A DNA stretch of 60,288 nucleotides from a virus (Duplodnaviria; Caudoviricetes). Within the stretch, counting starts at the first letter, position 1, and every line of letters starts with the position of its first letter. The notes beneath the pieces are model-generated. The model made no database searches and had not been told where the DNA came from. It saw only the letters and a list, made by a program, of their open reading frames with translations. Below are positions 1 through 60,288 of the stretch, piece by piece. The stretch is from IMG/VR virus record IMGVR_UViG_3300050021_000294, positions 1 to 60,288 of that record. One strand, 5' to 3'. Both the position numbers and the translations under genes were made by a program.

Positions 1-71
1 ATTTACGCAATTGTTAAGGCTGTTTAGGGTAGAGTCAGTGTGGCTCACACCTTGCATATCGGGAACATCCA

Positions 72-1658
72 ATGCTCATGTCTCCAGACTTATTTCTCGA
101 TTGCATCCTCTATATCATCAATGACAAAACGGAGCAATCTCGCAATCTCGTTCGTGAATTAGTTAATCTTTATGAAACAGATGCCCGCAATAATGCAACG
201 ATAGACAATGACATCGTACGTTTTTATATTCGCATTATTAAAACCATTATGGATACGGGTGTTTCAAAACAAAATCCAGATGAATTACGAATGATTTTAC
301 TGAAGTTTCAGTCAGATGCTGTATTATCAAAGCGTACTGAAATTTATAAACTATTAAACGATACATTTATGTCAACAGAACTATTGACTGAAGAAAAGCG
401 CTTACAGTATTTTGAACGTATTCAAAACGTTCTTATCATGTATCGCTGCAATAAGATGGCCGGAAAGTTTTACGGTGCGCTTGCTAAAGCTGGGGATATG
501 ATCAATCCATTTGATCAAATAAAAGAATTGCGTAAACTTTCTGGTATTGCCAAAGAAGTTGAAACGGCTTTTGATGATACAAAATCATCTAGTTCTCAGG
601 GTATTTCACTCATTGATAAGATTGATTTGTCCGATAAAGAATCTATGAAAGTGGGTTTGGACAAATATAAAGAACGAGCGGTATCTGGTGTTGTGCGACT
701 TGGTCTACAAGGACTTAATCGCATACTCGGAAAACGTGGTGGTCTTACGCGTGGGGAATCTTTAGTATTCTACGCACTTCCCCATCATTATAAATCTGGT
801 ATGTTGATGAGTGTTGCTGGATGGATTGCTCTCTACAATACACCCGTTTTAAACAGAGAAGATGCTGGAAAGAAGGCCCTGGTTCTTCTCATATCACTTG
901 AGAATGAAGCCTATCAAAACTTTGTTTGGATGTTTCGTCATTTCTACCAAACAATCAATCAGATGTCATCGGACCATATGACAGATGAACAAGTTACCGA
1001 TTGGACGTATACTGCATTTTCTGCCAAAGGTTATTCATTGATTATTGAACGCCATTTACCTTCAAAGTTCAACTATCCCCAATTTGTTGAAACTGTTGAA
1101 CGGTATGAGAATTCTGGTTATGTTGTTGTTACAGCATGTCTCGACTATCCCAATCTTATGGCAAAAGATGGAATTACAGCAGAACCTGCCGGACGACCCG
1201 ATCTTGCCGTGCGTGCTCTCTTTAGCGCATTATGCAACTATACCAAAACCAAAGGCATTACCTTTGTTGGAGCACATCCTCTCCATCGCGATGCTAAGAA
1301 GATTGCCGCTAGTGGTATTGTCAATGTCGTAAAACGCCTTGATACGAGTCATTTAGCTGACTCATTTGATGTGGCTCGTGAAATCGATGTTGAAATCTTT
1401 ATTCACATTGAACGAAACTTAGAGGGTGCTGTATATCTAACAATGCAACGTGGTAAACATCGTTATGTCGACGATACTCCAATTGCACACCAGTATACCG
1501 CATATCGGTTTCATCCTATCTACGGTATCAGCGACGATTTGTTATTACAGGCTGAATTTGTATCGGACATATACTCAGATCCCCGTAGTTCTGAAGGCAT
1601 GCACGGGATTCCAGATCAACCCCACGAAACTGATATTGAAGAAGTTTTAATCTTCTAA
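72..1658 (+). CDS. dnaB: DnaB-like replicative helicase (phiKZ-type)
   Basis: LGLQGLNRILG..GGLTRGE, then the atypical Walker A ALPHHYKS typical of phiKZ-like helicases; LLISLEN, CLDYPNLM (Walker B) and QRGKHR motifs. Confidence 0.88.
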   Translation: MLMSPDLFLDCILYIINDKTEQSRNLVRELVNLYETDARNNATIDNDIVRFYIRIIKTIMDTGVSKQNPDELRMILLKFQSDAVLSKRTEIYKLLNDTFMSTELLTEEKRLQYFERIQNVLIMYRCNKMAGKFYGALAKAGDMINPFDQIKELRKLSGIAKEVETAFDDTKSSSSQGISLIDKIDLSDKESMKVGLDKYKERAVSGVVRLGLQGLNRILGKRGGLTRGESLVFYALPHHYKSGMLMSVAGWIALYNTPVLNREDAGKKALVLLISLENEAYQNFVWMFRHFYQTINQMSSDHMTDEQVTDWTYTAFSAKGYSLIIERHLPSKFNYPQFVETVERYENSGYVVVTACLDYPNLMAKDGITAEPAGRPDLAVRALFSALCNYTKTKGITFVGAHPLHRDAKKIAASGIVNVVKRLDTSHLADSFDVAREIDVEIFIHIERNLEGAVYLTMQRGKHRYVDDTPIAHQYTAYRFHPIYGISDDLLLQAEFVSDIYSDPRSSEGMHGIPDQPHETDIEEVLIF

Positions 1659-1716
1659 CCGAGATCTGAGTGGATCTCGCTAGAGCTTATCTGATCTTTG
1701 ATCAGATAAAGTTAAC
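1656..1716. repeat. GATC-rich double-hairpin repeat unit, copy 1
   Basis: TAAC-CGAGATC..GATCTCG-CTAGAGC-TTATCTGATC-TTT-GATCAGATAA-AGTTAAC; the same architecture occurs twice at 21663-21779. Confidence 0.85.
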
Positions 1717-1793
1717 TAAGAAAATCGTATATTTGTTTGTTGTAACAATAACATTTAGCAGTTGATCTAGTGGTATCTGAATAATAAAAAACA

Positions 1794-1808
1794 CAGATTA
1801 TATATTGT
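1794..1808 (+). promoter_or_regulatory. early-promoter-like motif (degenerate)
   Basis: CAGATTATATATTGT, a variant of the recurring YAGAYATATATTAY motif. Confidence 0.45.
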
Positions 1809-3070
1809 ATAGCACCAACTCATATCATTTATTTTTTGGTGGATATCTGATTGTCAGCACTGATAATGCCATTTCAGATATTTCTACTCTAAACCAGGTT
1901 TGTCGTGCGTATTCCGATCAACTGCTAAAAAATAAAAAAAAGGCGCACTGTCTGATGACAACTTCCAATTGTCTAATTGAGTCGGAAACCACTGTTGAAA
2001 CATGCAATGAACCTACAATTCGTATGTTCAAGAGTGATCGTGGATATAATATCAACATCGGTGAGATTGCTAAAGCGATCTACGAGCAATCCATTGAAGC
2101 AGTTCGGTTTATTGACATTCCGTCTATCGTTCGCGAACAACGTCGGGGAACTGATGTTTCTGATACCCCCACACTCTCAGAAGTTGGCGTTACCACCGTT
2201 TCTTCCGCCACCGGATTTCAGTTTTGTCAGGTGGTTGCCGGCACAGATGCGCGTCCAATCAGCATCGACAATGTATTGTTTGTGAGTAACGATCCGGCCA
2301 ATACCGGGATCAATCACGGCACTGGTGGTGTTGAGATCGGTAGCTATTTTGGTCTCGGTTGGAAACGACGTTCTGATAGCATCACATTGATTTATCGTGT
2401 GATTAGCTGTGAAGAATACATATCCAGCGAAGCACAGCCACCCGATCGCAACAATCGTCCAGCTCGACCAATTGCCAAGTTGACATGCGTACTTGATGGA
2501 CATTCGATGAGAACTTGGCGTGGTATTAACGGCGATGTGCCAAATTCTCTGGCAGCACTCCACAGTGCAGTTGAAGAACGCATGAAGTCGGATTATAATG
2601 TCCCGGTTTATATGGACATGATTCGGATGATCAGCAGCACTGAAGCAAGCAGAACAATTGCTGAGCAGATGAAGACGGAACAATTTGGGATGGTCAAATC
2701 ATACGACCCAGAGACGTTCCGTCGCGAAGTGTATGATGAAGTCATGGCTATTCGGAATAGTCAATATTCCAAACTGCCGACTGGCGCTGACGTGAAGCGC
2801 AAAGTCAGTCCATTGCATGCTGTCGAGACTATCGAACTCGATCGTGAGCAAAATTCTATTACGGTTGAAGTGGTGATCCCGCGCGACGACGGTGTTGCTC
2901 CTGTACACTATCAGACGATTCTCACCCCTGAGAATTTCTTCGATCAAGATGGGCGCGTTGTGCTCGAACGCGGACTCGTTTTAAAGAGTTCATCCTTTGA
3001 GAAGTTTCGGACCGAACTTGAAAGCCGTCGGGATTCAATCATCTCGGTACACTTGACAAGCATCCGCTAA
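1805..3070 (+). CDS. hypothetical protein (true start probably downstream of 1805)
   Basis: Long ORF between a promoter-like motif and a hairpin; no recognisable motif. Confidence 0.7.
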   Translation: MYSTNSYHLFFGGYLIVSTDNAISDISTLNQVCRAYSDQLLKNKKKAHCLMTTSNCLIESETTVETCNEPTIRMFKSDRGYNINIGEIAKAIYEQSIEAVRFIDIPSIVREQRRGTDVSDTPTLSEVGVTTVSSATGFQFCQVVAGTDARPISIDNVLFVSNDPANTGINHGTGGVEIGSYFGLGWKRRSDSITLIYRVISCEEYISSEAQPPDRNNRPARPIAKLTCVLDGHSMRTWRGINGDVPNSLAALHSAVEERMKSDYNVPVYMDMIRMISSTEASRTIAEQMKTEQFGMVKSYDPETFRREVYDEVMAIRNSQYSKLPTGADVKRKVSPLHAVETIELDREQNSITVEVVIPRDDGVAPVHYQTILTPENFFDQDGRVVLERGLVLKSSSFEKFRTELESRRDSIISVHLTSIR

Positions 3071-3081
3071 GCAATATTGCT

Positions 3082-3113
3082 CTCTAGGATCAGGCATCTG
3101 CCTGATCCTAGAG
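3082..3113. terminator. bidirectional hairpin terminator
   Basis: CTCTAGGATCAGGCA-TC-TGCCTGATCCTAGAG between convergent genes. Confidence 0.75.
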
Positions 3114-3123
3114 CAGTATACAT

Positions 3124-3936
3124 TTAAGCTTCGAGTAATCTACGAATCACCAACACAAAATTATGCTCAATTCTTTGCATCGACTCATATACCACACCGA
3201 GCATATCCAACTGAACACTTGCTGTCATAACGAGTTTATAAAGTGACCGTACTGCAACTTTATCAACTGGAGTCTTTTGTTGTTCAAGTGATGTAACAAG
3301 AGTATCGATGATCTTTTCAATCTTATCTAAATCATTACAAATACTTTCTGCTTTTTGAAAGATAGCATTATAACCAAGTATGTGTTTGTCAATTGCAATA
3401 AGTTCATCAAAGGAAGAGATGACTGTATTAAGTGGGACCTCTAGTGTTTTATCCGCAGTAAAAATATGACGAAGACTTGTTTCAACAGAATCTTTAGTTA
3501 CACGAGCAATGGCTTTTGTTGTATCTTCTGCTGGTAACAAATGTCCGGCAGTATTAACTGCAGAAAGATATGCTTGTAATGTTGTAATTGTATTTTCAAT
3601 TGCAAGAGTCTTATATAATTCTTCAACTATAGTGGTAGCCTGTAGATAACCAACCTTCATTCCAGATGGAATGGGTATTGACAAATCGATGTTAAATTGT
3701 TGATGCTTAAAGAATTGATTGAGAAGGAGTATATGAGATTCATGATAGGTCAATAATTCAGAACGTTTGAATTTTTTATTAAAACCCACAAGACTTGTTT
3801 TAAAATTATTGAGGATTCTAGCGAATCCATCAAAGAGTCGAAGAGCGAAGTCAAATGATTCGATTGCTTCACTGTGGGTGATGGGACAGTCGAGCTGTTC
3901 TAAGGCAAAGTACGAGACATTTAGATCATGTGCCAT
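3124..3936 (-). CDS. putative virion head/internal protein
   Basis: Helical protein with N-terminal ALE/AIE sites resembling prohead-protease cleavage motifs of phiKZ head proteins; ATG 3936 chosen because the longer ORF overlaps the divergent uvsX region. Confidence 0.5.
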   Translation of the reverse strand: MAHDLNVSYFALEQLDCPITHSEAIESFDFALRLFDGFARILNNFKTSLVGFNKKFKRSELLTYHESHILLLNQFFKHQQFNIDLSIPIPSGMKVGYLQATTIVEELYKTLAIENTITTLQAYLSAVNTAGHLLPAEDTTKAIARVTKDSVETSLRHIFTADKTLEVPLNTVISSFDELIAIDKHILGYNAIFQKAESICNDLDKIEKIIDTLVTSLEQQKTPVDKVAVRSLYKLVMTASVQLDMLGVVYESMQRIEHNFVLVIRRLLEA

Positions 3937-4062
3937 GGTGATATTCTTAGTCCCGATCATTCTTCTATATAATAGCTCGAATGCCTTTGATTGAATATTT
4001 ATTCGAGGCTGAGATCTTATGACATAGCACAAATACATTTCTTCTCAATAAGGATCGACATC

Positions 4063-5481
4063 ATGGGTCTTTTGGATTCGATAGATTTTAAAGAAAGCGC
4101 ATTCCAACCTTACTTGAACACCGGAACATTACTTGATGTTCAAGCAGGCGTATTCATTCCAGGTAGTCATGGTGGTATGATTTTAAATGGTGGATTGAGT
4201 ACCACCAATGCAGTTGTTGGTAGAGAACAAATGTTCAAGTCTACCGAACTCATGTCTTACATTGTACGTGCAATGAAACACTATCCTCAATCTGAATGTT
4301 TCATATATGACACAGAATATGCTCAGAAGAAAGATCGATTGATTAAATTTTCAACTTTTTCAGATTATAACACGTTTGATGGTCGCTTAAAGATTTCCAC
4401 ACCAGCTGAAGAAACAGCAGAAGAATTTTTTGAAAAAGTTAAAGCTATGTGTGCTTATAAGCTTGCCAATCCAAAAGACTTCATGGTCGATTCTCCGCTA
4501 CTGGATCCCCGCACCGGAAATCCCATGAAAGTCTGGATTCCAACCTTTGTTGTATTCGACAGTTGGTCTGAAATGACCTCTGGTAATGTACAAGGCATTC
4601 TTGAAACAAAAGTTCTTGGATCTTCAGATACTAATATGATATTTATGAAAGATGGCATAATCAAAAAGATGATGTTATCTCAAATTCCTAGATTGGCCAC
4701 AATGGCTGGTGTATACTTTATGATGTCTGCACATCTTGGTAATAAGTTCGAACTCAATCCTCGGGTGACATCTCCCAAAAGTCTACCCTTTATGAAAGCC
4801 GCTGACAAACCCAAAGAAGTAGGATCAAATTTTAACTTCTTAATGTCAAACTATCTCGAAATGCGCAAAGTTGAAGTTTTGGTCGATGATAAAATACCTA
4901 TCTATCCAACAGACGGATCGAGTGATTCAGAACTTAGTGAAGTAACCGCTATCATGTTGCGGTGTAAGAACAACATGAGTGGAACATTGCTACCGATGGT
5001 CGTTAGTCAAACCTCAGGCATCATGTCGGATTTGAGTAATTACAATTACATTCGTAAAAACGAATATTTTGGATTACTTGGTAGTAAAGTTCACCACAAA
5101 CCAGCTATGACAGATATTAGTGTTGGACGCACCACTATCCGAGAGAAGCTAAATGATCCAAAACTGGCACATGCGATTGAACTGTTGGCTCAGTTATGTT
5201 ACATCCAAAACAATTGGGTTCAATCTCCGGGTGCCGAAGTTAACTTTTCTATGAAGCCCGAAGTTCTTGCTGAAAAACTATTAGCAAGTGATTCTCCAAC
5301 GACATCCGATATATTGGAAAGTCGTAGTTGGTGGACATACGATAAGACAAATAAACAACCGTATCTTTCACTTTACGACGTTCTGGCAATCGCACAAGGT
5401 GTTTACAAAGCCAAAGGTGTCTCACTAGCGGGTCTTGTAGTACCGAAGCCTTCAGTTGTTACATCTAAAAAAGCAGTCTGA
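4063..5481 (+). CDS. uvsX: UvsX/RecA-like recombinase
   Basis: LNTGTLLD, Walker A GREQMFKST, YDTE, VVFDSWS; AAGGA RBS before ATG 4063. Confidence 0.85.
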   Translation: MGLLDSIDFKESAFQPYLNTGTLLDVQAGVFIPGSHGGMILNGGLSTTNAVVGREQMFKSTELMSYIVRAMKHYPQSECFIYDTEYAQKKDRLIKFSTFSDYNTFDGRLKISTPAEETAEEFFEKVKAMCAYKLANPKDFMVDSPLLDPRTGNPMKVWIPTFVVFDSWSEMTSGNVQGILETKVLGSSDTNMIFMKDGIIKKMMLSQIPRLATMAGVYFMMSAHLGNKFELNPRVTSPKSLPFMKAADKPKEVGSNFNFLMSNYLEMRKVEVLVDDKIPIYPTDGSSDSELSEVTAIMLRCKNNMSGTLLPMVVSQTSGIMSDLSNYNYIRKNEYFGLLGSKVHHKPAMTDISVGRTTIREKLNDPKLAHAIELLAQLCYIQNNWVQSPGAEVNFSMKPEVLAEKLLASDSPTTSDILESRSWWTYDKTNKQPYLSLYDVLAIAQGVYKAKGVSLAGLVVPKPSVVTSKKAV

Positions 5482-5494
5482 TAAGACCATAATA

Positions 5495-5526
5495 CTAGTG
5501 GGGATCGCCATAGCGATCCCCACTAG
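5495..5526. terminator. bidirectional hairpin terminator
   Basis: CTAGTGGGGATCGC-CATA-GCGATCCCCACTAG between convergent genes. Confidence 0.75.
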
Positions 5527-5539
5527 GTTTGGTAAATAC

Positions 5540-5881
5540 TTAATGTGGGACTGTATAAATCGGACATTTACGATCTGATTTAATCCAAGCTGCTTCTGAT
5601 AAATGTAATTGTGATACGGTATCTTCAATGGTATTGAGTTTATTGACAGAAGTATCTAACATATTATTTTGCAAAATAAGTTTTTGTGCAATAACATCTT
5701 GTTGAACTGTCACTGCTACTAAATTGGGATTGTTGCTTGAAGTTGTAGATGCTGTAGATAGAATGGGATAGTCTAAAACTAGAAAATGGTACCCTGTATA
5801 AATAGCTGAAAGAAAACCTAAAACGGCGATAGTTTCACGGAAGGATGCATATAATCCACCAGCTCTTGGAATGAGCATCAT
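5540..5881 (-). CDS. small membrane-anchored coiled-coil protein (possibly lysis-related)
   Basis: One N-terminal hydrophobic helix then a heptad-like segment; AAGGAG RBS. Confidence 0.55.
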   Translation of the reverse strand: MMLIPRAGGLYASFRETIAVLGFLSAIYTGYHFLVLDYPILSTASTTSSNNPNLVAVTVQQDVIAQKLILQNNMLDTSVNKLNTIEDTVSQLHLSEAAWIKSDRKCPIYTVPH

Positions 5882-5920
5882 GACTTAAACTCCTTTTTGA
5901 ATGGCCATATGATAGCCTCC

Positions 5921-5951
5921 ATACCAAGTGGTCGTGAAGACCACTTGGTAT
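5921..5951. terminator. hairpin terminator after nrdJ
   Basis: ATACCAAGTGGTC-GTGAA-GACCACTTGGTAT. Confidence 0.7.
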
Positions 5952-5983
5952 TTCGGTTTAGCGAGTTGAATATTTAGTCGATA

Positions 5984-8383
5984 CTAGATCGGACAAATAC
6001 CCGAAGCACACTGGAGATGAACCAAATCAATTTCTTCGTTGTCGTTCTCAACTTTGATATTTTGAACAAGTTCCACAAATCGCTCCAATGAAACTTCTTC
6101 TTCTGGAAGATACTCATATCCCATTTCAGCATCGGATTTACTTGGAAGAATAGCACAACATCTGACAGTGGATTGATGCTCTCGCACGATAGTACGAAAC
6201 GCTTCTACATCAAAGTTATTGGTCAATACTTTCAGTGTGTAGCTTATCTGATTTCCTCTATCTTTACCGATCCAATACTTTTCTAACAAACGCAACCATT
6301 GATATTGATCAGATGGAGATGCCTCACTGGCGGTAACGACACGTTCACCAATACCAAGACGAACCAATAGAGGTACTGTTGGAAATCCAACAATTGTCAT
6401 TCCTTGGAAAGTCTTAAGCCCTCGCATTGGATATCCTTGGGATTCGTATTCAGCAAGTCGTGGATCGGAACCAACATCCCATTGACGAGTATCTGAATTT
6501 TGAGTACCTTTAAATTGAACCCAACGAAGATATTGACGACGGGCTGGTAGGTGAACACCTTCAGTTAAACCAAACAATTTCGAGGTAGATCCGGCCGGTT
6601 TCACAGTCGTTACAGTAATTGGATCATTCATTCCTAGAAATTCAGAATATGAACAACTCTCATCTTTAGCTGCAAATGAAAAACGCTCCATCATGTTCCA
6701 GAATGGTGCTGACTTGATAGGATCTAGTAGATCATTAAAATCATAACCAAACCGCATCCAAGCATATTCATGTAATCCAGTTGGACCAATACCAATACGG
6801 TTGGTACGAGCAATTTCTTTGCCATAAAGGGCATTCATCGTATTGACACGAATCAGAAATCTTACACCCAATCGCACAGATTCTTCGATACGATCGTCCC
6901 ATCGCTCAGCCCACTCGTCTGAGATTCCTCCAGGTTCGAATGTCATCAGATCAAGCGGACAGGCAAGTAGTGGGGCAAAATCAGCAATGACACATACGCC
7001 ACCAGCCACATGGAGCGAAATTTCGGAGCATGGATTAGTGGTTACAGGGAATCTAGACACTGCACTTCGACGAGTCAGTTCTGCTAACAGGCCACATGCC
7101 TCATCAACATGATAACGATCACTTTGAAAATCTTCACCATTTTCATAAACTGGACGATCCCTGGCACTACCAGTACGATGGTCTTCGAGTTTATCGACAT
7201 TGATAAATCCAGGTTCGCCATTTACATACGCACATAGCGTTACTTCGTCGAATACGGCGTGGGCATGAATAGACAGTGGATCGTCGGTTGCTTCTGCTTG
7301 AACCAGTGACCAAAATGTCTTATCGACCATTACCGAATGATTGGCAGTCCACAGTCCACCTTCACTCTTGATTCGAATAAATGCAAGAATATCACGATCG
7401 CGCCAACTTTTGGTTGCCATTCTTGCAGCGCGACGTGCTCCACCAACCTGAACTTCAATCGAGAAGTAATGGTCGATGCGCAATGCTTGTTCCCAGAGCC
7501 ACATTTTAGACTTAGCCAACATGACATGATTGCGAAGATTCAAGAAAGCGCGCATCACGGAAACGGGGCCGGAAGCTGGACGGTTTTGCATTCCACCGAT
7601 GGGAGCACCTAATCGACGAATATGTGAGAACTTTAACAAGAGAGTCTTATTACTCTCGTGTCGGAAGGCCATTGCTTCGAGAATCTCGACTGCTTTACCC
7701 CATCCCTCACGACTGTCGGCGATGTCGTGTTGGATCGTATCTGGCGGAATACTGGAGAGGTCTGATACAAAATTATTTGCAATATATTGGCGCATAATAC
7801 CAGTTGGATCGGTTGTAGTACCATATGGCAATATACCGAGATCAACACCAAGTTGACATTGTGATTTGACATCATGGGGATAATCAGGATGTTCTGGGGA
7901 TAAATATAACAACAACGTTGGTGCGGCTTGCCAGTCCACAACGATAAGTTCGTCATCATACGAACGACCGACGCCTGCGCCATTCAGTAACAAATAGAAC
8001 TTAGCAAATGTGGTAATGGCTGTGGCGCAATTCGAGAAAACTTCGATATTTCTTAGGGATTGCGACATATCTCCATGTTGAAGATGTCGACCAGAAGTGA
8101 GCAATGCGCCAGTAGCGATAGCATTGCGCAATTGCTTCTGTTCATTACATTCGTCATCCATGAGGGGATGACCCAGAAGACTCATATTACCAGCAGCTAC
8201 GCGATCTGCAACACGTCCAAATGACTCATCATCACCTTCACGAAACACAGTACGACGAGCAACTGCAATGCCCATACCCGGATCTAAAGTTCTGGAGGTT
8301 ACTGGTATATGACCAAAATGATTTGTTGCAATAGTCGACGATATCGACATTTCCGATTCGGACAATTTCATCGCATAGTTCAT
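5984..8383 (-). CDS. nrdJ: class II (adenosylcobalamin-dependent) ribonucleotide reductase
   Basis: FSNCAT, GAGVG, VGGARRAA, TNPCSEI radical Cys, RIGIGPTGL, TTVKPAGSTS and C-terminal CASGICPI redox pair; no radical-generating small subunit adjacent. Confidence 0.88.
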   Translation of the reverse strand: MNYAMKLSESEMSISSTIATNHFGHIPVTSRTLDPGMGIAVARRTVFREGDDESFGRVADRVAAGNMSLLGHPLMDDECNEQKQLRNAIATGALLTSGRHLQHGDMSQSLRNIEVFSNCATAITTFAKFYLLLNGAGVGRSYDDELIVVDWQAAPTLLLYLSPEHPDYPHDVKSQCQLGVDLGILPYGTTTDPTGIMRQYIANNFVSDLSSIPPDTIQHDIADSREGWGKAVEILEAMAFRHESNKTLLLKFSHIRRLGAPIGGMQNRPASGPVSVMRAFLNLRNHVMLAKSKMWLWEQALRIDHYFSIEVQVGGARRAARMATKSWRDRDILAFIRIKSEGGLWTANHSVMVDKTFWSLVQAEATDDPLSIHAHAVFDEVTLCAYVNGEPGFINVDKLEDHRTGSARDRPVYENGEDFQSDRYHVDEACGLLAELTRRSAVSRFPVTTNPCSEISLHVAGGVCVIADFAPLLACPLDLMTFEPGGISDEWAERWDDRIEESVRLGVRFLIRVNTMNALYGKEIARTNRIGIGPTGLHEYAWMRFGYDFNDLLDPIKSAPFWNMMERFSFAAKDESCSYSEFLGMNDPITVTTVKPAGSTSKLFGLTEGVHLPARRQYLRWVQFKGTQNSDTRQWDVGSDPRLAEYESQGYPMRGLKTFQGMTIVGFPTVPLLVRLGIGERVVTASEASPSDQYQWLRLLEKYWIGKDRGNQISYTLKVLTNNFDVEAFRTIVREHQSTVRCCAILPSKSDAEMGYEYLPEEEVSLERFVELVQNIKVENDNEEIDLVHLQCASGICPI

Positions 8384-8558
8384 TTTGGTCAGACCTTCGT
8401 ATTTACATAGTTACAGGACGAAATCTCTGCTATTGCTGTGATATTTCTACCGAACATGTAGTTCTCCGCTAATTTTTTGGATGCATAAGATGGTCATTGG
8501 TGGGTCTTTTTATAAGTATTTTGCTTAAAAATACCAGCTTTAATTTGTTGACAAAACC

Positions 8559-8590
8559 TAACACACAGGGGATTAATCCCCTGTGTGTTA
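8559..8590. terminator. perfect palindrome/terminator
   Basis: TAACACACAGGGGATTAATCCCCTGTGTGTTA at the end of the tail-fibre operon. Confidence 0.7.
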
Positions 8591-8596
8591 TCTCTT

Positions 8597-9178
8597 TTAT
8601 GGTATCGAAGCAGGTGGTAAGGGAGCCACCCAGGCACCTCCAGCCAATCCAACGGTAAGTGCTGTAATCAAAGCATCGTCATAGAGAGCAATGGTCTCAG
8701 CAAACGCCGTAAATTCTGTAATAGAGGGAAACATATGTGGCGTTCCCGAACTATCCAACCATCCACGTGTGGTTTGTCCATTGGTAAATTTACTGGTGTT
8801 TGTAATATAGACTTGTTCGCTTGTGATACGTCCGAGACTGGTCTGATCCAATGCATAGGTGCCATTGAGTGTCGGAGTTCCCGTACTCGTAATAGCCACT
8901 CCAGCAGCAATAGCTGCATTATATGCAGTTTGTGCTGATTGTGCCAATGTTGGCGGAGGTACAACGGGTGCCACAGGTGCTACTGGTGGAACGTATGGTG
9001 CAATCGGAATAGTGGTTTGGTTGGCAATGATTGAAACATAGAGTGCGGAGCCGGAAGCATCTGGATCGGTAGAACTTGCAGTGTACGGAATGCTACCAAA
9101 AACCGGATGACTAACAATACAAGAAATGAATTTACCATCAACGGTTATGTATTCTGGATTTGAGTATGCCCAGGTCAT
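8597..9178 (-). CDS. tail fibre assembly/chaperone protein (DUF4376-like C-terminus)
   Basis: HPVFGSIPYTASSTD N-domain, Pro-rich linker, GVAITSTGTPTLNGTYALD..WLDSSG..F.AFA domain; directly downstream of a tail-fibre gene. Confidence 0.65.
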   Translation of the reverse strand: MTWAYSNPEYITVDGKFISCIVSHPVFGSIPYTASSTDPDASGSALYVSIIANQTTIPIAPYVPPVAPVAPVVPPPTLAQSAQTAYNAAIAAGVAITSTGTPTLNGTYALDQTSLGRITSEQVYITNTSKFTNGQTTRGWLDSSGTPHMFPSITEFTAFAETIALYDDALITALTVGLAGGAWVAPLPPASIP

Positions 9179-10204
9179 TTATGCAATCCTCAAAATAATC
9201 ATGTTGGTAGATGGTTGACTGCTGGTGTACGAATTGAATTGTCCACCTCCGGCATCATACCAGCTGATAACGCCTGGATTATACTTGGCTGATACAGAAA
9301 CCCATGTACCACTTAGGGGGACAGTTCCTATTACAATAGGACCTAGGCTATTGTTACTAACGGGATCAATGGCATATGGAATGTTGGCGCTGGTGGTACT
9401 TACTGTATTAGAAATCCATGCCGACCCCGAACCATCTGTAACAAGGGGCCCTGCAAATGTAGTACCGATGCCAAATTGACCAGCTGCATTATATTGGGCA
9501 TAAGTTCCTACAGCACCTTGTGTAGTAACCACTGAGGTATTGACACCATCAGTACCATTTGTACCGGGAGCACCATTCGTTCCGGGAGCACCAGGTGCAC
9601 CGTTTGTACCGGGAGCACCAGGAGTACCCGGAGGTCCAGTTAGATCGCCAGTAACGACAATTGTTCCACCATTACTAAGCGTTAGTGTCAGAGTACCACC
9701 CGTAACACTAGCTGATGCAACAGAAATACCACCTGTAACAGTCAGAACACCACCAGCAAGTGTAGCTCCAACAACAGAAGAAACTGGACCGGCAGTCCAT
9801 TCACCGGAACCACTTCCCCCAGCAATGGTTAGTACGCCGCCAGCAAGTGTAGCTCCAACAACAGAATTAACAGTACCAGCCCCCCATTCACGAGCAGGAA
9901 GTGCCGCCACTGCTGCTGTGATCGCTGTGGAAATAGCAGTTGTCATTTCTACAGTTGTAACAACACCAGAAGCATCGAGTACTGCCATTTGTGATACAAA
10001 TGTAGTGAGTTCATTTAATGTTAAGAGTACTGGAAGTGCCGAGTAGAGAGTTACACCATCGCCCATTTTAAGAACTGTGGTATCGACGGCATAAACAACC
10101 ATTCCAAGCGGAACTGGAATTAATATAGAATTCCAAACCGCCTGGGTGCCACCAACAAATTGCGTAACTGCATCAATAACTGTAAGATTTGGACTACCAC
10201 TCAT
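9179..10204 (-). CDS. tail fibre protein with collagen-like repeats
   Basis: N-terminal DTTVLKMGDG anchor shared with 11296-13062; duplicated W.AG.V.SVVGATLAGGVLT motif; (GXY)n GPPGTPGAPGTNGAPG; ends MIILRIA. Confidence 0.75.
   Translation of the reverse strand: MSGSPNLTVIDAVTQFVGGTQAVWNSILIPVPLGMVVYAVDTTVLKMGDGVTLYSALPVLLTLNELTTFVSQMAVLDASGVVTTVEMTTAISTAITAAVAALPAREWGAGTVNSVVGATLAGGVLTIAGGSGSGEWTAGPVSSVVGATLAGGVLTVTGGISVASASVTGGTLTLTLSNGGTIVVTGDLTGPPGTPGAPGTNGAPGAPGTNGAPGTNGTDGVNTSVVTTQGAVGTYAQYNAAGQFGIGTTFAGPLVTDGSGSAWISNTVSTTSANIPYAIDPVSNNSLGPIVIGTVPLSGTWVSVSAKYNPGVISWYDAGGGQFNSYTSSQPSTNMIILRIA
9753..9866. repeat. 27-nt exact direct repeat (87-nt period) inside the tail fibre gene
   Basis: CCAGCAAGTGTAGCTCCAACAACAGAA at 9753-9779 and 9840-9866. 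Confidence 0.85.
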
Positions 10205-10273
10205 CTATATTCCCCTAGTGCGAATTCCATAGAATGATTTAGTTTGGACTGAGGAGTTGTGGGTAATGGGTGG

Positions 10274-10650
10274 TCATATCGCCACCTCACAAGCAGCGGC
10301 ATAGAGTGTTGCGATCTCAGTAGACGACATCCCCAACACAGCGGCGATACTTGCCAATGTGGGTGAAGTCTGTGATACATCGGCAGCATCTGCCCATGCG
10401 ATCTGTGTTTTAAAATCAGCTGCAGCTACAGCCACATTGGCATCATCAAGTAGGGTTTTTCCTGCGTTTGTTGGTGAGGGTTGGTCAGAGAGAACGATCT
10501 TGATCTTCCACATGGCGATGGTGTCGGAGAGTGGTGGAGAGGGTATTACCGGATCTGGTAAGGGGATTGGCATTTCTCCATCAGGGCAGAATGTCATGAA
10601 GAACGCCGCCGCCTGCGCTGCATTCCCCGGCCCCCATTATACCCACTCAT
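10274..10650 (-). pseudogene. orphan tail-fibre chaperone-like gene, probably frameshifted near the 5' end
   Basis: C-terminal W..A..V..TSP.LA.IA.VLG.S..EI..L..AA motif of small tail chaperones; the likely ATG at 10650 is out of frame with the 107-aa ORF; visibly GC-richer than its flanks. Confidence 0.5.
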
Positions 10651-10696
10651 TTTAAAAACCCCAAGTTAATATTTCCTATAGACCAATTTAAAATAC

Positions 10697-10734
10697 TAGC
10701 GCAGTTGTGATACATTCACCTCACAACTGCGCTA
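10697..10734. terminator. hairpin terminator
   Basis: TAGCGCAGTTGTGA-N10-TCACAACTGCGCTA. Confidence 0.65.
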
Positions 10735-10747
10735 TTGATAGTAAAAT

Positions 10748-11296
10748 TTATGGAATTGTTGCAGTCGTGGCTGGAAGTTCCGCACCGACAACACCGTTGG
10801 TAACGTTGCGACATTTTGCAACAAACTGACCAATGGCCATTTTGAATGCTTGAAATTGTGCTGGGGTCAATGGATGAACACCAGTTGCACCAGGCCAGTT
10901 AACAACAGCCGCCCCATCAAGGAACAAGGTTCCTCCGGTCCCATCCAAAGCCTGTTGCTCTGACAACAACATCACGCCAACATTGTTATTTGAAGAATCG
11001 GTGACCACGGGAAAAGTGTCTGACCAGGCACCCGATGTGCTATTGATGATAATACCCTTGTTCAATAGAGCCTGTGCCTGTTGCACAGGTGTTTGAACCG
11101 GAGGTGTAACACCAGAAGAAAACACACCATCAACGAACTTCCAACCGGGTTTTACAGCCAATCCCGGTGGTACTGGTTGTGCACTAGCAATTTGTGCAGG
11201 TGATAAAAATCCACATTGAGCGATAGTCGATCCATCTGGAGGTGAACATAAATTAACAACAGTGCCTGTTGTATCAAGCAGTGCATAAAGAGACAT
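10748..11296 (-). CDS. tail fibre assembly/chaperone protein (DUF4376-like)
   Basis: YALLD..G.VVN, V.PGWKFVDGVF N-domain; C-terminus parallels 8597-9178 (QQAQALL..G..I.ST; LTPAQFQAF..AI). Confidence 0.65.
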   Translation of the reverse strand: MSLYALLDTTGTVVNLCSPPDGSTIAQCGFLSPAQIASAQPVPPGLAVKPGWKFVDGVFSSGVTPPVQTPVQQAQALLNKGIIINSTSGAWSDTFPVVTDSSNNNVGVMLLSEQQALDGTGGTLFLDGAAVVNWPGATGVHPLTPAQFQAFKMAIGQFVAKCRNVTNGVVGAELPATTATIP

Positions 11297-13038
11297 TATG
11301 CCATCCTCTCAATAATAATCGTACCCGAAATAGAAGTTGCATTTACATCTCTCAATGTTCCAAGCAATGTCCAGGGTGTGGTAGTATCGCCCCAATTTGA
11401 GAAACACGATGCTGGTCCACCAGTAATACCACTCGAATTCTTAATCATCTTTGCATTCGTATAAGTGCTGATCAAGAATTCATTCAGACTCGGTCCAATG
11501 CCATTTATAGTATCACCAGTACTAGGTCCGTAAAATAGATCGCAATAGAAACCACTGCTGGTACCAATACTAGCACCTGCAATAGGAGTTGAACTTAGAA
11601 ATGGTGGTACCGTTAGTGCGCCACCTGTTGTGGAATCACTATTTTCAATTACCCAACTTGAAAATGCATCTGTATAGTTACTATTATTCGGCTGAAGTCT
11701 CCAATTAGAATCGGCTGTATTTGATGTAGTAATAACACAAATTAATCGATAAATACCGGGTGTTGTTGCAACATTAAGTGGAATAGTTGAAACATTTGTA
11801 AATGTGATTGTAACTTGTTCATTTGCAACTAGTGCAAATGGTGCGGTTGGTGGTGTACTGACATCAAACTGATAAACACCGTCGTATGAACCAGTGCCGT
11901 CATTGGTGCCAGGAATTGTACCAGGGAAGTAATTCTGATTACCACCAGTTCCAGTATTGATAATACCACCAGTTGCTAGGGAATATCGAGATCCAGTTAC
12001 ATTGGATGCGCCAGCAAAGGTGAGCGCCCGAGTATCACTGGTACTATTAATGGAGATTAAAGCAAAACATTCATTCATGGTGATGAGTGTTGAAATGGTA
12101 ACTACAATAGAACCATTTGTGCAGAACAATCTCGATGCTTCAAGAAAACACCAGTGGATGTTGGCCGAACCAGAAATTGTATAACTGGATGCAATAATAA
12201 CTAATGCGTTCTGTCCTCCGGCGATGTGAAAGGTGTTGCATGTCCCAAAGATAATACCCGTACCAATGGTACAGGTCGAATTCTCGAGAAAGATACCATT
12301 ACCTTGTGCGCCGTTACCATAAGTTCCAATGGTGTTCAGGATAGTCATGTTGGAGATAAGTGCATTGGCACCATTGATGAAGTGAAGGGCACCGGCATTT
12401 CCCATCACTCCGGCAAATACCGTTGAAGGACCTACACCCGTAATGACGATTGATTGTGTTGAACCGAGTGGCATACCTGATAAAATAGTATTTGTCGTAT
12501 AAGTTGTACCATCAACTGAAATGGTGATCTGAAATCCAGCAGCATCAATCTCATTAGCAATAGATTGCCATGCATGTGATAATGTCGCCCAAGGGGCTCC
12601 AATCGCACCAGTTCCGACACCCGTGATATCGGATCCAGCTGCTGTTACATAAAAGGTCGTATTGGCCGTCAGTCGCTGACGAATGGTAGAAACAACCCCC
12701 GCAATAGCAGTTATAAGTGCGGCATTGATGGCTGTTGTAATTTCAGTTGTCAGAGATGTTGGTGAAACATCCGTGCCCACTAGAAGAGACAGTGCTGCTA
12801 CCTGAGATGATAAAGTAGCAACAGTATTCAAATAAAGTACAACAGGAAGATTGGCATACAACGTACTACCATCACCAATCTTGAGTGCTGTTGTATCCGT
12901 TGCATATACGACAAGACCAGCAGGAATTGCGATAGTAATAGTATTCCAAATAGCTTGAGTGCCACCGGCAAATTGTGTGATAGCATCAATCAATGCTAGA
13001 TTGGGGGCGCCGATAATAGATCCAGTACTACCACTCAT
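11296..13038 (-). CDS. tail fibre / receptor-binding protein
   Basis: DTTALKIGDG N-terminal anchor; RQRLTANTTFYV...PWATLSHAW segment and Gly/Thr/Asn-rich beta-helix-like region; AGGAG RBS before ATG 13038. Confidence 0.75.
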   Translation of the reverse strand: MSGSTGSIIGAPNLALIDAITQFAGGTQAIWNTITIAIPAGLVVYATDTTALKIGDGSTLYANLPVVLYLNTVATLSSQVAALSLLVGTDVSPTSLTTEITTAINAALITAIAGVVSTIRQRLTANTTFYVTAAGSDITGVGTGAIGAPWATLSHAWQSIANEIDAAGFQITISVDGTTYTTNTILSGMPLGSTQSIVITGVGPSTVFAGVMGNAGALHFINGANALISNMTILNTIGTYGNGAQGNGIFLENSTCTIGTGIIFGTCNTFHIAGGQNALVIIASSYTISGSANIHWCFLEASRLFCTNGSIVVTISTLITMNECFALISINSTSDTRALTFAGASNVTGSRYSLATGGIINTGTGGNQNYFPGTIPGTNDGTGSYDGVYQFDVSTPPTAPFALVANEQVTITFTNVSTIPLNVATTPGIYRLICVITTSNTADSNWRLQPNNSNYTDAFSSWVIENSDSTTGGALTVPPFLSSTPIAGASIGTSSGFYCDLFYGPSTGDTINGIGPSLNEFLISTYTNAKMIKNSSGITGGPASCFSNWGDTTTPWTLLGTLRDVNATSISGTIIIERMA

Positions 13039-13163
13039 ATAAAGAGACTCCTTAAAAGACACAACTAATCAGAAAGCCGAGATCATGCGATCTATATCAT
13101 GATTGAATTACAATGTTATAAAACCATCATATAGAATTACCCCAATTCCCCCGAGGGTTCACC

Positions 13164-14936
13164 ATGCCAATTAGAGATATTCTAATATCAGAAGCGTCTA
13201 GTGCAATTCTAGAACCAATTTCACAACAAGTTGTCTATTCTGTCCTTGGACGACTTGGTCTGGGAACTGCGGCATTTGGTGAAAATATCTACATTACGAA
13301 TGATTATACAAAGCCGTCACAAACCACCGGAGATGGGCACAATGCATTGATCTCAAAAGATCGATGCGATGTCAAAATGACAGTTGCTTGGAATCCTTCA
13401 GATACAAAATGGGATGTTAATTCCTTTAATTACACGCAGGCCTATGGTATATTTGGTAAATTAGATAATTCACTAACTGCGGTATTTCGAGATTCAATTG
13501 CTGATGTACAACTTACTGAACATCAAATACCTTGTTCTATGGTGTTGGAATTTTCACTACAATTTAAGAATCGAGAATCTGCATTTTCAACAATCAGTGT
13601 CATTAACAATACCAGTCTGAAAGACTCAGTTATTAATTATCACACGCTGTCCTATTCCTATCCAATTACCGACGACATGTTTAATTCTCTTTTTGAAATT
13701 TATCAACTGCGACAAGAATCTGTTGGTATGGATTTTTGGAACTATCTTAAGCGTTATTCAAAAGGCGCCGCACAATACATCCAACAGAGAACCGGATCAC
13801 AGATTGAACTAGTTATCAAACGACAAGATATTAGAGCAATGGGTGTATTGGATTATACCCAGAATGCTCCGACAGTACAAGAACAAGATCGCGGCATCGA
13901 CCGTTTTGTTGTAGATTTTACATATACCATTCAATTTGCCAGACCGGATGTTCTTCGACTTAAATTTCCTGTGACTGTTTGTAATAAACCAGTTCCAGAA
14001 TTTCTAGTACGTAAAAATACTGCAGATGAACTTTATTTTCTTCGTGGACAGTTTCAAGAACACAGTATTGGTGGCTACTTACGCACGCTTACCAACCCCT
14101 CCTCTGTGGTTGTGCGGATGCCTCCTTATGATGACTTCCGACCCCCATCGCAGCCAGCCATAGCTGCCGGATTTACAGAATTCTTTACTGCAGCACTCTA
14201 TCTAGATGACACCGCTACAACAACAATCGACCTGCTCAATCTGGGTGGCAATATCAAATTACACAATACCGCAATAGAGCTTATGCAACTACAAGGTTCT
14301 GAAATTTTTGGTACAACAGGATTATTTAATATTACAATCTACTGCAATGGTATTCCAGTAGATATATCGTGTTTATCAATCGATACCAATCTTGTTGTGA
14401 CTCTTGCCATGCAGGATAGATTGCGTAGATACCATTTGGTATTATCAGAAGCAACTGCCCTTAGATCGCTTGATGTAAAATGGTATCCGACATTTATTGC
14501 ACATCGAACATTCTTTCCTATTACATTGATTAAAAATCTACAAATGTTCATCAATAAGCATTATTTATACATCGATTCTCACAATGAAGTATTGCGATTG
14601 GTTAATCGTATGATTCAAACAATGAACATCGATAATCAAATTCAAATACTTATTACTGCTGGTCATTTAAATCACTATGCTTATTCCTATGCAACAACAG
14701 CAGAACAATTTGTTGAATATATAATCAATAAGCATTCTCCGGTATCCCATAAATCAGTTTATGATGAATATATAAAATTGTGTATTATTACAAATCTTAT
14801 CGTTGAGAGTCAATTATCTACTGGAAACTTACGTTCTCCCAAAGGACATCCAATGTTGCCTGTCAATCTTCGTGGAGTCACATCGACCTTCAATTTACCA
14901 TTGCGCATTGTAGATAGTGTTATTGTTGTAAAATGA
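13164..14936 (+). CDS. virion structural protein (possible tail terminator/neck type)
   Basis: First gene of a tightly packed operon resembling phiKZ-like structural blocks; FTYTIQFARP-type beta strands. Confidence 0.5.
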   Translation: MPIRDILISEASSAILEPISQQVVYSVLGRLGLGTAAFGENIYITNDYTKPSQTTGDGHNALISKDRCDVKMTVAWNPSDTKWDVNSFNYTQAYGIFGKLDNSLTAVFRDSIADVQLTEHQIPCSMVLEFSLQFKNRESAFSTISVINNTSLKDSVINYHTLSYSYPITDDMFNSLFEIYQLRQESVGMDFWNYLKRYSKGAAQYIQQRTGSQIELVIKRQDIRAMGVLDYTQNAPTVQEQDRGIDRFVVDFTYTIQFARPDVLRLKFPVTVCNKPVPEFLVRKNTADELYFLRGQFQEHSIGGYLRTLTNPSSVVVRMPPYDDFRPPSQPAIAAGFTEFFTAALYLDDTATTTIDLLNLGGNIKLHNTAIELMQLQGSEIFGTTGLFNITIYCNGIPVDISCLSIDTNLVVTLAMQDRLRRYHLVLSEATALRSLDVKWYPTFIAHRTFFPITLIKNLQMFINKHYLYIDSHNEVLRLVNRMIQTMNIDNQIQILITAGHLNHYAYSYATTAEQFVEYIINKHSPVSHKSVYDEYIKLCIITNLIVESQLSTGNLRSPKGHPMLPVNLRGVTSTFNLPLRIVDSVIVVK

Positions 14937-14960
14937 GATTGCCCGAAAAAGGAATATCAC

Positions 14961-16322
14961 ATGCCTCTCGCTGGTAGACGTGGGCCGCCAGAACCGCCTA
15001 TTGCGGATATTCTACTTCTACCCGTTGCCCAGGTAGAAGAATCTCTCATTGATCATCAACCTTATATCGAAGATACTTTTATCAATAAAACAGCATTCAA
15101 TCCAGAAACTTATGCCGATACGTTTAAATTATTACAACGATATTCTTCTGGTAGTCGTATTTCGGTTACCTATTTCTTACGTTCTACACCAACAAGTAGT
15201 GTACAGCGTGCCGATTCTATTGATCCTTCTTCATTGCGGAGTTCGACACAAACGAGTTATACTGAGATTAAACAATTTGAAATTGTTATACAGAGTAAAG
15301 GTTTACAGACTGGATTTAGTCAGGATAATCAAGAGTCTAAAATTACCGGCGAAGCTCTATTATATCCGGGTATGAAACCTCGTATTGGTGATCTATTCAT
15401 TACACCAATTGGAGACTCAACGTTTGGTATATTCCAAGTTACCAGTGTCGATCGACTCACTTATCGACAGGGTAGTAATCATAAAATCACTTTCTTTTTA
15501 AGAGAATATGCGAGTGATGATGGTGTTGCTATCATTCGCAGATCTGTTACTAAAACAGTTTGGTTTGATAAAGAAACCTATTTGGGAGATGCCACAACCC
15601 TCCTAAAAGAAGATAGTTACATCTGTCTCAAAACTATGCGTCAGATGCGAGGTATCTTAATTCGACACTACTACAATACTTTTTATGATAAACAGATGAA
15701 TAGTATCATTGCTCCCGATGGAACATATGATCCTTATCTGGTAAATTATCTGAATGGTAAAATTTCATTGATGGATTCTATTCATCGACCTGCTCAACTT
15801 TATCCAACCATTCTAAACTATGAGAATTGTATCTGGTCCAGATTAACTGAAGTAACGAATCGTACACTATTTGGATTACAAGCAGAAAATTCATTGGTCA
15901 GGTGCCGAGTGTCTCGTTGGGATGTTTCTATTACATCACTTGCCAATCGTGTTATGGTGTTAATTGACAATCCCAATAAGCAAGCAATGGAGGCACCAAC
16001 ACTAAGTCCAAACTACAATGTACCATCACCACCAACTCCAAGTGTCGTTCAATCATTACAACCAATTTCGACTGGATTGCCTTATGTTTTTTCAGCAAAC
16101 TTCTATGCTGGAGACAAAGTGGCAATGACGCCATTTGAATTTATGATCCATGCTGTTATTCAGGATCGAAAAATAATCAAACTGCGTGACTTCATCGACG
16201 GCTTTCTCAATCGTTATGCTGAACTTACTTATGCACAACAATACTATTACATTCCACTCTACCTATGGCTAATCGATGTTGGTATAGATGGTATTGGTGC
16301 TTCCGATTCCTTCATGACATAA
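14961..16322 (+). CDS. virion structural protein (possible head-closure/neck type)
   Basis: LYPGMKPRIGDLFI...GIFQVTSV pattern; YDPYLV motif seen in phiKZ-like virion proteins. Confidence 0.55.
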   Translation: MPLAGRRGPPEPPIADILLLPVAQVEESLIDHQPYIEDTFINKTAFNPETYADTFKLLQRYSSGSRISVTYFLRSTPTSSVQRADSIDPSSLRSSTQTSYTEIKQFEIVIQSKGLQTGFSQDNQESKITGEALLYPGMKPRIGDLFITPIGDSTFGIFQVTSVDRLTYRQGSNHKITFFLREYASDDGVAIIRRSVTKTVWFDKETYLGDATTLLKEDSYICLKTMRQMRGILIRHYYNTFYDKQMNSIIAPDGTYDPYLVNYLNGKISLMDSIHRPAQLYPTILNYENCIWSRLTEVTNRTLFGLQAENSLVRCRVSRWDVSITSLANRVMVLIDNPNKQAMEAPTLSPNYNVPSPPTPSVVQSLQPISTGLPYVFSANFYAGDKVAMTPFEFMIHAVIQDRKIIKLRDFIDGFLNRYAELTYAQQYYYIPLYLWLIDVGIDGIGASDSFMT

Positions 16323-16330
16323 GGTGTGAC

Positions 16331-16918
16331 ATGATCTATTTATCAGCAACCGACCATATCAACAAACATCCGTATTGTGTGCATGCTCCAGCTTACATTC
16401 AAAGTATTCACAAACCAATAATTGCTGGAGATTTATTTGCTCCAATATATGAAACATTTGATACCAATCAACAACAACGCATGATGATTCCAATTGCAAA
16501 AATGGTTGAACTGAGTATTAGTAATACGATCTTTACAATTATTGATGATTATGACGTTCTTTTAATTCTACATCAAATCGATGCCTATGTAAAAGAAGTA
16601 TATCAACTTATATCAGATAAACAAGTATCTTCTTATGTTGATCGAATTTTAAAACTTCGTATTCGAATATATACTTTATTTCGTCGGGTGTTAAATAGAC
16701 GACCGGATTGGAAAAAGGCATATGGTCATGGTAAAAATCTATTTGGTATGATTGAACAATTATATCAAGGTTTGGGTATTACCATGAATACTCCGTCCGC
16801 ACCACTCGACGAATTAGCAATGTGTCCAACTGTTCGTGCACATTCAGATCAGTTTAAACAAATATTAAGACCGGCTGTCATGTCAGAACTCGGTGATAAG
16901 ATCAATTACAATGTCTGA
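16331..16918 (+). CDS. conserved hypothetical jumbo phage protein
   Basis: In operon; AAGGTG RBS before ATG 16331. Confidence 0.6.
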   Translation: MIYLSATDHINKHPYCVHAPAYIQSIHKPIIAGDLFAPIYETFDTNQQQRMMIPIAKMVELSISNTIFTIIDDYDVLLILHQIDAYVKEVYQLISDKQVSSYVDRILKLRIRIYTLFRRVLNRRPDWKKAYGHGKNLFGMIEQLYQGLGITMNTPSAPLDELAMCPTVRAHSDQFKQILRPAVMSELGDKINYNV

Positions 16919-18293
16919 TACAGCATCTAATACAAATCTGAATGTAAGTGCTGCATTGTCTAATGCGATCAGTGCAGTACTGGCTCCCATATCCATCACA
17001 GAGTTTACTCTTGATGTACAGATCACCACACTCGATGATGCTGCCTATAGTTTTACTCCAGACTGGATTGATAAACTAACTATTACTCAATCATTTGCTG
17101 AGAATTTTGGTGATATTGTTATATTAGAATTTAAAGCAGCTCCAACTGATTATATGAAACTATTCGCCAATAGTAAGGGATTGCAAGTTGCTTTGAGAAT
17201 AGTCTATTATGATGCTCAATCAGCCCAACGCGTATTTACACCACCCCCGATTGCTAGAATATATAAAGCTATGTTGATGGATCCCCAAGATCTTTCAAAG
17301 AAGTACACAACTGGTTCACTCATGCCAACAGCATCGATGCCGAAGACCGAACAACATATTTCTACTCGTATTCCAACGAAGTTACGTTTAATTGAATCTG
17401 CGGTTTATACGATTCGTCAACAACAAGTTCATGGTATTTATAAAACTACAAAAATTGCAGATGTTATCTCTCACATTGCCCAAAGCTTTTCGATTAAACA
17501 ACTTTATATAATTCCACCAGATAACACGATGAAGTGGGATCATATTGTTATTCCCCCGGCTCAGGGAATTGATCAAATCTTCGACTTTCTTCAATACCAC
17601 CATGGTGTCTACATGAAGGGCATCGATTGGTATTTTACCAATAGTATCTTGTATGTATATCCAGCATATGAGAATAATCCAACTATTAAATACAAAGCTG
17701 ATATTTACAATGCCCCCTCGGGTAGTTATTCTGGTCTCCATTCCTATCACAATAGCGATCTTGCAAACAATAGACTTGGTATTGTTTCTACTACCAAAGT
17801 TAAAACATCTGATATTTCGAGACCCGCAGCTGAAAATGCCGGAAGTAACTTTAGTTTTGTTCGAGCCAGTTCTATTGTTGATAAGTTCGCAACAACAACA
17901 TCAAAAGGAACTTTTATCAACAACAATAATGCATTGACAGTTGGTACGACTATTAACCGAACTGCTAGCACGAATGCCAATAATCCTAGATATACAAAAA
18001 CCACTGATAATATTTTTGAAGAATCTTCAAAACTAGCAAAGTGGAGTGCTGTTCTAATAGAATGTGGATGGGGTCATGCTGTCCCATATCTACTCTATCC
18101 CGGTCACTCAATCCGATATCACTATGATAAGAATAGTGTTTTCACAACACAACAAGGTATTCTAGAACGAGTGGTCTATACCTTCAGTAGATCTCATCAA
18201 CTTACCAGTGGTTATACGTATTCTGGAAATGCCACATTAAATATACGGGCTGATTCTGACGTGACCAATGCGGTACAAACTCCAACTCTGTAA
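16911..18293 (+). CDS. virion structural protein, baseplate hub-like
   Basis: IADVI..IA / HIVIPPAQGIDQIFDFLQ..GVYMKG and W.HA.P.LLYPG patterns; overlaps the upstream stop. Confidence 0.55.
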   Translation: MSDTASNTNLNVSAALSNAISAVLAPISITEFTLDVQITTLDDAAYSFTPDWIDKLTITQSFAENFGDIVILEFKAAPTDYMKLFANSKGLQVALRIVYYDAQSAQRVFTPPPIARIYKAMLMDPQDLSKKYTTGSLMPTASMPKTEQHISTRIPTKLRLIESAVYTIRQQQVHGIYKTTKIADVISHIAQSFSIKQLYIIPPDNTMKWDHIVIPPAQGIDQIFDFLQYHHGVYMKGIDWYFTNSILYVYPAYENNPTIKYKADIYNAPSGSYSGLHSYHNSDLANNRLGIVSTTKVKTSDISRPAAENAGSNFSFVRASSIVDKFATTTSKGTFINNNNALTVGTTINRTASTNANNPRYTKTTDNIFEESSKLAKWSAVLIECGWGHAVPYLLYPGHSIRYHYDKNSVFTTQQGILERVVYTFSRSHQLTSGYTYSGNATLNIRADSDVTNAVQTPTL

Positions 18294-18403
18294 GTAAAAA
18301 AATACACAACGTCATTATACATATGTAATGGTTCATGGTGTTGGGTAATCCCCACACGTATGACATTCTACACCTTACCCATATGCCGCAGACAAGACAC
18401 CTC

Positions 18404-18433
18404 TCCAGGTCCTCCTGCAAGGGAGGACCTGGA
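18404..18433. terminator. bidirectional hairpin terminator
   Basis: TCCAGGTCCTCC-TGCAAG-GGAGGACCTGGA between convergent genes. Confidence 0.7.
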
Positions 18434-18457
18434 TGGTCGTACAATATAGAATTTAAA

Positions 18458-19609
18458 TCATTTACTTTTTATCAAAAGTTCTTTTAGTATGTTTTGTATT
18501 ACCTGACTGGTTCTTGTGCTACGACAGTTTTGCCAAGGTCTCATAGCATAAACAATTGGGACATCTCGACGTAAGTTTGTATGTAAATTCTTGGTTCCAA
18601 TAAAATCTGGTTGTAATTGATAAGCACTAAGAAGAATATTGAGCCAGCGTATATCCTTAAGAGTTTCCATCCAGAAGTTCTGACGATGATCTTCGATTGA
18701 GATTGTGTTAATGAGTGTTTCCAAATATGTCGGAATATTATCATCGGACAATAATAGACTTTGTACTAATACCGAAGGGTTTATCACACCACCTTGACAT
18801 GCTGAAATAGCAGAAGATATTTCTCTTAATGCAATAGGTAATTCAGTTCCTTGAAACCCATATCTGGTATCACCAGCTATTGTAGCAAGACATTGCTTCG
18901 GATCTGTTATAAACCAGGTTGGTTGTGATAACATCATCCCATAAATATTTGCCAACCATAGATCTTGTAGATCTTGTAATAATGGAGTTACCACATATCG
19001 ATGTAGATATTCTGGTTGTGGTAGGACCTGATCGCTCGTTCGTAGAAAAGTAACATATTGCAATACCAATGCCACAACATCAATCGTCATAACGGCTCGG
19101 GTTGGTGGTTGTGATGAAAAAACAATCTGATCTTGATAGGTAGCAAAAGTAAGTTCTTGACTATCTATATCAACCAAACGTAGTGGTTTAACCGATTGCC
19201 ATTTATCCCATCCAAGATCGAATGGAAGATCATCTGGTGGATCTTGACATGTTACTGGAATAAAGAACTCTTCCGTATGTACAGCAGATCTACGAATCGC
19301 CATATCATAAAACGACAATCCGGTTGTTACCGCATCAAAAATAGCATTGAGTCCTGGTGCTGTATAGACTAATATATCAAAATAACAATCGGCATCATTG
19401 CTCTTGGATAGTAATGTGGGAATATCGGCATCAGCCAGGATTTTACGTAGCAATACAACGAGATTGCTTTCATAACCTGGTGCATTATCACTACGGTCTT
19501 GCTGCAGTACGCGACGTGTATTTAGCGTTTCGATATATTGTTTTAGATGAGGCATGACACGTGGTTTACTATTTACAAAGAGATAGTTCTCAATCCCTCT
19601 AAATAACAT
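18458..19609 (-). CDS. putative virion structural protein
   Basis: W..VKPLR..D and IDVVALVLQY motifs resemble a conserved phiKZ-like virion family. Confidence 0.5.
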   Translation of the reverse strand: MLFRGIENYLFVNSKPRVMPHLKQYIETLNTRRVLQQDRSDNAPGYESNLVVLLRKILADADIPTLLSKSNDADCYFDILVYTAPGLNAIFDAVTTGLSFYDMAIRRSAVHTEEFFIPVTCQDPPDDLPFDLGWDKWQSVKPLRLVDIDSQELTFATYQDQIVFSSQPPTRAVMTIDVVALVLQYVTFLRTSDQVLPQPEYLHRYVVTPLLQDLQDLWLANIYGMMLSQPTWFITDPKQCLATIAGDTRYGFQGTELPIALREISSAISACQGGVINPSVLVQSLLLSDDNIPTYLETLINTISIEDHRQNFWMETLKDIRWLNILLSAYQLQPDFIGTKNLHTNLRRDVPIVYAMRPWQNCRSTRTSQVIQNILKELLIKSK

Positions 19610-19865
19610 CTTGTAAAACTTTCAGTTGGTTCATTTTTTACAATGAGCTAAAATGGTATGATCGAAGTATCCCACTTCGAGTACAATCCATCTAATTCTT
19701 TCCATAGAATGGACATCCCTTCAATTGATACCGATACTGAGTAGCTAATTATAAGACAAATAATTAATTACACACCCCTAATTATTATATGGGACATAAT
19801 CGCATTTCGAAAGAAATGTGTTTATGATAAACCCCACACATTATGCAAAAATTTCAATCTGCTTT

Positions 19866-19879
19866 TAGGTATATATTAC
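19866..19879 (+). promoter_or_regulatory. early promoter of the putative chimallin gene
   Basis: TAGGTATATATTAC, containing the phiKZ early consensus TATATTAC. Confidence 0.7.
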
Positions 19880-19890
19880 CTAGTTGTAAG

Positions 19891-20050
19891 ATCGAGAATT
19901 CCTGTTCTTGCAATTCGATAATGTGCAACCAAGCTGTCCATCCAACAGCTTTTCATGACTACGAAGTTTATCGATTCTAAGTTTGGAGGAGAGCTACTCC
20001 GAATGACCAACTGTCTTTTCGTGTGCACGTTACTCTTGAAAGGTTGAGTC
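19891..20050 (+). promoter_or_regulatory. structured 5' leader
   Basis: Nested stems: TAATGTGCA/TGCACGTTA, AAGCTGT/ACAGCTT, ACGAAG/TTTCGT, TTTGGAG/CTCCGAA, plus ACTC/GAGT around the SD. Confidence 0.5.
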
Positions 20051-20051
20051 C

Positions 20052-21659
20052 ATGGCTGTCAAATCACCTGATGCCGATATGAACATTCACCAGGCTACTT
20101 CTGGTGCTGAAACACAGAATGCTCCTGGCTATGCCATGAACACCTCCGGCGATAATCCGAACTTGTTCTCACTGATGAACAAGCTTGGTGTCGGCCAGAC
20201 GCTCGGTGTTGATATTGAGAAATACATCGAATCAGTCAAAGCCTGTTTCCAGAAAGATTCCAACAATCAGGTCATTGGCCAGATCGCCATTAAACGGTTG
20301 TCTGAACCCAATGGTGCTCATGCATTCATTTCCGGCGATGCTGTCATCATTCTGATGTTCGATGCCATGCTGCCGCATGACATGACGAATTTCATTCCAT
20401 CCAGCGACTATGGTTCGCGTGCGTTTGCGGCATTCAAGCGTGAGATTGCTCCAACAGCACGTTTGCTGCATGTCATTCTGATCCAGCCTGAGGATTATAC
20501 CCGCGCTCAGCAGATTGCCAGCTATATTCAGCTGAATCTCGCCATCGCCACCAACAGCTACGGTTCTGCAGAAAGCAACATCGCGCTGTTGAGCGGTCTG
20601 CAATATACCGTAGATCCCAATGTCGAAACGGCTCGTCAGTTCATCGAGCAGTACAGTCCCCACGCCGTGCAGCCGCGTATTGATATCGGCTTCACCGTCT
20701 ATGCCAAGACGCCTCGCCAGCCTGGTCGTCAGCTGGCACTTGAGGAATCGCGAGCCATCGCCGCCGTTGGTGCTTATGTGGAAATCTGGTTGCCGGAGAA
20801 CCAGAACTTCAACACTGGTCGTCCGAAGTATGCCGCAACCGTGCATATCACCAATATCACAGCAACTCTGCCGATTCCCGGCCTCATTCCGATGTGCATG
20901 GCTATCGCTGCCGACCAGTTCATCCAACAGGGCCGCTGGCTGCAGCCGTTCATGTCCTTTCAGAAGGGAAAAGTCAACCTCGGTAACTTGGACTTCGATC
21001 CGAACGATGCAAAGAAGTTGTGGTTTGCTCCTACCCCAGATGCTCTCTACAAGTGGGTTGGTGCCAACATGTATGTGCGGCCATGCTTGGCTGTCGATGT
21101 TGAAGAAGGCCAGTGCCGCATTCCTGCACTTGCGAACTATGGCGATATCGAATACACCAATGCAGTCTATGACCAGATCACCGCATTCTTTGGCCCGCTG
21201 CCACTGAATCGTTCTATTCCGCCGTTCACCATTATGGCACAGACGTTCTGTGGTCAGTATGGCGATCAGCGGAACACTGGTCGTCTGATGGATAGTCGGG
21301 ATATCGACTATCTGCAGCTGCTTGCTGCTGGTTCGCAGGATCCAAGTGCCCGACTGCTGTTGCAGTATAGCTCGGATCCAACACTGCGTGCTCGGGTGAT
21401 CTCTGAACGCACTGGTGGTACATTCAAGTCGTTGTATCGGACACGGATCTCCATCATCAATCCAGACATTCTCACGATGCTTGCTGGTGAGATCAAGAAG
21501 AAGGTGTCCATCGACGGTTCGTCGCAGAACAACCAGATCCTCAACACGCCATGGCTGAATGATATGATGGCTCAGTATCAGAACGCCAGCTTCAATACCT
21601 CAGCGCCACTCTCGCAGGCTGGCTATAACAACTATGGCAGTATGCGTTATGGCGTCTAA
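20052..21659 (+). CDS. chmA: putative chimallin (major phage-nucleus shell protein)
   Basis: Upstream of the nvRNAP beta' N-terminal gene, as in phiKZ (gp54-gp55); own early promoter; strong C-ending codon bias of a highly expressed gene; disordered N-terminus and Tyr/Gly-rich C-tail. Call rests on synteny, not alignment. Confidence 0.68.
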   Translation: MAVKSPDADMNIHQATSGAETQNAPGYAMNTSGDNPNLFSLMNKLGVGQTLGVDIEKYIESVKACFQKDSNNQVIGQIAIKRLSEPNGAHAFISGDAVIILMFDAMLPHDMTNFIPSSDYGSRAFAAFKREIAPTARLLHVILIQPEDYTRAQQIASYIQLNLAIATNSYGSAESNIALLSGLQYTVDPNVETARQFIEQYSPHAVQPRIDIGFTVYAKTPRQPGRQLALEESRAIAAVGAYVEIWLPENQNFNTGRPKYAATVHITNITATLPIPGLIPMCMAIAADQFIQQGRWLQPFMSFQKGKVNLGNLDFDPNDAKKLWFAPTPDALYKWVGANMYVRPCLAVDVEEGQCRIPALANYGDIEYTNAVYDQITAFFGPLPLNRSIPPFTIMAQTFCGQYGDQRNTGRLMDSRDIDYLQLLAAGSQDPSARLLLQYSSDPTLRARVISERTGGTFKSLYRTRISIINPDILTMLAGEIKKKVSIDGSSQNNQILNTPWLNDMMAQYQNASFNTSAPLSQAGYNNYGSMRYGV

Positions 21660-21662
21660 CGA

Positions 21663-21779
21663 AGTTAACCGAGATCTACTTAGATCTCGCTCGAGCTCAC
21701 AATCAAAGATTGTGAAGTTAACCACGATCTAAGTAGATCGTGTTCGAGCTTATCTGATCTTTGATCAGATAAGGTTAAC
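21663..21779. repeat. GATC-rich double-hairpin repeat, copies 2 and 3 in tandem
   Basis: GTTAAC-[CGAGATCT..AGATCTCG]-CTCGAGC-[TCACAATC AAA GATTGTGA]-AGTTAAC-[CACGATCT AAGT AGATCGTG]-TTCGAGC-[TTATCTGATC TTT GATCAGATAA]-GGTTAAC. Confidence 0.88.
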
Positions 21780-21795
21780 TGACTATCGGCTAACA

Positions 21796-21831
21796 CAACT
21801 AGCGTTATGGGTTACACCATAACGCTAGTTG
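21796..21831. terminator. hairpin terminator after the putative chimallin gene
   Basis: CAACTAGCGTTATGG-GTTACA-CCATAACGCTAGTTG. Confidence 0.7.
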
Positions 21832-21875
21832 GGCTACCGTATCATCAATGCATACAAACAAATTGAGATCCCTCC

Positions 21876-22214
21876 ATGTCAGATAAAGAAACACCTCCTA
21901 CATTTCACTGGCTGTTGGCAGAACTTGGTGTTCAGACAACAGATATCTTTGATGTTCGTGGAGCATCTAGTTTGGTATATTCCATCATCAAACGGGATGG
22001 TGTTATCCTCGAACAACGTCATGAAATCATCGCGGGTGAACTATATCCGCTGTTTCCCGGTAGCCTCTCTATCGAGAAATGCGAATCTATTATGTCGAGA
22101 CTGTTGGATTCCAATTGGTCGATGACGGATGTTGCAAAATTTGTGGATGTGCCCCAGTCAGCAGTGCGTCGGTTTTTAACAAAAAATATACTGGGAAAAA
22201 TGCCTCCGGTGTAA
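21876..22214 (+). CDS. small protein with C-terminal helix-turn-helix
   Basis: WSMTDVAKFVDVPQSAVRRFL is a typical HTH pattern. Confidence 0.65.
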   Translation: MSDKETPPTFHWLLAELGVQTTDIFDVRGASSLVYSIIKRDGVILEQRHEIIAGELYPLFPGSLSIEKCESIMSRLLDSNWSMTDVAKFVDVPQSAVRRFLTKNILGKMPPV

Positions 22215-22549
22215 TTTATAACCACCATCTACCATATTGTGGAAGAAGCAATACCAGCATTTCTTGATTTTTACTCAATTAATTGAGTGGAATGAAAAAT
22301 GGGTGCTACTTCAAATAAACATGCGCCCATTCTTGCAATGGCCATGTGTCGTTAACAGAATTCTCCATAAGGTTACTTGGCCGCATCCGGAAGGTGGTGT
22401 TGTGGAGAGTGCCCATAGAGAGTAATCGGGAGGCCCGCGTGTTTAATCACGAAATCCTTGAGACGATCTTGGGTGAAGTGCGTGCAGGTAATAGTGAAAT
22501 AAAGTCACTAAAACTTGAAGTGTGTTCAATCAGACAGGAGCTACACGTT

Positions 22550-22900
22550 ATGAGTGAATCTGTTGCCCAGGCCCAAGCCGATCTTCTCGCCAAGGTCACC
22601 ACGCTCTCTGGTGATGTTCAGCTGCTCGCTATCGGCGTTTCCAGCGCTCTCACGGGGTTTGCTTCTCTCACTTCGCAGGTCGCAACTCTGACTACCGAAC
22701 TTGCGGCAGCTCAGGCAGCCGGTAACACCATCGACGTGAGCGCCACACTCGCCTCGCTTTCTGCCATCGACGCCACCGTCAACGATGTCGTGGCATCCAT
22801 CAATACAACCTTGGCTCCGGTCGCCACCACTCCGGCACCAACTCCTGCTCCGACCGACGCTCCGGTGGCTGTCGATCCGACTTCGGCACCAGCCGCCTGA
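22550..22900 (+). CDS. Ala/Thr-rich coiled-coil protein with Pro-Thr tail
   Basis: AGGAG RBS before ATG 22550 (alternative in-frame GTG 22439 with GGAGG); high-expression codon bias. Confidence 0.7.
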   Translation: MSESVAQAQADLLAKVTTLSGDVQLLAIGVSSALTGFASLTSQVATLTTELAAAQAAGNTIDVSATLASLSAIDATVNDVVASINTTLAPVATTPAPTPAPTDAPVAVDPTSAPAA

Positions 22901-22936
22901 TCATTCAGGAAGCTCGCTAACGCACTATCCTGTTAG

Positions 22937-22970
22937 GAGCGATGATGTGCCAATTGGCACATCATCGCTC
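22937..22970. terminator. 34-bp perfect palindrome/terminator
   Basis: GAGCGATGATGTGCCAATTGGCACATCATCGCTC. Confidence 0.7.
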
Positions 22971-23001
22971 TTTACACTCCAACAATCTGGAGGATAATGA
23001 T

Positions 23002-24492
23002 TTGGATAACGATCCTATCATACCACCTCACCATGTGTTCATCGATAACTATCTCAATCTCATTGATCTTGATGCGATGTTTGCTAAATCACCAGACGCC
23101 ATCATTCTGAATAAGATTGATGCTTCTGCACCAGACTATGTGAAGTTGCGTAACAGTCGAGTGTTTGCCAGAGCTGGTGCTCTTAATTTCATTGCTCATT
23201 GTGATTGTGGTACCATTTCTGGTAATCTTAACATCGGTCAAGAATGTTCACTTTGTAAGACCAAATGCACTCTCGATTTCAGTTCTTCTGAACAACTCGA
23301 ACATAACACTTGGTTTAGTATTCCATCAGTACTTCCTGGAATATTACATCCAATTGCTTATATTGTATTATCTAATTGGTTATCACGAAAAAGCAGTATC
23401 GATTGGACACCGAGGAATGGTGCCACGAACTATCTCGATATTATTATTGATGCCAGTGAGGATTTGCCGCCAGAACTCCATGGTATCGTATTGGGACGCG
23501 GACATGCCTATCTCTATGAGAATTTCGATGAATTGATGTCGCAATTCTTGAACTATTTCCGCAATGTCAACAAAAAGCCGGCTTCTGCTAAGAAGAACAA
23601 TGCTGATTATATCGAACAGTTTGTTCTCAACTATCGAAGTGTAATATTCTGTACAAAACTACCAGTCATGTCAAATGTGCTACATTCGATTACCTCGTCG
23701 GATGGTGGAGCCAAGAGTCGACAGTATGCGGATGTCAGTCTTCAAGTCATCATGGATGCTGCAACTGATTTGCGACATGTTGAAGAAACCACGGTGCGAA
23801 CTCGACCAAGAGCCGTATCTGAGATCGTTCATCGGATCTATAAGACGTATATTACTTATATCGTCGATATCGCCAAGACACGATTGAGTAGTAAGAACTC
23901 TTTGATTCGCGGACACATACTTGGAACTCGGTTGCATTTCTCCTTGAGAACTGTGATCATTCCCCATATGGATCGCTATGATGAACTTTATTTTCCTTGG
24001 GGGGTCACAGTCAATCTGCTTAAGTTACATATCGTTGGTCGTCTCGTGCGCCAGCATGGGTTATCTATCGGCGAAGCCATGAATCGTCATGTTAAGTCAC
24101 TGTTGTGTCATGATCCAATGATTGATCGGGTCATGAAAGATCTGATAAATGAATGTAAACCAGATTTCCCAGGCCTTCCTATCCTTTTCGGACGAAACCC
24201 GAGCTTGCGTCGTGGGGCGATGTCTTTATTCTATATGACCAGAGTTAAACCAGAGCTTGAAGATAAGACTATCAATATTTCGACTTTGACGATCGGCGCT
24301 CCAAATGCAGATTTCGATGGTGACGCCATGAATGGTATTCTGCTGACCGAGATGGATGCGGCCCGTGCCTATCATGTGTTGCATCCATCCCAGCGCATTC
24401 GATCAACCAATGAAAGTTCCATCAGCACAGATATCACACTCCCAAAACAGAGCCTTGCCGTTCTAAACAACTTCCTCCAATTAGTCGACTGA
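23002..24492 (+). CDS. rpoC: non-virion RNA polymerase beta' N-terminal subunit (phiKZ gp55-like)
   Basis: Zn-finger CDC..CSLC, RGHILGTRLHFSLRTVI, GRNPSL and catalytic NADFDGD; GGAGG RBS before TTG 23002. Confidence 0.92.
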   Translation: MDNDPIIPPHHVFIDNYLNLIDLDAMFAKSPDAIILNKIDASAPDYVKLRNSRVFARAGALNFIAHCDCGTISGNLNIGQECSLCKTKCTLDFSSSEQLEHNTWFSIPSVLPGILHPIAYIVLSNWLSRKSSIDWTPRNGATNYLDIIIDASEDLPPELHGIVLGRGHAYLYENFDELMSQFLNYFRNVNKKPASAKKNNADYIEQFVLNYRSVIFCTKLPVMSNVLHSITSSDGGAKSRQYADVSLQVIMDAATDLRHVEETTVRTRPRAVSEIVHRIYKTYITYIVDIAKTRLSSKNSLIRGHILGTRLHFSLRTVIIPHMDRYDELYFPWGVTVNLLKLHIVGRLVRQHGLSIGEAMNRHVKSLLCHDPMIDRVMKDLINECKPDFPGLPILFGRNPSLRRGAMSLFYMTRVKPELEDKTINISTLTIGAPNADFDGDAMNGILLTEMDAARAYHVLHPSQRIRSTNESSISTDITLPKQSLAVLNNFLQLVD

Positions 24493-24555
24493 ATATAAGT
24501 GGGGTGTTGTAATGACATCCCATCTATTCTTCTCATCTGTTAAAGGAACAAATCT

Positions 24556-24978
24556 ATGACATATCGTATCTCACGGAGCCCCGAAAGTACTATGTGTTTG
24601 TGGGATGAGCGTGAAGTTATCCCATCGGATCATACCAATGTCCGTGAAGCAACAGAAGACGAAGTTGCCCGAATCAAAGCTGCAATGACTCTGAGGTATC
24701 TATTACTCAACGAGCCGCTTGGTTACATTGCAGTAACAACCGATACAGACATCTATCTGGTTGGACCCTTTGAGTCCTATGATGCAGCAGCAGAATATCC
24801 TGCTAAGGTAGATGTTACAACATTGGTTGGTGACGATGACTGGAAATGTGTCACTCTCACCAATACATTCGGTCTTCGTATCGTAACGCCTCCCGATCCC
24901 AAAACACTCCAGGCAGCTCTTCTGGAAACCGCGTCTATTCTTTACTGCCATGACAACACAAAAGGAATTGACACCTGA
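24556..24978 (+). CDS. hypothetical protein
   Basis: AAGGA RBS; first of a run of small co-oriented ORFs. Confidence 0.65.
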   Translation: MTYRISRSPESTMCLWDEREVIPSDHTNVREATEDEVARIKAAMTLRYLLLNEPLGYIAVTTDTDIYLVGPFESYDAAAEYPAKVDVTTLVGDDDWKCVTLTNTFGLRIVTPPDPKTLQAALLETASILYCHDNTKGIDT

Positions 24979-25126
24979 CGATGCTTTTCTGATCAGTGAA
25001 GAAGCAGCCGCACGGATGGCAAAGACTGATAACATTGAATGCAAGGTCACTGTTCGATATGATGCGAAGGGCATTCCCCCAGCATCTATCTATCCAGATG
25101 ACTACAATAACAATCCTGTAAAGTAA
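24950..25126 (+). CDS. small hypothetical protein (58 aa, absent from the ORF track)
   Basis: ATG 24950 reads MTTQKELTPDDAFLISEEAAARM... to TAA 25126 and fills the gap before a hairpin. Confidence 0.45.
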   Translation: MTTQKELTPDDAFLISEEAAARMAKTDNIECKVTVRYDAKGIPPASIYPDDYNNNPVK

Positions 25127-25195
25127 ACGTCACTACCATAAGTCATGTGGGTGGGGTCATTCCCACCCATATTTCACCAAAATGGAGAATCTAAA

Positions 25196-25567
25196 ATGGC
25201 AATACGTGATCCAAAAGACCTTCGTCTCTCTGGTGGTAATGGTTATGTCGAGACATTTATCGCCGATACTTTGACCAGAAATCCCGATCGTGAACAATGC
25301 ATTCAACTTGTGGCATGTGTTATGTCGGCACTTGCCAACCATCTACAAACAGATGAAATTGAGTTGATGACAAGAGTTGCCAATATCAGCAGTGAACCTC
25401 CTCACACTACCGAATATTCGGCATTTAAAACATCAATTGCGCATCTGTTAAATACAGCAGCCCGACAGACAAATGCCCTGTTTGTCGATTTGAATGATCG
25501 TGTCAAACAACTCGAAATCTCCAAGTCTAAGAAAAAGAAGAAGAAATCTGATGGAAAAAAGTCTTAA
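25196..25567 (+). CDS. hypothetical protein with Lys-rich tail
   Basis: GGAG RBS before ATG; ends KSKKKKKKSDGKKS. Confidence 0.6.
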   Translation: MAIRDPKDLRLSGGNGYVETFIADTLTRNPDREQCIQLVACVMSALANHLQTDEIELMTRVANISSEPPHTTEYSAFKTSIAHLLNTAARQTNALFVDLNDRVKQLEISKSKKKKKKSDGKKS

Positions 25568-25626
25568 CGCTTTAAAAAGTATTACTCCAGAAAGCGGAAT
25601 CTGCTAAAAAAGAATATCTGGAAGCA

Positions 25627-25902
25627 ATGTCTACTTCTGAACAGTTGGGGGTAGACATTGTTTTAAATGCACTAACCGAACAAGACTTTTTGATGTTTGA
25701 CGCACATATTCTCAAACTCAAAACACTCATCGCCGATGGTGAAAAAGCCTGGATCGATATGAAGAATGCTGAAGCTGTTATGTTGAAGTCACTCGATGCT
25801 TATGTGGAAGGCGCACTGCCAGAAGAACGTGAAGCCATGCATGTCAAGAAAAATGAATTTCTCAGATCACTCGGTGCCGGTCCTCCCGAAAATCTCAATT
25901 GA
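25627..25902 (+). CDS. hypothetical protein
   Basis: Co-oriented small ORF in the operon. Confidence 0.55.
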   Translation: MSTSEQLGVDIVLNALTEQDFLMFDAHILKLKTLIADGEKAWIDMKNAEAVMLKSLDAYVEGALPEEREAMHVKKNEFLRSLGAGPPENLN

Positions 25903-25912
25903 GGAAATTATC

Positions 25913-26230
25913 ATGCCCCTGAATACCGCATGGCAAGAGCGATTAAAGCTTCATCTAGAAGGAGATCAACTCCAGGCTAAAGGTGGTAAATTCAACGTTG
26001 AACGAGATCAGATCTATGCTGAGGCAAACGCTCTGTGGGTAGAAGCTATTTATAAAACAAATGGCAACACTACACGAGATTGGAAAAAGCGGGGTGGTGT
26101 TTGGGATTGTTACCTAGCAAGTGGTGAGATCTTTCTGGGTGATGAACCTATGATAGAAGTTCATGGAGCAATTGAAAAAGTGTCTGAAGATTCTTCATAT
26201 CCCAGATATGATCGAAGTTGGTTATGGTAA
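25913..26230 (+). CDS. hypothetical protein
   Basis: GAGG RBS before ATG 25913; degenerate EGD.L.A.G..L repeats. Confidence 0.55.
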   Translation: MPLNTAWQERLKLHLEGDQLQAKGGKFNVERDQIYAEANALWVEAIYKTNGNTTRDWKKRGGVWDCYLASGEIFLGDEPMIEVHGAIEKVSEDSSYPRYDRSWLW

Positions 26231-26280
26231 ACTAAACAGTTAGACTAGATCCGTTCAATCCAATAACAGGAATTCTTCCA

Positions 26281-26490
26281 ATGAAAAACCCAACTTCACA
26301 CGAACCGAAAAATATTAGTATCACATTCACAGATTCTATTAAACACGTCCTTGGTATAACGATTGATTTGGATGAAAAATGTTGGGATCTGGCAAATCGT
26401 ATATTCGAAGTTTCCAAACAGCTTCAAGTGCCAGAATCTGTCATACTGACAAAAGTCGGTGAAATATTGACTACCGGTCAAACAAAATAA
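26281..26490 (+). CDS. hypothetical protein
   Basis: AGGA RBS; small ORF. Confidence 0.5.
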   Translation: MKNPTSHEPKNISITFTDSIKHVLGITIDLDEKCWDLANRIFEVSKQLQVPESVILTKVGEILTTGQTK

Positions 26491-26545
26491 CAGTTAGACA
26501 AAAGTATAACTGGGCTACAACGAACCAAAAAGAGAGATAACGTCC

Positions 26546-26998
26546 ATGTTGAATGCAGCGATTACTTCACTTGATGCGAATTGGCATTATCTCATTGCGA
26601 TTCCACAATCGCGAGTTGATCTTATTGCCCATTATCCCACTGCTACAATTGCAGCAGAAGGTACAATTGAGCTGATCAATCCAAATCCATTTGTCATTCT
26701 CAGAAATGCTATTTACAATTCAAATGAAGAAATCTGGTGTTATCGAAATTCAACTGGAGTCGATGTGGCTATTCCAGACAATTGTCAACCACTGGCATGG
26801 CGTCCCGCGCACATCCGTCAAGATGCTGCAGCACGTATTGTCGATATCAAACGCATGATCAAATTTCTTAATTTTGTAGGAGTTATACAAGATCCAGTTC
26901 AAATCACATCACTCATTATAGAGAAGGCTATTGTTCAGGATCATGTAGTTCCTAAATATATCGATTCGATCAAAGATATTATCCTAGCTGTATATTAA
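26546..26998 (+). CDS. hypothetical protein
   Basis: Co-oriented ORF. Confidence 0.55.
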   Translation: MLNAAITSLDANWHYLIAIPQSRVDLIAHYPTATIAAEGTIELINPNPFVILRNAIYNSNEEIWCYRNSTGVDVAIPDNCQPLAWRPAHIRQDAAARIVDIKRMIKFLNFVGVIQDPVQITSLIIEKAIVQDHVVPKYIDSIKDIILAVY

Positions 26999-27011
26999 AA
27001 GGAATGTTGTT

Positions 27012-27374
27012 ATGCCACAGATAGAAGATCCCGAACAATTAACTGAAGTTGTAGATATTGAAACCGACGCGATCGAGTGCAGTGTGCGCACTCGTGGTGC
27101 CTGGAATACAACAGTCAGTGTCCCCATTGATCCTGATCCAACCAACAATTCCAGAGCTGAAGGTTTCTTTGGATACGATCCTCGGAAAATTCAGAATTCT
27201 ATTACAGTCGTCGATGACGTGTTTGTCGGTGGCCATGCTGTTGTGTTCGGAGACAAATTTCCAATGCCTATGGGTCGCAATTATATTGTCGATTATAGAT
27301 TTTCCGATAATTACAAAAAGAAGCGAAATGCTCAGAGAAAAGCTCGTGCCATCACTCGTAAACATCGGAAATAA
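27012..27374 (+). CDS. hypothetical protein with basic C-terminus
   Basis: AAGGA RBS; ends KKKRNAQRKARAITRKHRK. Confidence 0.6.
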   Translation: MPQIEDPEQLTEVVDIETDAIECSVRTRGAWNTTVSVPIDPDPTNNSRAEGFFGYDPRKIQNSITVVDDVFVGGHAVVFGDKFPMPMGRNYIVDYRFSDNYKKKRNAQRKARAITRKHRK

Positions 27375-27411
27375 AATATGATATTTTTAACTCAACATTA
27401 AGGAATTTATC

Positions 27412-27729
27412 ATGGTCAACATAACCACCATATCAGATGATAGAATCAGTAGTCCTGGAGAAATCACTGATGCTATCGTAGATTTATTTAATACCCATCT
27501 GAATACAAGGATCAATGCTGTTGGGGTGGAGATGAATCTACCCTATCTCGTCGTCATTGGCGATGGAATGAATATATATTACACCACGAATAAGGAGTCG
27601 GACACTCCGGGATTCTACGTTCACGCTTTGGCTGGACTCATACAGACTATAGCCAAACAATTTGACGTACCCAACAATATTATCGTAGAACAAGTCATGT
27701 TAAAATTAGACAATACAAAATCAATTTAA
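27412..27729 (+). CDS. hypothetical protein
   Basis: AAGGA RBS. Confidence 0.55.
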   Translation: MVNITTISDDRISSPGEITDAIVDLFNTHLNTRINAVGVEMNLPYLVVIGDGMNIYYTTNKESDTPGFYVHALAGLIQTIAKQFDVPNNIIVEQVMLKLDNTKSI

Positions 27730-27753
27730 TCAGTCAATATCTCTACCGCATTT

Positions 27754-27767
27754 TAGATATATATTAT
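27754..27767 (+). promoter_or_regulatory. early promoter motif
   Basis: TAGATATATATTAT. Confidence 0.65.
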
Positions 27768-27813
27768 TTATTTGTATCTGTAACACCATTATTCAAAGAA
27801 AGGATACAACAGT

Positions 27814-27977
27814 ATGCTTACAGCACGCGTCTATCGTTTGTATCCTTCTGGGGAACAACGAGTTCAACTAGCCCAACACTTCGGTTGCTGCTCGGTGAGG
27901 GCTCTTTGTAAGTCAACCAGACTATCGGTTGCAGTCCCTATGAAACGAGAAACATCAGAAATGATGTGGTACATTCA
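27814..27977 (+). mobile_element. tnpB: internally deleted IS200/IS605 tnpB relic: N-terminal codons fused to an omegaRNA-like right end (copy 1)
   Basis: MLTARVYRLYPSGEQRVQLAQHFGC matches the TnpB N-terminal (YRLYP..EQ...L..HFGC) pattern; followed by CTCG..GTAAG..GCAG..TGAAACGAGAA-hairpin-..TTCA, typical of TnpB right ends. Confidence 0.8.
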
Positions 27978-28042
27978 AATGTACTACTTGGTAGAAGACT
28001 ATTTTCAACCACCACCTTATACACCCAATAGGAGTACTTTCC

Positions 28043-28642
28043 ATGCAGTTATCGAGCCCATTCTCCGTGGGAAGTGTCAGTGCTGGTGCCCTTCTTGGTA
28101 CAACAGGTACTGCCGATCTTGTCCGTTCGATCAATGAATCACTTGGCGGCTCTGGACTCATTTCTACTGTAAGCAGTGCTGCAAGCAAGGGTCGCAATCT
28201 GTTCATCGAAAACGTACTTCGTCCTATCCAACGAGGTCGGGCTGAAGTGATGCAGCGGGTTAATATTCTGATGAATCCCGATGTCATCAGGCCCCTTATT
28301 GCCGATGCTGATTTTGCAGCAATTCCTCCATGCATGTATGAAGCTATCGTCATGTATCCGCCAGTTCGGAAATTGCTTGAACAAGGACGCATTTCTGGAT
28401 TTGGCTTTGATCCCGACTGGCTTCCAAAAGAAGACACCTTTGGTAGATTGATTGCTAATGGAACATGTGAAGAAATACCAGATGTAGATGGTAAGCGTTG
28501 GATGACCTGGGAATGGCACAGCGGCGATCCGAAAGTTAGTGAAAGTGATCTGGATGCTATTGAAATTACCAGACAGAACATCGAACGACTCATTAACACA
28601 ACACGTATCGATCCAACTGATTTTCCAAATGACCGGGGGTAG
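28043..28642 (+). CDS. conserved phiKZ-like core-block protein
   Basis: AIPPCMYEAIVMYPPVRKL..QGRISGF and C-terminal IDPTD resemble a family in this block of phiKZ-like phages. Confidence 0.6.
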   Translation: MQLSSPFSVGSVSAGALLGTTGTADLVRSINESLGGSGLISTVSSAASKGRNLFIENVLRPIQRGRAEVMQRVNILMNPDVIRPLIADADFAAIPPCMYEAIVMYPPVRKLLEQGRISGFGFDPDWLPKEDTFGRLIANGTCEEIPDVDGKRWMTWEWHSGDPKVSESDLDAIEITRQNIERLINTTRIDPTDFPNDRG

Positions 28643-28957
28643 AATAACAATGGATAAGCCAACGACTATCGTTCGTAGTTCTGTTTTTGGTATTGACCTT
28701 GATGCCAAAAACCACAATGGGAAACAAAAATTAACTGGGAAATTACAACATGATTCAAAACAATAGTTGCCGGGTGTCTCTTGTGGGTCTACCAAGATGG
28801 GCTAGAATAGATATATTGATGCGAAAACCTTCTCCTTGGTGGAGAACTCATAATCGATCTGTAAAACGACGAGGACCCCTTCAATTGGCTCTCGATTATA
28901 GACAAGATTATGTGCGCGGCGCTCGCGGACTTTCACTTCGATAAATTACACGATCAG

Positions 28958-28985
28958 ATACATCCAGACACATGTCTGGATGTAT
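28958..28985. terminator. hairpin terminator
   Basis: ATACATCCAGACA-CA-TGTCTGGATGTAT followed by a T-run. Confidence 0.7.
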
Positions 28986-29053
28986 TATTTTTTGATGTGT
29001 CTTAAATAATGTCACTTCATGATCTTATGATTATTCAAAGTGGAGATTATGTG

Positions 29054-29479
29054 ATGTCGACAACTACCACTATATTACCAACACTCGATTCTCAATCCAT
29101 TCTTACAAACCCAGTTGATATTTTGTCCTATATAATCAGATATTACTGCACTGCTCCAAAAAGTATTTCTGATACAACACCTACTTTAATGATCTCATTG
29201 GCAGATGATGTATCGCGATATCAGAATGATTCTGGTATGTTAATCAATATAGTTACCACTGCATTACAGTCAGTATTGAATCAATATTTTCCATCACCTA
29301 ATGCTTCATCGACAGTTGATGTTTCAACCAGTGATAATGGTGACAATACTTACAATCTCACCATACAACTTGTGGCCACCGTTAATGGTGCTGTTTATAC
29401 CATAGGGGCCGATGTGTCTGTTAACTCAGCCGGTATCCTGTTGTTGAAATTCCACCCAGGACTTCCTTCATTTTCATAA
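29054..29479 (+). CDS. conserved protein, possibly gp25-like baseplate/sheath initiator
   Basis: Helix-helix then beta-hairpin pattern (LQSVLNQYF..VDVS..YNLTIQL); GGAG RBS. Confidence 0.45.
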   Translation: MSTTTTILPTLDSQSILTNPVDILSYIIRYYCTAPKSISDTTPTLMISLADDVSRYQNDSGMLINIVTTALQSVLNQYFPSPNASSTVDVSTSDNGDNTYNLTIQLVATVNGAVYTIGADVSVNSAGILLLKFHPGLPSFS

Positions 29480-29499
29480 GCTTGTTAGGAACCATAGTA

Positions 29500-30096
29500 A
29501 TGAGTCTCGCTCCTCCGATGAAATCCTCCATACCGCCAATCCAAATGATTACTATTGAAGAGCCCGATACTACTAAGCTATTCAATGCCCTTCAGAAAAT
29601 TCATTCACGACCCAATACTGTCACAAGACAACAATTTCATCAATTTGAACCCCTGTTCAAAAAAGAACACAATCTTGACCCCACACAATTAGAAAATTTA
29701 ACAAAGCTTTATTGCAAGACATTTGATTTTTATAAACAGACCGTTATTATTGAAAGTGCTGACAATCCAAAAGTTGTTATTACCCTACCTGCAGTATTTG
29801 CTCCCGTTAGAACACTATCTCCAACTGAACGAAATGCAACATTGGTCGACATCAATAACAAACTTGCTGGATCGTTACCAAAACATAGCACTAATGCATT
29901 TGGACAGATGGCAGATGCCTTGATTACAGAACAAGTTCACAACAAGAGTGTTATTACTGAATATCGTAAAGACTATGTAGCAACAATCCAAGAGTTTCTC
30001 AACGCCTATAGTGATAAATCAAAACCCGCAACCATCACGGTAGATGAGACGGCCACTTCTACTGTATTTAAAGATGCTGACTGCACTTTCGAATGA
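29500..30096 (+). CDS. conserved hypothetical protein
   Basis: F.QFEPLF, V.II......V..TLPAVF; overlaps the sbcD start (ATGA). Confidence 0.6.
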   Translation: MSLAPPMKSSIPPIQMITIEEPDTTKLFNALQKIHSRPNTVTRQQFHQFEPLFKKEHNLDPTQLENLTKLYCKTFDFYKQTVIIESADNPKVVITLPAVFAPVRTLSPTERNATLVDINNKLAGSLPKHSTNAFGQMADALITEQVHNKSVITEYRKDYVATIQEFLNAYSDKSKPATITVDETATSTVFKDADCTFE

Positions 30097-31274
30097 GTGC
30101 GACAATACCTTTTTTTCTGACAGCACGCAATACGCCGTTGCGGATTATGTCGACGTCTGACTGGCATCTCGGCAATGCTCGAGTTCCAGCAGTTAATATC
30201 TGCAATAGGTTGCGTGAAGTCATCTTTCCTCTCTTACCCAACATCGATCTTCTCAATATCGGCGGTGATGTTTGGGATACCTTATTATCTATCAATAACG
30301 AATCCAATGAAATTATTTCTTTCATCATTGATCTACTACGTATTTGCAATGATCATCGTATTGTCGTACGCGTATTACTTGGCACATTCACCCATGACCG
30401 CGATCAATCCACGGTATTTGAAATCTATCACAATAAATGTCAATTTACCAACGATCTACGATATATTGATAAAGTATATCTAGAGGAAATTTCTGCTCTT
30501 GATGTAAGAATCCTCTATCTTCCAGACGACTTGCCTTATGAATCATCCGATGCTTGTCTTGCTGCAGTGGCTGAGATGATGTTGGTTCGGGGATGGACTT
30601 GGGTTGATTATGTTTTTGGACATGGTTATTTCGAACATATGTTGCCTCCTCATATTCCAAAACCTCCTAAATGTACATTTCGAGTAGCGCAATTTACTTC
30701 ATTTGTGCGACGTTATATCTGCATGGGACACATTCATTTAAGTGACATAACTGGACAAGTAATTTACAATAATAGCTTCGACCGTATAGCGCATGGGGAG
30801 GAGGCTCCTAAGGGCTGTATGATCATAGAAGACCTAGGCACATCAGCTAAATTAAGGTTCATAGAAAATAAAAGAGCAACTAAGTTCATTACCTTAGATT
30901 TGTCAAAATACCCAGATAATGAAACCATAGGAAAACACTATCTTGATCTACTTAAAGAGAAGTTCAATGGTGCTTCTGGATATGTTCGAGTTAGTCATCC
31001 GTCGGCTGAAGTTCGCCAAACACTTCATCGACTAACAACCAGTCAACATCAAGAATTATTCTATTCCTTTAGAAAATCACTCGATGAATCCGTCAGTGAC
31101 GGTAGAATGCTTGCTCGCAAATCGTTCAATGTTAACGAATATCCCACTCCAACAATTACGACATTACCACAAATGATCTTCAAATTTCTCGAAAACAACG
31201 GTGGTGCCAAGTTAACTCCAAGTCGAATATCTGAAATTTTATCCAATTTATCATCAAACTCAACGGGCTCTTAG
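30093..31274 (+). CDS. sbcD: SbcD/Mre11-like metallophosphoesterase nuclease
   Basis: SDWHLG, GGDVWD, GTFTHD, HGYF, GHIH and SFDRIAHGEE.PKG motifs. Confidence 0.88.
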   Translation: MSATIPFFLTARNTPLRIMSTSDWHLGNARVPAVNICNRLREVIFPLLPNIDLLNIGGDVWDTLLSINNESNEIISFIIDLLRICNDHRIVVRVLLGTFTHDRDQSTVFEIYHNKCQFTNDLRYIDKVYLEEISALDVRILYLPDDLPYESSDACLAAVAEMMLVRGWTWVDYVFGHGYFEHMLPPHIPKPPKCTFRVAQFTSFVRRYICMGHIHLSDITGQVIYNNSFDRIAHGEEAPKGCMIIEDLGTSAKLRFIENKRATKFITLDLSKYPDNETIGKHYLDLLKEKFNGASGYVRVSHPSAEVRQTLHRLTTSQHQELFYSFRKSLDESVSDGRMLARKSFNVNEYPTPTITTLPQMIFKFLENNGGAKLTPSRISEILSNLSSNSTGS

Positions 31275-31285
31275 ATATATATTAT
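31272..31285 (+). promoter_or_regulatory. early promoter motif
   Basis: TAGATATATATTAT. Confidence 0.65.
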
Positions 31286-31305
31286 CACAATAGTAACCAG
31301 AGAGG

Positions 31306-31680
31306 TTGGATATGCGTAAATATATTAAGTTCAGTGACAACACCATGCATGAATTGTCGTCACTGACTTATGATGAATTTATTTCATTGGATTTATGGAC
31401 AGGTGCTTCTGATATAGCATTTGCCAGCTGGCTTTCTCATAATAAACTATCAGAACTTGATAGTTTTAATGATGAAACTAAATCCGATTCAGTTATTGTA
31501 GTAGAGATCGCACATCGCAGTTTCGAATTCAATCCCTCTGGTGATGAAAAGACTTGGATCGTATGTGATAAATCAGTCATAGGTATCAAACCTCCTGGTG
31601 GTGGATTATCTTTAGTTGAAACACATGCAGTTAATGCAATCCTTAAAAAGAAATACGGAGATTATCATCCTACTGTATAA
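31306..31680 (+). CDS. hypothetical protein
   Basis: GAGG RBS downstream of a promoter motif. Confidence 0.6.
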   Translation: MDMRKYIKFSDNTMHELSSLTYDEFISLDLWTGASDIAFASWLSHNKLSELDSFNDETKSDSVIVVEIAHRSFEFNPSGDEKTWIVCDKSVIGIKPPGGGLSLVETHAVNAILKKKYGDYHPTV

Positions 31681-31702
31681 TACAAAATAAGGATCATTTT
31701 CA

Positions 31703-32596
31703 ATGACATATACATTTCCAGATACTTCTGGGTTAGAACGAGCCCAGAATGATCTAACAGAACCACTATATCGAGGATCTATCGGTTCAAATAGAATCTT
31801 TCATGTGCTTCGTACTACTGCAGGTCTCATCAATAATCCACGCTGGGATCTATTCATAATTAACGTATACACACTACTGCGCAATGCCTATAGTAAAGAT
31901 ATCAAACAACAAGCCATTGAAAAAATCGTTGATGCCGATGTAGATTTGTACATGACATTCATAGGAGCCTATTGTTCGTTTTTACGACTGATGCCCGCAA
32001 CGGTATTGTTTTATGCTCCAAACTATAGAGCTATTCCAAAAGAACTCCTTCGTAAGACGACTGGACAGCGCGCTGAGATGGATGTTATGTATGATAAGTT
32101 ATTACATAAACTTCCTACCAAACTCACAGAACTAACCGAAGATGTTTCAGTTCGCAAATTCTTGGTTGCTACCAGTGGGAATACTTTTCCCCATAAAGAA
32201 TTACCTGGATATATTCGTGAGATATATGGCGGGATACGTACCTCCGGACAGATCGGTACCGTGTTGTTTACGCACTGTCCAATCGACCTTCATCTTACAA
32301 CAACGATTCCAAAAATGGATCTGTTTGAAAGCTTCACTGGTGCAATTTATCCAGTATCAGAATTTGGTCGTAAGTTGACTAAAGAAGTAAAGGTCCCATT
32401 CAATACAGCAACACATCGTGCATTTGGTGATGACATCCATCTGATTGCGTTATGTAAAGGTCCTCAAAAGACTAAGCTAGTGGAACTTGCAGCCAAAAGA
32501 AATTGGACCATTCACACCGAACGTGAAATCATCAACGATATCACCTCTACATTTTCCGATATTTCATCATCCGAATTGACTCGATTGAGATTGTGA
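31703..32596 (+). CDS. conserved PIN/FEN-like nuclease-fold protein of the phiKZ core block
   Basis: FIINVYTLLRNAY, TH.PIDL, L.ESFTG and PFN...H..FGD motifs. Confidence 0.55.
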   Translation: MTYTFPDTSGLERAQNDLTEPLYRGSIGSNRIFHVLRTTAGLINNPRWDLFIINVYTLLRNAYSKDIKQQAIEKIVDADVDLYMTFIGAYCSFLRLMPATVLFYAPNYRAIPKELLRKTTGQRAEMDVMYDKLLHKLPTKLTELTEDVSVRKFLVATSGNTFPHKELPGYIREIYGGIRTSGQIGTVLFTHCPIDLHLTTTIPKMDLFESFTGAIYPVSEFGRKLTKEVKVPFNTATHRAFGDDIHLIALCKGPQKTKLVELAAKRNWTIHTEREIINDITSTFSDISSSELTRLRL

Positions 32597-32671
32597 GAAC
32601 TACATCTTGTGTATTCCTTAACAGGAGCTAATTATTGTATGTGTTAGATTTATACAATAAGGAGATCCCAA

Positions 32672-33229
32672 GTGGCTGATCTAAGTTTCGACCGTCTGTT
32701 TAGTGTGAATGCTGAGAATGACAAAAATACGTCATTGAGTTTGGGTGTCTGGCAGGGCAATGCCAGCATCAGTGTATTTTCCAATCGCGCACAAGTTGCA
32801 CGACTGCCGGTGCCCAGGACATTTCAGGTTTCATTGAAGAAGGCTTTGCAGGTACTGTTGACCAGCAAGCCGACTGATAAGAAGAGCTGGAATTTCAGCA
32901 AGTGGGATCCGGAGACCAAGAAGAGTTTCAGTATTGGAACTTTTGTTATCGGTCGTGATGACAAAGCCATATTCTTCATCGGCATTGCTGCACCAGACCA
33001 TCCTCCGATGAAGTTTATTCTGAAATCACCGATTTCTTTTGATACATCAGATCCGATGACGGATGTCCAGCGTTCTGAACTTGCGGTAGAAACACTGATC
33101 GAACAGCTCGGTTTTGATATCCCCATGGCAGTATCACTTACCAGTTTCAAGCGAACTGATACTGGTCGTGCGACTGGTGGTGCTGCTAACAATAATGGCA
33201 TTCGCGATTCGGATGTTTCGATTTTCTAA
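32672..33229 (+). CDS. chmC: putative ChmC-like (Whirly-fold) nucleic-acid-binding protein
   Basis: Beta-rich LSLGVWQGNASISVF / IGTFVIGRD..AIFFIGI with a Gly/Asn, acidic tail; lies upstream of the sigma-like RNAP subunit as in PhiPA3/Goslar; AAGGAG RBS. Confidence 0.55.
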   Translation: MADLSFDRLFSVNAENDKNTSLSLGVWQGNASISVFSNRAQVARLPVPRTFQVSLKKALQVLLTSKPTDKKSWNFSKWDPETKKSFSIGTFVIGRDDKAIFFIGIAAPDHPPMKFILKSPISFDTSDPMTDVQRSELAVETLIEQLGFDIPMAVSLTSFKRTDTGRATGGAANNNGIRDSDVSIF

Positions 33230-33244
33230 CGATATCAATTAAGA

Positions 33245-33274
33245 ACTCACGTCTGGAGTAATCCAGACGTGAGT
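33245..33274. terminator. hairpin terminator
   Basis: ACTCACGTCTGGA-GTAA-TCCAGACGTGAGT. Confidence 0.7.
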
Positions 33275-33318
33275 CTTGTTGAAGTTCATTTAACCTCACA
33301 TCGGATCTCATTTATATA

Positions 33319-33332
33319 CAGACATATATTAC
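33319..33332 (+). promoter_or_regulatory. early promoter motif
   Basis: CAGACATATATTAC. Confidence 0.7.
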
Positions 33333-33409
33333 TTAGTTGAAGAGTTTCCGAATCAAATTGGTATACTTCTTCATTCCTACAATACTCACAACTAGAAGGA
33401 CTTTCCGAC

Positions 33410-33892
33410 ATGTCACTCATGTTCGATGAAAATAGCATCGCTACAACTACACATCCATTAGCTCGAAGGTTGCGCAAGTTCTTCTATCGGAATAATGTTA
33501 CCGTAGAAGAATTCGACCTGCTTATTCGCGCATATGGCGTAAAGCACGGTCAAAGTGAATCGTCGATCCGGTTGCATCAAATCAATCTACCTCGTGCATT
33601 GAAGATCGATGATCTCACCTTCCGTATGTTTCAGTTTTGTTTGGTTCAGCTTTTCGGTTCAACCGACGCTCAGGTCAACCTGGTATTGCAAGATCGCGAT
33701 CCTGATACTATGATGATTTCTAATCACACACTGATGGCCTTGATTCACGGCAGTGAACAGTATAGTGATTATCTAAAACTATTCATAAAGGCCCGATGCG
33801 ACGAGGCGGAAAGTCTTCGCGAGCTTGAGAAAGTGAAGAACGCCATTACAGAGGCATGTTCCCTCCTCTCTGTCATCTCGTTTAAGAATTGA
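33410..33892 (+). CDS. putative DNA-binding protein
   Basis: LARRLRKFF...NLPRAL..DDLTFRMF pattern resembles small helical DNA-binding proteins of jumbo phages. Confidence 0.5.
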   Translation: MSLMFDENSIATTTHPLARRLRKFFYRNNVTVEEFDLLIRAYGVKHGQSESSIRLHQINLPRALKIDDLTFRMFQFCLVQLFGSTDAQVNLVLQDRDPDTMMISNHTLMALIHGSEQYSDYLKLFIKARCDEAESLRELEKVKNAITEACSLLSVISFKN

Positions 33893-33899
33893 GTTCATC

Positions 33900-34325
33900 A
33901 TGTCCAAGTCAATCCATACGGTTAAATCCAATCACGTTGCTCTGAACAAGTTGCACCAGAAGAACACGACTGCCTATCGATTTGCTGATCCTGATCCGAT
34001 CTTGGATCTTCTGCGCGCGGCGATTTCTGATGCGATGCGCGATAATCGCATGTCTATTGTACAAATTGCTGCCGATGCGATGTGTGCCTATCAGACAGTT
34101 GCTCGTATTGTGGATGGAGAGACGCGCCGTCCTCAAAATAGTACTGTTGATCGCATCCTGAAAGCCTGTGGTTTCACCAGGCCGATTCTGCGTGCCATGC
34201 TGGACGTACATGACATGACCCTGAATGTTCAGGAAATGTATGATGCGATGGAAGCTGTCATCACCAAAAAGATGTCCCATGCTGAAATCGTAGCTCTGTT
34301 GAAAAAGACTATCGGTAAGAAGTAG
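33900..34325 (+). CDS. XRE/Cro-type HTH transcriptional regulator
   Basis: MSIVQIAADAMCAYQTVARIVDGETRRPQNSTVDRILKACG. Confidence 0.75.
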   Translation: MSKSIHTVKSNHVALNKLHQKNTTAYRFADPDPILDLLRAAISDAMRDNRMSIVQIAADAMCAYQTVARIVDGETRRPQNSTVDRILKACGFTRPILRAMLDVHDMTLNVQEMYDAMEAVITKKMSHAEIVALLKKTIGKK

Positions 34326-34338
34326 AAGGAAGTCACAC

Positions 34339-34803
34339 ATGTCACGCGATAAAGTACTCGAACAAGCAGCCAAGCTTTGTGATGAGCTTGCTGCTTCATA
34401 TAGCGCCTGTGAAGTATCCTTTGTTGGAAGTCGATCTGATGGTTTGTTTGCAGAGGCGGCTAAGGAATGTGCAGCTAAGATTCGTTCACAAATTCCTCCT
34501 CCGGCTGGATACAATGAATTGATTGAGAGTCTGCTCATTGATGGAAGCCAACCATCCACTCCCAATACCACAGGATTGGCAGCGGCGCCTACCATGGAAA
34601 CCATGACTTTGCCGGGACATCAAATCTATAAAGACCAGAATACTGGAGATTACTGGGTAGAACTCGCCTGGATTAATTATCCAGCAACCTGCCTACGAAA
34701 TCTCCGTACTGGTGATAATACCGTTGAAGTCATCGGTTGTCTGCATGCAGATCGCTTTGTTGCAATCGGGAGAATCGAATCCTCGAAACTTCCTAGAACC
34801 TAA
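34339..34803 (+). CDS. hypothetical protein
   Basis: LEQAAKLCD..AKECAAKIR helical motif common in phage hypothetical proteins. Confidence 0.6.
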   Translation: MSRDKVLEQAAKLCDELAASYSACEVSFVGSRSDGLFAEAAKECAAKIRSQIPPPAGYNELIESLLIDGSQPSTPNTTGLAAAPTMETMTLPGHQIYKDQNTGDYWVELAWINYPATCLRNLRTGDNTVEVIGCLHADRFVAIGRIESSKLPRT

Positions 34804-34815
34804 AAGAAAACACAT

Positions 34816-35250
34816 ATGTCCACTGATCTGACTGTTGACAACTGGAAGAATATCCGTCGCGATAGCGAGAAGATGTTGAACGATACGCTGCGTCAGTTGC
34901 ATGAGCACCTGACGATGTCGCCGGAAGAAGAGGTCTTCGATCTGGCGAAGTTGGCCAATATGTCATCGATGCCGAAGGTGATGCCAACCAACATGATCGC
35001 GGCGCGCAGTTGCATCAATGATCTGGTCGGCCAGATCGAGGCACTGCAGCGGGCTCTTCGGATGTCAGTACATCTGGCTTCGGATACGAAGAACTACATG
35101 AATGGCGTGAGTGGATCTGAGATCAGCGACTCCACCTGCGTTCTGTTCGGTGGGATCAGGTCTCGTTATGAGGTGTGTGCAGAAACCTACGAGAGGCTGC
35201 AGGTCAAGCGTGACTTGACGTCGGATCGTTTGCAGAAAGCCACTGACTGA
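34816..35250 (+). CDS. hypothetical protein (GC-richer)
   Basis: Co-oriented ORF ending at a hairpin. Confidence 0.6.
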   Translation: MSTDLTVDNWKNIRRDSEKMLNDTLRQLHEHLTMSPEEEVFDLAKLANMSSMPKVMPTNMIAARSCINDLVGQIEALQRALRMSVHLASDTKNYMNGVSGSEISDSTCVLFGGIRSRYEVCAETYERLQVKRDLTSDRLQKATD

Positions 35251-35257
35251 TGTTGAA

Positions 35258-35291
35258 TACCATACTCCTGGGACATCCCAGGAGTATGGTA
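35258..35291. terminator. hairpin terminator
   Basis: TACCATACTCCTGGGA-CA-TCCCAGGAGTATGGTA. Confidence 0.75.
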
Positions 35292-35327
35292 ACTTTCATG
35301 ATTTTATTTTTTATCTCAATGCAGCTT

Positions 35328-35341
35328 CGGATATATATTAC
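35328..35341 (+). promoter_or_regulatory. early promoter motif
   Basis: CGGATATATATTAC. Confidence 0.7.
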
Positions 35342-35431
35342 TATTTTGAAGATCAAATAAAAATTCACAGTAATCTGGATTATCCATTACATCATAATGA
35401 CATGCTATAGAATTTGGAAATTGACTAAAGA

Positions 35432-37255
35432 ATGAAGCGTCTCCAACAAAGTTGTGATAATAGACCATTCTATTTATTGGGAAATGTCATGGAAATAACC
35501 TATCGTAGAATGTCAAATGGCAACAAAGATATCGTCGTTGCTTTTATAGATACAGAGGGTCTTGATCTCGGAATAGAGACAACCTATCTTGAACTCGATA
35601 CAGAAGATGATGAAGTAGCGCCATACGTTGATCCAGAAGATGATTCTGAAGAGACCGAAGTCCCATCTCCCATCATCGTTGATGTCGATGACGGACCTTA
35701 TAATCTCAACCAACTCTATTTTCTAGTCGGAACTTATCAGAAACTAACTGAAAATCCAGAAGGTGCTTGGGAACTATTGTTGCGTGGAGCCAATCGATTT
35801 CTCGATACACTATCTCCTGATGAATTAAGACAGTTTTGTCTATTCTTCATTTATGCTCGACAAACCATTACACGAGAGTTGATTGGTGGAAGTGCTATTA
35901 CTGATGTTGCAACACATCTTGGTAATGAACTTTATGATCTGGCTTTGGCTATCAATCTACCAGCGAAGCTATTGCATTATGTTCAATATGAATCTGGGAT
36001 TCCAATTCCAGATCTCTCTACTGCAGGAACAAATGCGAGTCGTGATTCTGAGGACATGACATTTAGAGTACCTGAATATTATGTATTGCTTGCAATCAGT
36101 GTTCTTTGTAAAATCTTAGCTCCTATCTGGGGTGACATGATTGAACGAACTCGCGATGATGTTGATAATATGTTAAAAGAGATCCAATGTATTAATCTCA
36201 TTGAACCGATACTTACGATTGGCGTGTTCAGTATTATACGTGAAAAACTCTATAACTATGTCTCCACTATCGTCAATACCGAAATGAAAAATTCCTATGC
36301 CACCGCATCATTTGCTGCAACTATCGGTGGTGTATCCAGGACACAATTTCATCACATTGTGTTTTGTAATTTGATTGTTAAACGATTTGTTACTATCGAT
36401 CTCTATATGCTTGACGGTGACAAAAGTAGCAACGTAATGATTTGGGTTGCAACCTGCTCAAGACAATCGTATACGTCGACACAACAAGCGCTTAACAAAC
36501 GCTGTCGAATTATGCCTCGCACAGATATCTCCGAAAACGCCAGTTATGGAGAAGAAGAGCGTAGTGTCTCGGTTTTAGAACATAGTAGTCGCATCACCGA
36601 TGTTACTGCAGATACACCCCAATTGATTCGATTTGGTGCTCGTATGGCTGTGCAGCGCCTACGCAAGGAATATGAAGTATCTGAATTTGAGTTTCTTCAG
36701 GTTATGAATTATTATCAACAAAATCCAATCCAGGTCACTTCGTTCAATAAAATTCTGGTTGGTGTCTTTGTTGGTAATCATATCGGTGGTGCTCAAGGTA
36801 TAAAATATCTCGATCTGCCACTTTATATGGAACTGGTCACGATCACCCAGATCTATATTGCCAAGCAATATGCTGCTCCTGATGTTGTTCACTTACTGAC
36901 TGCCAATACCCCCATTGAAGATCGGCCAGTATTAGAACTATCCTCCATCAACAGCATGATCGACAATACCTCTAAGAAGACACTTGAGTATCGTGGATGT
37001 GAAGAATCATTTCCATACACACTCAATAGTGTTGGTATTGGAACAGCACTCAAGACATTACAAGACTATATCATCAAACATCATCACTATGCGAACACTT
37101 CACCATTCATTTCTGGAATCATGGATAATGCCACATTGCCACCAGGAACTCTCATTTATTATGAACCAGAAGTTATGCAACAATGTTGTTCTGTCATTCT
37201 CGACAATATTAATCCTCATGAGGTTCGCATGGGTAGACAACTTCCAGGAGACTGA
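35432..37255 (+). CDS. non-virion RNAP sigma-like subunit (phiKZ gp68-like); start may be 35489
   Basis: IPIPDL...TF...EY..L..ISV..K...PIWG motif, E..SVLE, size and position in the core block. Confidence 0.7.
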   Translation: MKRLQQSCDNRPFYLLGNVMEITYRRMSNGNKDIVVAFIDTEGLDLGIETTYLELDTEDDEVAPYVDPEDDSEETEVPSPIIVDVDDGPYNLNQLYFLVGTYQKLTENPEGAWELLLRGANRFLDTLSPDELRQFCLFFIYARQTITRELIGGSAITDVATHLGNELYDLALAINLPAKLLHYVQYESGIPIPDLSTAGTNASRDSEDMTFRVPEYYVLLAISVLCKILAPIWGDMIERTRDDVDNMLKEIQCINLIEPILTIGVFSIIREKLYNYVSTIVNTEMKNSYATASFAATIGGVSRTQFHHIVFCNLIVKRFVTIDLYMLDGDKSSNVMIWVATCSRQSYTSTQQALNKRCRIMPRTDISENASYGEEERSVSVLEHSSRITDVTADTPQLIRFGARMAVQRLRKEYEVSEFEFLQVMNYYQQNPIQVTSFNKILVGVFVGNHIGGAQGIKYLDLPLYMELVTITQIYIAKQYAAPDVVHLLTANTPIEDRPVLELSSINSMIDNTSKKTLEYRGCEESFPYTLNSVGIGTALKTLQDYIIKHHHYANTSPFISGIMDNATLPPGTLIYYEPEVMQQCCSVILDNINPHEVRMGRQLPGD

Positions 37256-37258
37256 TCC

Positions 37259-38374
37259 ATGATCCTTGCGGCATTTCGTTTAGAACGAGATCGACTTACA
37301 TCAAGCCAGTCATTTGGTTATGAACGACAATTATGGCCTGGAAGGAGATTGCCATTTCAACAGTTTACAACAAAACTTGGTTGTCCTATCGAAATAGGCA
37401 CAACGCTAACAGCAAGTATTGTAAAAATTATCGAATTGTACAATCGCGAAGAACCAATTGTAATCGAACGATTGGCTTGGCAATTTGGCAATCAACTCTA
37501 TCCCTATCGTGTAAAATACATTCGTCTTTGTGATACGATGCAATCAGAAGAACCCATGCTCTTTCTCCCTAACATAGGAACGATCCACAAAAAGTTAACT
37601 GGACTTGATATAGATATTATCTCACCATTAGAGTTTTATCTCGATAGAGCAGTGACTATAGATCCTCGAATCATTCCATCATCAATTCAAACCTACATCC
37701 ACTCACTTTGTCATAAACATCGTTTGGCAATTGATGGATTGGCCCCACAACAAACTGATCCTCTCACGTTACGTGACTTTCTGACAGTTCTTGATTGTGA
37801 AAATCCGTTTGGGTTTGAACAATTTGTTATGCCAAAATTAGCCATTAATGATCCAATTAGTATCCCCTTCATTAATCGTTCGTTGGATGCAAGACATTTG
37901 TTCTCTCCAGGCGCCGGAGGTAATCCATTTGATACTTCAGCAGTTGGACCCATTCAAATTAATCATCCGGAAGTTACTCTCTGCAGTCCTTTAGAATACC
38001 ATTCAATTGCAGTGGATTGTGATACTGTTAGTCAGCAATATTCTGATGTAAAACTCAAGTATATATTATCTTTTAGTGAAGGTATATTAGATTGTATTAC
38101 TCAACATTTGGTTTGTCGTTATGTCGATACTCCAAATGAAGAACTGATTGCTCACTATTGTGCATCAATTGTTATCAATGTACACGGTTCTGCTTGTGCT
38201 CAACATCCAGAGTGGATCGAAGACAATCATATCGTCACACTAGAAATCACTTATGGAGATGAAGCACTCATTGAGATTTATACCATCGATCACAAATGCT
38301 GTCTCTTTGCTCTACATCTAGATCTTGCCATGATAGCACTCTGTTGTGCAGATGTTATCCCACAAGTTGCTTGA
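37259..38374 (+). CDS. hypothetical protein
   Basis: 371-aa ORF coupled to its neighbours; no recognisable motif. Confidence 0.65.
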   Translation: MILAAFRLERDRLTSSQSFGYERQLWPGRRLPFQQFTTKLGCPIEIGTTLTASIVKIIELYNREEPIVIERLAWQFGNQLYPYRVKYIRLCDTMQSEEPMLFLPNIGTIHKKLTGLDIDIISPLEFYLDRAVTIDPRIIPSSIQTYIHSLCHKHRLAIDGLAPQQTDPLTLRDFLTVLDCENPFGFEQFVMPKLAINDPISIPFINRSLDARHLFSPGAGGNPFDTSAVGPIQINHPEVTLCSPLEYHSIAVDCDTVSQQYSDVKLKYILSFSEGILDCITQHLVCRYVDTPNEELIAHYCASIVINVHGSACAQHPEWIEDNHIVTLEITYGDEALIEIYTIDHKCCLFALHLDLAMIALCCADVIPQVA

Positions 38375-38394
38375 TCCCAATAACGGAGTCTCCC

Positions 38395-39975
38395 ATGTTT
38401 CAAAACAATCAGTTTCAGGGTGTTCCGACCAACCCTCTCACATCTACCATGTCTGCAGTATTGTGGATCATCTCACCGCGTCAATATAGTCAACAGGTCA
38501 AACGACCATTGCGTTATAATTTCAATGGTGGTATGATCGATGTTGCTGATTCTGCTGTTGCTAAAATGGCAGAACAGAATAATCCGATGGGCATTCGATC
38601 ACTGATATCCTCTCCAGTTTGGTTGTCATCAATGTTCCCAGATGCACAGGGACACACTATAGATATGCGACCACTGGCACCAAAATGGACCTTTATGTTA
38701 ATGGTCAATAATGATAAGAGCGGTCCTGGTGGTCAGATACGCATGATGTCGGATAACCAACATCTGTATTATGGATTTTTCGTTGAGGAGCCTTGTAATA
38801 TCAATATGCATATGGGAAGACAATCATTTAATCACAATGCGATGATGATCATCACCCATAAGACCCTCATTAACAAAACGAGTATGCTGAGTGGATGGGG
38901 ACAAAAATCACAATATGATGTAATGTCAGATGTTGATATTATTCATCCAATGCTCATGGGTAGTCTGACGACAATGCCCACAACACTTCTACGACCGGAA
39001 GATTTGTATCTTAATATCACCGATGATCCGGAACCTGTTGTTATGCAATCGACATCAGCATTGCTGGAACAGCAACAGGATCCACTTATGGTTACTGCAA
39101 ATCTGTCTGTACCACGAAGTAATCTTGAAAAGATTCTTGGTGCAGTGGCCGGTGCTCGTGGATCAATAAATGCCGATATACATTCTGGAACTTCCAATTC
39201 ATTAGCACTTGGTAGAGACAGCTTTCGTCAGATAGTTGAAACAAATCTACTAGATAACTGTCGTACCAATGAAATGGGTCTGAGTGCTGGAAGTAGCATC
39301 ACTCTTGGTGGGGTAATACAGCGGTATAATCCAAAAATCGAAACGGCACGTCAGGATTACAATCCACGATATGATCCGATTGATCAGAGTACTACGAGTG
39401 CTAGAAACATATTTGCTTCTATGTTGACGACGACCGTGCCTGCACTTATGATGGAATTTAAGTTGATTGAGATTTCCTTTCATTATGATTCTTATACTGG
39501 TGCATTTCAGTTGTTTGAAGAAACGCCACCAGCTACGATTGTGGTAATGTCTGATGCTGAAAGACAAGGATGTGTCAATGGATTCATTTACCGATTGACC
39601 GCTGAGATTTTACCCATTCTTAAAATGAACCATGGTGATTTTCATCTCAACATGAACTGTTCCAGTGGAGGTGTTACTCACATCAATCTCAACTTCTTCG
39701 ATGATGCCATCAGTTCCAATGAAGTATTTGAAGTTCCAACCATCTTTGGTGGACTCAATTCTTCCTTGTTGGGTGGAGCTCCAACATTTGATAACAATGC
39801 TAGAGAAATCCATGGTTTGATCAGTGGTCTTGTTGAAACCCATACGGACAGACAACCCCCACTGGGTTTCTATAACGAAGATCGGTTCTCACACGCTCTG
39901 AATCTATACGATCAGGGTCTGCCAGATACAACATTGCCCGTCGTCATTCCGTCATCGAATAGATGGCAGGTTTAG
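38395..39975 (+). CDS. putative PicA/Imp1-like nuclear import protein (phiKZ gp69 position)
   Basis: Y..Q..RP..Y, F.FML.V and LRPED motifs; near the sigma-like subunit gene; GGAG RBS before ATG 38395; positional call. Confidence 0.5.
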   Translation: MFQNNQFQGVPTNPLTSTMSAVLWIISPRQYSQQVKRPLRYNFNGGMIDVADSAVAKMAEQNNPMGIRSLISSPVWLSSMFPDAQGHTIDMRPLAPKWTFMLMVNNDKSGPGGQIRMMSDNQHLYYGFFVEEPCNINMHMGRQSFNHNAMMIITHKTLINKTSMLSGWGQKSQYDVMSDVDIIHPMLMGSLTTMPTTLLRPEDLYLNITDDPEPVVMQSTSALLEQQQDPLMVTANLSVPRSNLEKILGAVAGARGSINADIHSGTSNSLALGRDSFRQIVETNLLDNCRTNEMGLSAGSSITLGGVIQRYNPKIETARQDYNPRYDPIDQSTTSARNIFASMLTTTVPALMMEFKLIEISFHYDSYTGAFQLFEETPPATIVVMSDAERQGCVNGFIYRLTAEILPILKMNHGDFHLNMNCSSGGVTHINLNFFDDAISSNEVFEVPTIFGGLNSSLLGGAPTFDNNAREIHGLISGLVETHTDRQPPLGFYNEDRFSHALNLYDQGLPDTTLPVVIPSSNRWQV

Positions 39976-39987
39976 GAGGATACTCTA

Positions 39988-41358
39988 TTGAAAACCGCAC
40001 TCGTTACCAAGTTTCTCAAAGACATGGTGGAACTTGCCATTCCATTTACTGTTGATGATGAGAACTACGTTATCTGGTCAGCCGATCGTCCGGAACGCCT
40101 ATTGCTTTCGGATGATGGTAAATTGAATTCTAATGGTCAACCTATTTTGTTGTATCAGGAAGAAATCAAAGATCATACGGCCTATATTCTCAATCCTCTT
40201 GCAGAAGGACTTGGACAAACTCCATCGTCCAGTTGGTTCTATCGGTTACTTCAAGCTTCATTGAGTGCCAGAATTCAAGGACTGTGTCGAAATATCATTC
40301 ACAGCGCCATTGCTGCTAAGAAGACGACCGATAAAGAAGAATCTCATCTACCCATAGAGATTCTCAACGTCGCTGCTAAAATCAGCGATGATGTGGATGA
40401 CAAGACACTTGGTGAACTCGAACTGATTTTCGATTCTCCAGAATCTCATGAATTTCTGGTACTCTATTATCAGAAAAAGAATATCCGTTATGTTGTTCGA
40501 TCTGCGATTTTCGAACACGAAGGTGATGTTGTTCCAGGCATTGCCTCGTTCCGCAGTAAGTTCAATACGGATGGGGGTGTCCCAAAAATCCGCAAGAAGT
40601 CGTGGGGGGTTTTTGAAAAACTACTGCTCGGTATTCTCCACATTAAGACAGATGAAGAGCTTCATAAGTTCGGACGTAAGTCGACTGGATATCAAGATGG
40701 CGTGACGTGTGTTCGGCTATCGAGTATGCTCAATACACTACTTGCTATCTTTGAGGAGATCAATCCTCTTCTCAGTCATATCAACAATGGTGAACTTGCC
40801 ATTGATCTTTCGATGCTTACCGGGCACATTGATAATCTTGGTGGCTATGCCATCAATGCCAGAGGCATGGTGCAATCACGACAAACAACACCGCCACCAC
40901 AGAACAATCTCATACCAGGAACAGCAAATATTCCGGGTGCTGCACCATCGGCCATGTATGGTAATGTGGGACAACAACAACAACCAATTATCCCTGGAGG
41001 AGATATTGCTATTCCAGGTTATAACGTACCAGCAAATAGTGTTATCCTAGCACCAAATGCTGCTCAACAAGGCAACATGCCGGGACCCTACTACAATCCA
41101 CCTCAGCAACAACAGCAGCCAGGTCCTGGGTTTGGTCAACAACCAAATTGTGGATACGGTCAACAACAGCCACAATACGGATATGGCCAACAACCCCAGA
41201 TGGGACAGTGGCCACAACAAGGACAGCCTGGATACCAACCACTTCCTTGGGAAAACATCCCACCACCACCTCAACAATGGGGAGGATTGATGGGCAATCA
41301 ACAAAACATGCAGGGAATGAATTTTGTTCCAGGCATGCCCCAAGGAATCTATCGCTAA
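39988..41358 (+). CDS. conserved core-block protein with Q/G/P-rich low-complexity C-tail
   Basis: ILNPLAEG motif; the last ~150 aa are dominated by Q, G, P, N and Y. Confidence 0.65.
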   Translation: MKTALVTKFLKDMVELAIPFTVDDENYVIWSADRPERLLLSDDGKLNSNGQPILLYQEEIKDHTAYILNPLAEGLGQTPSSSWFYRLLQASLSARIQGLCRNIIHSAIAAKKTTDKEESHLPIEILNVAAKISDDVDDKTLGELELIFDSPESHEFLVLYYQKKNIRYVVRSAIFEHEGDVVPGIASFRSKFNTDGGVPKIRKKSWGVFEKLLLGILHIKTDEELHKFGRKSTGYQDGVTCVRLSSMLNTLLAIFEEINPLLSHINNGELAIDLSMLTGHIDNLGGYAINARGMVQSRQTTPPPQNNLIPGTANIPGAAPSAMYGNVGQQQQPIIPGGDIAIPGYNVPANSVILAPNAAQQGNMPGPYYNPPQQQQQPGPGFGQQPNCGYGQQQPQYGYGQQPQMGQWPQQGQPGYQPLPWENIPPPPQQWGGLMGNQQNMQGMNFVPGMPQGIYR

Positions 41359-41376
41359 CACTGACAGTATGATAAA

Positions 41377-41401
41377 GGCAGACCTCAATATGAGGTCTGC
41401 C
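41377..41401. terminator. hairpin terminator
   Basis: GGCAGACCTCA-ATA-TGAGGTCTGCC. Confidence 0.65.
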
Positions 41402-41438
41402 CACTCATCCTATAGACCCCATTATTTTTGAGTGTAAC

Positions 41439-42596
41439 ATGGCAGTTAATGATGCTTCCCTATTACAAACAAGTCCCATTCATTCGTGGATCGGTATTGT
41501 CGCCGATGATAAAGCCGCAAACAGCATCTCTATAAATGTTATTATCCCAGAACTCACACCATCAGTTACTGGAACTGTTGCTTCAACAACAGCAACACAA
41601 GCAGTTACACTAACTGACATCAGTGGAAACACTATCAATAGTTCGGTTAATACCGGAAATACAATTACGGCATATTACCATGGTGGGGCAACTAATCGCA
41701 AGTATCCACCCGACGTCGTTAAAGGTGAACAAGTTCAAATAACAAAATTTGCAAATGCTGATAAATACTATTGGGAATCACTTGGGCGCGATGATGCTCT
41801 ACGCAAGACAGAGACTCATCGCATTGATGTTGCCAATCGAGCAAACTTCAATGATCCAATGGATGACGACCATACCTATTCGATGGAAGTTGATACCAAG
41901 CGCAACAAACACATTTGTATCAAAACATCAAAAGGTAATGGTGAAGCTTTTGCCTATCAACTTATGCTTAATGCTGGTAGTGGAACCGCACAATTAACCG
42001 ATGATAATGGTAACTCTGTTATTATCAATAGCGCAATTGCACAAATTGTTATTCGCAATAACAAACAAGCATTCTTTATGCTCAATGGTGAAGATGTTAT
42101 CATTGGAGCACCAAGAGATTTTATAATGAAAGCTGGAAGACAAGTCTTATTTGAGAGTCCGCTAATAACAATGAATGTTACTTCCGGTAGTGGCGTGCTG
42201 GCTATCATTGCCAATGCTATTGCAATGTCTGCTAAATCTAGCATAACATCAACTGCTCCAGCTATTGGTCTTAATGGTGCCGTTCAGATTCCATCTATTT
42301 TAACTGCCATGAACATTCGTGCTGAAACTTATGCTAATGGTGCTCCTGGATCAACATACGGCGCTGCTTCTATAGCACTTGCTTCTGCACAAGCAACTGT
42401 ACCAAATGTTACTCCAGATACAATGATGCCTGCATCTCAACGACATGCTGCAGCTTGGGAACAAGTCAGTGCCGCACTCACAACAGTTGTGTCTTGTTTT
42501 GATGCAATTCAGTCGCATATTGGAGTACCAACAGCACAATCTGGAATTACTCCACTTTCAACAGATGCGCAGATGTCGAATCTACAAGGAACATAA
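41439..42596 (+). CDS. baseplate spike / gp5-gpV-like OB-fold plus beta-helix protein
   Basis: IGIVA.DK....I.V..PE, A.Y.G..TNR..PPDV.KGEQV.I, LTDDNGNSV.I repeats. Confidence 0.65.
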   Translation: MAVNDASLLQTSPIHSWIGIVADDKAANSISINVIIPELTPSVTGTVASTTATQAVTLTDISGNTINSSVNTGNTITAYYHGGATNRKYPPDVVKGEQVQITKFANADKYYWESLGRDDALRKTETHRIDVANRANFNDPMDDDHTYSMEVDTKRNKHICIKTSKGNGEAFAYQLMLNAGSGTAQLTDDNGNSVIINSAIAQIVIRNNKQAFFMLNGEDVIIGAPRDFIMKAGRQVLFESPLITMNVTSGSGVLAIIANAIAMSAKSSITSTAPAIGLNGAVQIPSILTAMNIRAETYANGAPGSTYGAASIALASAQATVPNVTPDTMMPASQRHAAAWEQVSAALTTVVSCFDAIQSHIGVPTAQSGITPLSTDAQMSNLQGT

Positions 42597-42601
42597 GTTC
42601 A

Positions 42602-43144
42602 ATGAATATCTTCCACAAGACAGTGCTGTATCTACTTCCGATTGCTTATAAATTAGGTCGTCAACGATTAGAAACCTCACATGAACCACAAGATCCTGCA
42701 TCTCTGAGACTTCTTTTCGATCGCATCAAACAATGGTGTATTATAAATCAATTCTTAACTCCAGCAAATGTTACTGGTGGTTATGTACCAAACATTGCTG
42801 GAAAATCATTAGACAATAACATACGAAATTTTATCTATGGAATGAACTTCAAACGACTTTGTGTACGCAGTTATCTGGATGATGCATTGGCATTATTTGA
42901 AGATACTGAATTCGATAAAACCACATCTCGACTTTATGATTTACATCTCAGATTACTGACTGAGATCGATTCTCGAACGCTCAATCTCTATATAAACAAT
43001 CTAACTTATGGATTAACAACTCTCTATTCTCTAGAAGAAGATGATGTTATTCCATGGGAAGAACTCTTTAGGACATATCCTTATTTGTGGATATTATTTC
43101 CTATTCAACAAATCATGCGCGATGTTACTCCAATCGATGGATGA
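42602..43144 (+). CDS. hypothetical protein
   Basis: Coupled to the spike gene. Confidence 0.6.
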   Translation: MNIFHKTVLYLLPIAYKLGRQRLETSHEPQDPASLRLLFDRIKQWCIINQFLTPANVTGGYVPNIAGKSLDNNIRNFIYGMNFKRLCVRSYLDDALALFEDTEFDKTTSRLYDLHLRLLTEIDSRTLNLYINNLTYGLTTLYSLEEDDVIPWEELFRTYPYLWILFPIQQIMRDVTPIDG

Positions 43145-43152
43145 TATAGTAC

Positions 43153-43186
43153 CCATAAGCCCTTCCCAATTGGGAAGGGCTTATGG
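43153..43186. terminator. perfect palindrome between convergent genes
   Basis: CCATAAGCCCTTCCCAATTGGGAAGGGCTTATGG. Confidence 0.75.
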
Positions 43187-43187
43187 T

Positions 43188-43526
43188 TTACACTGGTATT
43201 GGATTTGCTGTTACATAGTTGGTATAGAGCGATTGAATTAGCGTTAGACTAGGAACATACAACAATGTTGTTCCAGCAACAAACTGAACATCCGATGGAA
43301 TGTTATTGATCAAGGAAACGATCCAAGCTAAATGTGTATTATAGCCAATCGATCGCAAATACCGTTTCATACTAAAAATATAACTCTGTAGATATGAAGA
43401 GGAGATGCTATATGTTTGTGACTGACCAATGAGGTATTGTTTGTGATCACTAATGAATTGCCTCCAGACAACATCGGTATCGTCGTATTGATTGATACTG
43501 GCATTAAGTGTATCTATTAGAGCCAT
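43188..43526 (-). CDS. baseplate wedge (gp53/LysM-like) protein
   Basis: L.WIV.LINNI.S...F..GT.LLYVP pattern. Confidence 0.6.
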   Translation of the reverse strand: MALIDTLNASINQYDDTDVVWRQFISDHKQYLIGQSQTYSISSSYLQSYIFSMKRYLRSIGYNTHLAWIVSLINNIPSDVQFVAGTTLLYVPSLTLIQSLYTNYVTANPIPV

Positions 43527-43615
43527 AATTTCCCCAGCATCCGTTAAAAATTATCTCGCAATCTCATAATATGATAATGTCCAAAATCTTTAGTAGATTG
43601 TGCTGATCAATATTT

Positions 43616-43629
43616 TAAATATATATTAC
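43616..43629 (+). promoter_or_regulatory. early promoter motif
   Basis: TAAATATATATTAC. Confidence 0.65.
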
Positions 43630-43653
43630 TACAACAGAAGGGAGGGATACAAT

Positions 43654-43815
43654 ATGCTCACAGCTCACATCTATCGTTTGTATCCTTCTTTGGAACAGAG
43701 GATACAACTAGCCCAACACTTCGGTTGTGCTCGGTGAGGGCTCTCGTAAGACATCTGAGACTATCCAGATGCAGTCCCTGTGAAACGAGAAACATCAGAA
43801 ATGATGTGGTACATT
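43654..43815 (+). mobile_element. tnpB: internally deleted tnpB relic plus omegaRNA-like scaffold (copy 2)
   Basis: 27-aa ORF MLTAHIYRLYPSLEQRIQLAQHFGCAR* (43654-43737) with GGAGG RBS; scaffold shares an identical 35-nt 3' segment with copy 1. Confidence 0.8.
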
Positions 43816-43850
43816 ACTAAGATGAAATGCACTATCCATGGGAGTTGAAA

Positions 43851-46034
43851 ATGACAGTTGATATCCCCCCAAAATCTATCTTGTACAATACCACAAGTCT
43901 TACAGAACCCGCAGCTGTTTTACATAGAGACTATCCCTATTTGAATAATGTAAATATAGACCCACGACTCTCGGGTTTTCAGGCGGGATTAATTCCATTT
44001 CTTCCTGGAACATCGAGTCCACGTGTAGATATGTATGCCAGTCATCTCAATCAGGCAATGGTGCTGGATGGTGGTGAATTTTCAATGATTTTCGCTGGTC
44101 CTGAGCAGAATCTTGGAGAATATGAATTCAGTAAAACACGACGCAATCAAGATATTACAGTACTTGAAGTTATTCCAAAATACCCAACTGTATTTGGTCC
44201 AAATCGCATTGGTAAGAATCCATCACTTACGGTAATCTATGTTGGTCATACTGACAAAAAATTACACTATATGACGATCGATTCCTATCATAAAGGAAGT
44301 GATGGATTTGGATATGAACTCGTTTGGGAAAACACCCATCTGTTAACTCAACCAAATACACCAATAACCAAAGAGACACGTCTAACAACTTCGCCCAATC
44401 ACCGAGATGGTTTGTATGGTATGGGGTTAAATCTCAATGTCGCGTATATGACACTTGAGGAAACCATCGAAGATGCCATGTTGCTTAGTGAATCTGCCGC
44501 TGAGAAAATGATGACGAGTGAATTGCATGAAGTTAAAATCATTGTTCGTCCAGATCAATATCCCCTGAATGTCTATGGACATGAAGATGAAGTTCGATTT
44601 ATGCCGGACATCGGTGATATCGTAAATGCCGATGGAATTCTTGCAATCTTCCGACCACTGAATGCTGAAACTATAATCTCGGATACAACGAAAGGGTCGC
44701 TTGACGAACTTCAACAATTACACGATGATGTTTATGTTGCACCAGCAGGTTCTGTTATTCTAGATATCACTATCAATGCAGCACATTCATCCAAAGCACC
44801 AAAATCACTCTATGCTCAAGCCGACAAATATGTTCAAGCCAGTAATAAATATTGGCAAGAAATTGTTAGAGTGTATGGTCAAAACCGTCAGACCTATGAA
44901 CTTGCTGAGGAATCCAACACTCTTTTGAGTACGGCCATTCAACGATTGACTGCTGCTGGTATAGCAGTACAGCTACCTGGTGTATCGAGAAAGCCTAAGA
45001 CCAAATTGATCGGTAAGAATAAACAACCGATTGAGTTTATGGAAATCACTATCGTCTTTGCAACAAAAAGAAAGTTTGCTCCGGGATTCAAGATAACTGG
45101 CCGAGATGGTGCTAAAGGAGTATGTTGTCGTATTCTTCCAGATAAGTATATGCCGATTGACGATTATGGATTTCGTGCCGATCTTGTGGTCGATCCGAGT
45201 TCTTGTATCAGTCGCATGACGATGGGTCCGCTTTATGAACCGGCGATTAATCGAACTTCTGAATTCGTACGTCGTCGTCTAGCTGAGTTGTTTCCGAGTG
45301 ATCCGAGAGCTGCAGGAGCAATGCTACTCGATTATCTTGCAGATATCAATCCAAATTATTCAGCACATATTCGTGAAGTTATGTCGACCGATCAAGATAT
45401 GGCTGAGTTTGTCAAGTATTGTATTGATACGAGAATCAATATGCATATTCCACCTGGATTGAATACTATTGGATTGGAGCTTATCCAAAAACTCAAAAAC
45501 AAATGGAAGATTCCACTTTCTCCAGTGACGTTTACGCAATGTGATATGGATAATAATGTCATTGCACAGTTCAGAACTAGAGCTAATGTTTGTATCGGAT
45601 CTAAATATACGTATTTGTTGTGCAAGATTCCAGAACCATCCTCCCCTGGGGTTGCTCGCATCAATCAATACAATACACCAATGAAGTCTCCACCATCAGA
45701 TAAGTTCATGTATCCGATCAAACAGTCACCCATTCGTACTGGTGAAGATGAACTTCGAATTATTGTTATGGATCTTGAACATCCACAAGAACATGAACGA
45801 CTGATGTGTCTTCAAGGGAGTTCGCCGAAAGGAATTAATGCCGTTGCCGAAGCACTTCTCAATGAACCATATCCAACTAGAATCAAACGAATTCCCCTCA
45901 GCAATACGCAACTAATGACGTCGAATACTGTGATTCAGGTATTTGATCATATGCTATCTACCATGGGTGTTGGTATAACGACTGCTGGTCCAGTTCCCAT
46001 TCTCGGCGATCTCTTAAGGGATGTAAAGAAATGA
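43851..46034 (+). CDS. rpoB: non-virion RNA polymerase beta C-terminal subunit (phiKZ gp71-73-like)
   Basis: SSPRVDM..SHLNQA, GLNLNVAYM, EDAM..S, GFKITGRDGAKGV, D..GFRADLVVDP.S.ISRM and R.GEDE motifs. Confidence 0.92.
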   Translation: MTVDIPPKSILYNTTSLTEPAAVLHRDYPYLNNVNIDPRLSGFQAGLIPFLPGTSSPRVDMYASHLNQAMVLDGGEFSMIFAGPEQNLGEYEFSKTRRNQDITVLEVIPKYPTVFGPNRIGKNPSLTVIYVGHTDKKLHYMTIDSYHKGSDGFGYELVWENTHLLTQPNTPITKETRLTTSPNHRDGLYGMGLNLNVAYMTLEETIEDAMLLSESAAEKMMTSELHEVKIIVRPDQYPLNVYGHEDEVRFMPDIGDIVNADGILAIFRPLNAETIISDTTKGSLDELQQLHDDVYVAPAGSVILDITINAAHSSKAPKSLYAQADKYVQASNKYWQEIVRVYGQNRQTYELAEESNTLLSTAIQRLTAAGIAVQLPGVSRKPKTKLIGKNKQPIEFMEITIVFATKRKFAPGFKITGRDGAKGVCCRILPDKYMPIDDYGFRADLVVDPSSCISRMTMGPLYEPAINRTSEFVRRRLAELFPSDPRAAGAMLLDYLADINPNYSAHIREVMSTDQDMAEFVKYCIDTRINMHIPPGLNTIGLELIQKLKNKWKIPLSPVTFTQCDMDNNVIAQFRTRANVCIGSKYTYLLCKIPEPSSPGVARINQYNTPMKSPPSDKFMYPIKQSPIRTGEDELRIIVMDLEHPQEHERLMCLQGSSPKGINAVAEALLNEPYPTRIKRIPLSNTQLMTSNTVIQVFDHMLSTMGVGITTAGPVPILGDLLRDVKK

Positions 46035-48013
46035 TAGAATCCTTTGATCCAAGAACAATTCCTCTATTTCCTGCAGATTCACTTGCTTTGAGTAAACGGC
46101 TTCTTTCGATCAAAGACCAAATGTTCAGCATCCAACTTGCTGATATTGTTGTTACCATGTCAGCAAAGTGGCTTATGGTAAATATCTTTACCTGGAGACC
46201 TCTTGTTCGACGAGGATTACCAATAGAACAACGACATACTTTATGTGACGGATTGGTTACCTCTGTTAGACTTGCAGAAATCGAAACTGAGATTTACAAT
46301 GATGTAATTGCACAAGCAAATGTGCAGTATGGTCTAGTTCCGCCAGCTATCGACCGATTCATCCTCGAAGATCTTTGTGAAATAATCAACGATTTACACA
46401 CGATGGTTGCCACCCAACTTGGAGAGTATCATCTCTCCATGTCTGCCTTTGAACTTGCAGATCTTCTCTTGAGTCCAAAGATTGCTCCATTGACAAAAAT
46501 TGATATCTCAAAAGAGATGTTAATTGGCGTTACTGCAGTTGAAGAAAAGATAAATGCAGCTGGCCTGTTGATGATGACCGCACTTAAGGATCGATCCATT
46601 CCATCTAACATCATCGCTCCTTTTCTTGAACTCGGCCAGCTCAATGAAAAACAATTGGCTGCAGTAACCGTTGCCATTGGTTATCGCACCGATGCTTCTG
46701 ATAACATGGTTCGATATCCCATCATGTCTTCTTATGTGACAGGATTAAAAGATATCAAAGAATATGCCATCGATGCATTGATGGCAAAGAAGACGGTTTA
46801 CTACAATAAAAATGCTATGCCAGATTCTCAATACAATAGCCGCAAGCAACAGATTCTTTCTAGTGTTGTGCGACATCTCTATCCCGGAGATTGTGGTAGT
46901 AAACTAACAATACCATTTTACGTCAACAAGACCAATGCGCGATATATATTGGATAAGTATATTGTTGTAGATGGACGAAAAATCTGCTTAACCAAATCCA
47001 ATATCAAGTCGTACATTGGAACGACCGTCCACTTCAAATCTCCATTAACCTGTGGACATACAGATGGCGTTTGTCATGCTTGTGGGGGACGACTAACAGA
47101 CTATATGCCACCATTTGTTTCGCTTGGTATTGCCAGTACTATTGAATATATGGGTAAGGTGGCACAGCTTGTGTTGAGTTCAAAACACTTTGCCTTTACG
47201 AAAGCAATTGCCTATATTGTTCCAGATCAACTACGAGATTTTCTAGTTGTGCGCCAAAATGACATCTATATGCGAGAAACGATTGATATCAAGAAACTAC
47301 AGATCTGTATTCAATATAGGGACATATCCCATATCAAAGAACTATTGTCTGATGATGTAGGAGACAGTGCCCCTATTATTGAGCAGCAATTTTCTACAAT
47401 TCACACAATGCGATTTGTAAATGCCGATACTGGTCTATTGGAAACACCAGAAGTTCTGATGAATGGTGCAGCTGCTCATCCAGTGTGGCCATATTTTTCA
47501 TTAGAATTTCTCAACTTTCTAAGTGAACATCCAAAGAATGTCAACATTATAGATGATATCGTTTTAATTTCATTGAAAGATTTTGACTCTAGCAATAAGC
47601 CGCTGTTCCGCTATGTAATGCAATCGAGTAGTATGCTTAAATTCAATAGTGATTTGGCTAAATTTGCAACAAGTACTATTCGAGATTTTACGTCGATACC
47701 AGAAGCACTTGCTGAATTCTCACAGATGGTGTTTAGTGAGGTGAAGAATGTGAATATTCTTCATCTCGAGATTGTGTTGAAATCATATCTCATCGCAAGT
47801 GAGTTGGATTACAACATTCCTGTGGTAACAGATATCAATAATGTGAAATTTGGTACTCTTCTTAGTATCATCCCAAGGCGATCTCTGGGTGGATTGTTTG
47901 CCTATGAGCGATTAGCTGAATTCATGACGAAAGAACCAGAACTCTACTTGTTCCCCCACAGACAAGGTGATTTTGATGCATTCTTCATAGCCGAACTTCA
48001 ACAATATCTGTGA
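46031..48013 (+). CDS. rpoC: non-virion RNA polymerase beta' C-terminal subunit (phiKZ gp74-like)
   Basis: SQYNSRKQQ, GDCGS, SPLTCGH.DGVCHACGG Zn site and Q.VLSSKH motifs. Confidence 0.9.
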   Translation: MIESFDPRTIPLFPADSLALSKRLLSIKDQMFSIQLADIVVTMSAKWLMVNIFTWRPLVRRGLPIEQRHTLCDGLVTSVRLAEIETEIYNDVIAQANVQYGLVPPAIDRFILEDLCEIINDLHTMVATQLGEYHLSMSAFELADLLLSPKIAPLTKIDISKEMLIGVTAVEEKINAAGLLMMTALKDRSIPSNIIAPFLELGQLNEKQLAAVTVAIGYRTDASDNMVRYPIMSSYVTGLKDIKEYAIDALMAKKTVYYNKNAMPDSQYNSRKQQILSSVVRHLYPGDCGSKLTIPFYVNKTNARYILDKYIVVDGRKICLTKSNIKSYIGTTVHFKSPLTCGHTDGVCHACGGRLTDYMPPFVSLGIASTIEYMGKVAQLVLSSKHFAFTKAIAYIVPDQLRDFLVVRQNDIYMRETIDIKKLQICIQYRDISHIKELLSDDVGDSAPIIEQQFSTIHTMRFVNADTGLLETPEVLMNGAAAHPVWPYFSLEFLNFLSEHPKNVNIIDDIVLISLKDFDSSNKPLFRYVMQSSSMLKFNSDLAKFATSTIRDFTSIPEALAEFSQMVFSEVKNVNILHLEIVLKSYLIASELDYNIPVVTDINNVKFGTLLSIIPRRSLGGLFAYERLAEFMTKEPELYLFPHRQGDFDAFFIAELQQYL

Positions 48014-48020
48014 TGTAATC

Positions 48021-48047
48021 AAGAAGGTGACTGTATGTCACCTTCTT
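48021..48047 (+). terminator. intrinsic terminator
   Basis: AAGAAGGTGAC-TGTAT-GTCACCTTCTT followed by T-rich sequence. Confidence 0.7.
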
Positions 48048-48127
48048 TTGATTTATGGACGATGCTCTCTAAAATATTTGGAGGGCGAACCTCCTTTGTA
48101 ATACCATAATCATAAGAGGAGGTTTTC

Positions 48128-49618
48128 GTGATAGTCATACAGACGACTCCATTAAGCTATAGAATACAAGTTGCTGCAAATGGACAATTGTTTGGGACGA
48201 ATCTCTATCTATCGAAATATCTAAAACGGTTTAATCATACAAAATGGGATAAACGATTAAGACGATCTATTTTGTATCGACGTTATATACGATATGATGA
48301 AAAGACTCAGACATTATACGCACCTAGATATGATCTTCCAGCGTTTTGTCAGTATCTACAATCTAGCGGCATTGCATATACCACCGAACAGTTACCATTA
48401 CAGATCGGTGCTGAAATAAATGTATCGCTTAAATCTCACATAAGAGATCGCAACGAACAACAAACAGCGGCAATTAATTATTTAACAACATGTTCGGAAT
48501 CTCAACGTGGATTATCATCCATGCCGGGCTTCGGAAAAACTTTTTGTGCAGTAAAATCTATTGCTATACTCGGACGTCGCACTATGATTTGTGTGGCTGG
48601 GTTAATAGAACAATGGCAAAATGCTATTCTTGAATATACCGAACTATCAGAATCTGATGTCTACATCATTCAAGGAGCAGTCTCTATAAATAAGTTATTG
48701 CTCCAAATTGATAAAACACTGTTTCCTAAGATTATTATTTGTTCATTGGGCACCATTCGAGCTTATTCTACCGGTGATGCAGCATATGAAAATCATCCTC
48801 CGTTTGTTGAATTATTTGATAGGCTGCGCGTTGGTGTGAAGGTTGTAGATGAAGCCCATTTGAATTTTTACCTCACACTAATGATAGACTTACAAACCAA
48901 TGCTGCAGTGAACATAGCATTGACTGCTACCTTTGATAGAGGTGACTATCAAGTCAAACAGATATTTGATTCTCATTATCCACATCTTATGCGATTTGGA
49001 GAAAATGTTCTAAATCGTTATGTTGATATCTACAGCTATAATTACAGCTTAGGAAATATGATACCAGCAAAAGCATATCTCACATCTGAGGGGTATAATC
49101 ATAGCAAGCTTGAAGAATATCTGATGCGGCGCGTACCAAAACATTTAGAATACATCTATAAGTTTGTTTATTCTCCTGCTATATATGCACATTATATCAA
49201 TAAGCGTCGCCCAGGACAAAGACTGTTGATATTGTGTACAACTGTGGCAATGTGTACTTGGTTGCATGATAAACTTGTTGCCGAACTATCACCAGAAGAA
49301 AATTTTAAAGTTGCACTCTATACTTATGAATCCAGTATTGATGTATTATCAGAAGCGGATATCGTCATATCAACACCAGGATCTGCCGGTACGGGAACTG
49401 ACATTAAAGATTTACTTATGGTATTAATGACCATAGCTACGGGCTCAGAGAATACTAATAAGCAATCCCTAGGAAGATTGCGTGAATTGTCTAATGGCGA
49501 CACACCAGTCTATGCTTATAGTTGGAATCGTGACTTGTCTCAACATCAGAAATATCAAGAAGCACGACGCCATACATATACCGCTCGTGGCAAATCCTTT
49601 CACGAGATTGTTTTATGA
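48128..49618 (+). CDS. SF2 DEAD/DEAH-box helicase (UvsW/Rad25-like, phiKZ gp75 position)
   Basis: PGFGKT, VVDEAH, LTAT, GTGTDI and QSLGRLR motifs. Confidence 0.9.
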   Translation: MIVIQTTPLSYRIQVAANGQLFGTNLYLSKYLKRFNHTKWDKRLRRSILYRRYIRYDEKTQTLYAPRYDLPAFCQYLQSSGIAYTTEQLPLQIGAEINVSLKSHIRDRNEQQTAAINYLTTCSESQRGLSSMPGFGKTFCAVKSIAILGRRTMICVAGLIEQWQNAILEYTELSESDVYIIQGAVSINKLLLQIDKTLFPKIIICSLGTIRAYSTGDAAYENHPPFVELFDRLRVGVKVVDEAHLNFYLTLMIDLQTNAAVNIALTATFDRGDYQVKQIFDSHYPHLMRFGENVLNRYVDIYSYNYSLGNMIPAKAYLTSEGYNHSKLEEYLMRRVPKHLEYIYKFVYSPAIYAHYINKRRPGQRLLILCTTVAMCTWLHDKLVAELSPEENFKVALYTYESSIDVLSEADIVISTPGSAGTGTDIKDLLMVLMTIATGSENTNKQSLGRLRELSNGDTPVYAYSWNRDLSQHQKYQEARRHTYTARGKSFHEIVL

Positions 49619-49667
49619 TATGTCGAGACTATTTCTTGAGTTTACTCTAATCAAAAAAGGATAGATT

Positions 49668-50330
49668 ATGACAAAATTAGTTGCTGAAATGCCGAGCATC
49701 GAACTTCCTTCAGCAGGAAAACATAGTTCCGGTACACGACATATGACGGGATATAAAATTGAAGTAAGAACTTCTTACAATAATCCAACCATTCTTGGTG
49801 AATTTGTTATCGACAACGTATGGCGTGAAATTCCAGTCATCGCTGGTGCAACTCCATATGGTATCAACATTCCAGTCGGTGAGTATGACCGAAAGATGTT
49901 GTCTGATGTTGGACTGCTGTCATATATTGCAGCAGAAGCCCATCGTTGGGCCTTCTTGGCAGTTGTTGATTCTGCCAAGATATCTGGTGCTCTCTGCATC
50001 GAAACTCGTTTTGTCAAAGTGAAGTATAGTTATTCCTATACCACTGAAGAAATTGGTGTATCCGAACCACACGAAAGTATGTCATATAAACGAGATGTTG
50101 CTGCATTTAAACCACGATATCCTGTCAAGGATGAACCCGAACCAATTGAAGATGGATCTGCAGCACGTGCTGCACTAGATGTCGTAAAAACTCCGACAAA
50201 AAGTATGCTAAATGCTGCCCGAGATTGGTCAATCAAGAAACATGGTAGAGGTATTGGCAACGAAGATGCAATTGGTTGTTGGAATGCCATGTGGGAAGCA
50301 GCAGTCAATCCACCACCCCAAGAAGAATGA
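49668..50330 (+). CDS. hypothetical two-domain protein
   Basis: C-terminal PT..M..AA...W.AM..AA domain common in phage hypothetical proteins. Confidence 0.6.
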   Translation: MTKLVAEMPSIELPSAGKHSSGTRHMTGYKIEVRTSYNNPTILGEFVIDNVWREIPVIAGATPYGINIPVGEYDRKMLSDVGLLSYIAAEAHRWAFLAVVDSAKISGALCIETRFVKVKYSYSYTTEEIGVSEPHESMSYKRDVAAFKPRYPVKDEPEPIEDGSAARAALDVVKTPTKSMLNAARDWSIKKHGRGIGNEDAIGCWNAMWEAAVNPPPQEE

Positions 50331-50399
50331 TGATTAAATTAGACTACCTGTAATGCTTAGAATTTATCTACAAAACACAACAGAAGATTTGTAAATATC

Positions 50400-50786
50400 A
50401 TGTTGAAAACAACAGTTATACCTGAATTGGCTACTAAAACATTAGCCCTTTATAAAGTATTGGGTGAAATTGAACAATGTGATATCGCAATAAGGGCTTA
50501 TGCTGAGCATGGAAACTCCGGTACTGTTCATGATCTTGAACACAAACAAATGCGAGAAGTTGCTTGTAAAAAAGTACAAGAAATCACAGCTGTCATTTTC
50601 ACAGTTGTCAATATCAATAATCCTAAAACAACTGCAGAACAAGAACGAGATGAACTATTAACTATTCTTCGTGATATTGTATATCGTGACTCAGAGGGTA
50701 TTATTCACGATACCTATCGTACAGATATTGATCTTGGAGAAATACACCCGACTCTTGAAAAATGGATACCACAAAGAAAGCTCTAA
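50400..50786 (+). CDS. hypothetical protein
   Basis: Co-oriented ORF. Confidence 0.55.
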   Translation: MLKTTVIPELATKTLALYKVLGEIEQCDIAIRAYAEHGNSGTVHDLEHKQMREVACKKVQEITAVIFTVVNINNPKTTAEQERDELLTILRDIVYRDSEGIIHDTYRTDIDLGEIHPTLEKWIPQRKL

Positions 50787-50808
50787 TGATTAGAAATGGA
50801 GAATTGTT

Positions 50809-51111
50809 ATGAGTGAATCAATTAAAATGAGTCCAGAGGATGTTCGTAAAAAATATAGATTACTTAAGTCACTACAAGCAAAAACTTCTTTGGCTTTAAC
50901 CATACTTGAACGTGATTGTACCCACCCACTACTAACAATGAAGTATGGAGGAAGTAGTGGGAACTATGATCCATCTGATAATCATTATTGGATTGATTGG
51001 GCATGTCCAGACTGTGGTAGGCGTTGGACTACTCCACAAGACAGTAATGAGAAACGAAAATATCCACAGGCGATTGACATAACACATCTTGATTTAGCAT
51101 CCCGCCGCTAA
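50809..51111 (+). CDS. small zinc-ribbon protein
   Basis: CTH ... CPDC; GGAG RBS. Confidence 0.6.
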   Translation: MSESIKMSPEDVRKKYRLLKSLQAKTSLALTILERDCTHPLLTMKYGGSSGNYDPSDNHYWIDWACPDCGRRWTTPQDSNEKRKYPQAIDITHLDLASRR

Positions 51112-51140
51112 CTTCAATTTCATAACGATTTGGGTGACAC

Positions 51141-51707
51141 ATGTTCAAAATAAATCTTGATGCTACTAAAGTTCCAGCATGTTCTATCTGGATCGATCTT
51201 ATGAAATTCCCAATGCCTCACACCACAGATATGATTTTATCAGATCTGGGTCTTAGTGAAGAACAATTGAGTTTTGCTAGAGATAATGTAGTATCTTCTA
51301 GTAATAGTAGATATACTACTTTGTTCTATCGATATTGTAGTATGCGCATTATCAACTATATTCCAAAAACATTTGCAAAAGTTATTTCTGGTGGATACGA
51401 CTACATAGCAATGACACTTGATGTAGAAAATCTATTTGATTTACCCGTACTACCAAAGCTCGATGTCTATACATATCGCACACTTCTCCCAGATGCAGTT
51501 GTTGTTTCGTTTTCCCAAGAACTTCATCTCGGTGAGCGAATTGTAGTTCATCGCAATCTCAATAATGATCAACGAATGGTACAATATTGTACGAGAGGAG
51601 ATCGGGCCTATCCTCTGTTTAACCGACTCATGTTGTTGAAACAGCATAGTGATGCTATTCTGATAACCAATGATACAATTCGAGAAGTGCTACGCATTGG
51701 CACTTAG
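51141..51707 (+). CDS. hypothetical protein (possible decayed ligase adenylation-domain remnant)
   Basis: C-terminal DAILITND......IGT loosely parallels LigA motif IV (DGVVIKVND.....LG.T); no KxDG. Confidence 0.5.
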   Translation: MFKINLDATKVPACSIWIDLMKFPMPHTTDMILSDLGLSEEQLSFARDNVVSSSNSRYTTLFYRYCSMRIINYIPKTFAKVISGGYDYIAMTLDVENLFDLPVLPKLDVYTYRTLLPDAVVVSFSQELHLGERIVVHRNLNNDQRMVQYCTRGDRAYPLFNRLMLLKQHSDAILITNDTIREVLRIGT

Positions 51708-51713
51708 GAAATC

Positions 51714-52571
51714 ATGACACAATCTCAAACGACTGTTGTAATAGAGCATATTACCATTCCACCAAATAGATTTGGTAGACTTCATCCAAGAATTTTTGCA
51801 GAAACACCCGAAGATTATAATTCCAATTTAGATATAGAACTATCCAGCATCGATGATGTCATCAAGAGAGATTATCGCAAAGGTGATGTTGTTGAATTGA
51901 ATTATATTGGAACCATTCCACAACTTGGAAAAATACTACAACCTACAAAAATTACGTTTCCCACAGAATCAAGTCTCGATCACGAATTGAGAATTGTTCG
52001 TAGTGGTCGGTGTACGAGTTGTTACAATCCACTAACTTGTCGCAATGGAAATTTGTATTGTGATAACACGACCTGTTCTTATAAAAACATTGATCGACTC
52101 GTGTATGCCTGCGGTCATCGAATATTAGATCTACCGGTTGGTAAATTAGATCTGGCCTATTGGTATTCAGATCAGTGTAGTGATATTGTGGCTCCAGTGA
52201 CACAGCTTCTCACTGCAGAACGAGACATACTAAATCAATTTGCTAAAGATGAAGATGAATTGAATTATATATTAGATACTTTTGTAACGCGACACAACCA
52301 ATTACACGGATATACCTATCCAGATGAAGTTCAATTGATTACCCAAGGTCGATTTCTAAATGCTTTATCCTTAAGAGGACTCTATCAATCAAATATCAAT
52401 CATCTTCAGACCGGATTGGCCTATGCAAATTGGCAGTGGAAAGATCTTCCGACTGTTTTGACAGATTCAAAGAAATTACAATCTCTAGGCATTCCACAAA
52501 AAGATGCTCGTGAAATTGTACAATCTACTTTGTTAGGAATAGACGAAGTCGCTTCTTTTGCCAATCTCTAG
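51714..52571 (+). CDS. NAD-dependent DNA ligase C-terminal-like protein (OB-fold, C4 Zn finger, HhH), no catalytic domain
   Basis: I...NRFGRLHP, I.RDYRKGDVV....G.IP, CTSC...LYC.N..C, RL.Y...H..LDL..G, FLNALS..G parallel LigA C-terminal motifs. Confidence 0.72.
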   Translation: MTQSQTTVVIEHITIPPNRFGRLHPRIFAETPEDYNSNLDIELSSIDDVIKRDYRKGDVVELNYIGTIPQLGKILQPTKITFPTESSLDHELRIVRSGRCTSCYNPLTCRNGNLYCDNTTCSYKNIDRLVYACGHRILDLPVGKLDLAYWYSDQCSDIVAPVTQLLTAERDILNQFAKDEDELNYILDTFVTRHNQLHGYTYPDEVQLITQGRFLNALSLRGLYQSNINHLQTGLAYANWQWKDLPTVLTDSKKLQSLGIPQKDAREIVQSTLLGIDEVASFANL

Positions 52572-52583
52572 GATCAATGTATT

Positions 52584-53387
52584 ATGTCGAATTGTGAACA
52601 CATTCCAGTTTTAATTAAACACATCACGGCCGAACATGATAGATTTGGTCGCATACATTCTGTTGTAGAAATCTCTCCAATTATACGCAATGAAACTAAA
52701 ATATCAAAAATACATTTAACCGAACTTGATGATCTACTTTATATTAAATATAAAGTAGATGAAGTTATTAAACTTCCATTTATAGGAAATATTCCAAGAT
52801 TTAATTCTTCAAATAATCATTTTAGAGATTATTGTTATTGTTGTAATAAATTTCTTATTAATAAATATGGGGGCCTTTATTGTCCCAATGAAAATTGTTC
52901 AAAAACAATAGTTGCTCGTCTTATATATGCTGCACGTAAACCACTGTTAGATTTACCTATTTGTAAAGAAACATTAGAAGACATTGTTTTGAGTAGTGAT
53001 TTTGTCAACGATCTTCCTAGTTTGTTGTGTGTTGATATCAACCAACTGGATGAACTATTTGATCGCACTGAAAGTGAATTGATTGTTAGCGCCTTACAGT
53101 TGAGAATGGATCGATTGTTTGGTCGGGGATGTTCGCAGGAAGAACAATTGTTGGTACAAAGTAAGTTCCTCGATGCACTATCCATAACCGGTCTATATAA
53201 CAAAGACCGCATGAAAATTCATAAGGAATTGCAGGATAGAACTTGGTGTTGGGAAAATCTTACTGAAGTTCTTACTGATACCGGTTTTCTTGTTAAGTGT
53301 GGTATTGTAGCACAAGATGCTCGTGTTATCACTAAACATGCATTGAACCGAATTGTAGAACTAGATACCCTAGCTCGAGGGTTTTGA
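52584..53387 (+). CDS. second ligase OB-Zn-HhH-like paralogue
   Basis: HITAEHDRFGRIHSVVEI.PI, IGNIP, CYCC...LYCPNENC, ARL.Y..RKP.LDL, FLDALSI.GL. Confidence 0.72.
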   Translation: MSNCEHIPVLIKHITAEHDRFGRIHSVVEISPIIRNETKISKIHLTELDDLLYIKYKVDEVIKLPFIGNIPRFNSSNNHFRDYCYCCNKFLINKYGGLYCPNENCSKTIVARLIYAARKPLLDLPICKETLEDIVLSSDFVNDLPSLLCVDINQLDELFDRTESELIVSALQLRMDRLFGRGCSQEEQLLVQSKFLDALSITGLYNKDRMKIHKELQDRTWCWENLTEVLTDTGFLVKCGIVAQDARVITKHALNRIVELDTLARGF

Positions 53388-53396
53388 TATCTAACA

Positions 53397-53708
53397 ATGA
53401 AAGAAACTATCATGAATACTCCAGTTATGTCACAACAAGAAAAGACTTTTCAAACAACAATTGAAATTCTTCGACGACAGCGAGAAACACAATCCGATTT
53501 AGTGGTACAACTTTCTGTACAAATTACCGAACTAGCTGCACACTCTGCTGCACAACAACAAAGTATCATCGATCTTCAACAGGAAAAAGATGAACTACTT
53601 GTTGAACAATCATGCATGTTGAATAATACACGACATGTCATTGCCAAACTTGATCAATTAGATAAGCAATTGAAATTGATTCTATCTTCAGTAAATATGC
53701 TTGTGTAG
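53397..53708 (+). CDS. small coiled-coil protein
   Basis: Heptad-rich Q/E/L sequence. Confidence 0.55.
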   Translation: MKETIMNTPVMSQQEKTFQTTIEILRRQRETQSDLVVQLSVQITELAAHSAAQQQSIIDLQQEKDELLVEQSCMLNNTRHVIAKLDQLDKQLKLILSSVNMLV

Positions 53709-53761
53709 GATGATGATTTAATCATCATCTTATAGAATTCATAAAAAGATAGGAGAGTCTT

Positions 53762-54868
53762 ATGTTTGCAGCACTAGAACAGACCACTATGATGACGCCA
53801 ATGGATTCCACAATGCAAGAATTTGACGATACGGTATTTGATGGTCTGGCATTGGAAGTAGAAATCAATGAACTTCGTCAAGAAGTTCGTGCAACAATGA
53901 CAACGATCGACGAACTCAATGCTCTACATGCTAGTATCGAAGCACATGGATTGTCAGTTGCTCTGTTACAATTTGCCAATACGAACAATGCTTTAAGTCT
54001 TGTCATTCCGGAAATTCCTTCACTTGAATCGATGAGTGTCGAATCGACAGATGAAGCACGAGATGCTGCTTTAGAAGGCATTTTGCGCACCGTTGGTGAT
54101 CTCGTTGGTGGGGTGATTACTAAAATCAAAGCCATGGGTGCTAAGATTATCTCTTCTATCAAATTGTGGTTTGAATCAACTACTGAATTGCAAAAACAAA
54201 CAGCAAAGTACAAAGCGGCAGTTGCTGGTAAGGCGTTTGATACCGAACTCTTCAATACACTTACGTCGAAACTGATTCCATGCAACCAACTCATCGAACT
54301 GATTGACCTTGGTCCGGCGAATAGTACTTTTACATTTGCCATCATGAAGATGAAGGTTCCAGAAACCAATACTGATAGAGAGATATGGTTGACTGAATAC
54401 CACAAGCTTTATGCTAAATACATAGGTGGTTTCTCTATTGTTAAAAACGAATGGGTTTTGAAACCAAAACCAACATCAACAACATATACTGCTGCTGGCT
54501 ATACTGAAAAATCATTTGATGATATTGTCAATCACCTTGAAGCTTTTGTTGAAGACGAACTTCACAACTACGATAGTCTCTGTGCTGAATTTGAACGCTA
54601 TGAAGATTATGTTATGCGGCGTCTTGACGAATTGACTGTGACCAATACGACAAGTGGTCATAATACTCAAATTGATCCAGAAACCAATCGTCCGAAAGTC
54701 ACAATAGGTAAATCAACCACAGTAACAAAAACTGAAGGTGCTAAGATTTTGGATTATGTGTTTGATCTTTCTGGAGAGCACTATATCCGCAATAGCAATA
54801 TTAGCTGGAAAGATGGTGCTCGTCGTGGTCTGCGCGTGCTGAATGATTTGACTAAGGCCTACAAGTAA
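53762..54868 (+). CDS. internal head (inner-body-type) protein with propeptide
   Basis: Acidic N-terminus with repeated ALE/SIE/SLE/SVE sites, then ALEG and an amphipathic helix, as in protease-processed phiKZ head proteins. Confidence 0.65.
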   Translation: MFAALEQTTMMTPMDSTMQEFDDTVFDGLALEVEINELRQEVRATMTTIDELNALHASIEAHGLSVALLQFANTNNALSLVIPEIPSLESMSVESTDEARDAALEGILRTVGDLVGGVITKIKAMGAKIISSIKLWFESTTELQKQTAKYKAAVAGKAFDTELFNTLTSKLIPCNQLIELIDLGPANSTFTFAIMKMKVPETNTDREIWLTEYHKLYAKYIGGFSIVKNEWVLKPKPTSTTYTAAGYTEKSFDDIVNHLEAFVEDELHNYDSLCAEFERYEDYVMRRLDELTVTNTTSGHNTQIDPETNRPKVTIGKSTTVTKTEGAKILDYVFDLSGEHYIRNSNISWKDGARRGLRVLNDLTKAYK

Positions 54869-54900
54869 TTTCGTTAACATATTTTTTGTTTGAATACGAC

Positions 54901-54934
54901 AGTACTGAGATCGGCACATGCCGATCTCAGTACT
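54901..54934. terminator. bidirectional hairpin terminator
   Basis: AGTACTGAGATCGGCA-CA-TGCCGATCTCAGTACT. Confidence 0.75.
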
Positions 54935-54964
54935 ACCAACTCCAAAATTGTCTAGGAATATATA

Positions 54965-55864
54965 CTACAAAGTAACTAGTTTTGCTTCAATAGCCACCAA
55001 TCGTGAGATGACACCTGTGAAGGCGGCATCAGTACCGAGATCGGCCGCTGTCAAAAATGTATTGGCACCAAGATAGGCATTGATATTGACGAGAGTCTGA
55101 TAAATAGAAGACACATCAGATAATGTTACGCCACCACCATAAGCATGATAAGTGACAGAAATAATACCAGCAAATGGTCGAGTTACTAGAATGGATCGAT
55201 ATACACCAGAAGTATTGGTGGTAGAACGCGTTCTTTCTATATCGCAACCAATGATGATATAATCAACATTTCTAACCAATGGCACAGGTGGTGTGGTGCC
55301 AGAGATAGTCAATACCACACTATCAGCAAAGAATGCTCCAGAAACCGGAATGATGAGATTCATTCCAGAAAAAGTATTTGTGGTATAAGGTTCTGCAACA
55401 ATAAGATTGGATGTATTGGTTTCATTTGGATCAGCTGGTAATAATTTAGGTATTGCTGGTGTTGATGTAGTTGTCGTTGTCATAATCGAAAGTTTTGTCT
55501 CAATGACAGCCAATCGTGATAGTATATTAGCGATTACATCTTTATAAAGCAGTTGATAATTACAAGAGATTGTATATGGTGTTGTAAAGGCAGTAATAAT
55601 TTGAATACTACTTATCAAAGTTGCCGTAAAAACACTACTGACAGCCATCGCTTGACCCATCGCAGTGTAATCCGCAACAGCAACTGTCCAATCGGTACCA
55701 AATACTAAAGTCGTGGAAGTACCAAGAATAGTTATGTCTAAACTATTTTGATAAATAGGTGTTTTAAAATCTATTCGTTGACCAACCATAAAAATTCTAT
55801 ACTGGTCATTCGTCACCGCATAAGTTGGATCAACTCCGGTGAGATCTGGCGTGGTATCAGACAT
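54965..55864 (-). CDS. virion structural (baseplate/tail) protein
   Basis: DLTG..P.Y.V and D...TN..N.I..E..., IP..G.FF..S, L....DY and Y.A.GG motifs of phiKZ-like tail proteins. Confidence 0.6.
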   Translation of the reverse strand: MSDTTPDLTGVDPTYAVTNDQYRIFMVGQRIDFKTPIYQNSLDITILGTSTTLVFGTDWTVAVADYTAMGQAMAVSSVFTATLISSIQIITAFTTPYTISCNYQLLYKDVIANILSRLAVIETKLSIMTTTTTSTPAIPKLLPADPNETNTSNLIVAEPYTTNTFSGMNLIIPVSGAFFADSVVLTISGTTPPVPLVRNVDYIIIGCDIERTRSTTNTSGVYRSILVTRPFAGIISVTYHAYGGGVTLSDVSSIYQTLVNINAYLGANTFLTAADLGTDAAFTGVISRLVAIEAKLVTL

Positions 55865-55887
55865 ATCCTACGATCCTCCGGACATTG

Positions 55888-56502
55888 TTAGGGAGCAGCA
55901 AGTGCAATCAATGTATTTTGATAATAAGTATTGAGATTTTGGGCAGCCGTTGCTAATGCAATCTGTTGTTGTAATTGTTGATAAAGTGTTGCATATGGCA
56001 CTTGGGCATCTGTACGAGCAGCTACTAATGCGACATAATCCGCTGCAGACATATACGTTGTGCCGAGACTATAAAGTTTGACTGGACTGGTTACTCCAAC
56101 AACTCCACTGATAATGGAATTGATTTCACTAACAATCCAAGTTAATGCAGCTTCATCGGCAAATAGTCCAAGTGAAACACCAATAGCAAGATTGTTATAA
56201 CAACCAACCATAGGATCTGGTACTGTTGCTAACAGTGAGGATGGTATATAAATAGAAGTACCTATACCATTTGCTGGTACTAAATAAAGCACCGTGTCAT
56301 TTGCATAGTTGTGGGCATCGGTCGTATATTGTGCCGAACTAAGTCCCGCCGGAATGTAGAGATTGATAACAAAATCGATACCAACAGTAATAGCTTCATC
56401 AAAAGAAAGCAATTCTTTTACAGTATATATGCCATTTAAAGTGGTAAAACCAGTATTGAAGGTATAAGCACAAGTACTATCTATGACGGGTAATGGAATC
56501 AT
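55888..56502 (-). CDS. putative virion structural protein
   Basis: Coupled operon; IYIPSS.L..VPD and LAIGVSLG patterns. Confidence 0.55.
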   Translation of the reverse strand: MIPLPVIDSTCAYTFNTGFTTLNGIYTVKELLSFDEAITVGIDFVINLYIPAGLSSAQYTTDAHNYANDTVLYLVPANGIGTSIYIPSSLLATVPDPMVGCYNNLAIGVSLGLFADEAALTWIVSEINSIISGVVGVTSPVKLYSLGTTYMSAADYVALVAARTDAQVPYATLYQQLQQQIALATAAQNLNTYYQNTLIALAAP

Positions 56503-57908
56503 GGCGCTGGTACCAGACTGAGATAGGATGTCTTTGTCATGACGTAATAGATGACATCTCCCACACTAAATGTAATATAACTACGGGAATCATTTGGTGG
56601 AGTATAAAGTGACAGCAGTGGATTGACTACAACATTTCCAGAAGCACGAGATAGTGCAGATCCTAATAGTGCTGCAAACTGTTGGGTCAATATAGTCATC
56701 GTTGCAAATAGTGGATTGGTGGTAGCCACATTTTGATACGTTGGATGTTCTCCAAGCAATGATAATCTCAATGGATCATTTCCACTATCTGGTATAGCCA
56801 AGACGGTCATAGCATTGTAGAAAGCTGAAATGAGATCAAGATTTGCTGTAATAAATCCGGTTGTCATATCATACAGTGCAACTTCTGCATCGGAGATGGC
56901 TGTTGGTATAGATACTATATTTGGATAAATAATGACACTAATAAGCGAAGTGGTTGCTTCCCACATCGGCAATAGATAAAATACTTCCGTTACAAACAAG
57001 GATGGAAAAAGTGCTTTCCAGCCAGCTAAAGTACCAACACCGGGTACTAAAGAAGTTCCGGTGACGGCACTTATCAGTAGATTCCGAATGGCTGTCCTAA
57101 TGGCAATATCCCCAGGAACACATCCATTATAAAGTATGTTAAATTCAACCGGAGCTGAATTTCCAAAACCATCAACTACCAATACAGTTTTTGCGACATA
57201 TCCACTATACTGAGCAGATTGGATATAACTTTGAAGATCCTGTTGACTTGTACTACTAGATACCAATGCTGTGGTGAAGACATTATCTGTGCTTGTTGTA
57301 ATACTCAGGGTATAAAGTTCTGATAAGGGTATCGGTGGGATTACAACAGCAATTGTCGACAGCGGATACTTGGTATAAAAGATTGTATTGTTTAACCAAA
57401 TACGAAATTGATATTGAGTGCCATCAGTAATTACAAAAGTAAATGTCACATAATCAGGACAAATAATGGCTGTCGGTACAATGGTATCATATACATCCGC
57501 TGAGGTATGTGTTGTGCTGTAAACATAACTTGATGTGAGATACTGTGGCCATGCTACAAGTGCTAATTCAACTTCGGCTGTCGTGGCACTTGTATTATAA
57601 GCAAAACAAAGTTGATCGATAATAGCAAATAAATTCTGTCGTTCAGTTAAAGTCCAAACAGTTTGAGTTGCAGTTAAGACTGCAGCGTATTCATTTTGAT
57701 CAATGATCAATCGTGATTTGGTTGTAAAGGGTAGATTGAGATCAAGTGCACGAGATGTTCGTGGATCTGTAAATTCTTGTGGGGTTACAAAATAAGATAA
57801 TGATTGGGAAGATAATACACACATACCACCATTTTTACGAACTGGATTGAGTCCACTGGTGATATCTAAGAAACTTGGGTCATACAGGAATGCATGGATA
57901 ATCGCCAC
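56499..57908 (-). CDS. putative virion structural protein
   Basis: LSSQSLSY, RIWL....F...YP, W..LFPSLF...F...P.W; coupled operon. Confidence 0.55.
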   Translation of the reverse strand: MAIIHAFLYDPSFLDITSGLNPVRKNGGMCVLSSQSLSYFVTPQEFTDPRTSRALDLNLPFTTKSRLIIDQNEYAAVLTATQTVWTLTERQNLFAIIDQLCFAYNTSATTAEVELALVAWPQYLTSSYVYSTTHTSADVYDTIVPTAIICPDYVTFTFVITDGTQYQFRIWLNNTIFYTKYPLSTIAVVIPPIPLSELYTLSITTSTDNVFTTALVSSSTSQQDLQSYIQSAQYSGYVAKTVLVVDGFGNSAPVEFNILYNGCVPGDIAIRTAIRNLLISAVTGTSLVPGVGTLAGWKALFPSLFVTEVFYLLPMWEATTSLISVIIYPNIVSIPTAISDAEVALYDMTTGFITANLDLISAFYNAMTVLAIPDSGNDPLRLSLLGEHPTYQNVATTNPLFATMTILTQQFAALLGSALSRASGNVVVNPLLSLYTPPNDSRSYITFSVGDVIYYVMTKTSYLSLVPAP

Positions 57909-58102
57909 TATAACAATCCTTTATAATACATATTCGTGGTTCTAGCTGAACTATAGGATGTTCATACTGCCTTAGTAATTATTTTATTACAATGTGCTAT
58001 TATCTATTGAAGAGAGAGATAGATATATCTTATGAGGGAACTCCTTATGTTCCTCCTGAAAGAGTCTCCTATAAACCAATATTGAATGAAAGAAGTTGTA
58101 CC

Positions 58103-58399
58103 ATGAAGAGAAAAAATACGTTTCCATTTACAGCAAGTATGCGACGTTTCGATGACGCATCTGGCGATGTTGAGAATTTTTATACCATTCATGGGACAAC
58201 TGTTGTTTTTAACAGCGACCTTGTTGATTCATTTACCATGCTTCCTGTTGTCGATTCAAACTCCATTGGTGTGAGATTGCATAATCAAGATGGCACCTGT
58301 ATCGATAGACTGTTTTCTATGGTTGACGATAAACTCTGTGAAGTTCCTCCAACCATGCCACCGATTCCTGGAATCGCGATTGACCACCACGCACTGTAA
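58103..58399 (+). CDS. hypothetical protein
   Basis: ORF ending at a hairpin; start uncertain (57992 in the ORF track). Confidence 0.45.
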   Translation: MKRKNTFPFTASMRRFDDASGDVENFYTIHGTTVVFNSDLVDSFTMLPVVDSNSIGVRLHNQDGTCIDRLFSMVDDKLCEVPPTMPPIPGIAIDHHAL

Positions 58400-58411
58400 T
58401 ATTGACGCCTC

Positions 58412-58450
58412 ATGATAGTGATCATCTCGATTTGAGATGATCACTATCAT
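58412..58450. terminator. hairpin terminator
   Basis: ATGATAGTGATCATCTC-GATTT-GAGATGATCACTATCAT. Confidence 0.7.
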
Positions 58451-58474
58451 CACATAATAACTTCATTGAAATCT

Positions 58475-58589
58475 CAGATACATATTATTTTTTTGAAGTA
58501 AATAGTTACAATGGCGTGAGGCCATAGTGTTTTTTGGAGAGATCATCACTCGTACCTATATAGTTCATATTCATACAGATATATATTAT
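58475..58589 (+). promoter_or_regulatory. two tandem early promoter motifs
   Basis: CAGATACATATTAT (58475) and CAGATATATATTAT (58576). Confidence 0.65.
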
Positions 58590-58636
58590 TTATGTGAAGA
58601 TGTCGGAGTTTTAACAGTCATTCTGGAGTAATAGCT

Positions 58637-58846
58637 ATGAAGATCAAAACGCTGTTAAAAGACTTTGCTGAAGCAAGAAAGCGACGTCAACAACGCATTC
58701 TTTACAAACTTGCTGTTGATGGCAAAACACGTCTCTACTTCATGGGATTTGGTGTCTATCTACCAGATCGCGAAAATGCCATACGGTATAACAAGAACCA
58801 TCTACCAAGAATTTTGGCAGATGGCGTCAGAAGTGAATTGGCTTAA
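58637..58846 (+). CDS. small early hypothetical protein
   Basis: GGAG RBS after a promoter motif. Confidence 0.6.
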   Translation: MKIKTLLKDFAEARKRRQQRILYKLAVDGKTRLYFMGFGVYLPDRENAIRYNKNHLPRILADGVRSELA

Positions 58847-58919
58847 ATAACACAAGGGGACACAACTGGAATATTCCAGTTGTGTTACTTTCTCAACAAC
58901 AGTGTGTTTCAATTAAATT

Positions 58920-58933
58920 CAGATATATACTAC
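58920..58933 (+). promoter_or_regulatory. early promoter motif
   Basis: CAGATATATACTAC. Confidence 0.65.
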
Positions 58934-58985
58934 CCAGGCGATGATACTCCACAAATATCATCAAAACAACTAACAGGAGACAATC

Positions 58986-59252
58986 ATGCCGGATATCACA
59001 CTTACTTCTGACCAAGTCAAACTAGCCAGAGATGTGTTTTTGGGAACTTGTTTGCTTTCACAAAACGATCAGATTGCAGCAGCGTATTCTAGCATACACA
59101 ACATCAGAACTGACTTTTCTACTCCAGTGGATCCTGTCTGGTATGCTCCATTGAAAATAATATACGACGAGATACAATTGCTTCCTGCCAGACAACGCAG
59201 GATTCGATCAAATGCCCGCCTGACACACCGCATTTTGAATAACCTTCCATAA
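58986..59252 (+). CDS. small early hypothetical protein
   Basis: AGGAG RBS; promoter upstream, hairpin downstream. Confidence 0.65.
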   Translation: MPDITLTSDQVKLARDVFLGTCLLSQNDQIAAAYSSIHNIRTDFSTPVDPVWYAPLKIIYDEIQLLPARQRRIRSNARLTHRILNNLP

Positions 59253-59258
59253 CGAATA

Positions 59259-59296
59259 CTATCATGCTGAGGGGAGAAATTCCCTCAGCATGATAG
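59259..59296. terminator. hairpin terminator
   Basis: CTATCATGCTGAGGG..CCCTCAGCATGATAG. Confidence 0.7.
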
Positions 59297-59335
59297 ATTC
59301 TATTTTATATGGGTTTACTGCGTTTCATCGTATTT

Positions 59336-59349
59336 CAGATACATACTAC
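59336..59349 (+). promoter_or_regulatory. early promoter motif
   Basis: CAGATACATACTAC. Confidence 0.6.
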
Positions 59350-59408
59350 ACCAATGATAGAAAGAGAATAAATAACTCTTCTAGTAACCCACATAAGGAA
59401 TTGTTCCT

Positions 59409-59975
59409 ATGAATACCAAGATCATCATTGCTGCTGCTGTCGGTACAGTTTCGGCTGTTGTCGTCGGCGGAGCTATCTGCTACAAGTTCTGCAAGAAGGC
59501 CAAGACTCCGGCGGCGATTCCTTCGACGACCGCACCAGCTGCGCCGGCTCCCGCCAAGCAGTATCTCGCCCCCTTCATCAAGATGATGATGGATCACAAT
59601 ATCCCGGTCGACCACAACATCGACATCGGCACCACCGACTATCTCGACTACCCCGTGAAGAACCGGTTGTTCTGCGGATTCGACGCACAGGGTCGGGCGT
59701 TCGTCAACCTTCCGCTCAAGGTGGCGAAACGCATCAATGGGATCGATTGGACGCAGTATGATGCTGCGGTGGTGCTGTTTCAGAGGGAAGCCTCGGACCA
59801 TACGCTCTTCGTGCTGGGTGGCGATACCAGCACGATCCTGCCGGATGATTTTCCCGGAAACGATTTCTCAGAAGGCTGGACCTTCGATCCGCTCCTGGCT
59901 TTGCTGGAAGGAAAGATGTTGTTGAATACCAAGAACAACACCACTTACGAGATCATCCTCGGGAAAGTTGGCTAA
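59409..59975 (+). CDS. membrane-anchored early protein
   Basis: N-terminal TM helix, Pro/Ala linker, globular domain; AAGGA RBS; GC-rich codon usage. Confidence 0.7.
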   Translation: MNTKIIIAAAVGTVSAVVVGGAICYKFCKKAKTPAAIPSTTAPAAPAPAKQYLAPFIKMMMDHNIPVDHNIDIGTTDYLDYPVKNRLFCGFDAQGRAFVNLPLKVAKRINGIDWTQYDAAVVLFQREASDHTLFVLGGDTSTILPDDFPGNDFSEGWTFDPLLALLEGKMLLNTKNNTTYEIILGKVG

Positions 59976-60041
59976 CTCGTTCTCTGCATGCCGTGCCTAA
60001 AACTCCGTCTTTCACAATTCTGTTCATCAAGGAAGTTCATC

Positions 60042-60221
60042 ATGTCTGAAGAAAAAGTCGCCGGCTACATCATCCTCGGCGTTGGTGCTGTCGGCATCAC
60101 GCTCTGTGCCATCAACCTGGTGCGTCTCACCAAGTGGGCCTACACCCGGGTCAAGTTCGAAAGGCGTCATGCCCAGCCGAAGGTCGCCTCGACCAAACCC
60201 GCCTCGCCCATCGCCGCCTGA
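60042..60221 (+). CDS. small membrane protein
   Basis: AAGGA RBS before ATG 60042; one TM helix. Confidence 0.6.
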   Translation: MSEEKVAGYIILGVGAVGITLCAINLVRLTKWAYTRVKFERRHAQPKVASTKPASPIAA

Positions 60222-60288
60222 ACATCAAGTGTGTGAGACTGTGATCCACAATGGATCACAGTCGGCCATTTAGTAAATAGGAGGCTTA

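What the first reader, a model, noticed from the sequence alone, without database searches (positions are those of the whole stretch)
27754..27997. Nuclease-less TnpB guide-RNA cassettes: two diverged mini-tnpB/omegaRNA units under phage early promoters
Seen in sequence: two related ~160-nt units (27814-27977 and 43654-43815), each reading early promoter - RBS - about 27 codons matching the TnpB N-terminus (YRLYP..EQ...LAQHFGC) - direct fusion at GCTCGG to a structured segment. The structured part covaries: CAACC-AGACTATC-GGTTG in copy 1 versus CATCTG-AGACTATC-CAGATG in copy 2, i.e. different stems around the same loop. CTCG/CGAG and GGGC/GTCC pairings are retained, and the 35-nt 3' end TGAAACGAGAAACATCAGAAATGATGTGGTACATT (with an ACATCA-GAAA-TGATGT hairpin) is identical. 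Identity stops abruptly there, giving different putative guides (AATGTACTACTTGGTAGAAG versus ACTAAGATGAAATGCACTAT). Established: IS200/IS605 right ends encode the omegaRNA scaffold and the 3' flank is the guide. Inference: structure kept while the nuclease was deleted, and no shared left end, suggests retained guide-RNA cassettes. These could load a TnpB/TldR encoded in trans (phage or host) or act as decoys for host TnpB/Cas12-like proteins.
Basis: partly seen in the sequence, partly recalled or inferred. Interest (0 to 1): 0.88.

Follow-up and report, generated by a model that had tools for sequence, protein, structure and literature searches.

The report
Collapsed TnpB elements in jumbo phage
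Two short repeats in a giant-phage genome are the shrunken remains of RNA-guided nuclease (TnpB) mobile elements that have lost the nuclease gene and part of the guide-RNA scaffold, so they are more likely decayed selfish elements than working guide-RNA genes.

Summary
Two ~175-nt units (27802-27974 and 43645-43814) share the first 25-27 codons of a TnpB gene, fused to an ~86-nt structured 3' block. The codons pass Pfam PF12323. The 3' block is homologous to the non-coding region behind a full-length phage tnpB gene in L007/L008. So these are internal-deletion derivatives of tnpB elements in an RNAP-encoding jumbo phage, each lying behind a 10-nt AT-rich early-promoter-like motif.

The guide-RNA-cassette reading is only partly supported. 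By position, the retained block matches stems 2-4 and the 3' strand of the pseudoknot of the ISDra2 omegaRNA. The deletion removed stem 1 and the pseudoknot loop, which L007 still has.

One contig end in public run X10 places the deletion between an imperfect ~15-nt direct repeat. The two copies carry the two possible junction types. Run contigs and a protein search also show further cassette copies and a full-length-type 3' region in the same populations.

My best reading is that these are degenerate, nuclease-less stages of TnpB homing elements. Trans-acting guides remain possible at about 15%.

The parts
27757..27766 (+). 10-nt AT-rich motif ATATATATTA, a putative early (virion-RNAP) promoter, 48 nt before the copy-1 ATG
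   Evidence: 6 exact copies, all on the + strand. With up to 1 mismatch there are 23 matches against 10.2 +/- 3.4 in shuffles, and 0 of 100 shuffles reach 23. Contexts are shown. The motif type is described in PMC7598289. The promoter function is inferred.
27802..27845 (+). 5' hairpin GGATACAA (27802-27809) pairing with TTGTATCC (27838-27845). It encloses the RBS and start codon. Similarity between the copies starts here.
   Evidence: Read and present in the fold. The 3' arm is identical in c1 and c2 and matches L007 at 17 of 18 nt.
27814..27888 (+). Copy 1: tnpB codons 1-25 (MLTARVYRLYPSGEQRVQLAQHFGC)
   Evidence: PF12323, 35.6 bits, cut-off 21; 84-86% identity to the N-termini of the 377-aa TnpBs P0002 and P0003.
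27881..27895 (+). Deletion junction, copy 1: TCGGTTGCTGCTCGG (3'-parent type, with an extra C)
   Evidence: the loose end before 43728 in run X10 shows a full-length-type 3' region ending ...GTACGTCGGTTGC followed by TGCTCGG. Compared.
27889..27974 (+). Copy 1: 3' omegaRNA/right-end block. P1 is 27891-27894 with 27946-27949. P2 is 27898-27901 with 27936-27939. P3 is 27914-27918 with 27927-27931. P4 is 27952-27957 with 27962-27967. The tail GGTACAT is 27968-27974.
   Evidence: 102.7 bits; fold; homology to L007:5179-5265.
27975..27994 (+). Flank in the guide position of copy 1, part of the 5' leader of the gene at 28043-28642
   Evidence: no second site in the window; 7 exact 18-mer hits in viral contigs, which reduce to 3 unrelated contexts. 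None extends to 19 nt and they share no upstream motif.
43619..43628 (+). 10-nt AT-rich motif ATATATATTA, 26 nt before the copy-2 ATG
43645..43685 (+). 5' hairpin GGATACAA (43645-43652) pairing with TTGTATCC (43678-43685)
   Evidence: Read.
43654..43737 (+). Copy 2: closed mini-ORF of 27 codons (MLTAHIYRLYPSLEQRIQLAQHFGCAR) plus a TGA stop. The junction is of the N-terminal type, TCGGTTGTGCTCGG (43721-43734).
   Evidence: (PF12323, 37.1 bits).
43728..43814 (+). Copy 2: 3' omegaRNA/right-end block, with a 6-bp P3 (CATCTG/CAGATG)
   Evidence: (94.2 bits).
43815..43834 (+). Flank in the guide position of copy 2, part of the 5' leader of the RNAP beta-like gene at 43827/43842-46034
   Evidence: no other site in the window and none in viral contigs. 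(phrog_3295, E 1.6e-135).

Best explanation
The two units are internally deleted tnpB elements of an RNAP-encoding (phiKZ-like) jumbo phage. Each keeps the 5' end (a hairpin enclosing the RBS, then codons 1-25/27) and the last ~86 nt of the omegaRNA/right end. The tnpB body, about 1.2 kb, is gone. Stem 1 and the pseudoknot loop of the omegaRNA are gone with it.

The loss happened by recombination between an imperfect ~15-nt direct repeat. One arm is the FGCAR codons (TTCGGTTGTGCTCGG). The other is the 3' strand of stem 1 plus the start of stem 2 (GTCGGTTGCTGCTCGG). A crossover in the first half of the repeat gives the copy-1 junction. A crossover in the second half gives the copy-2 junction.

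The units lie between an early-promoter-like motif and an early gene, so they are probably transcribed as part of that gene's leader.

I read them as the degenerate stage of a homing cycle. Full-length elements still circulate in the same phage populations. An allele that keeps the element ends still separates the adjacent motif from the target, so it stays uncuttable, while it sheds the nuclease gene.

Shown: homology, architecture, the missing parts, further copies, and a full-length-type 3' region in one run. Inferred: the deletion mechanism (from 30 letters of one contig end), transcription, loss of guide function, and the immunity/homing-cycle logic.
For: Identity of the two halves.
- The N-terminal codons pass PF12323.
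- They are 84-86% identical to the N-termini of two 377-aa TnpBs, P0002 and P0003, which carry PF12323, PF01385 and PF07282.
- The 3' block is homologous to the non-coding stretch behind the tnpB stop in L007/L008. nhmmer gives E 2e-19 and the covariance model 75.5 bits.
- L008 is itself a phage contig, with a phrog_3011 DNA polymerase, a RuvC-like resolvase and an SbcC-like protein. An ATATATATT motif lies before its tnpB.

What was lost.
- With the last base of the tail as -1, P1 lies at -84..-81 / -29..-26, P2 at -77..-74 / -39..-36, P4 at -23..-8, and the tail GUAC at -6..-3.
- In ISDra2, stem 2 is -84..-81 / -35..-32, stem 3a is -77..-71 / -48..-42, and the pseudoknot pairs -5..-3 with -105..-103 (PMC10097598).
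- L007 folds a stem 1 whose 6-nt loop AGGUAC (GUAC at -100..-97) can pair with the tail GUAC.
- Neither cassette holds a GTAC upstream of the junction.

Direct repeat and full-length form. The loose end before 43728 in DNA run X10 reads ...CCGTGACAGGTACGTCGGTTGC followed by TGCTCGG. That is the L007-type stem-1 region (one search compared).

Other copies.
- Loose ends behind 27974 (X12) and 43814 (X15) show a copy with the copy-1-type junction but another flank.
- Loose ends behind 27951 and 43791 show another last-hairpin variant.
- Summed contig depth over the 3' block is 80-103 against about 16 in X10, and about 25 against about 5 in X12.
- P0004 (49 aa, 3 contigs) carries the copy-1-type junction with other N-terminal residues.

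Coding-type divergence. There are 12 nt differences in 75 nt but only 4 amino-acid changes and no stop. The permutation test gives P about 0.01. This fits divergence while the genes were still whole.

Transcription context. There is no terminator-like site and no + strand sigma-70-like site between the units and the downstream genes.
Against: - The direct-repeat model rests on 30 letters of one contig end in one run. I could not see that contig's tnpB or show that it belongs to this phage.
- The 3' block is very well kept. It has 1 change in the last 46 nt and 17 of 17 identities at P1/P2, and P3 changes with pairing kept. A variant in run X10 at locus 1 shows a compensatory A>T / T>A pair in P4, at 27957 and 27962. 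This would also fit continued selection on the RNA, or on a DNA hairpin.
- At least three cassette-type copies share the copy-1 junction (c1, the copy with the other flank, and P0004). That is more simply explained by copying of the cassette form than by repeated deletions.
- The need for stem 1 and the pseudoknot is known for ISDra2 and was not tested for this clade.
- The formal covariation test on 4 sequences is weak. 82.4% of cells pair against 78.1 +/- 2.2 in shuffles (22 of 500 reach it). The covariation score is 0.219 against 0.149 (24 of 500).
- RNA-library contigs cover copy 1 (X15, 27566-27951). They cannot show transcript ends or exclude DNA carry-over.
Confidence: 0.55

Rival explanations
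1. Working trans guide-RNA cassettes. The early transcript is processed to a short omegaRNA whose guide is the 3' flank. A TnpB encoded elsewhere in the phage, or by a co-infecting relative, loads it. The nuclease then cuts cassette-free alleles of related phages, giving homing or competition.
For: - The 3' block is highly conserved, and stems change with pairing kept between copies and between strains.
- There are several copies, each with its own flank.
- A full-length-type 3' region occurs in a run that holds the phage.
- Relatives P0002, P0003 and L007 keep the columns I take to be the RuvC D-E-D residues (D181, E265, D345/D347) and four cysteines. The motif assignment is recalled.
- Only 26% of the genome is held.
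- The units lie behind early-promoter-like motifs.
- Protein-less elements that carry omegaRNAs to be used in trans are mentioned in print (PMC10055086, Discussion passage read).
Against: - Stem 1 and the pseudoknot partner of the tail are deleted, and nothing in the 5' half replaces them.
- For ISDra2, both active truncations reported in the passages read (Trim1, Trim2) keep the 5' part of the 116-nt scaffold that holds stem 1 and the pseudoknot strand.
- No TnpB is found in the window.
- No target beyond the unit's own flank was found.
Confidence: 0.15
2. Non-autonomous transposons (PATE/MITE-like) of the IS200/IS605 family. The 5' hairpin and the last hairpin plus tail act as left and right ends, recognised as single-stranded DNA by a TnpA supplied in trans. 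The cassette form itself has been copied to new sites.
For: - Several copies have identical or near-identical ends but different 3' flanks.
- The copy-1-type junction is shared by at least three copies.
- Similarity runs exactly from one hairpin foot to 7-8 nt behind the last hairpin.
- Covariation in hairpins is equally expected for DNA hairpins bound by TnpA.
Against: - No Y1 transposase is found in the window. None of the 8 L008 neighbours scanned against PHROGs, 6 of them also against Pfam, matches a transposase.
- Nothing upstream of the RBS hairpin is shared among c1, c2 and L007, so no left-end cleavage site or adjacent motif can be named.
- The left flanks of the extra copies were not seen.
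Confidence: 0.12
3. A domesticated cis element. The mini-ORF and/or the RNA structures act as a leader that tunes translation or stability of the downstream early gene (the phrog_3254 protein, and the RNAP beta-like subunit).
For: - Both units lie in 5' leaders with no terminator before the gene.
- The start codon and RBS are intact, and the RBS lies within an 8-bp hairpin in both copies.
- Divergence of the 25 codons is coding-like.
Against: - The peptide ends differently in the two copies, at 27 versus 107 codons.
- The coding-like pattern is explained by the tnpB past.
- Nothing shows an effect on the downstream genes.
Confidence: 0.08

Closest known systems
IS200/IS605-family tnpB elements with their omegaRNA (ISDra2 as the solved example; L007/L008, P0002 and P0003 as the nearest relatives found)
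   Same: The N-terminal codons match PF12323. The 3' block is homologous to the region behind tnpB in L007. Stems fall at the positions of ISDra2 stems 2, 3 and 4, and a 4-nt tail motif sits at -6..-3, where the ISDra2 pseudoknot strand lies.
   Different: There is no WED/REC/RuvC/TNB body. Stem 1 and the pseudoknot loop are missing. The host is a jumbo phage, and the unit sits behind an early-promoter-like motif rather than in a bacterial chromosome.
Palindrome-associated transposable elements (PATEs) and mini-IS derivatives of IS200/IS605
   Same: They are short, encode no transposase or nuclease, keep the element ends, and occur in several copies. PATEs that carry omegaRNAs for use in trans are mentioned in print (PMC10055086).
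   Different: No left end beyond the RBS hairpin could be defined and no TnpA was found. A 25-27-codon piece of tnpB is kept. The omegaRNA is truncated at its 5' side.
Degenerate stages of homing-endonuclease elements, where introns or inteins have lost the endonuclease (the homing-cycle model is recalled). TnpB homing between co-infecting phages is proposed in PMC13565253 (passages read).
   Same: The nuclease gene is lost, while the insertion that interrupts the target site stays. Intact and decayed copies coexist in one population.
   Different: The nuclease here is RNA-guided, and part of its guide gene survives. The cycle itself was not observed here.
Guide RNAs of TldR (nuclease-dead TnpB relatives) and RNA anti-CRISPR repeat decoys of phages (both recalled, not tested)
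   Same: A guide or scaffold RNA that acts with a protein encoded elsewhere.
   Different: No dead TnpB and no host TnpB/Cas12 partner was found. The scaffold lacks the pseudoknot partner.

Membership tests
TnpB protein (IS200/IS605 / IS607 accessory nuclease) | N-terminal HTH_OrfB_IS605 segment | tested here: met
   35.6 and 37.1 bits against a cut-off of 21, covering profile positions 1-27/28 of 47.
TnpB protein (IS200/IS605 / IS607 accessory nuclease) | RuvC-like core (PF01385) and TNB/zinc-ribbon domain (PF07282) | tested here: not met
   no match anywhere in the window. The ORFs stop, or leave the frame, after codon 25-27. The units are fragments, not genes.
TnpB omegaRNA | Lies at the 3' end of the element, and its scaffold is homologous to that of a full-length tnpB locus | tested here: met
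   L007:5179-5265, directly behind the tnpB stop, matches at E 2e-19 (nhmmer) and 75.5 bits (covariance model). L021 matches at 53.1 bits.
TnpB omegaRNA | Conserved stems kept by compensating changes | tested here: inconclusive
   Folding each of 4 sequences alone recovers P4 in all four. P1 is recovered in c1, L007 and L021, and shifted by one base in c2. P2 is recovered in c1, L007 and L021 but not c2. P3 is recovered in c2 and L021 and only partly in c1 and L007. The pair count gives 82.4% paired against 51% or less for slid partners, but 22 to 24 of 500 shuffles reach the observed values. There are only 4 sequences and the alignment is imperfect. Run X10 adds one compensatory pair in P4.
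TnpB omegaRNA | Stem 1 and a pseudoknot between a 5' loop and the nucleotides just before the guide | tested here: not met
   L007 has stem 1 with the loop AGGUAC. The cassettes begin just 3' of it and hold no GTAC upstream of the junction. The feature is taken from ISDra2 (PMC10097598).
TnpB omegaRNA | Match to a curated RNA family model | tested here: inconclusive
   no Rfam match at gathering scores, and only chance-level hits at E of 0.39 or more. Rfam may hold no model of this clade.
TnpB omegaRNA | A discrete RNA bound by TnpB, with a guide that directs cleavage next to a TAM | not testable with these tools
   Only contigs of the RNA runs were available. No TAM can be named because the left end is undefined.
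PATE / MITE of IS200/IS605 | Right end with a hairpin and a conserved terminal motif, found with different flanks | tested here: met
   P4 plus the tail GGTACAT is followed by different letters in c1, c2, one further copy and two P4 variants.
PATE / MITE of IS200/IS605 | Shared left end with a hairpin and an adjacent target motif | tested here: inconclusive
   The shared sequence starts at the GGATACAA/TTGTATCC hairpin. Nothing upstream is shared among c1, c2 and L007.
PATE / MITE of IS200/IS605 | A cognate TnpA available in trans | tested here: inconclusive
   No PF01797 match in the window. 74% of the genome and the host are unseen.
Early promoters of RNAP-encoding jumbo phages | A ~10-nt highly conserved AT-rich motif upstream of early operons | tested here: met
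   with the description in PMC7598289. Transcription start sites were not mapped.

The most novel reading that the evidence does not exclude
The phage carries a dispersed set of nuclease-less guide modules, about 4-6 per genome. Each sits behind an early promoter with its own flank as guide. A single phage TnpB serves them in trans, either to cut cassette-free alleles of co-infecting relatives or to mark alleles as immune. This would be a transposon-derived, array-less counterpart of a CRISPR locus used in phage-against-phage conflict. It requires that this TnpB clade tolerates an omegaRNA without stem 1 and the pseudoknot, or that the 5' mini-ORF RNA replaces them.
Probability: 0.12. Interest if true: 0.85.

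Novelty: new member of a known kind. Interest (0 to 1): 0.38.

Why it matters
It shows that TnpB elements live, and decay, inside RNAP-encoding jumbo phages. There they are wired to the phage's own early promoters. One lineage repeatedly collapses into a fixed mini-form through a short internal direct repeat.

This gives a concrete natural system for asking whether RNA-guided homing runs through the same invasion-decay cycle as protein homing endonucleases. The system includes full-length copies, cassettes and strain variants, all present in many peat and soil data sets. It also allows a test of whether a 5'-truncated omegaRNA can still be used.

As it stands this is an annotation-level result. 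The units should be labelled as tnpB remnants, not as small-RNA genes.

Tried and rejected
- Rfam: no family matched at gathering thresholds over the whole window. Only chance-level hits (E of 0.39 or more, snoRNA/miRNA models on the minus strand) appeared around both units.
- Exact searches of viral contigs with a 27-mer and a 23-mer of the units gave 0 hits. The RNAP beta-like protein found no relative there, and neither did P0004.
- Related-locus scans with P0002 and with the alignment A2 gave 6 and 14 viral loci at 43% identity or less. The metagenome scan kept 80 loci out of 140 relatives. Only L007/L008 (62%) and L021/L022 carry a 3' block that my model finds. In all, 6 true matches plus 2 matches at E 0.88 came from 100 sources.
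- blastp of the ORFs of the 86 loci then held against the window's ORFs found nothing shared except the tnpB fragment.
- Two degenerate patterns in genome contigs gave 0 hits.
- DNA search of the 'phages' collection with 27000-29000 gave no match.
- Guide targets: neither 20-mer has a second site in the window with up to 3 mismatches. The copy-1 18-mer has 7 hits in viral contigs that reduce to 3 unrelated contexts, none extending to 19 nt. The copy-2 18-mer has 0 hits.
- Whole-unit folds are not more stable than shuffles, with z of -1.27 and -0.91.
- RNA-run contigs do not show transcription, ends or level, so I draw no conclusion on expression. Parts without cover in X15 and X16 are not evidence.
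- An automated structural alignment mis-registers P3 of L007 and P4 of L021, which weakens.
- I considered a leader-peptide function, a decoy function and a TldR partner. No call supports them.
Supplements were not opened. Extended Data of PMC10055086 on PATEs and of PMC10097598 on omegaRNA truncations could bear on how much scaffold is needed.
Full report
**What the window is.** The window is a 60,288-base IMG/VR virus record that CheckV estimates at 26% complete. It encodes three RNA-polymerase beta-like subunit pieces. These are 22942-24489 (phrog_2987), 43827-46031 (phrog_3295, E 1.6e-135) and 46031-48010 (phrog_3015). It also encodes a ribonucleotide reductase and a helicase. It is therefore a fragment of an RNAP-encoding jumbo phage of the phiKZ kind. 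No close relative exists in the 'phages' collection. None was found in viral contigs with the RNAP protein.

**The observation.** The two units are real.
- Searches show 85% identity over 27809-27887 vs 43649-43727.
- They show 98% identity over 27930-27975 vs 43770-43815.
- Between these stretches lies a hairpin whose stem differs while its loop, AGACTATC, is identical.
- Similarity begins at GGATACAA (27802 / 43645) and ends after GGTACAT(T) (27974/5 / 43814/5).
- The first 27 codons pass Pfam PF12323, the N-terminal segment of TnpB, at 35.6 and 37.1 bits against a cut-off of 21.
- Copy 2 is a closed 27-codon ORF. Copy 1 has one extra C at the junction and reads on for 107 codons.
- A covariance model of the 3' block finds only these two sites in the window.

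**Where the two halves come from.** A search for longer proteins with the copy-1 read-through peptide found two 377-aa TnpBs, P0002 and P0003. Their N-termini are 84-86% identical to the units, and they carry all three TnpB Pfam domains. Scanning metagenome contigs with P0002 gave L007/L008, whose TnpB is 62% identical to P0002.

The roughly 135 nt behind the tnpB stop in L007 contain a clear homologue of the units' 3' block. It reads TGCTCGGTGAAGG, then GTAAGT, a hairpin with loop AGACGAA, then CCGAGAAG, a last hairpin, and the tail AGTACAT. nhmmer gives E 2e-19 and the covariance model 75.5 bits. L021/L022 is a more distant member at 53.1 bits.

L008 is itself a phage contig, with a phrog_3011 DNA polymerase, a RuvC-like resolvase and an SbcC-like protein. 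An ATATATATT motif lies before its tnpB.

The units are therefore the 5' end and the 3' end of a phage-borne tnpB element joined together. The window holds no TnpB core, no TNB domain and no Y1 transposase.

**What exactly was kept and what was lost.** Folding each sequence alone gives this picture.
- The last hairpin, P4, is recovered in all four sequences.
- The four-base stem CUCG/CGAG (P1) is recovered in c1, L007 and L021.
- The inner stem AGGG/CCCU (P2) is recovered in c1, and its counterpart in L007 and L021. In c2 the minimum-energy fold uses other pairings for P1 and P2.
- The variable hairpin P3 is recovered in c2 and L021, and only partly in c1 and L007.

Counting from the last base of the tail as -1, the positions compare with the ISDra2 omegaRNA as follows. 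The ISDra2 values come from passages of PMC10097598 read.

| Element here | Position here | ISDra2 element | ISDra2 position |
|---|---|---|---|
| P1 | -84..-81 / -29..-26 | stem 2 | -84..-81 / -35..-32 |
| P2 | -77..-74 / -39..-36 | stem 3a | -77..-71 / -48..-42 |
| P4 | -23..-8 | stem 4 (hairpin with tetraloop) | loop at -20..-17 |
| tail GUAC | -6..-3 | pseudoknot 3' strand | -5..-3, pairing with -105..-103 |

In L007 the stretch just 5' of P1 folds into a stem whose six-base loop is AGGUAC. Its GUAC lies at -100..-97 and is complementary to the tail GUAC. That is where a stem 1 with a pseudoknot loop should be.

The cassettes start immediately 3' of that stem and contain no GTAC in their 5' halves. 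So they keep stems 2-4 and the 3' strand of the pseudoknot. They have lost stem 1 and the 5' strand.

In ISDra2 the 116-nt scaffold with stem 1 and the pseudoknot is what remains in the active truncations. A 2026 review lists these among the conserved elements (PMC13639567, passages read). This is the main reason I doubt that the cassettes are competent guide RNAs. It is an argument by analogy and was not tested for this clade.

**How the deletion arose.** The phage is present in many public peat and soil runs. 20 rows hold part of the stretch, 14 of them half its words or more, and 6 are RNA libraries. I laid contigs of two RNA runs (X15, X16) and two DNA runs (X10, X12) on 27300-44300.

In X10 a contig that matches from 43728 onward is preceded by ...CCGTGACAGGTACGTCGGTTGC. 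This is the L007-type stem-1 region, followed by TGCTCGG. The 3' parent therefore reads GTCGGTTGCTGCTCGG, and the N-terminal codons read TTCGGTTGTGCTCGG. Together they form an imperfect 15-16-nt direct repeat.
- Copy 1 carries the 3'-type version, with the extra C.
- Copy 2 carries the N-terminal version.

Both are what crossovers in the first or second half of the repeat would give. This fits a recurrent direct-repeat deletion, but it rests on one contig end.

**Further copies.**
- Loose ends behind 27974 (X12) and 43814 (X15, an RNA library) show a copy with the copy-1 junction and hairpin but another 3' flank.
- Loose ends behind 27951 and 43791 show another version of the last hairpin (GTGTCA-TGT-TGACA) with other flanks.
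- Summed contig depth over the 3' block is 80-103 against about 16 in X10, and about 25 against about 5 in X12. This suggests several copies per phage equivalent, but summed depth is a poor measure.
- A protein search adds P0004 (49 aa, 3 contigs). It has the copy-1-type junction with other N-terminal residues and the second hairpin version.

**Signs of constraint and what they mean.**
- The 25 shared codons differ at 12 of 75 bases but at only 4 residues, two of them V/I, with no stop. A permutation test gives P about 0.01.
- P3 changes fully while pairing is kept.
- In X10 the locus-1 unit has A>T at 27957 together with T>A at 27962, a compensating pair in P4.

These show selection on a protein and on hairpins. 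That selection may have acted while the elements were whole, or on DNA hairpins. The formal count on four sequences is weak.

**Setting.** The motif ATATATATTA occurs six times exactly, always on the + strand. It is enriched and lies 48 and 26 nt before the two ATGs. RNAP-encoding jumbo phages have ~10-nt AT-rich early-promoter motifs (PMC7598289). No terminator-like site lies between the units and the next genes. The units are therefore probably part of the leaders of a phrog_3254 gene and of an RNAP beta-like gene. The promoter is not part of the repeat, and nothing upstream of the RBS hairpin is shared with L007. No left end or adjacent motif can be named.

**Guides.** The flanks have no second site in the window and no convincing match in viral contigs.

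**Verdict.** The units are tnpB remnants. They are new members of a known kind: mini-IS or PATE-like derivatives, whose possible trans use of omegaRNAs is already mentioned in PMC10055086. TnpB homing between co-infecting phages is proposed in PMC13565253.

I rate the competing readings as follows:
- decayed, uncuttable alleles in a homing cycle: 0.55
- trans guides: 0.15
- TnpA-mobilised mini-transposons: 0.12
- a cis leader role: 0.08

I found no paper on TnpB remnants in jumbo phages in three searches: 'TnpB' with 'jumbo phage', 'TnpB' with 'palindrome-associated transposable elements', and 'TnpB', 'bacteriophage', 'homing', 'coinfect'.

Noticed in passing
window 27976-28024: In DNA run X10 the 12 nt directly behind the right end at locus 1 differ from the window at 8 places. 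The next 19 nt show no listed change, and then short clusters differ again (28007-28010, 28015-28017).
   Followed up: no
window 27752-27806: A 55-nt promoter-plus-leader block, from the AT-rich motif to the RBS, occurs in runs X10 and X12 with other letters on both sides. Early-promoter modules therefore seem to be duplicated elsewhere in this phage or a relative.
   Followed up: no
window 27969-27984; 43809-43832; L007:5260-5271: The flank behind the tail holds an inverted copy of the tail. In copy 1 GTACATT is followed by AATGTAC 2 nt away. Copy 2 has one mismatch and a 10-nt gap. L007 matches at 5 of 6. This may be chance or a target-site preference.
   Followed up: partly
window 1656-1717, 21666-21697 and 21719-21780: A separate repeat family (D4/D5). 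It consists of two adjacent inverted-repeat hairpins (TAACCGAGATC...GATCTCG and TTATCTGATC...GATCAGATAA), present at two places 20 kb apart.
   Followed up: no
window 33607-33733: A contig of run X10 skips 125 nt here, a strain-level deletion or insertion between ORFs 33410-33892 and 33900-34325 (table 5).
   Followed up: no
window 43188-43526 (- strand): The 112-aa ORF (phrog_3455) just upstream of copy 2, on the opposite strand, has the highest contig depth of the stretch in both RNA libraries (26 and 54). Contig depth cannot rank expression.
   Followed up: no
L001-L006 and L087-L099: TnpB relatives at 29-43% identity occur on many large viral contigs (121-247 kb), so tnpB elements seem common in big phages.
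   Followed up: no
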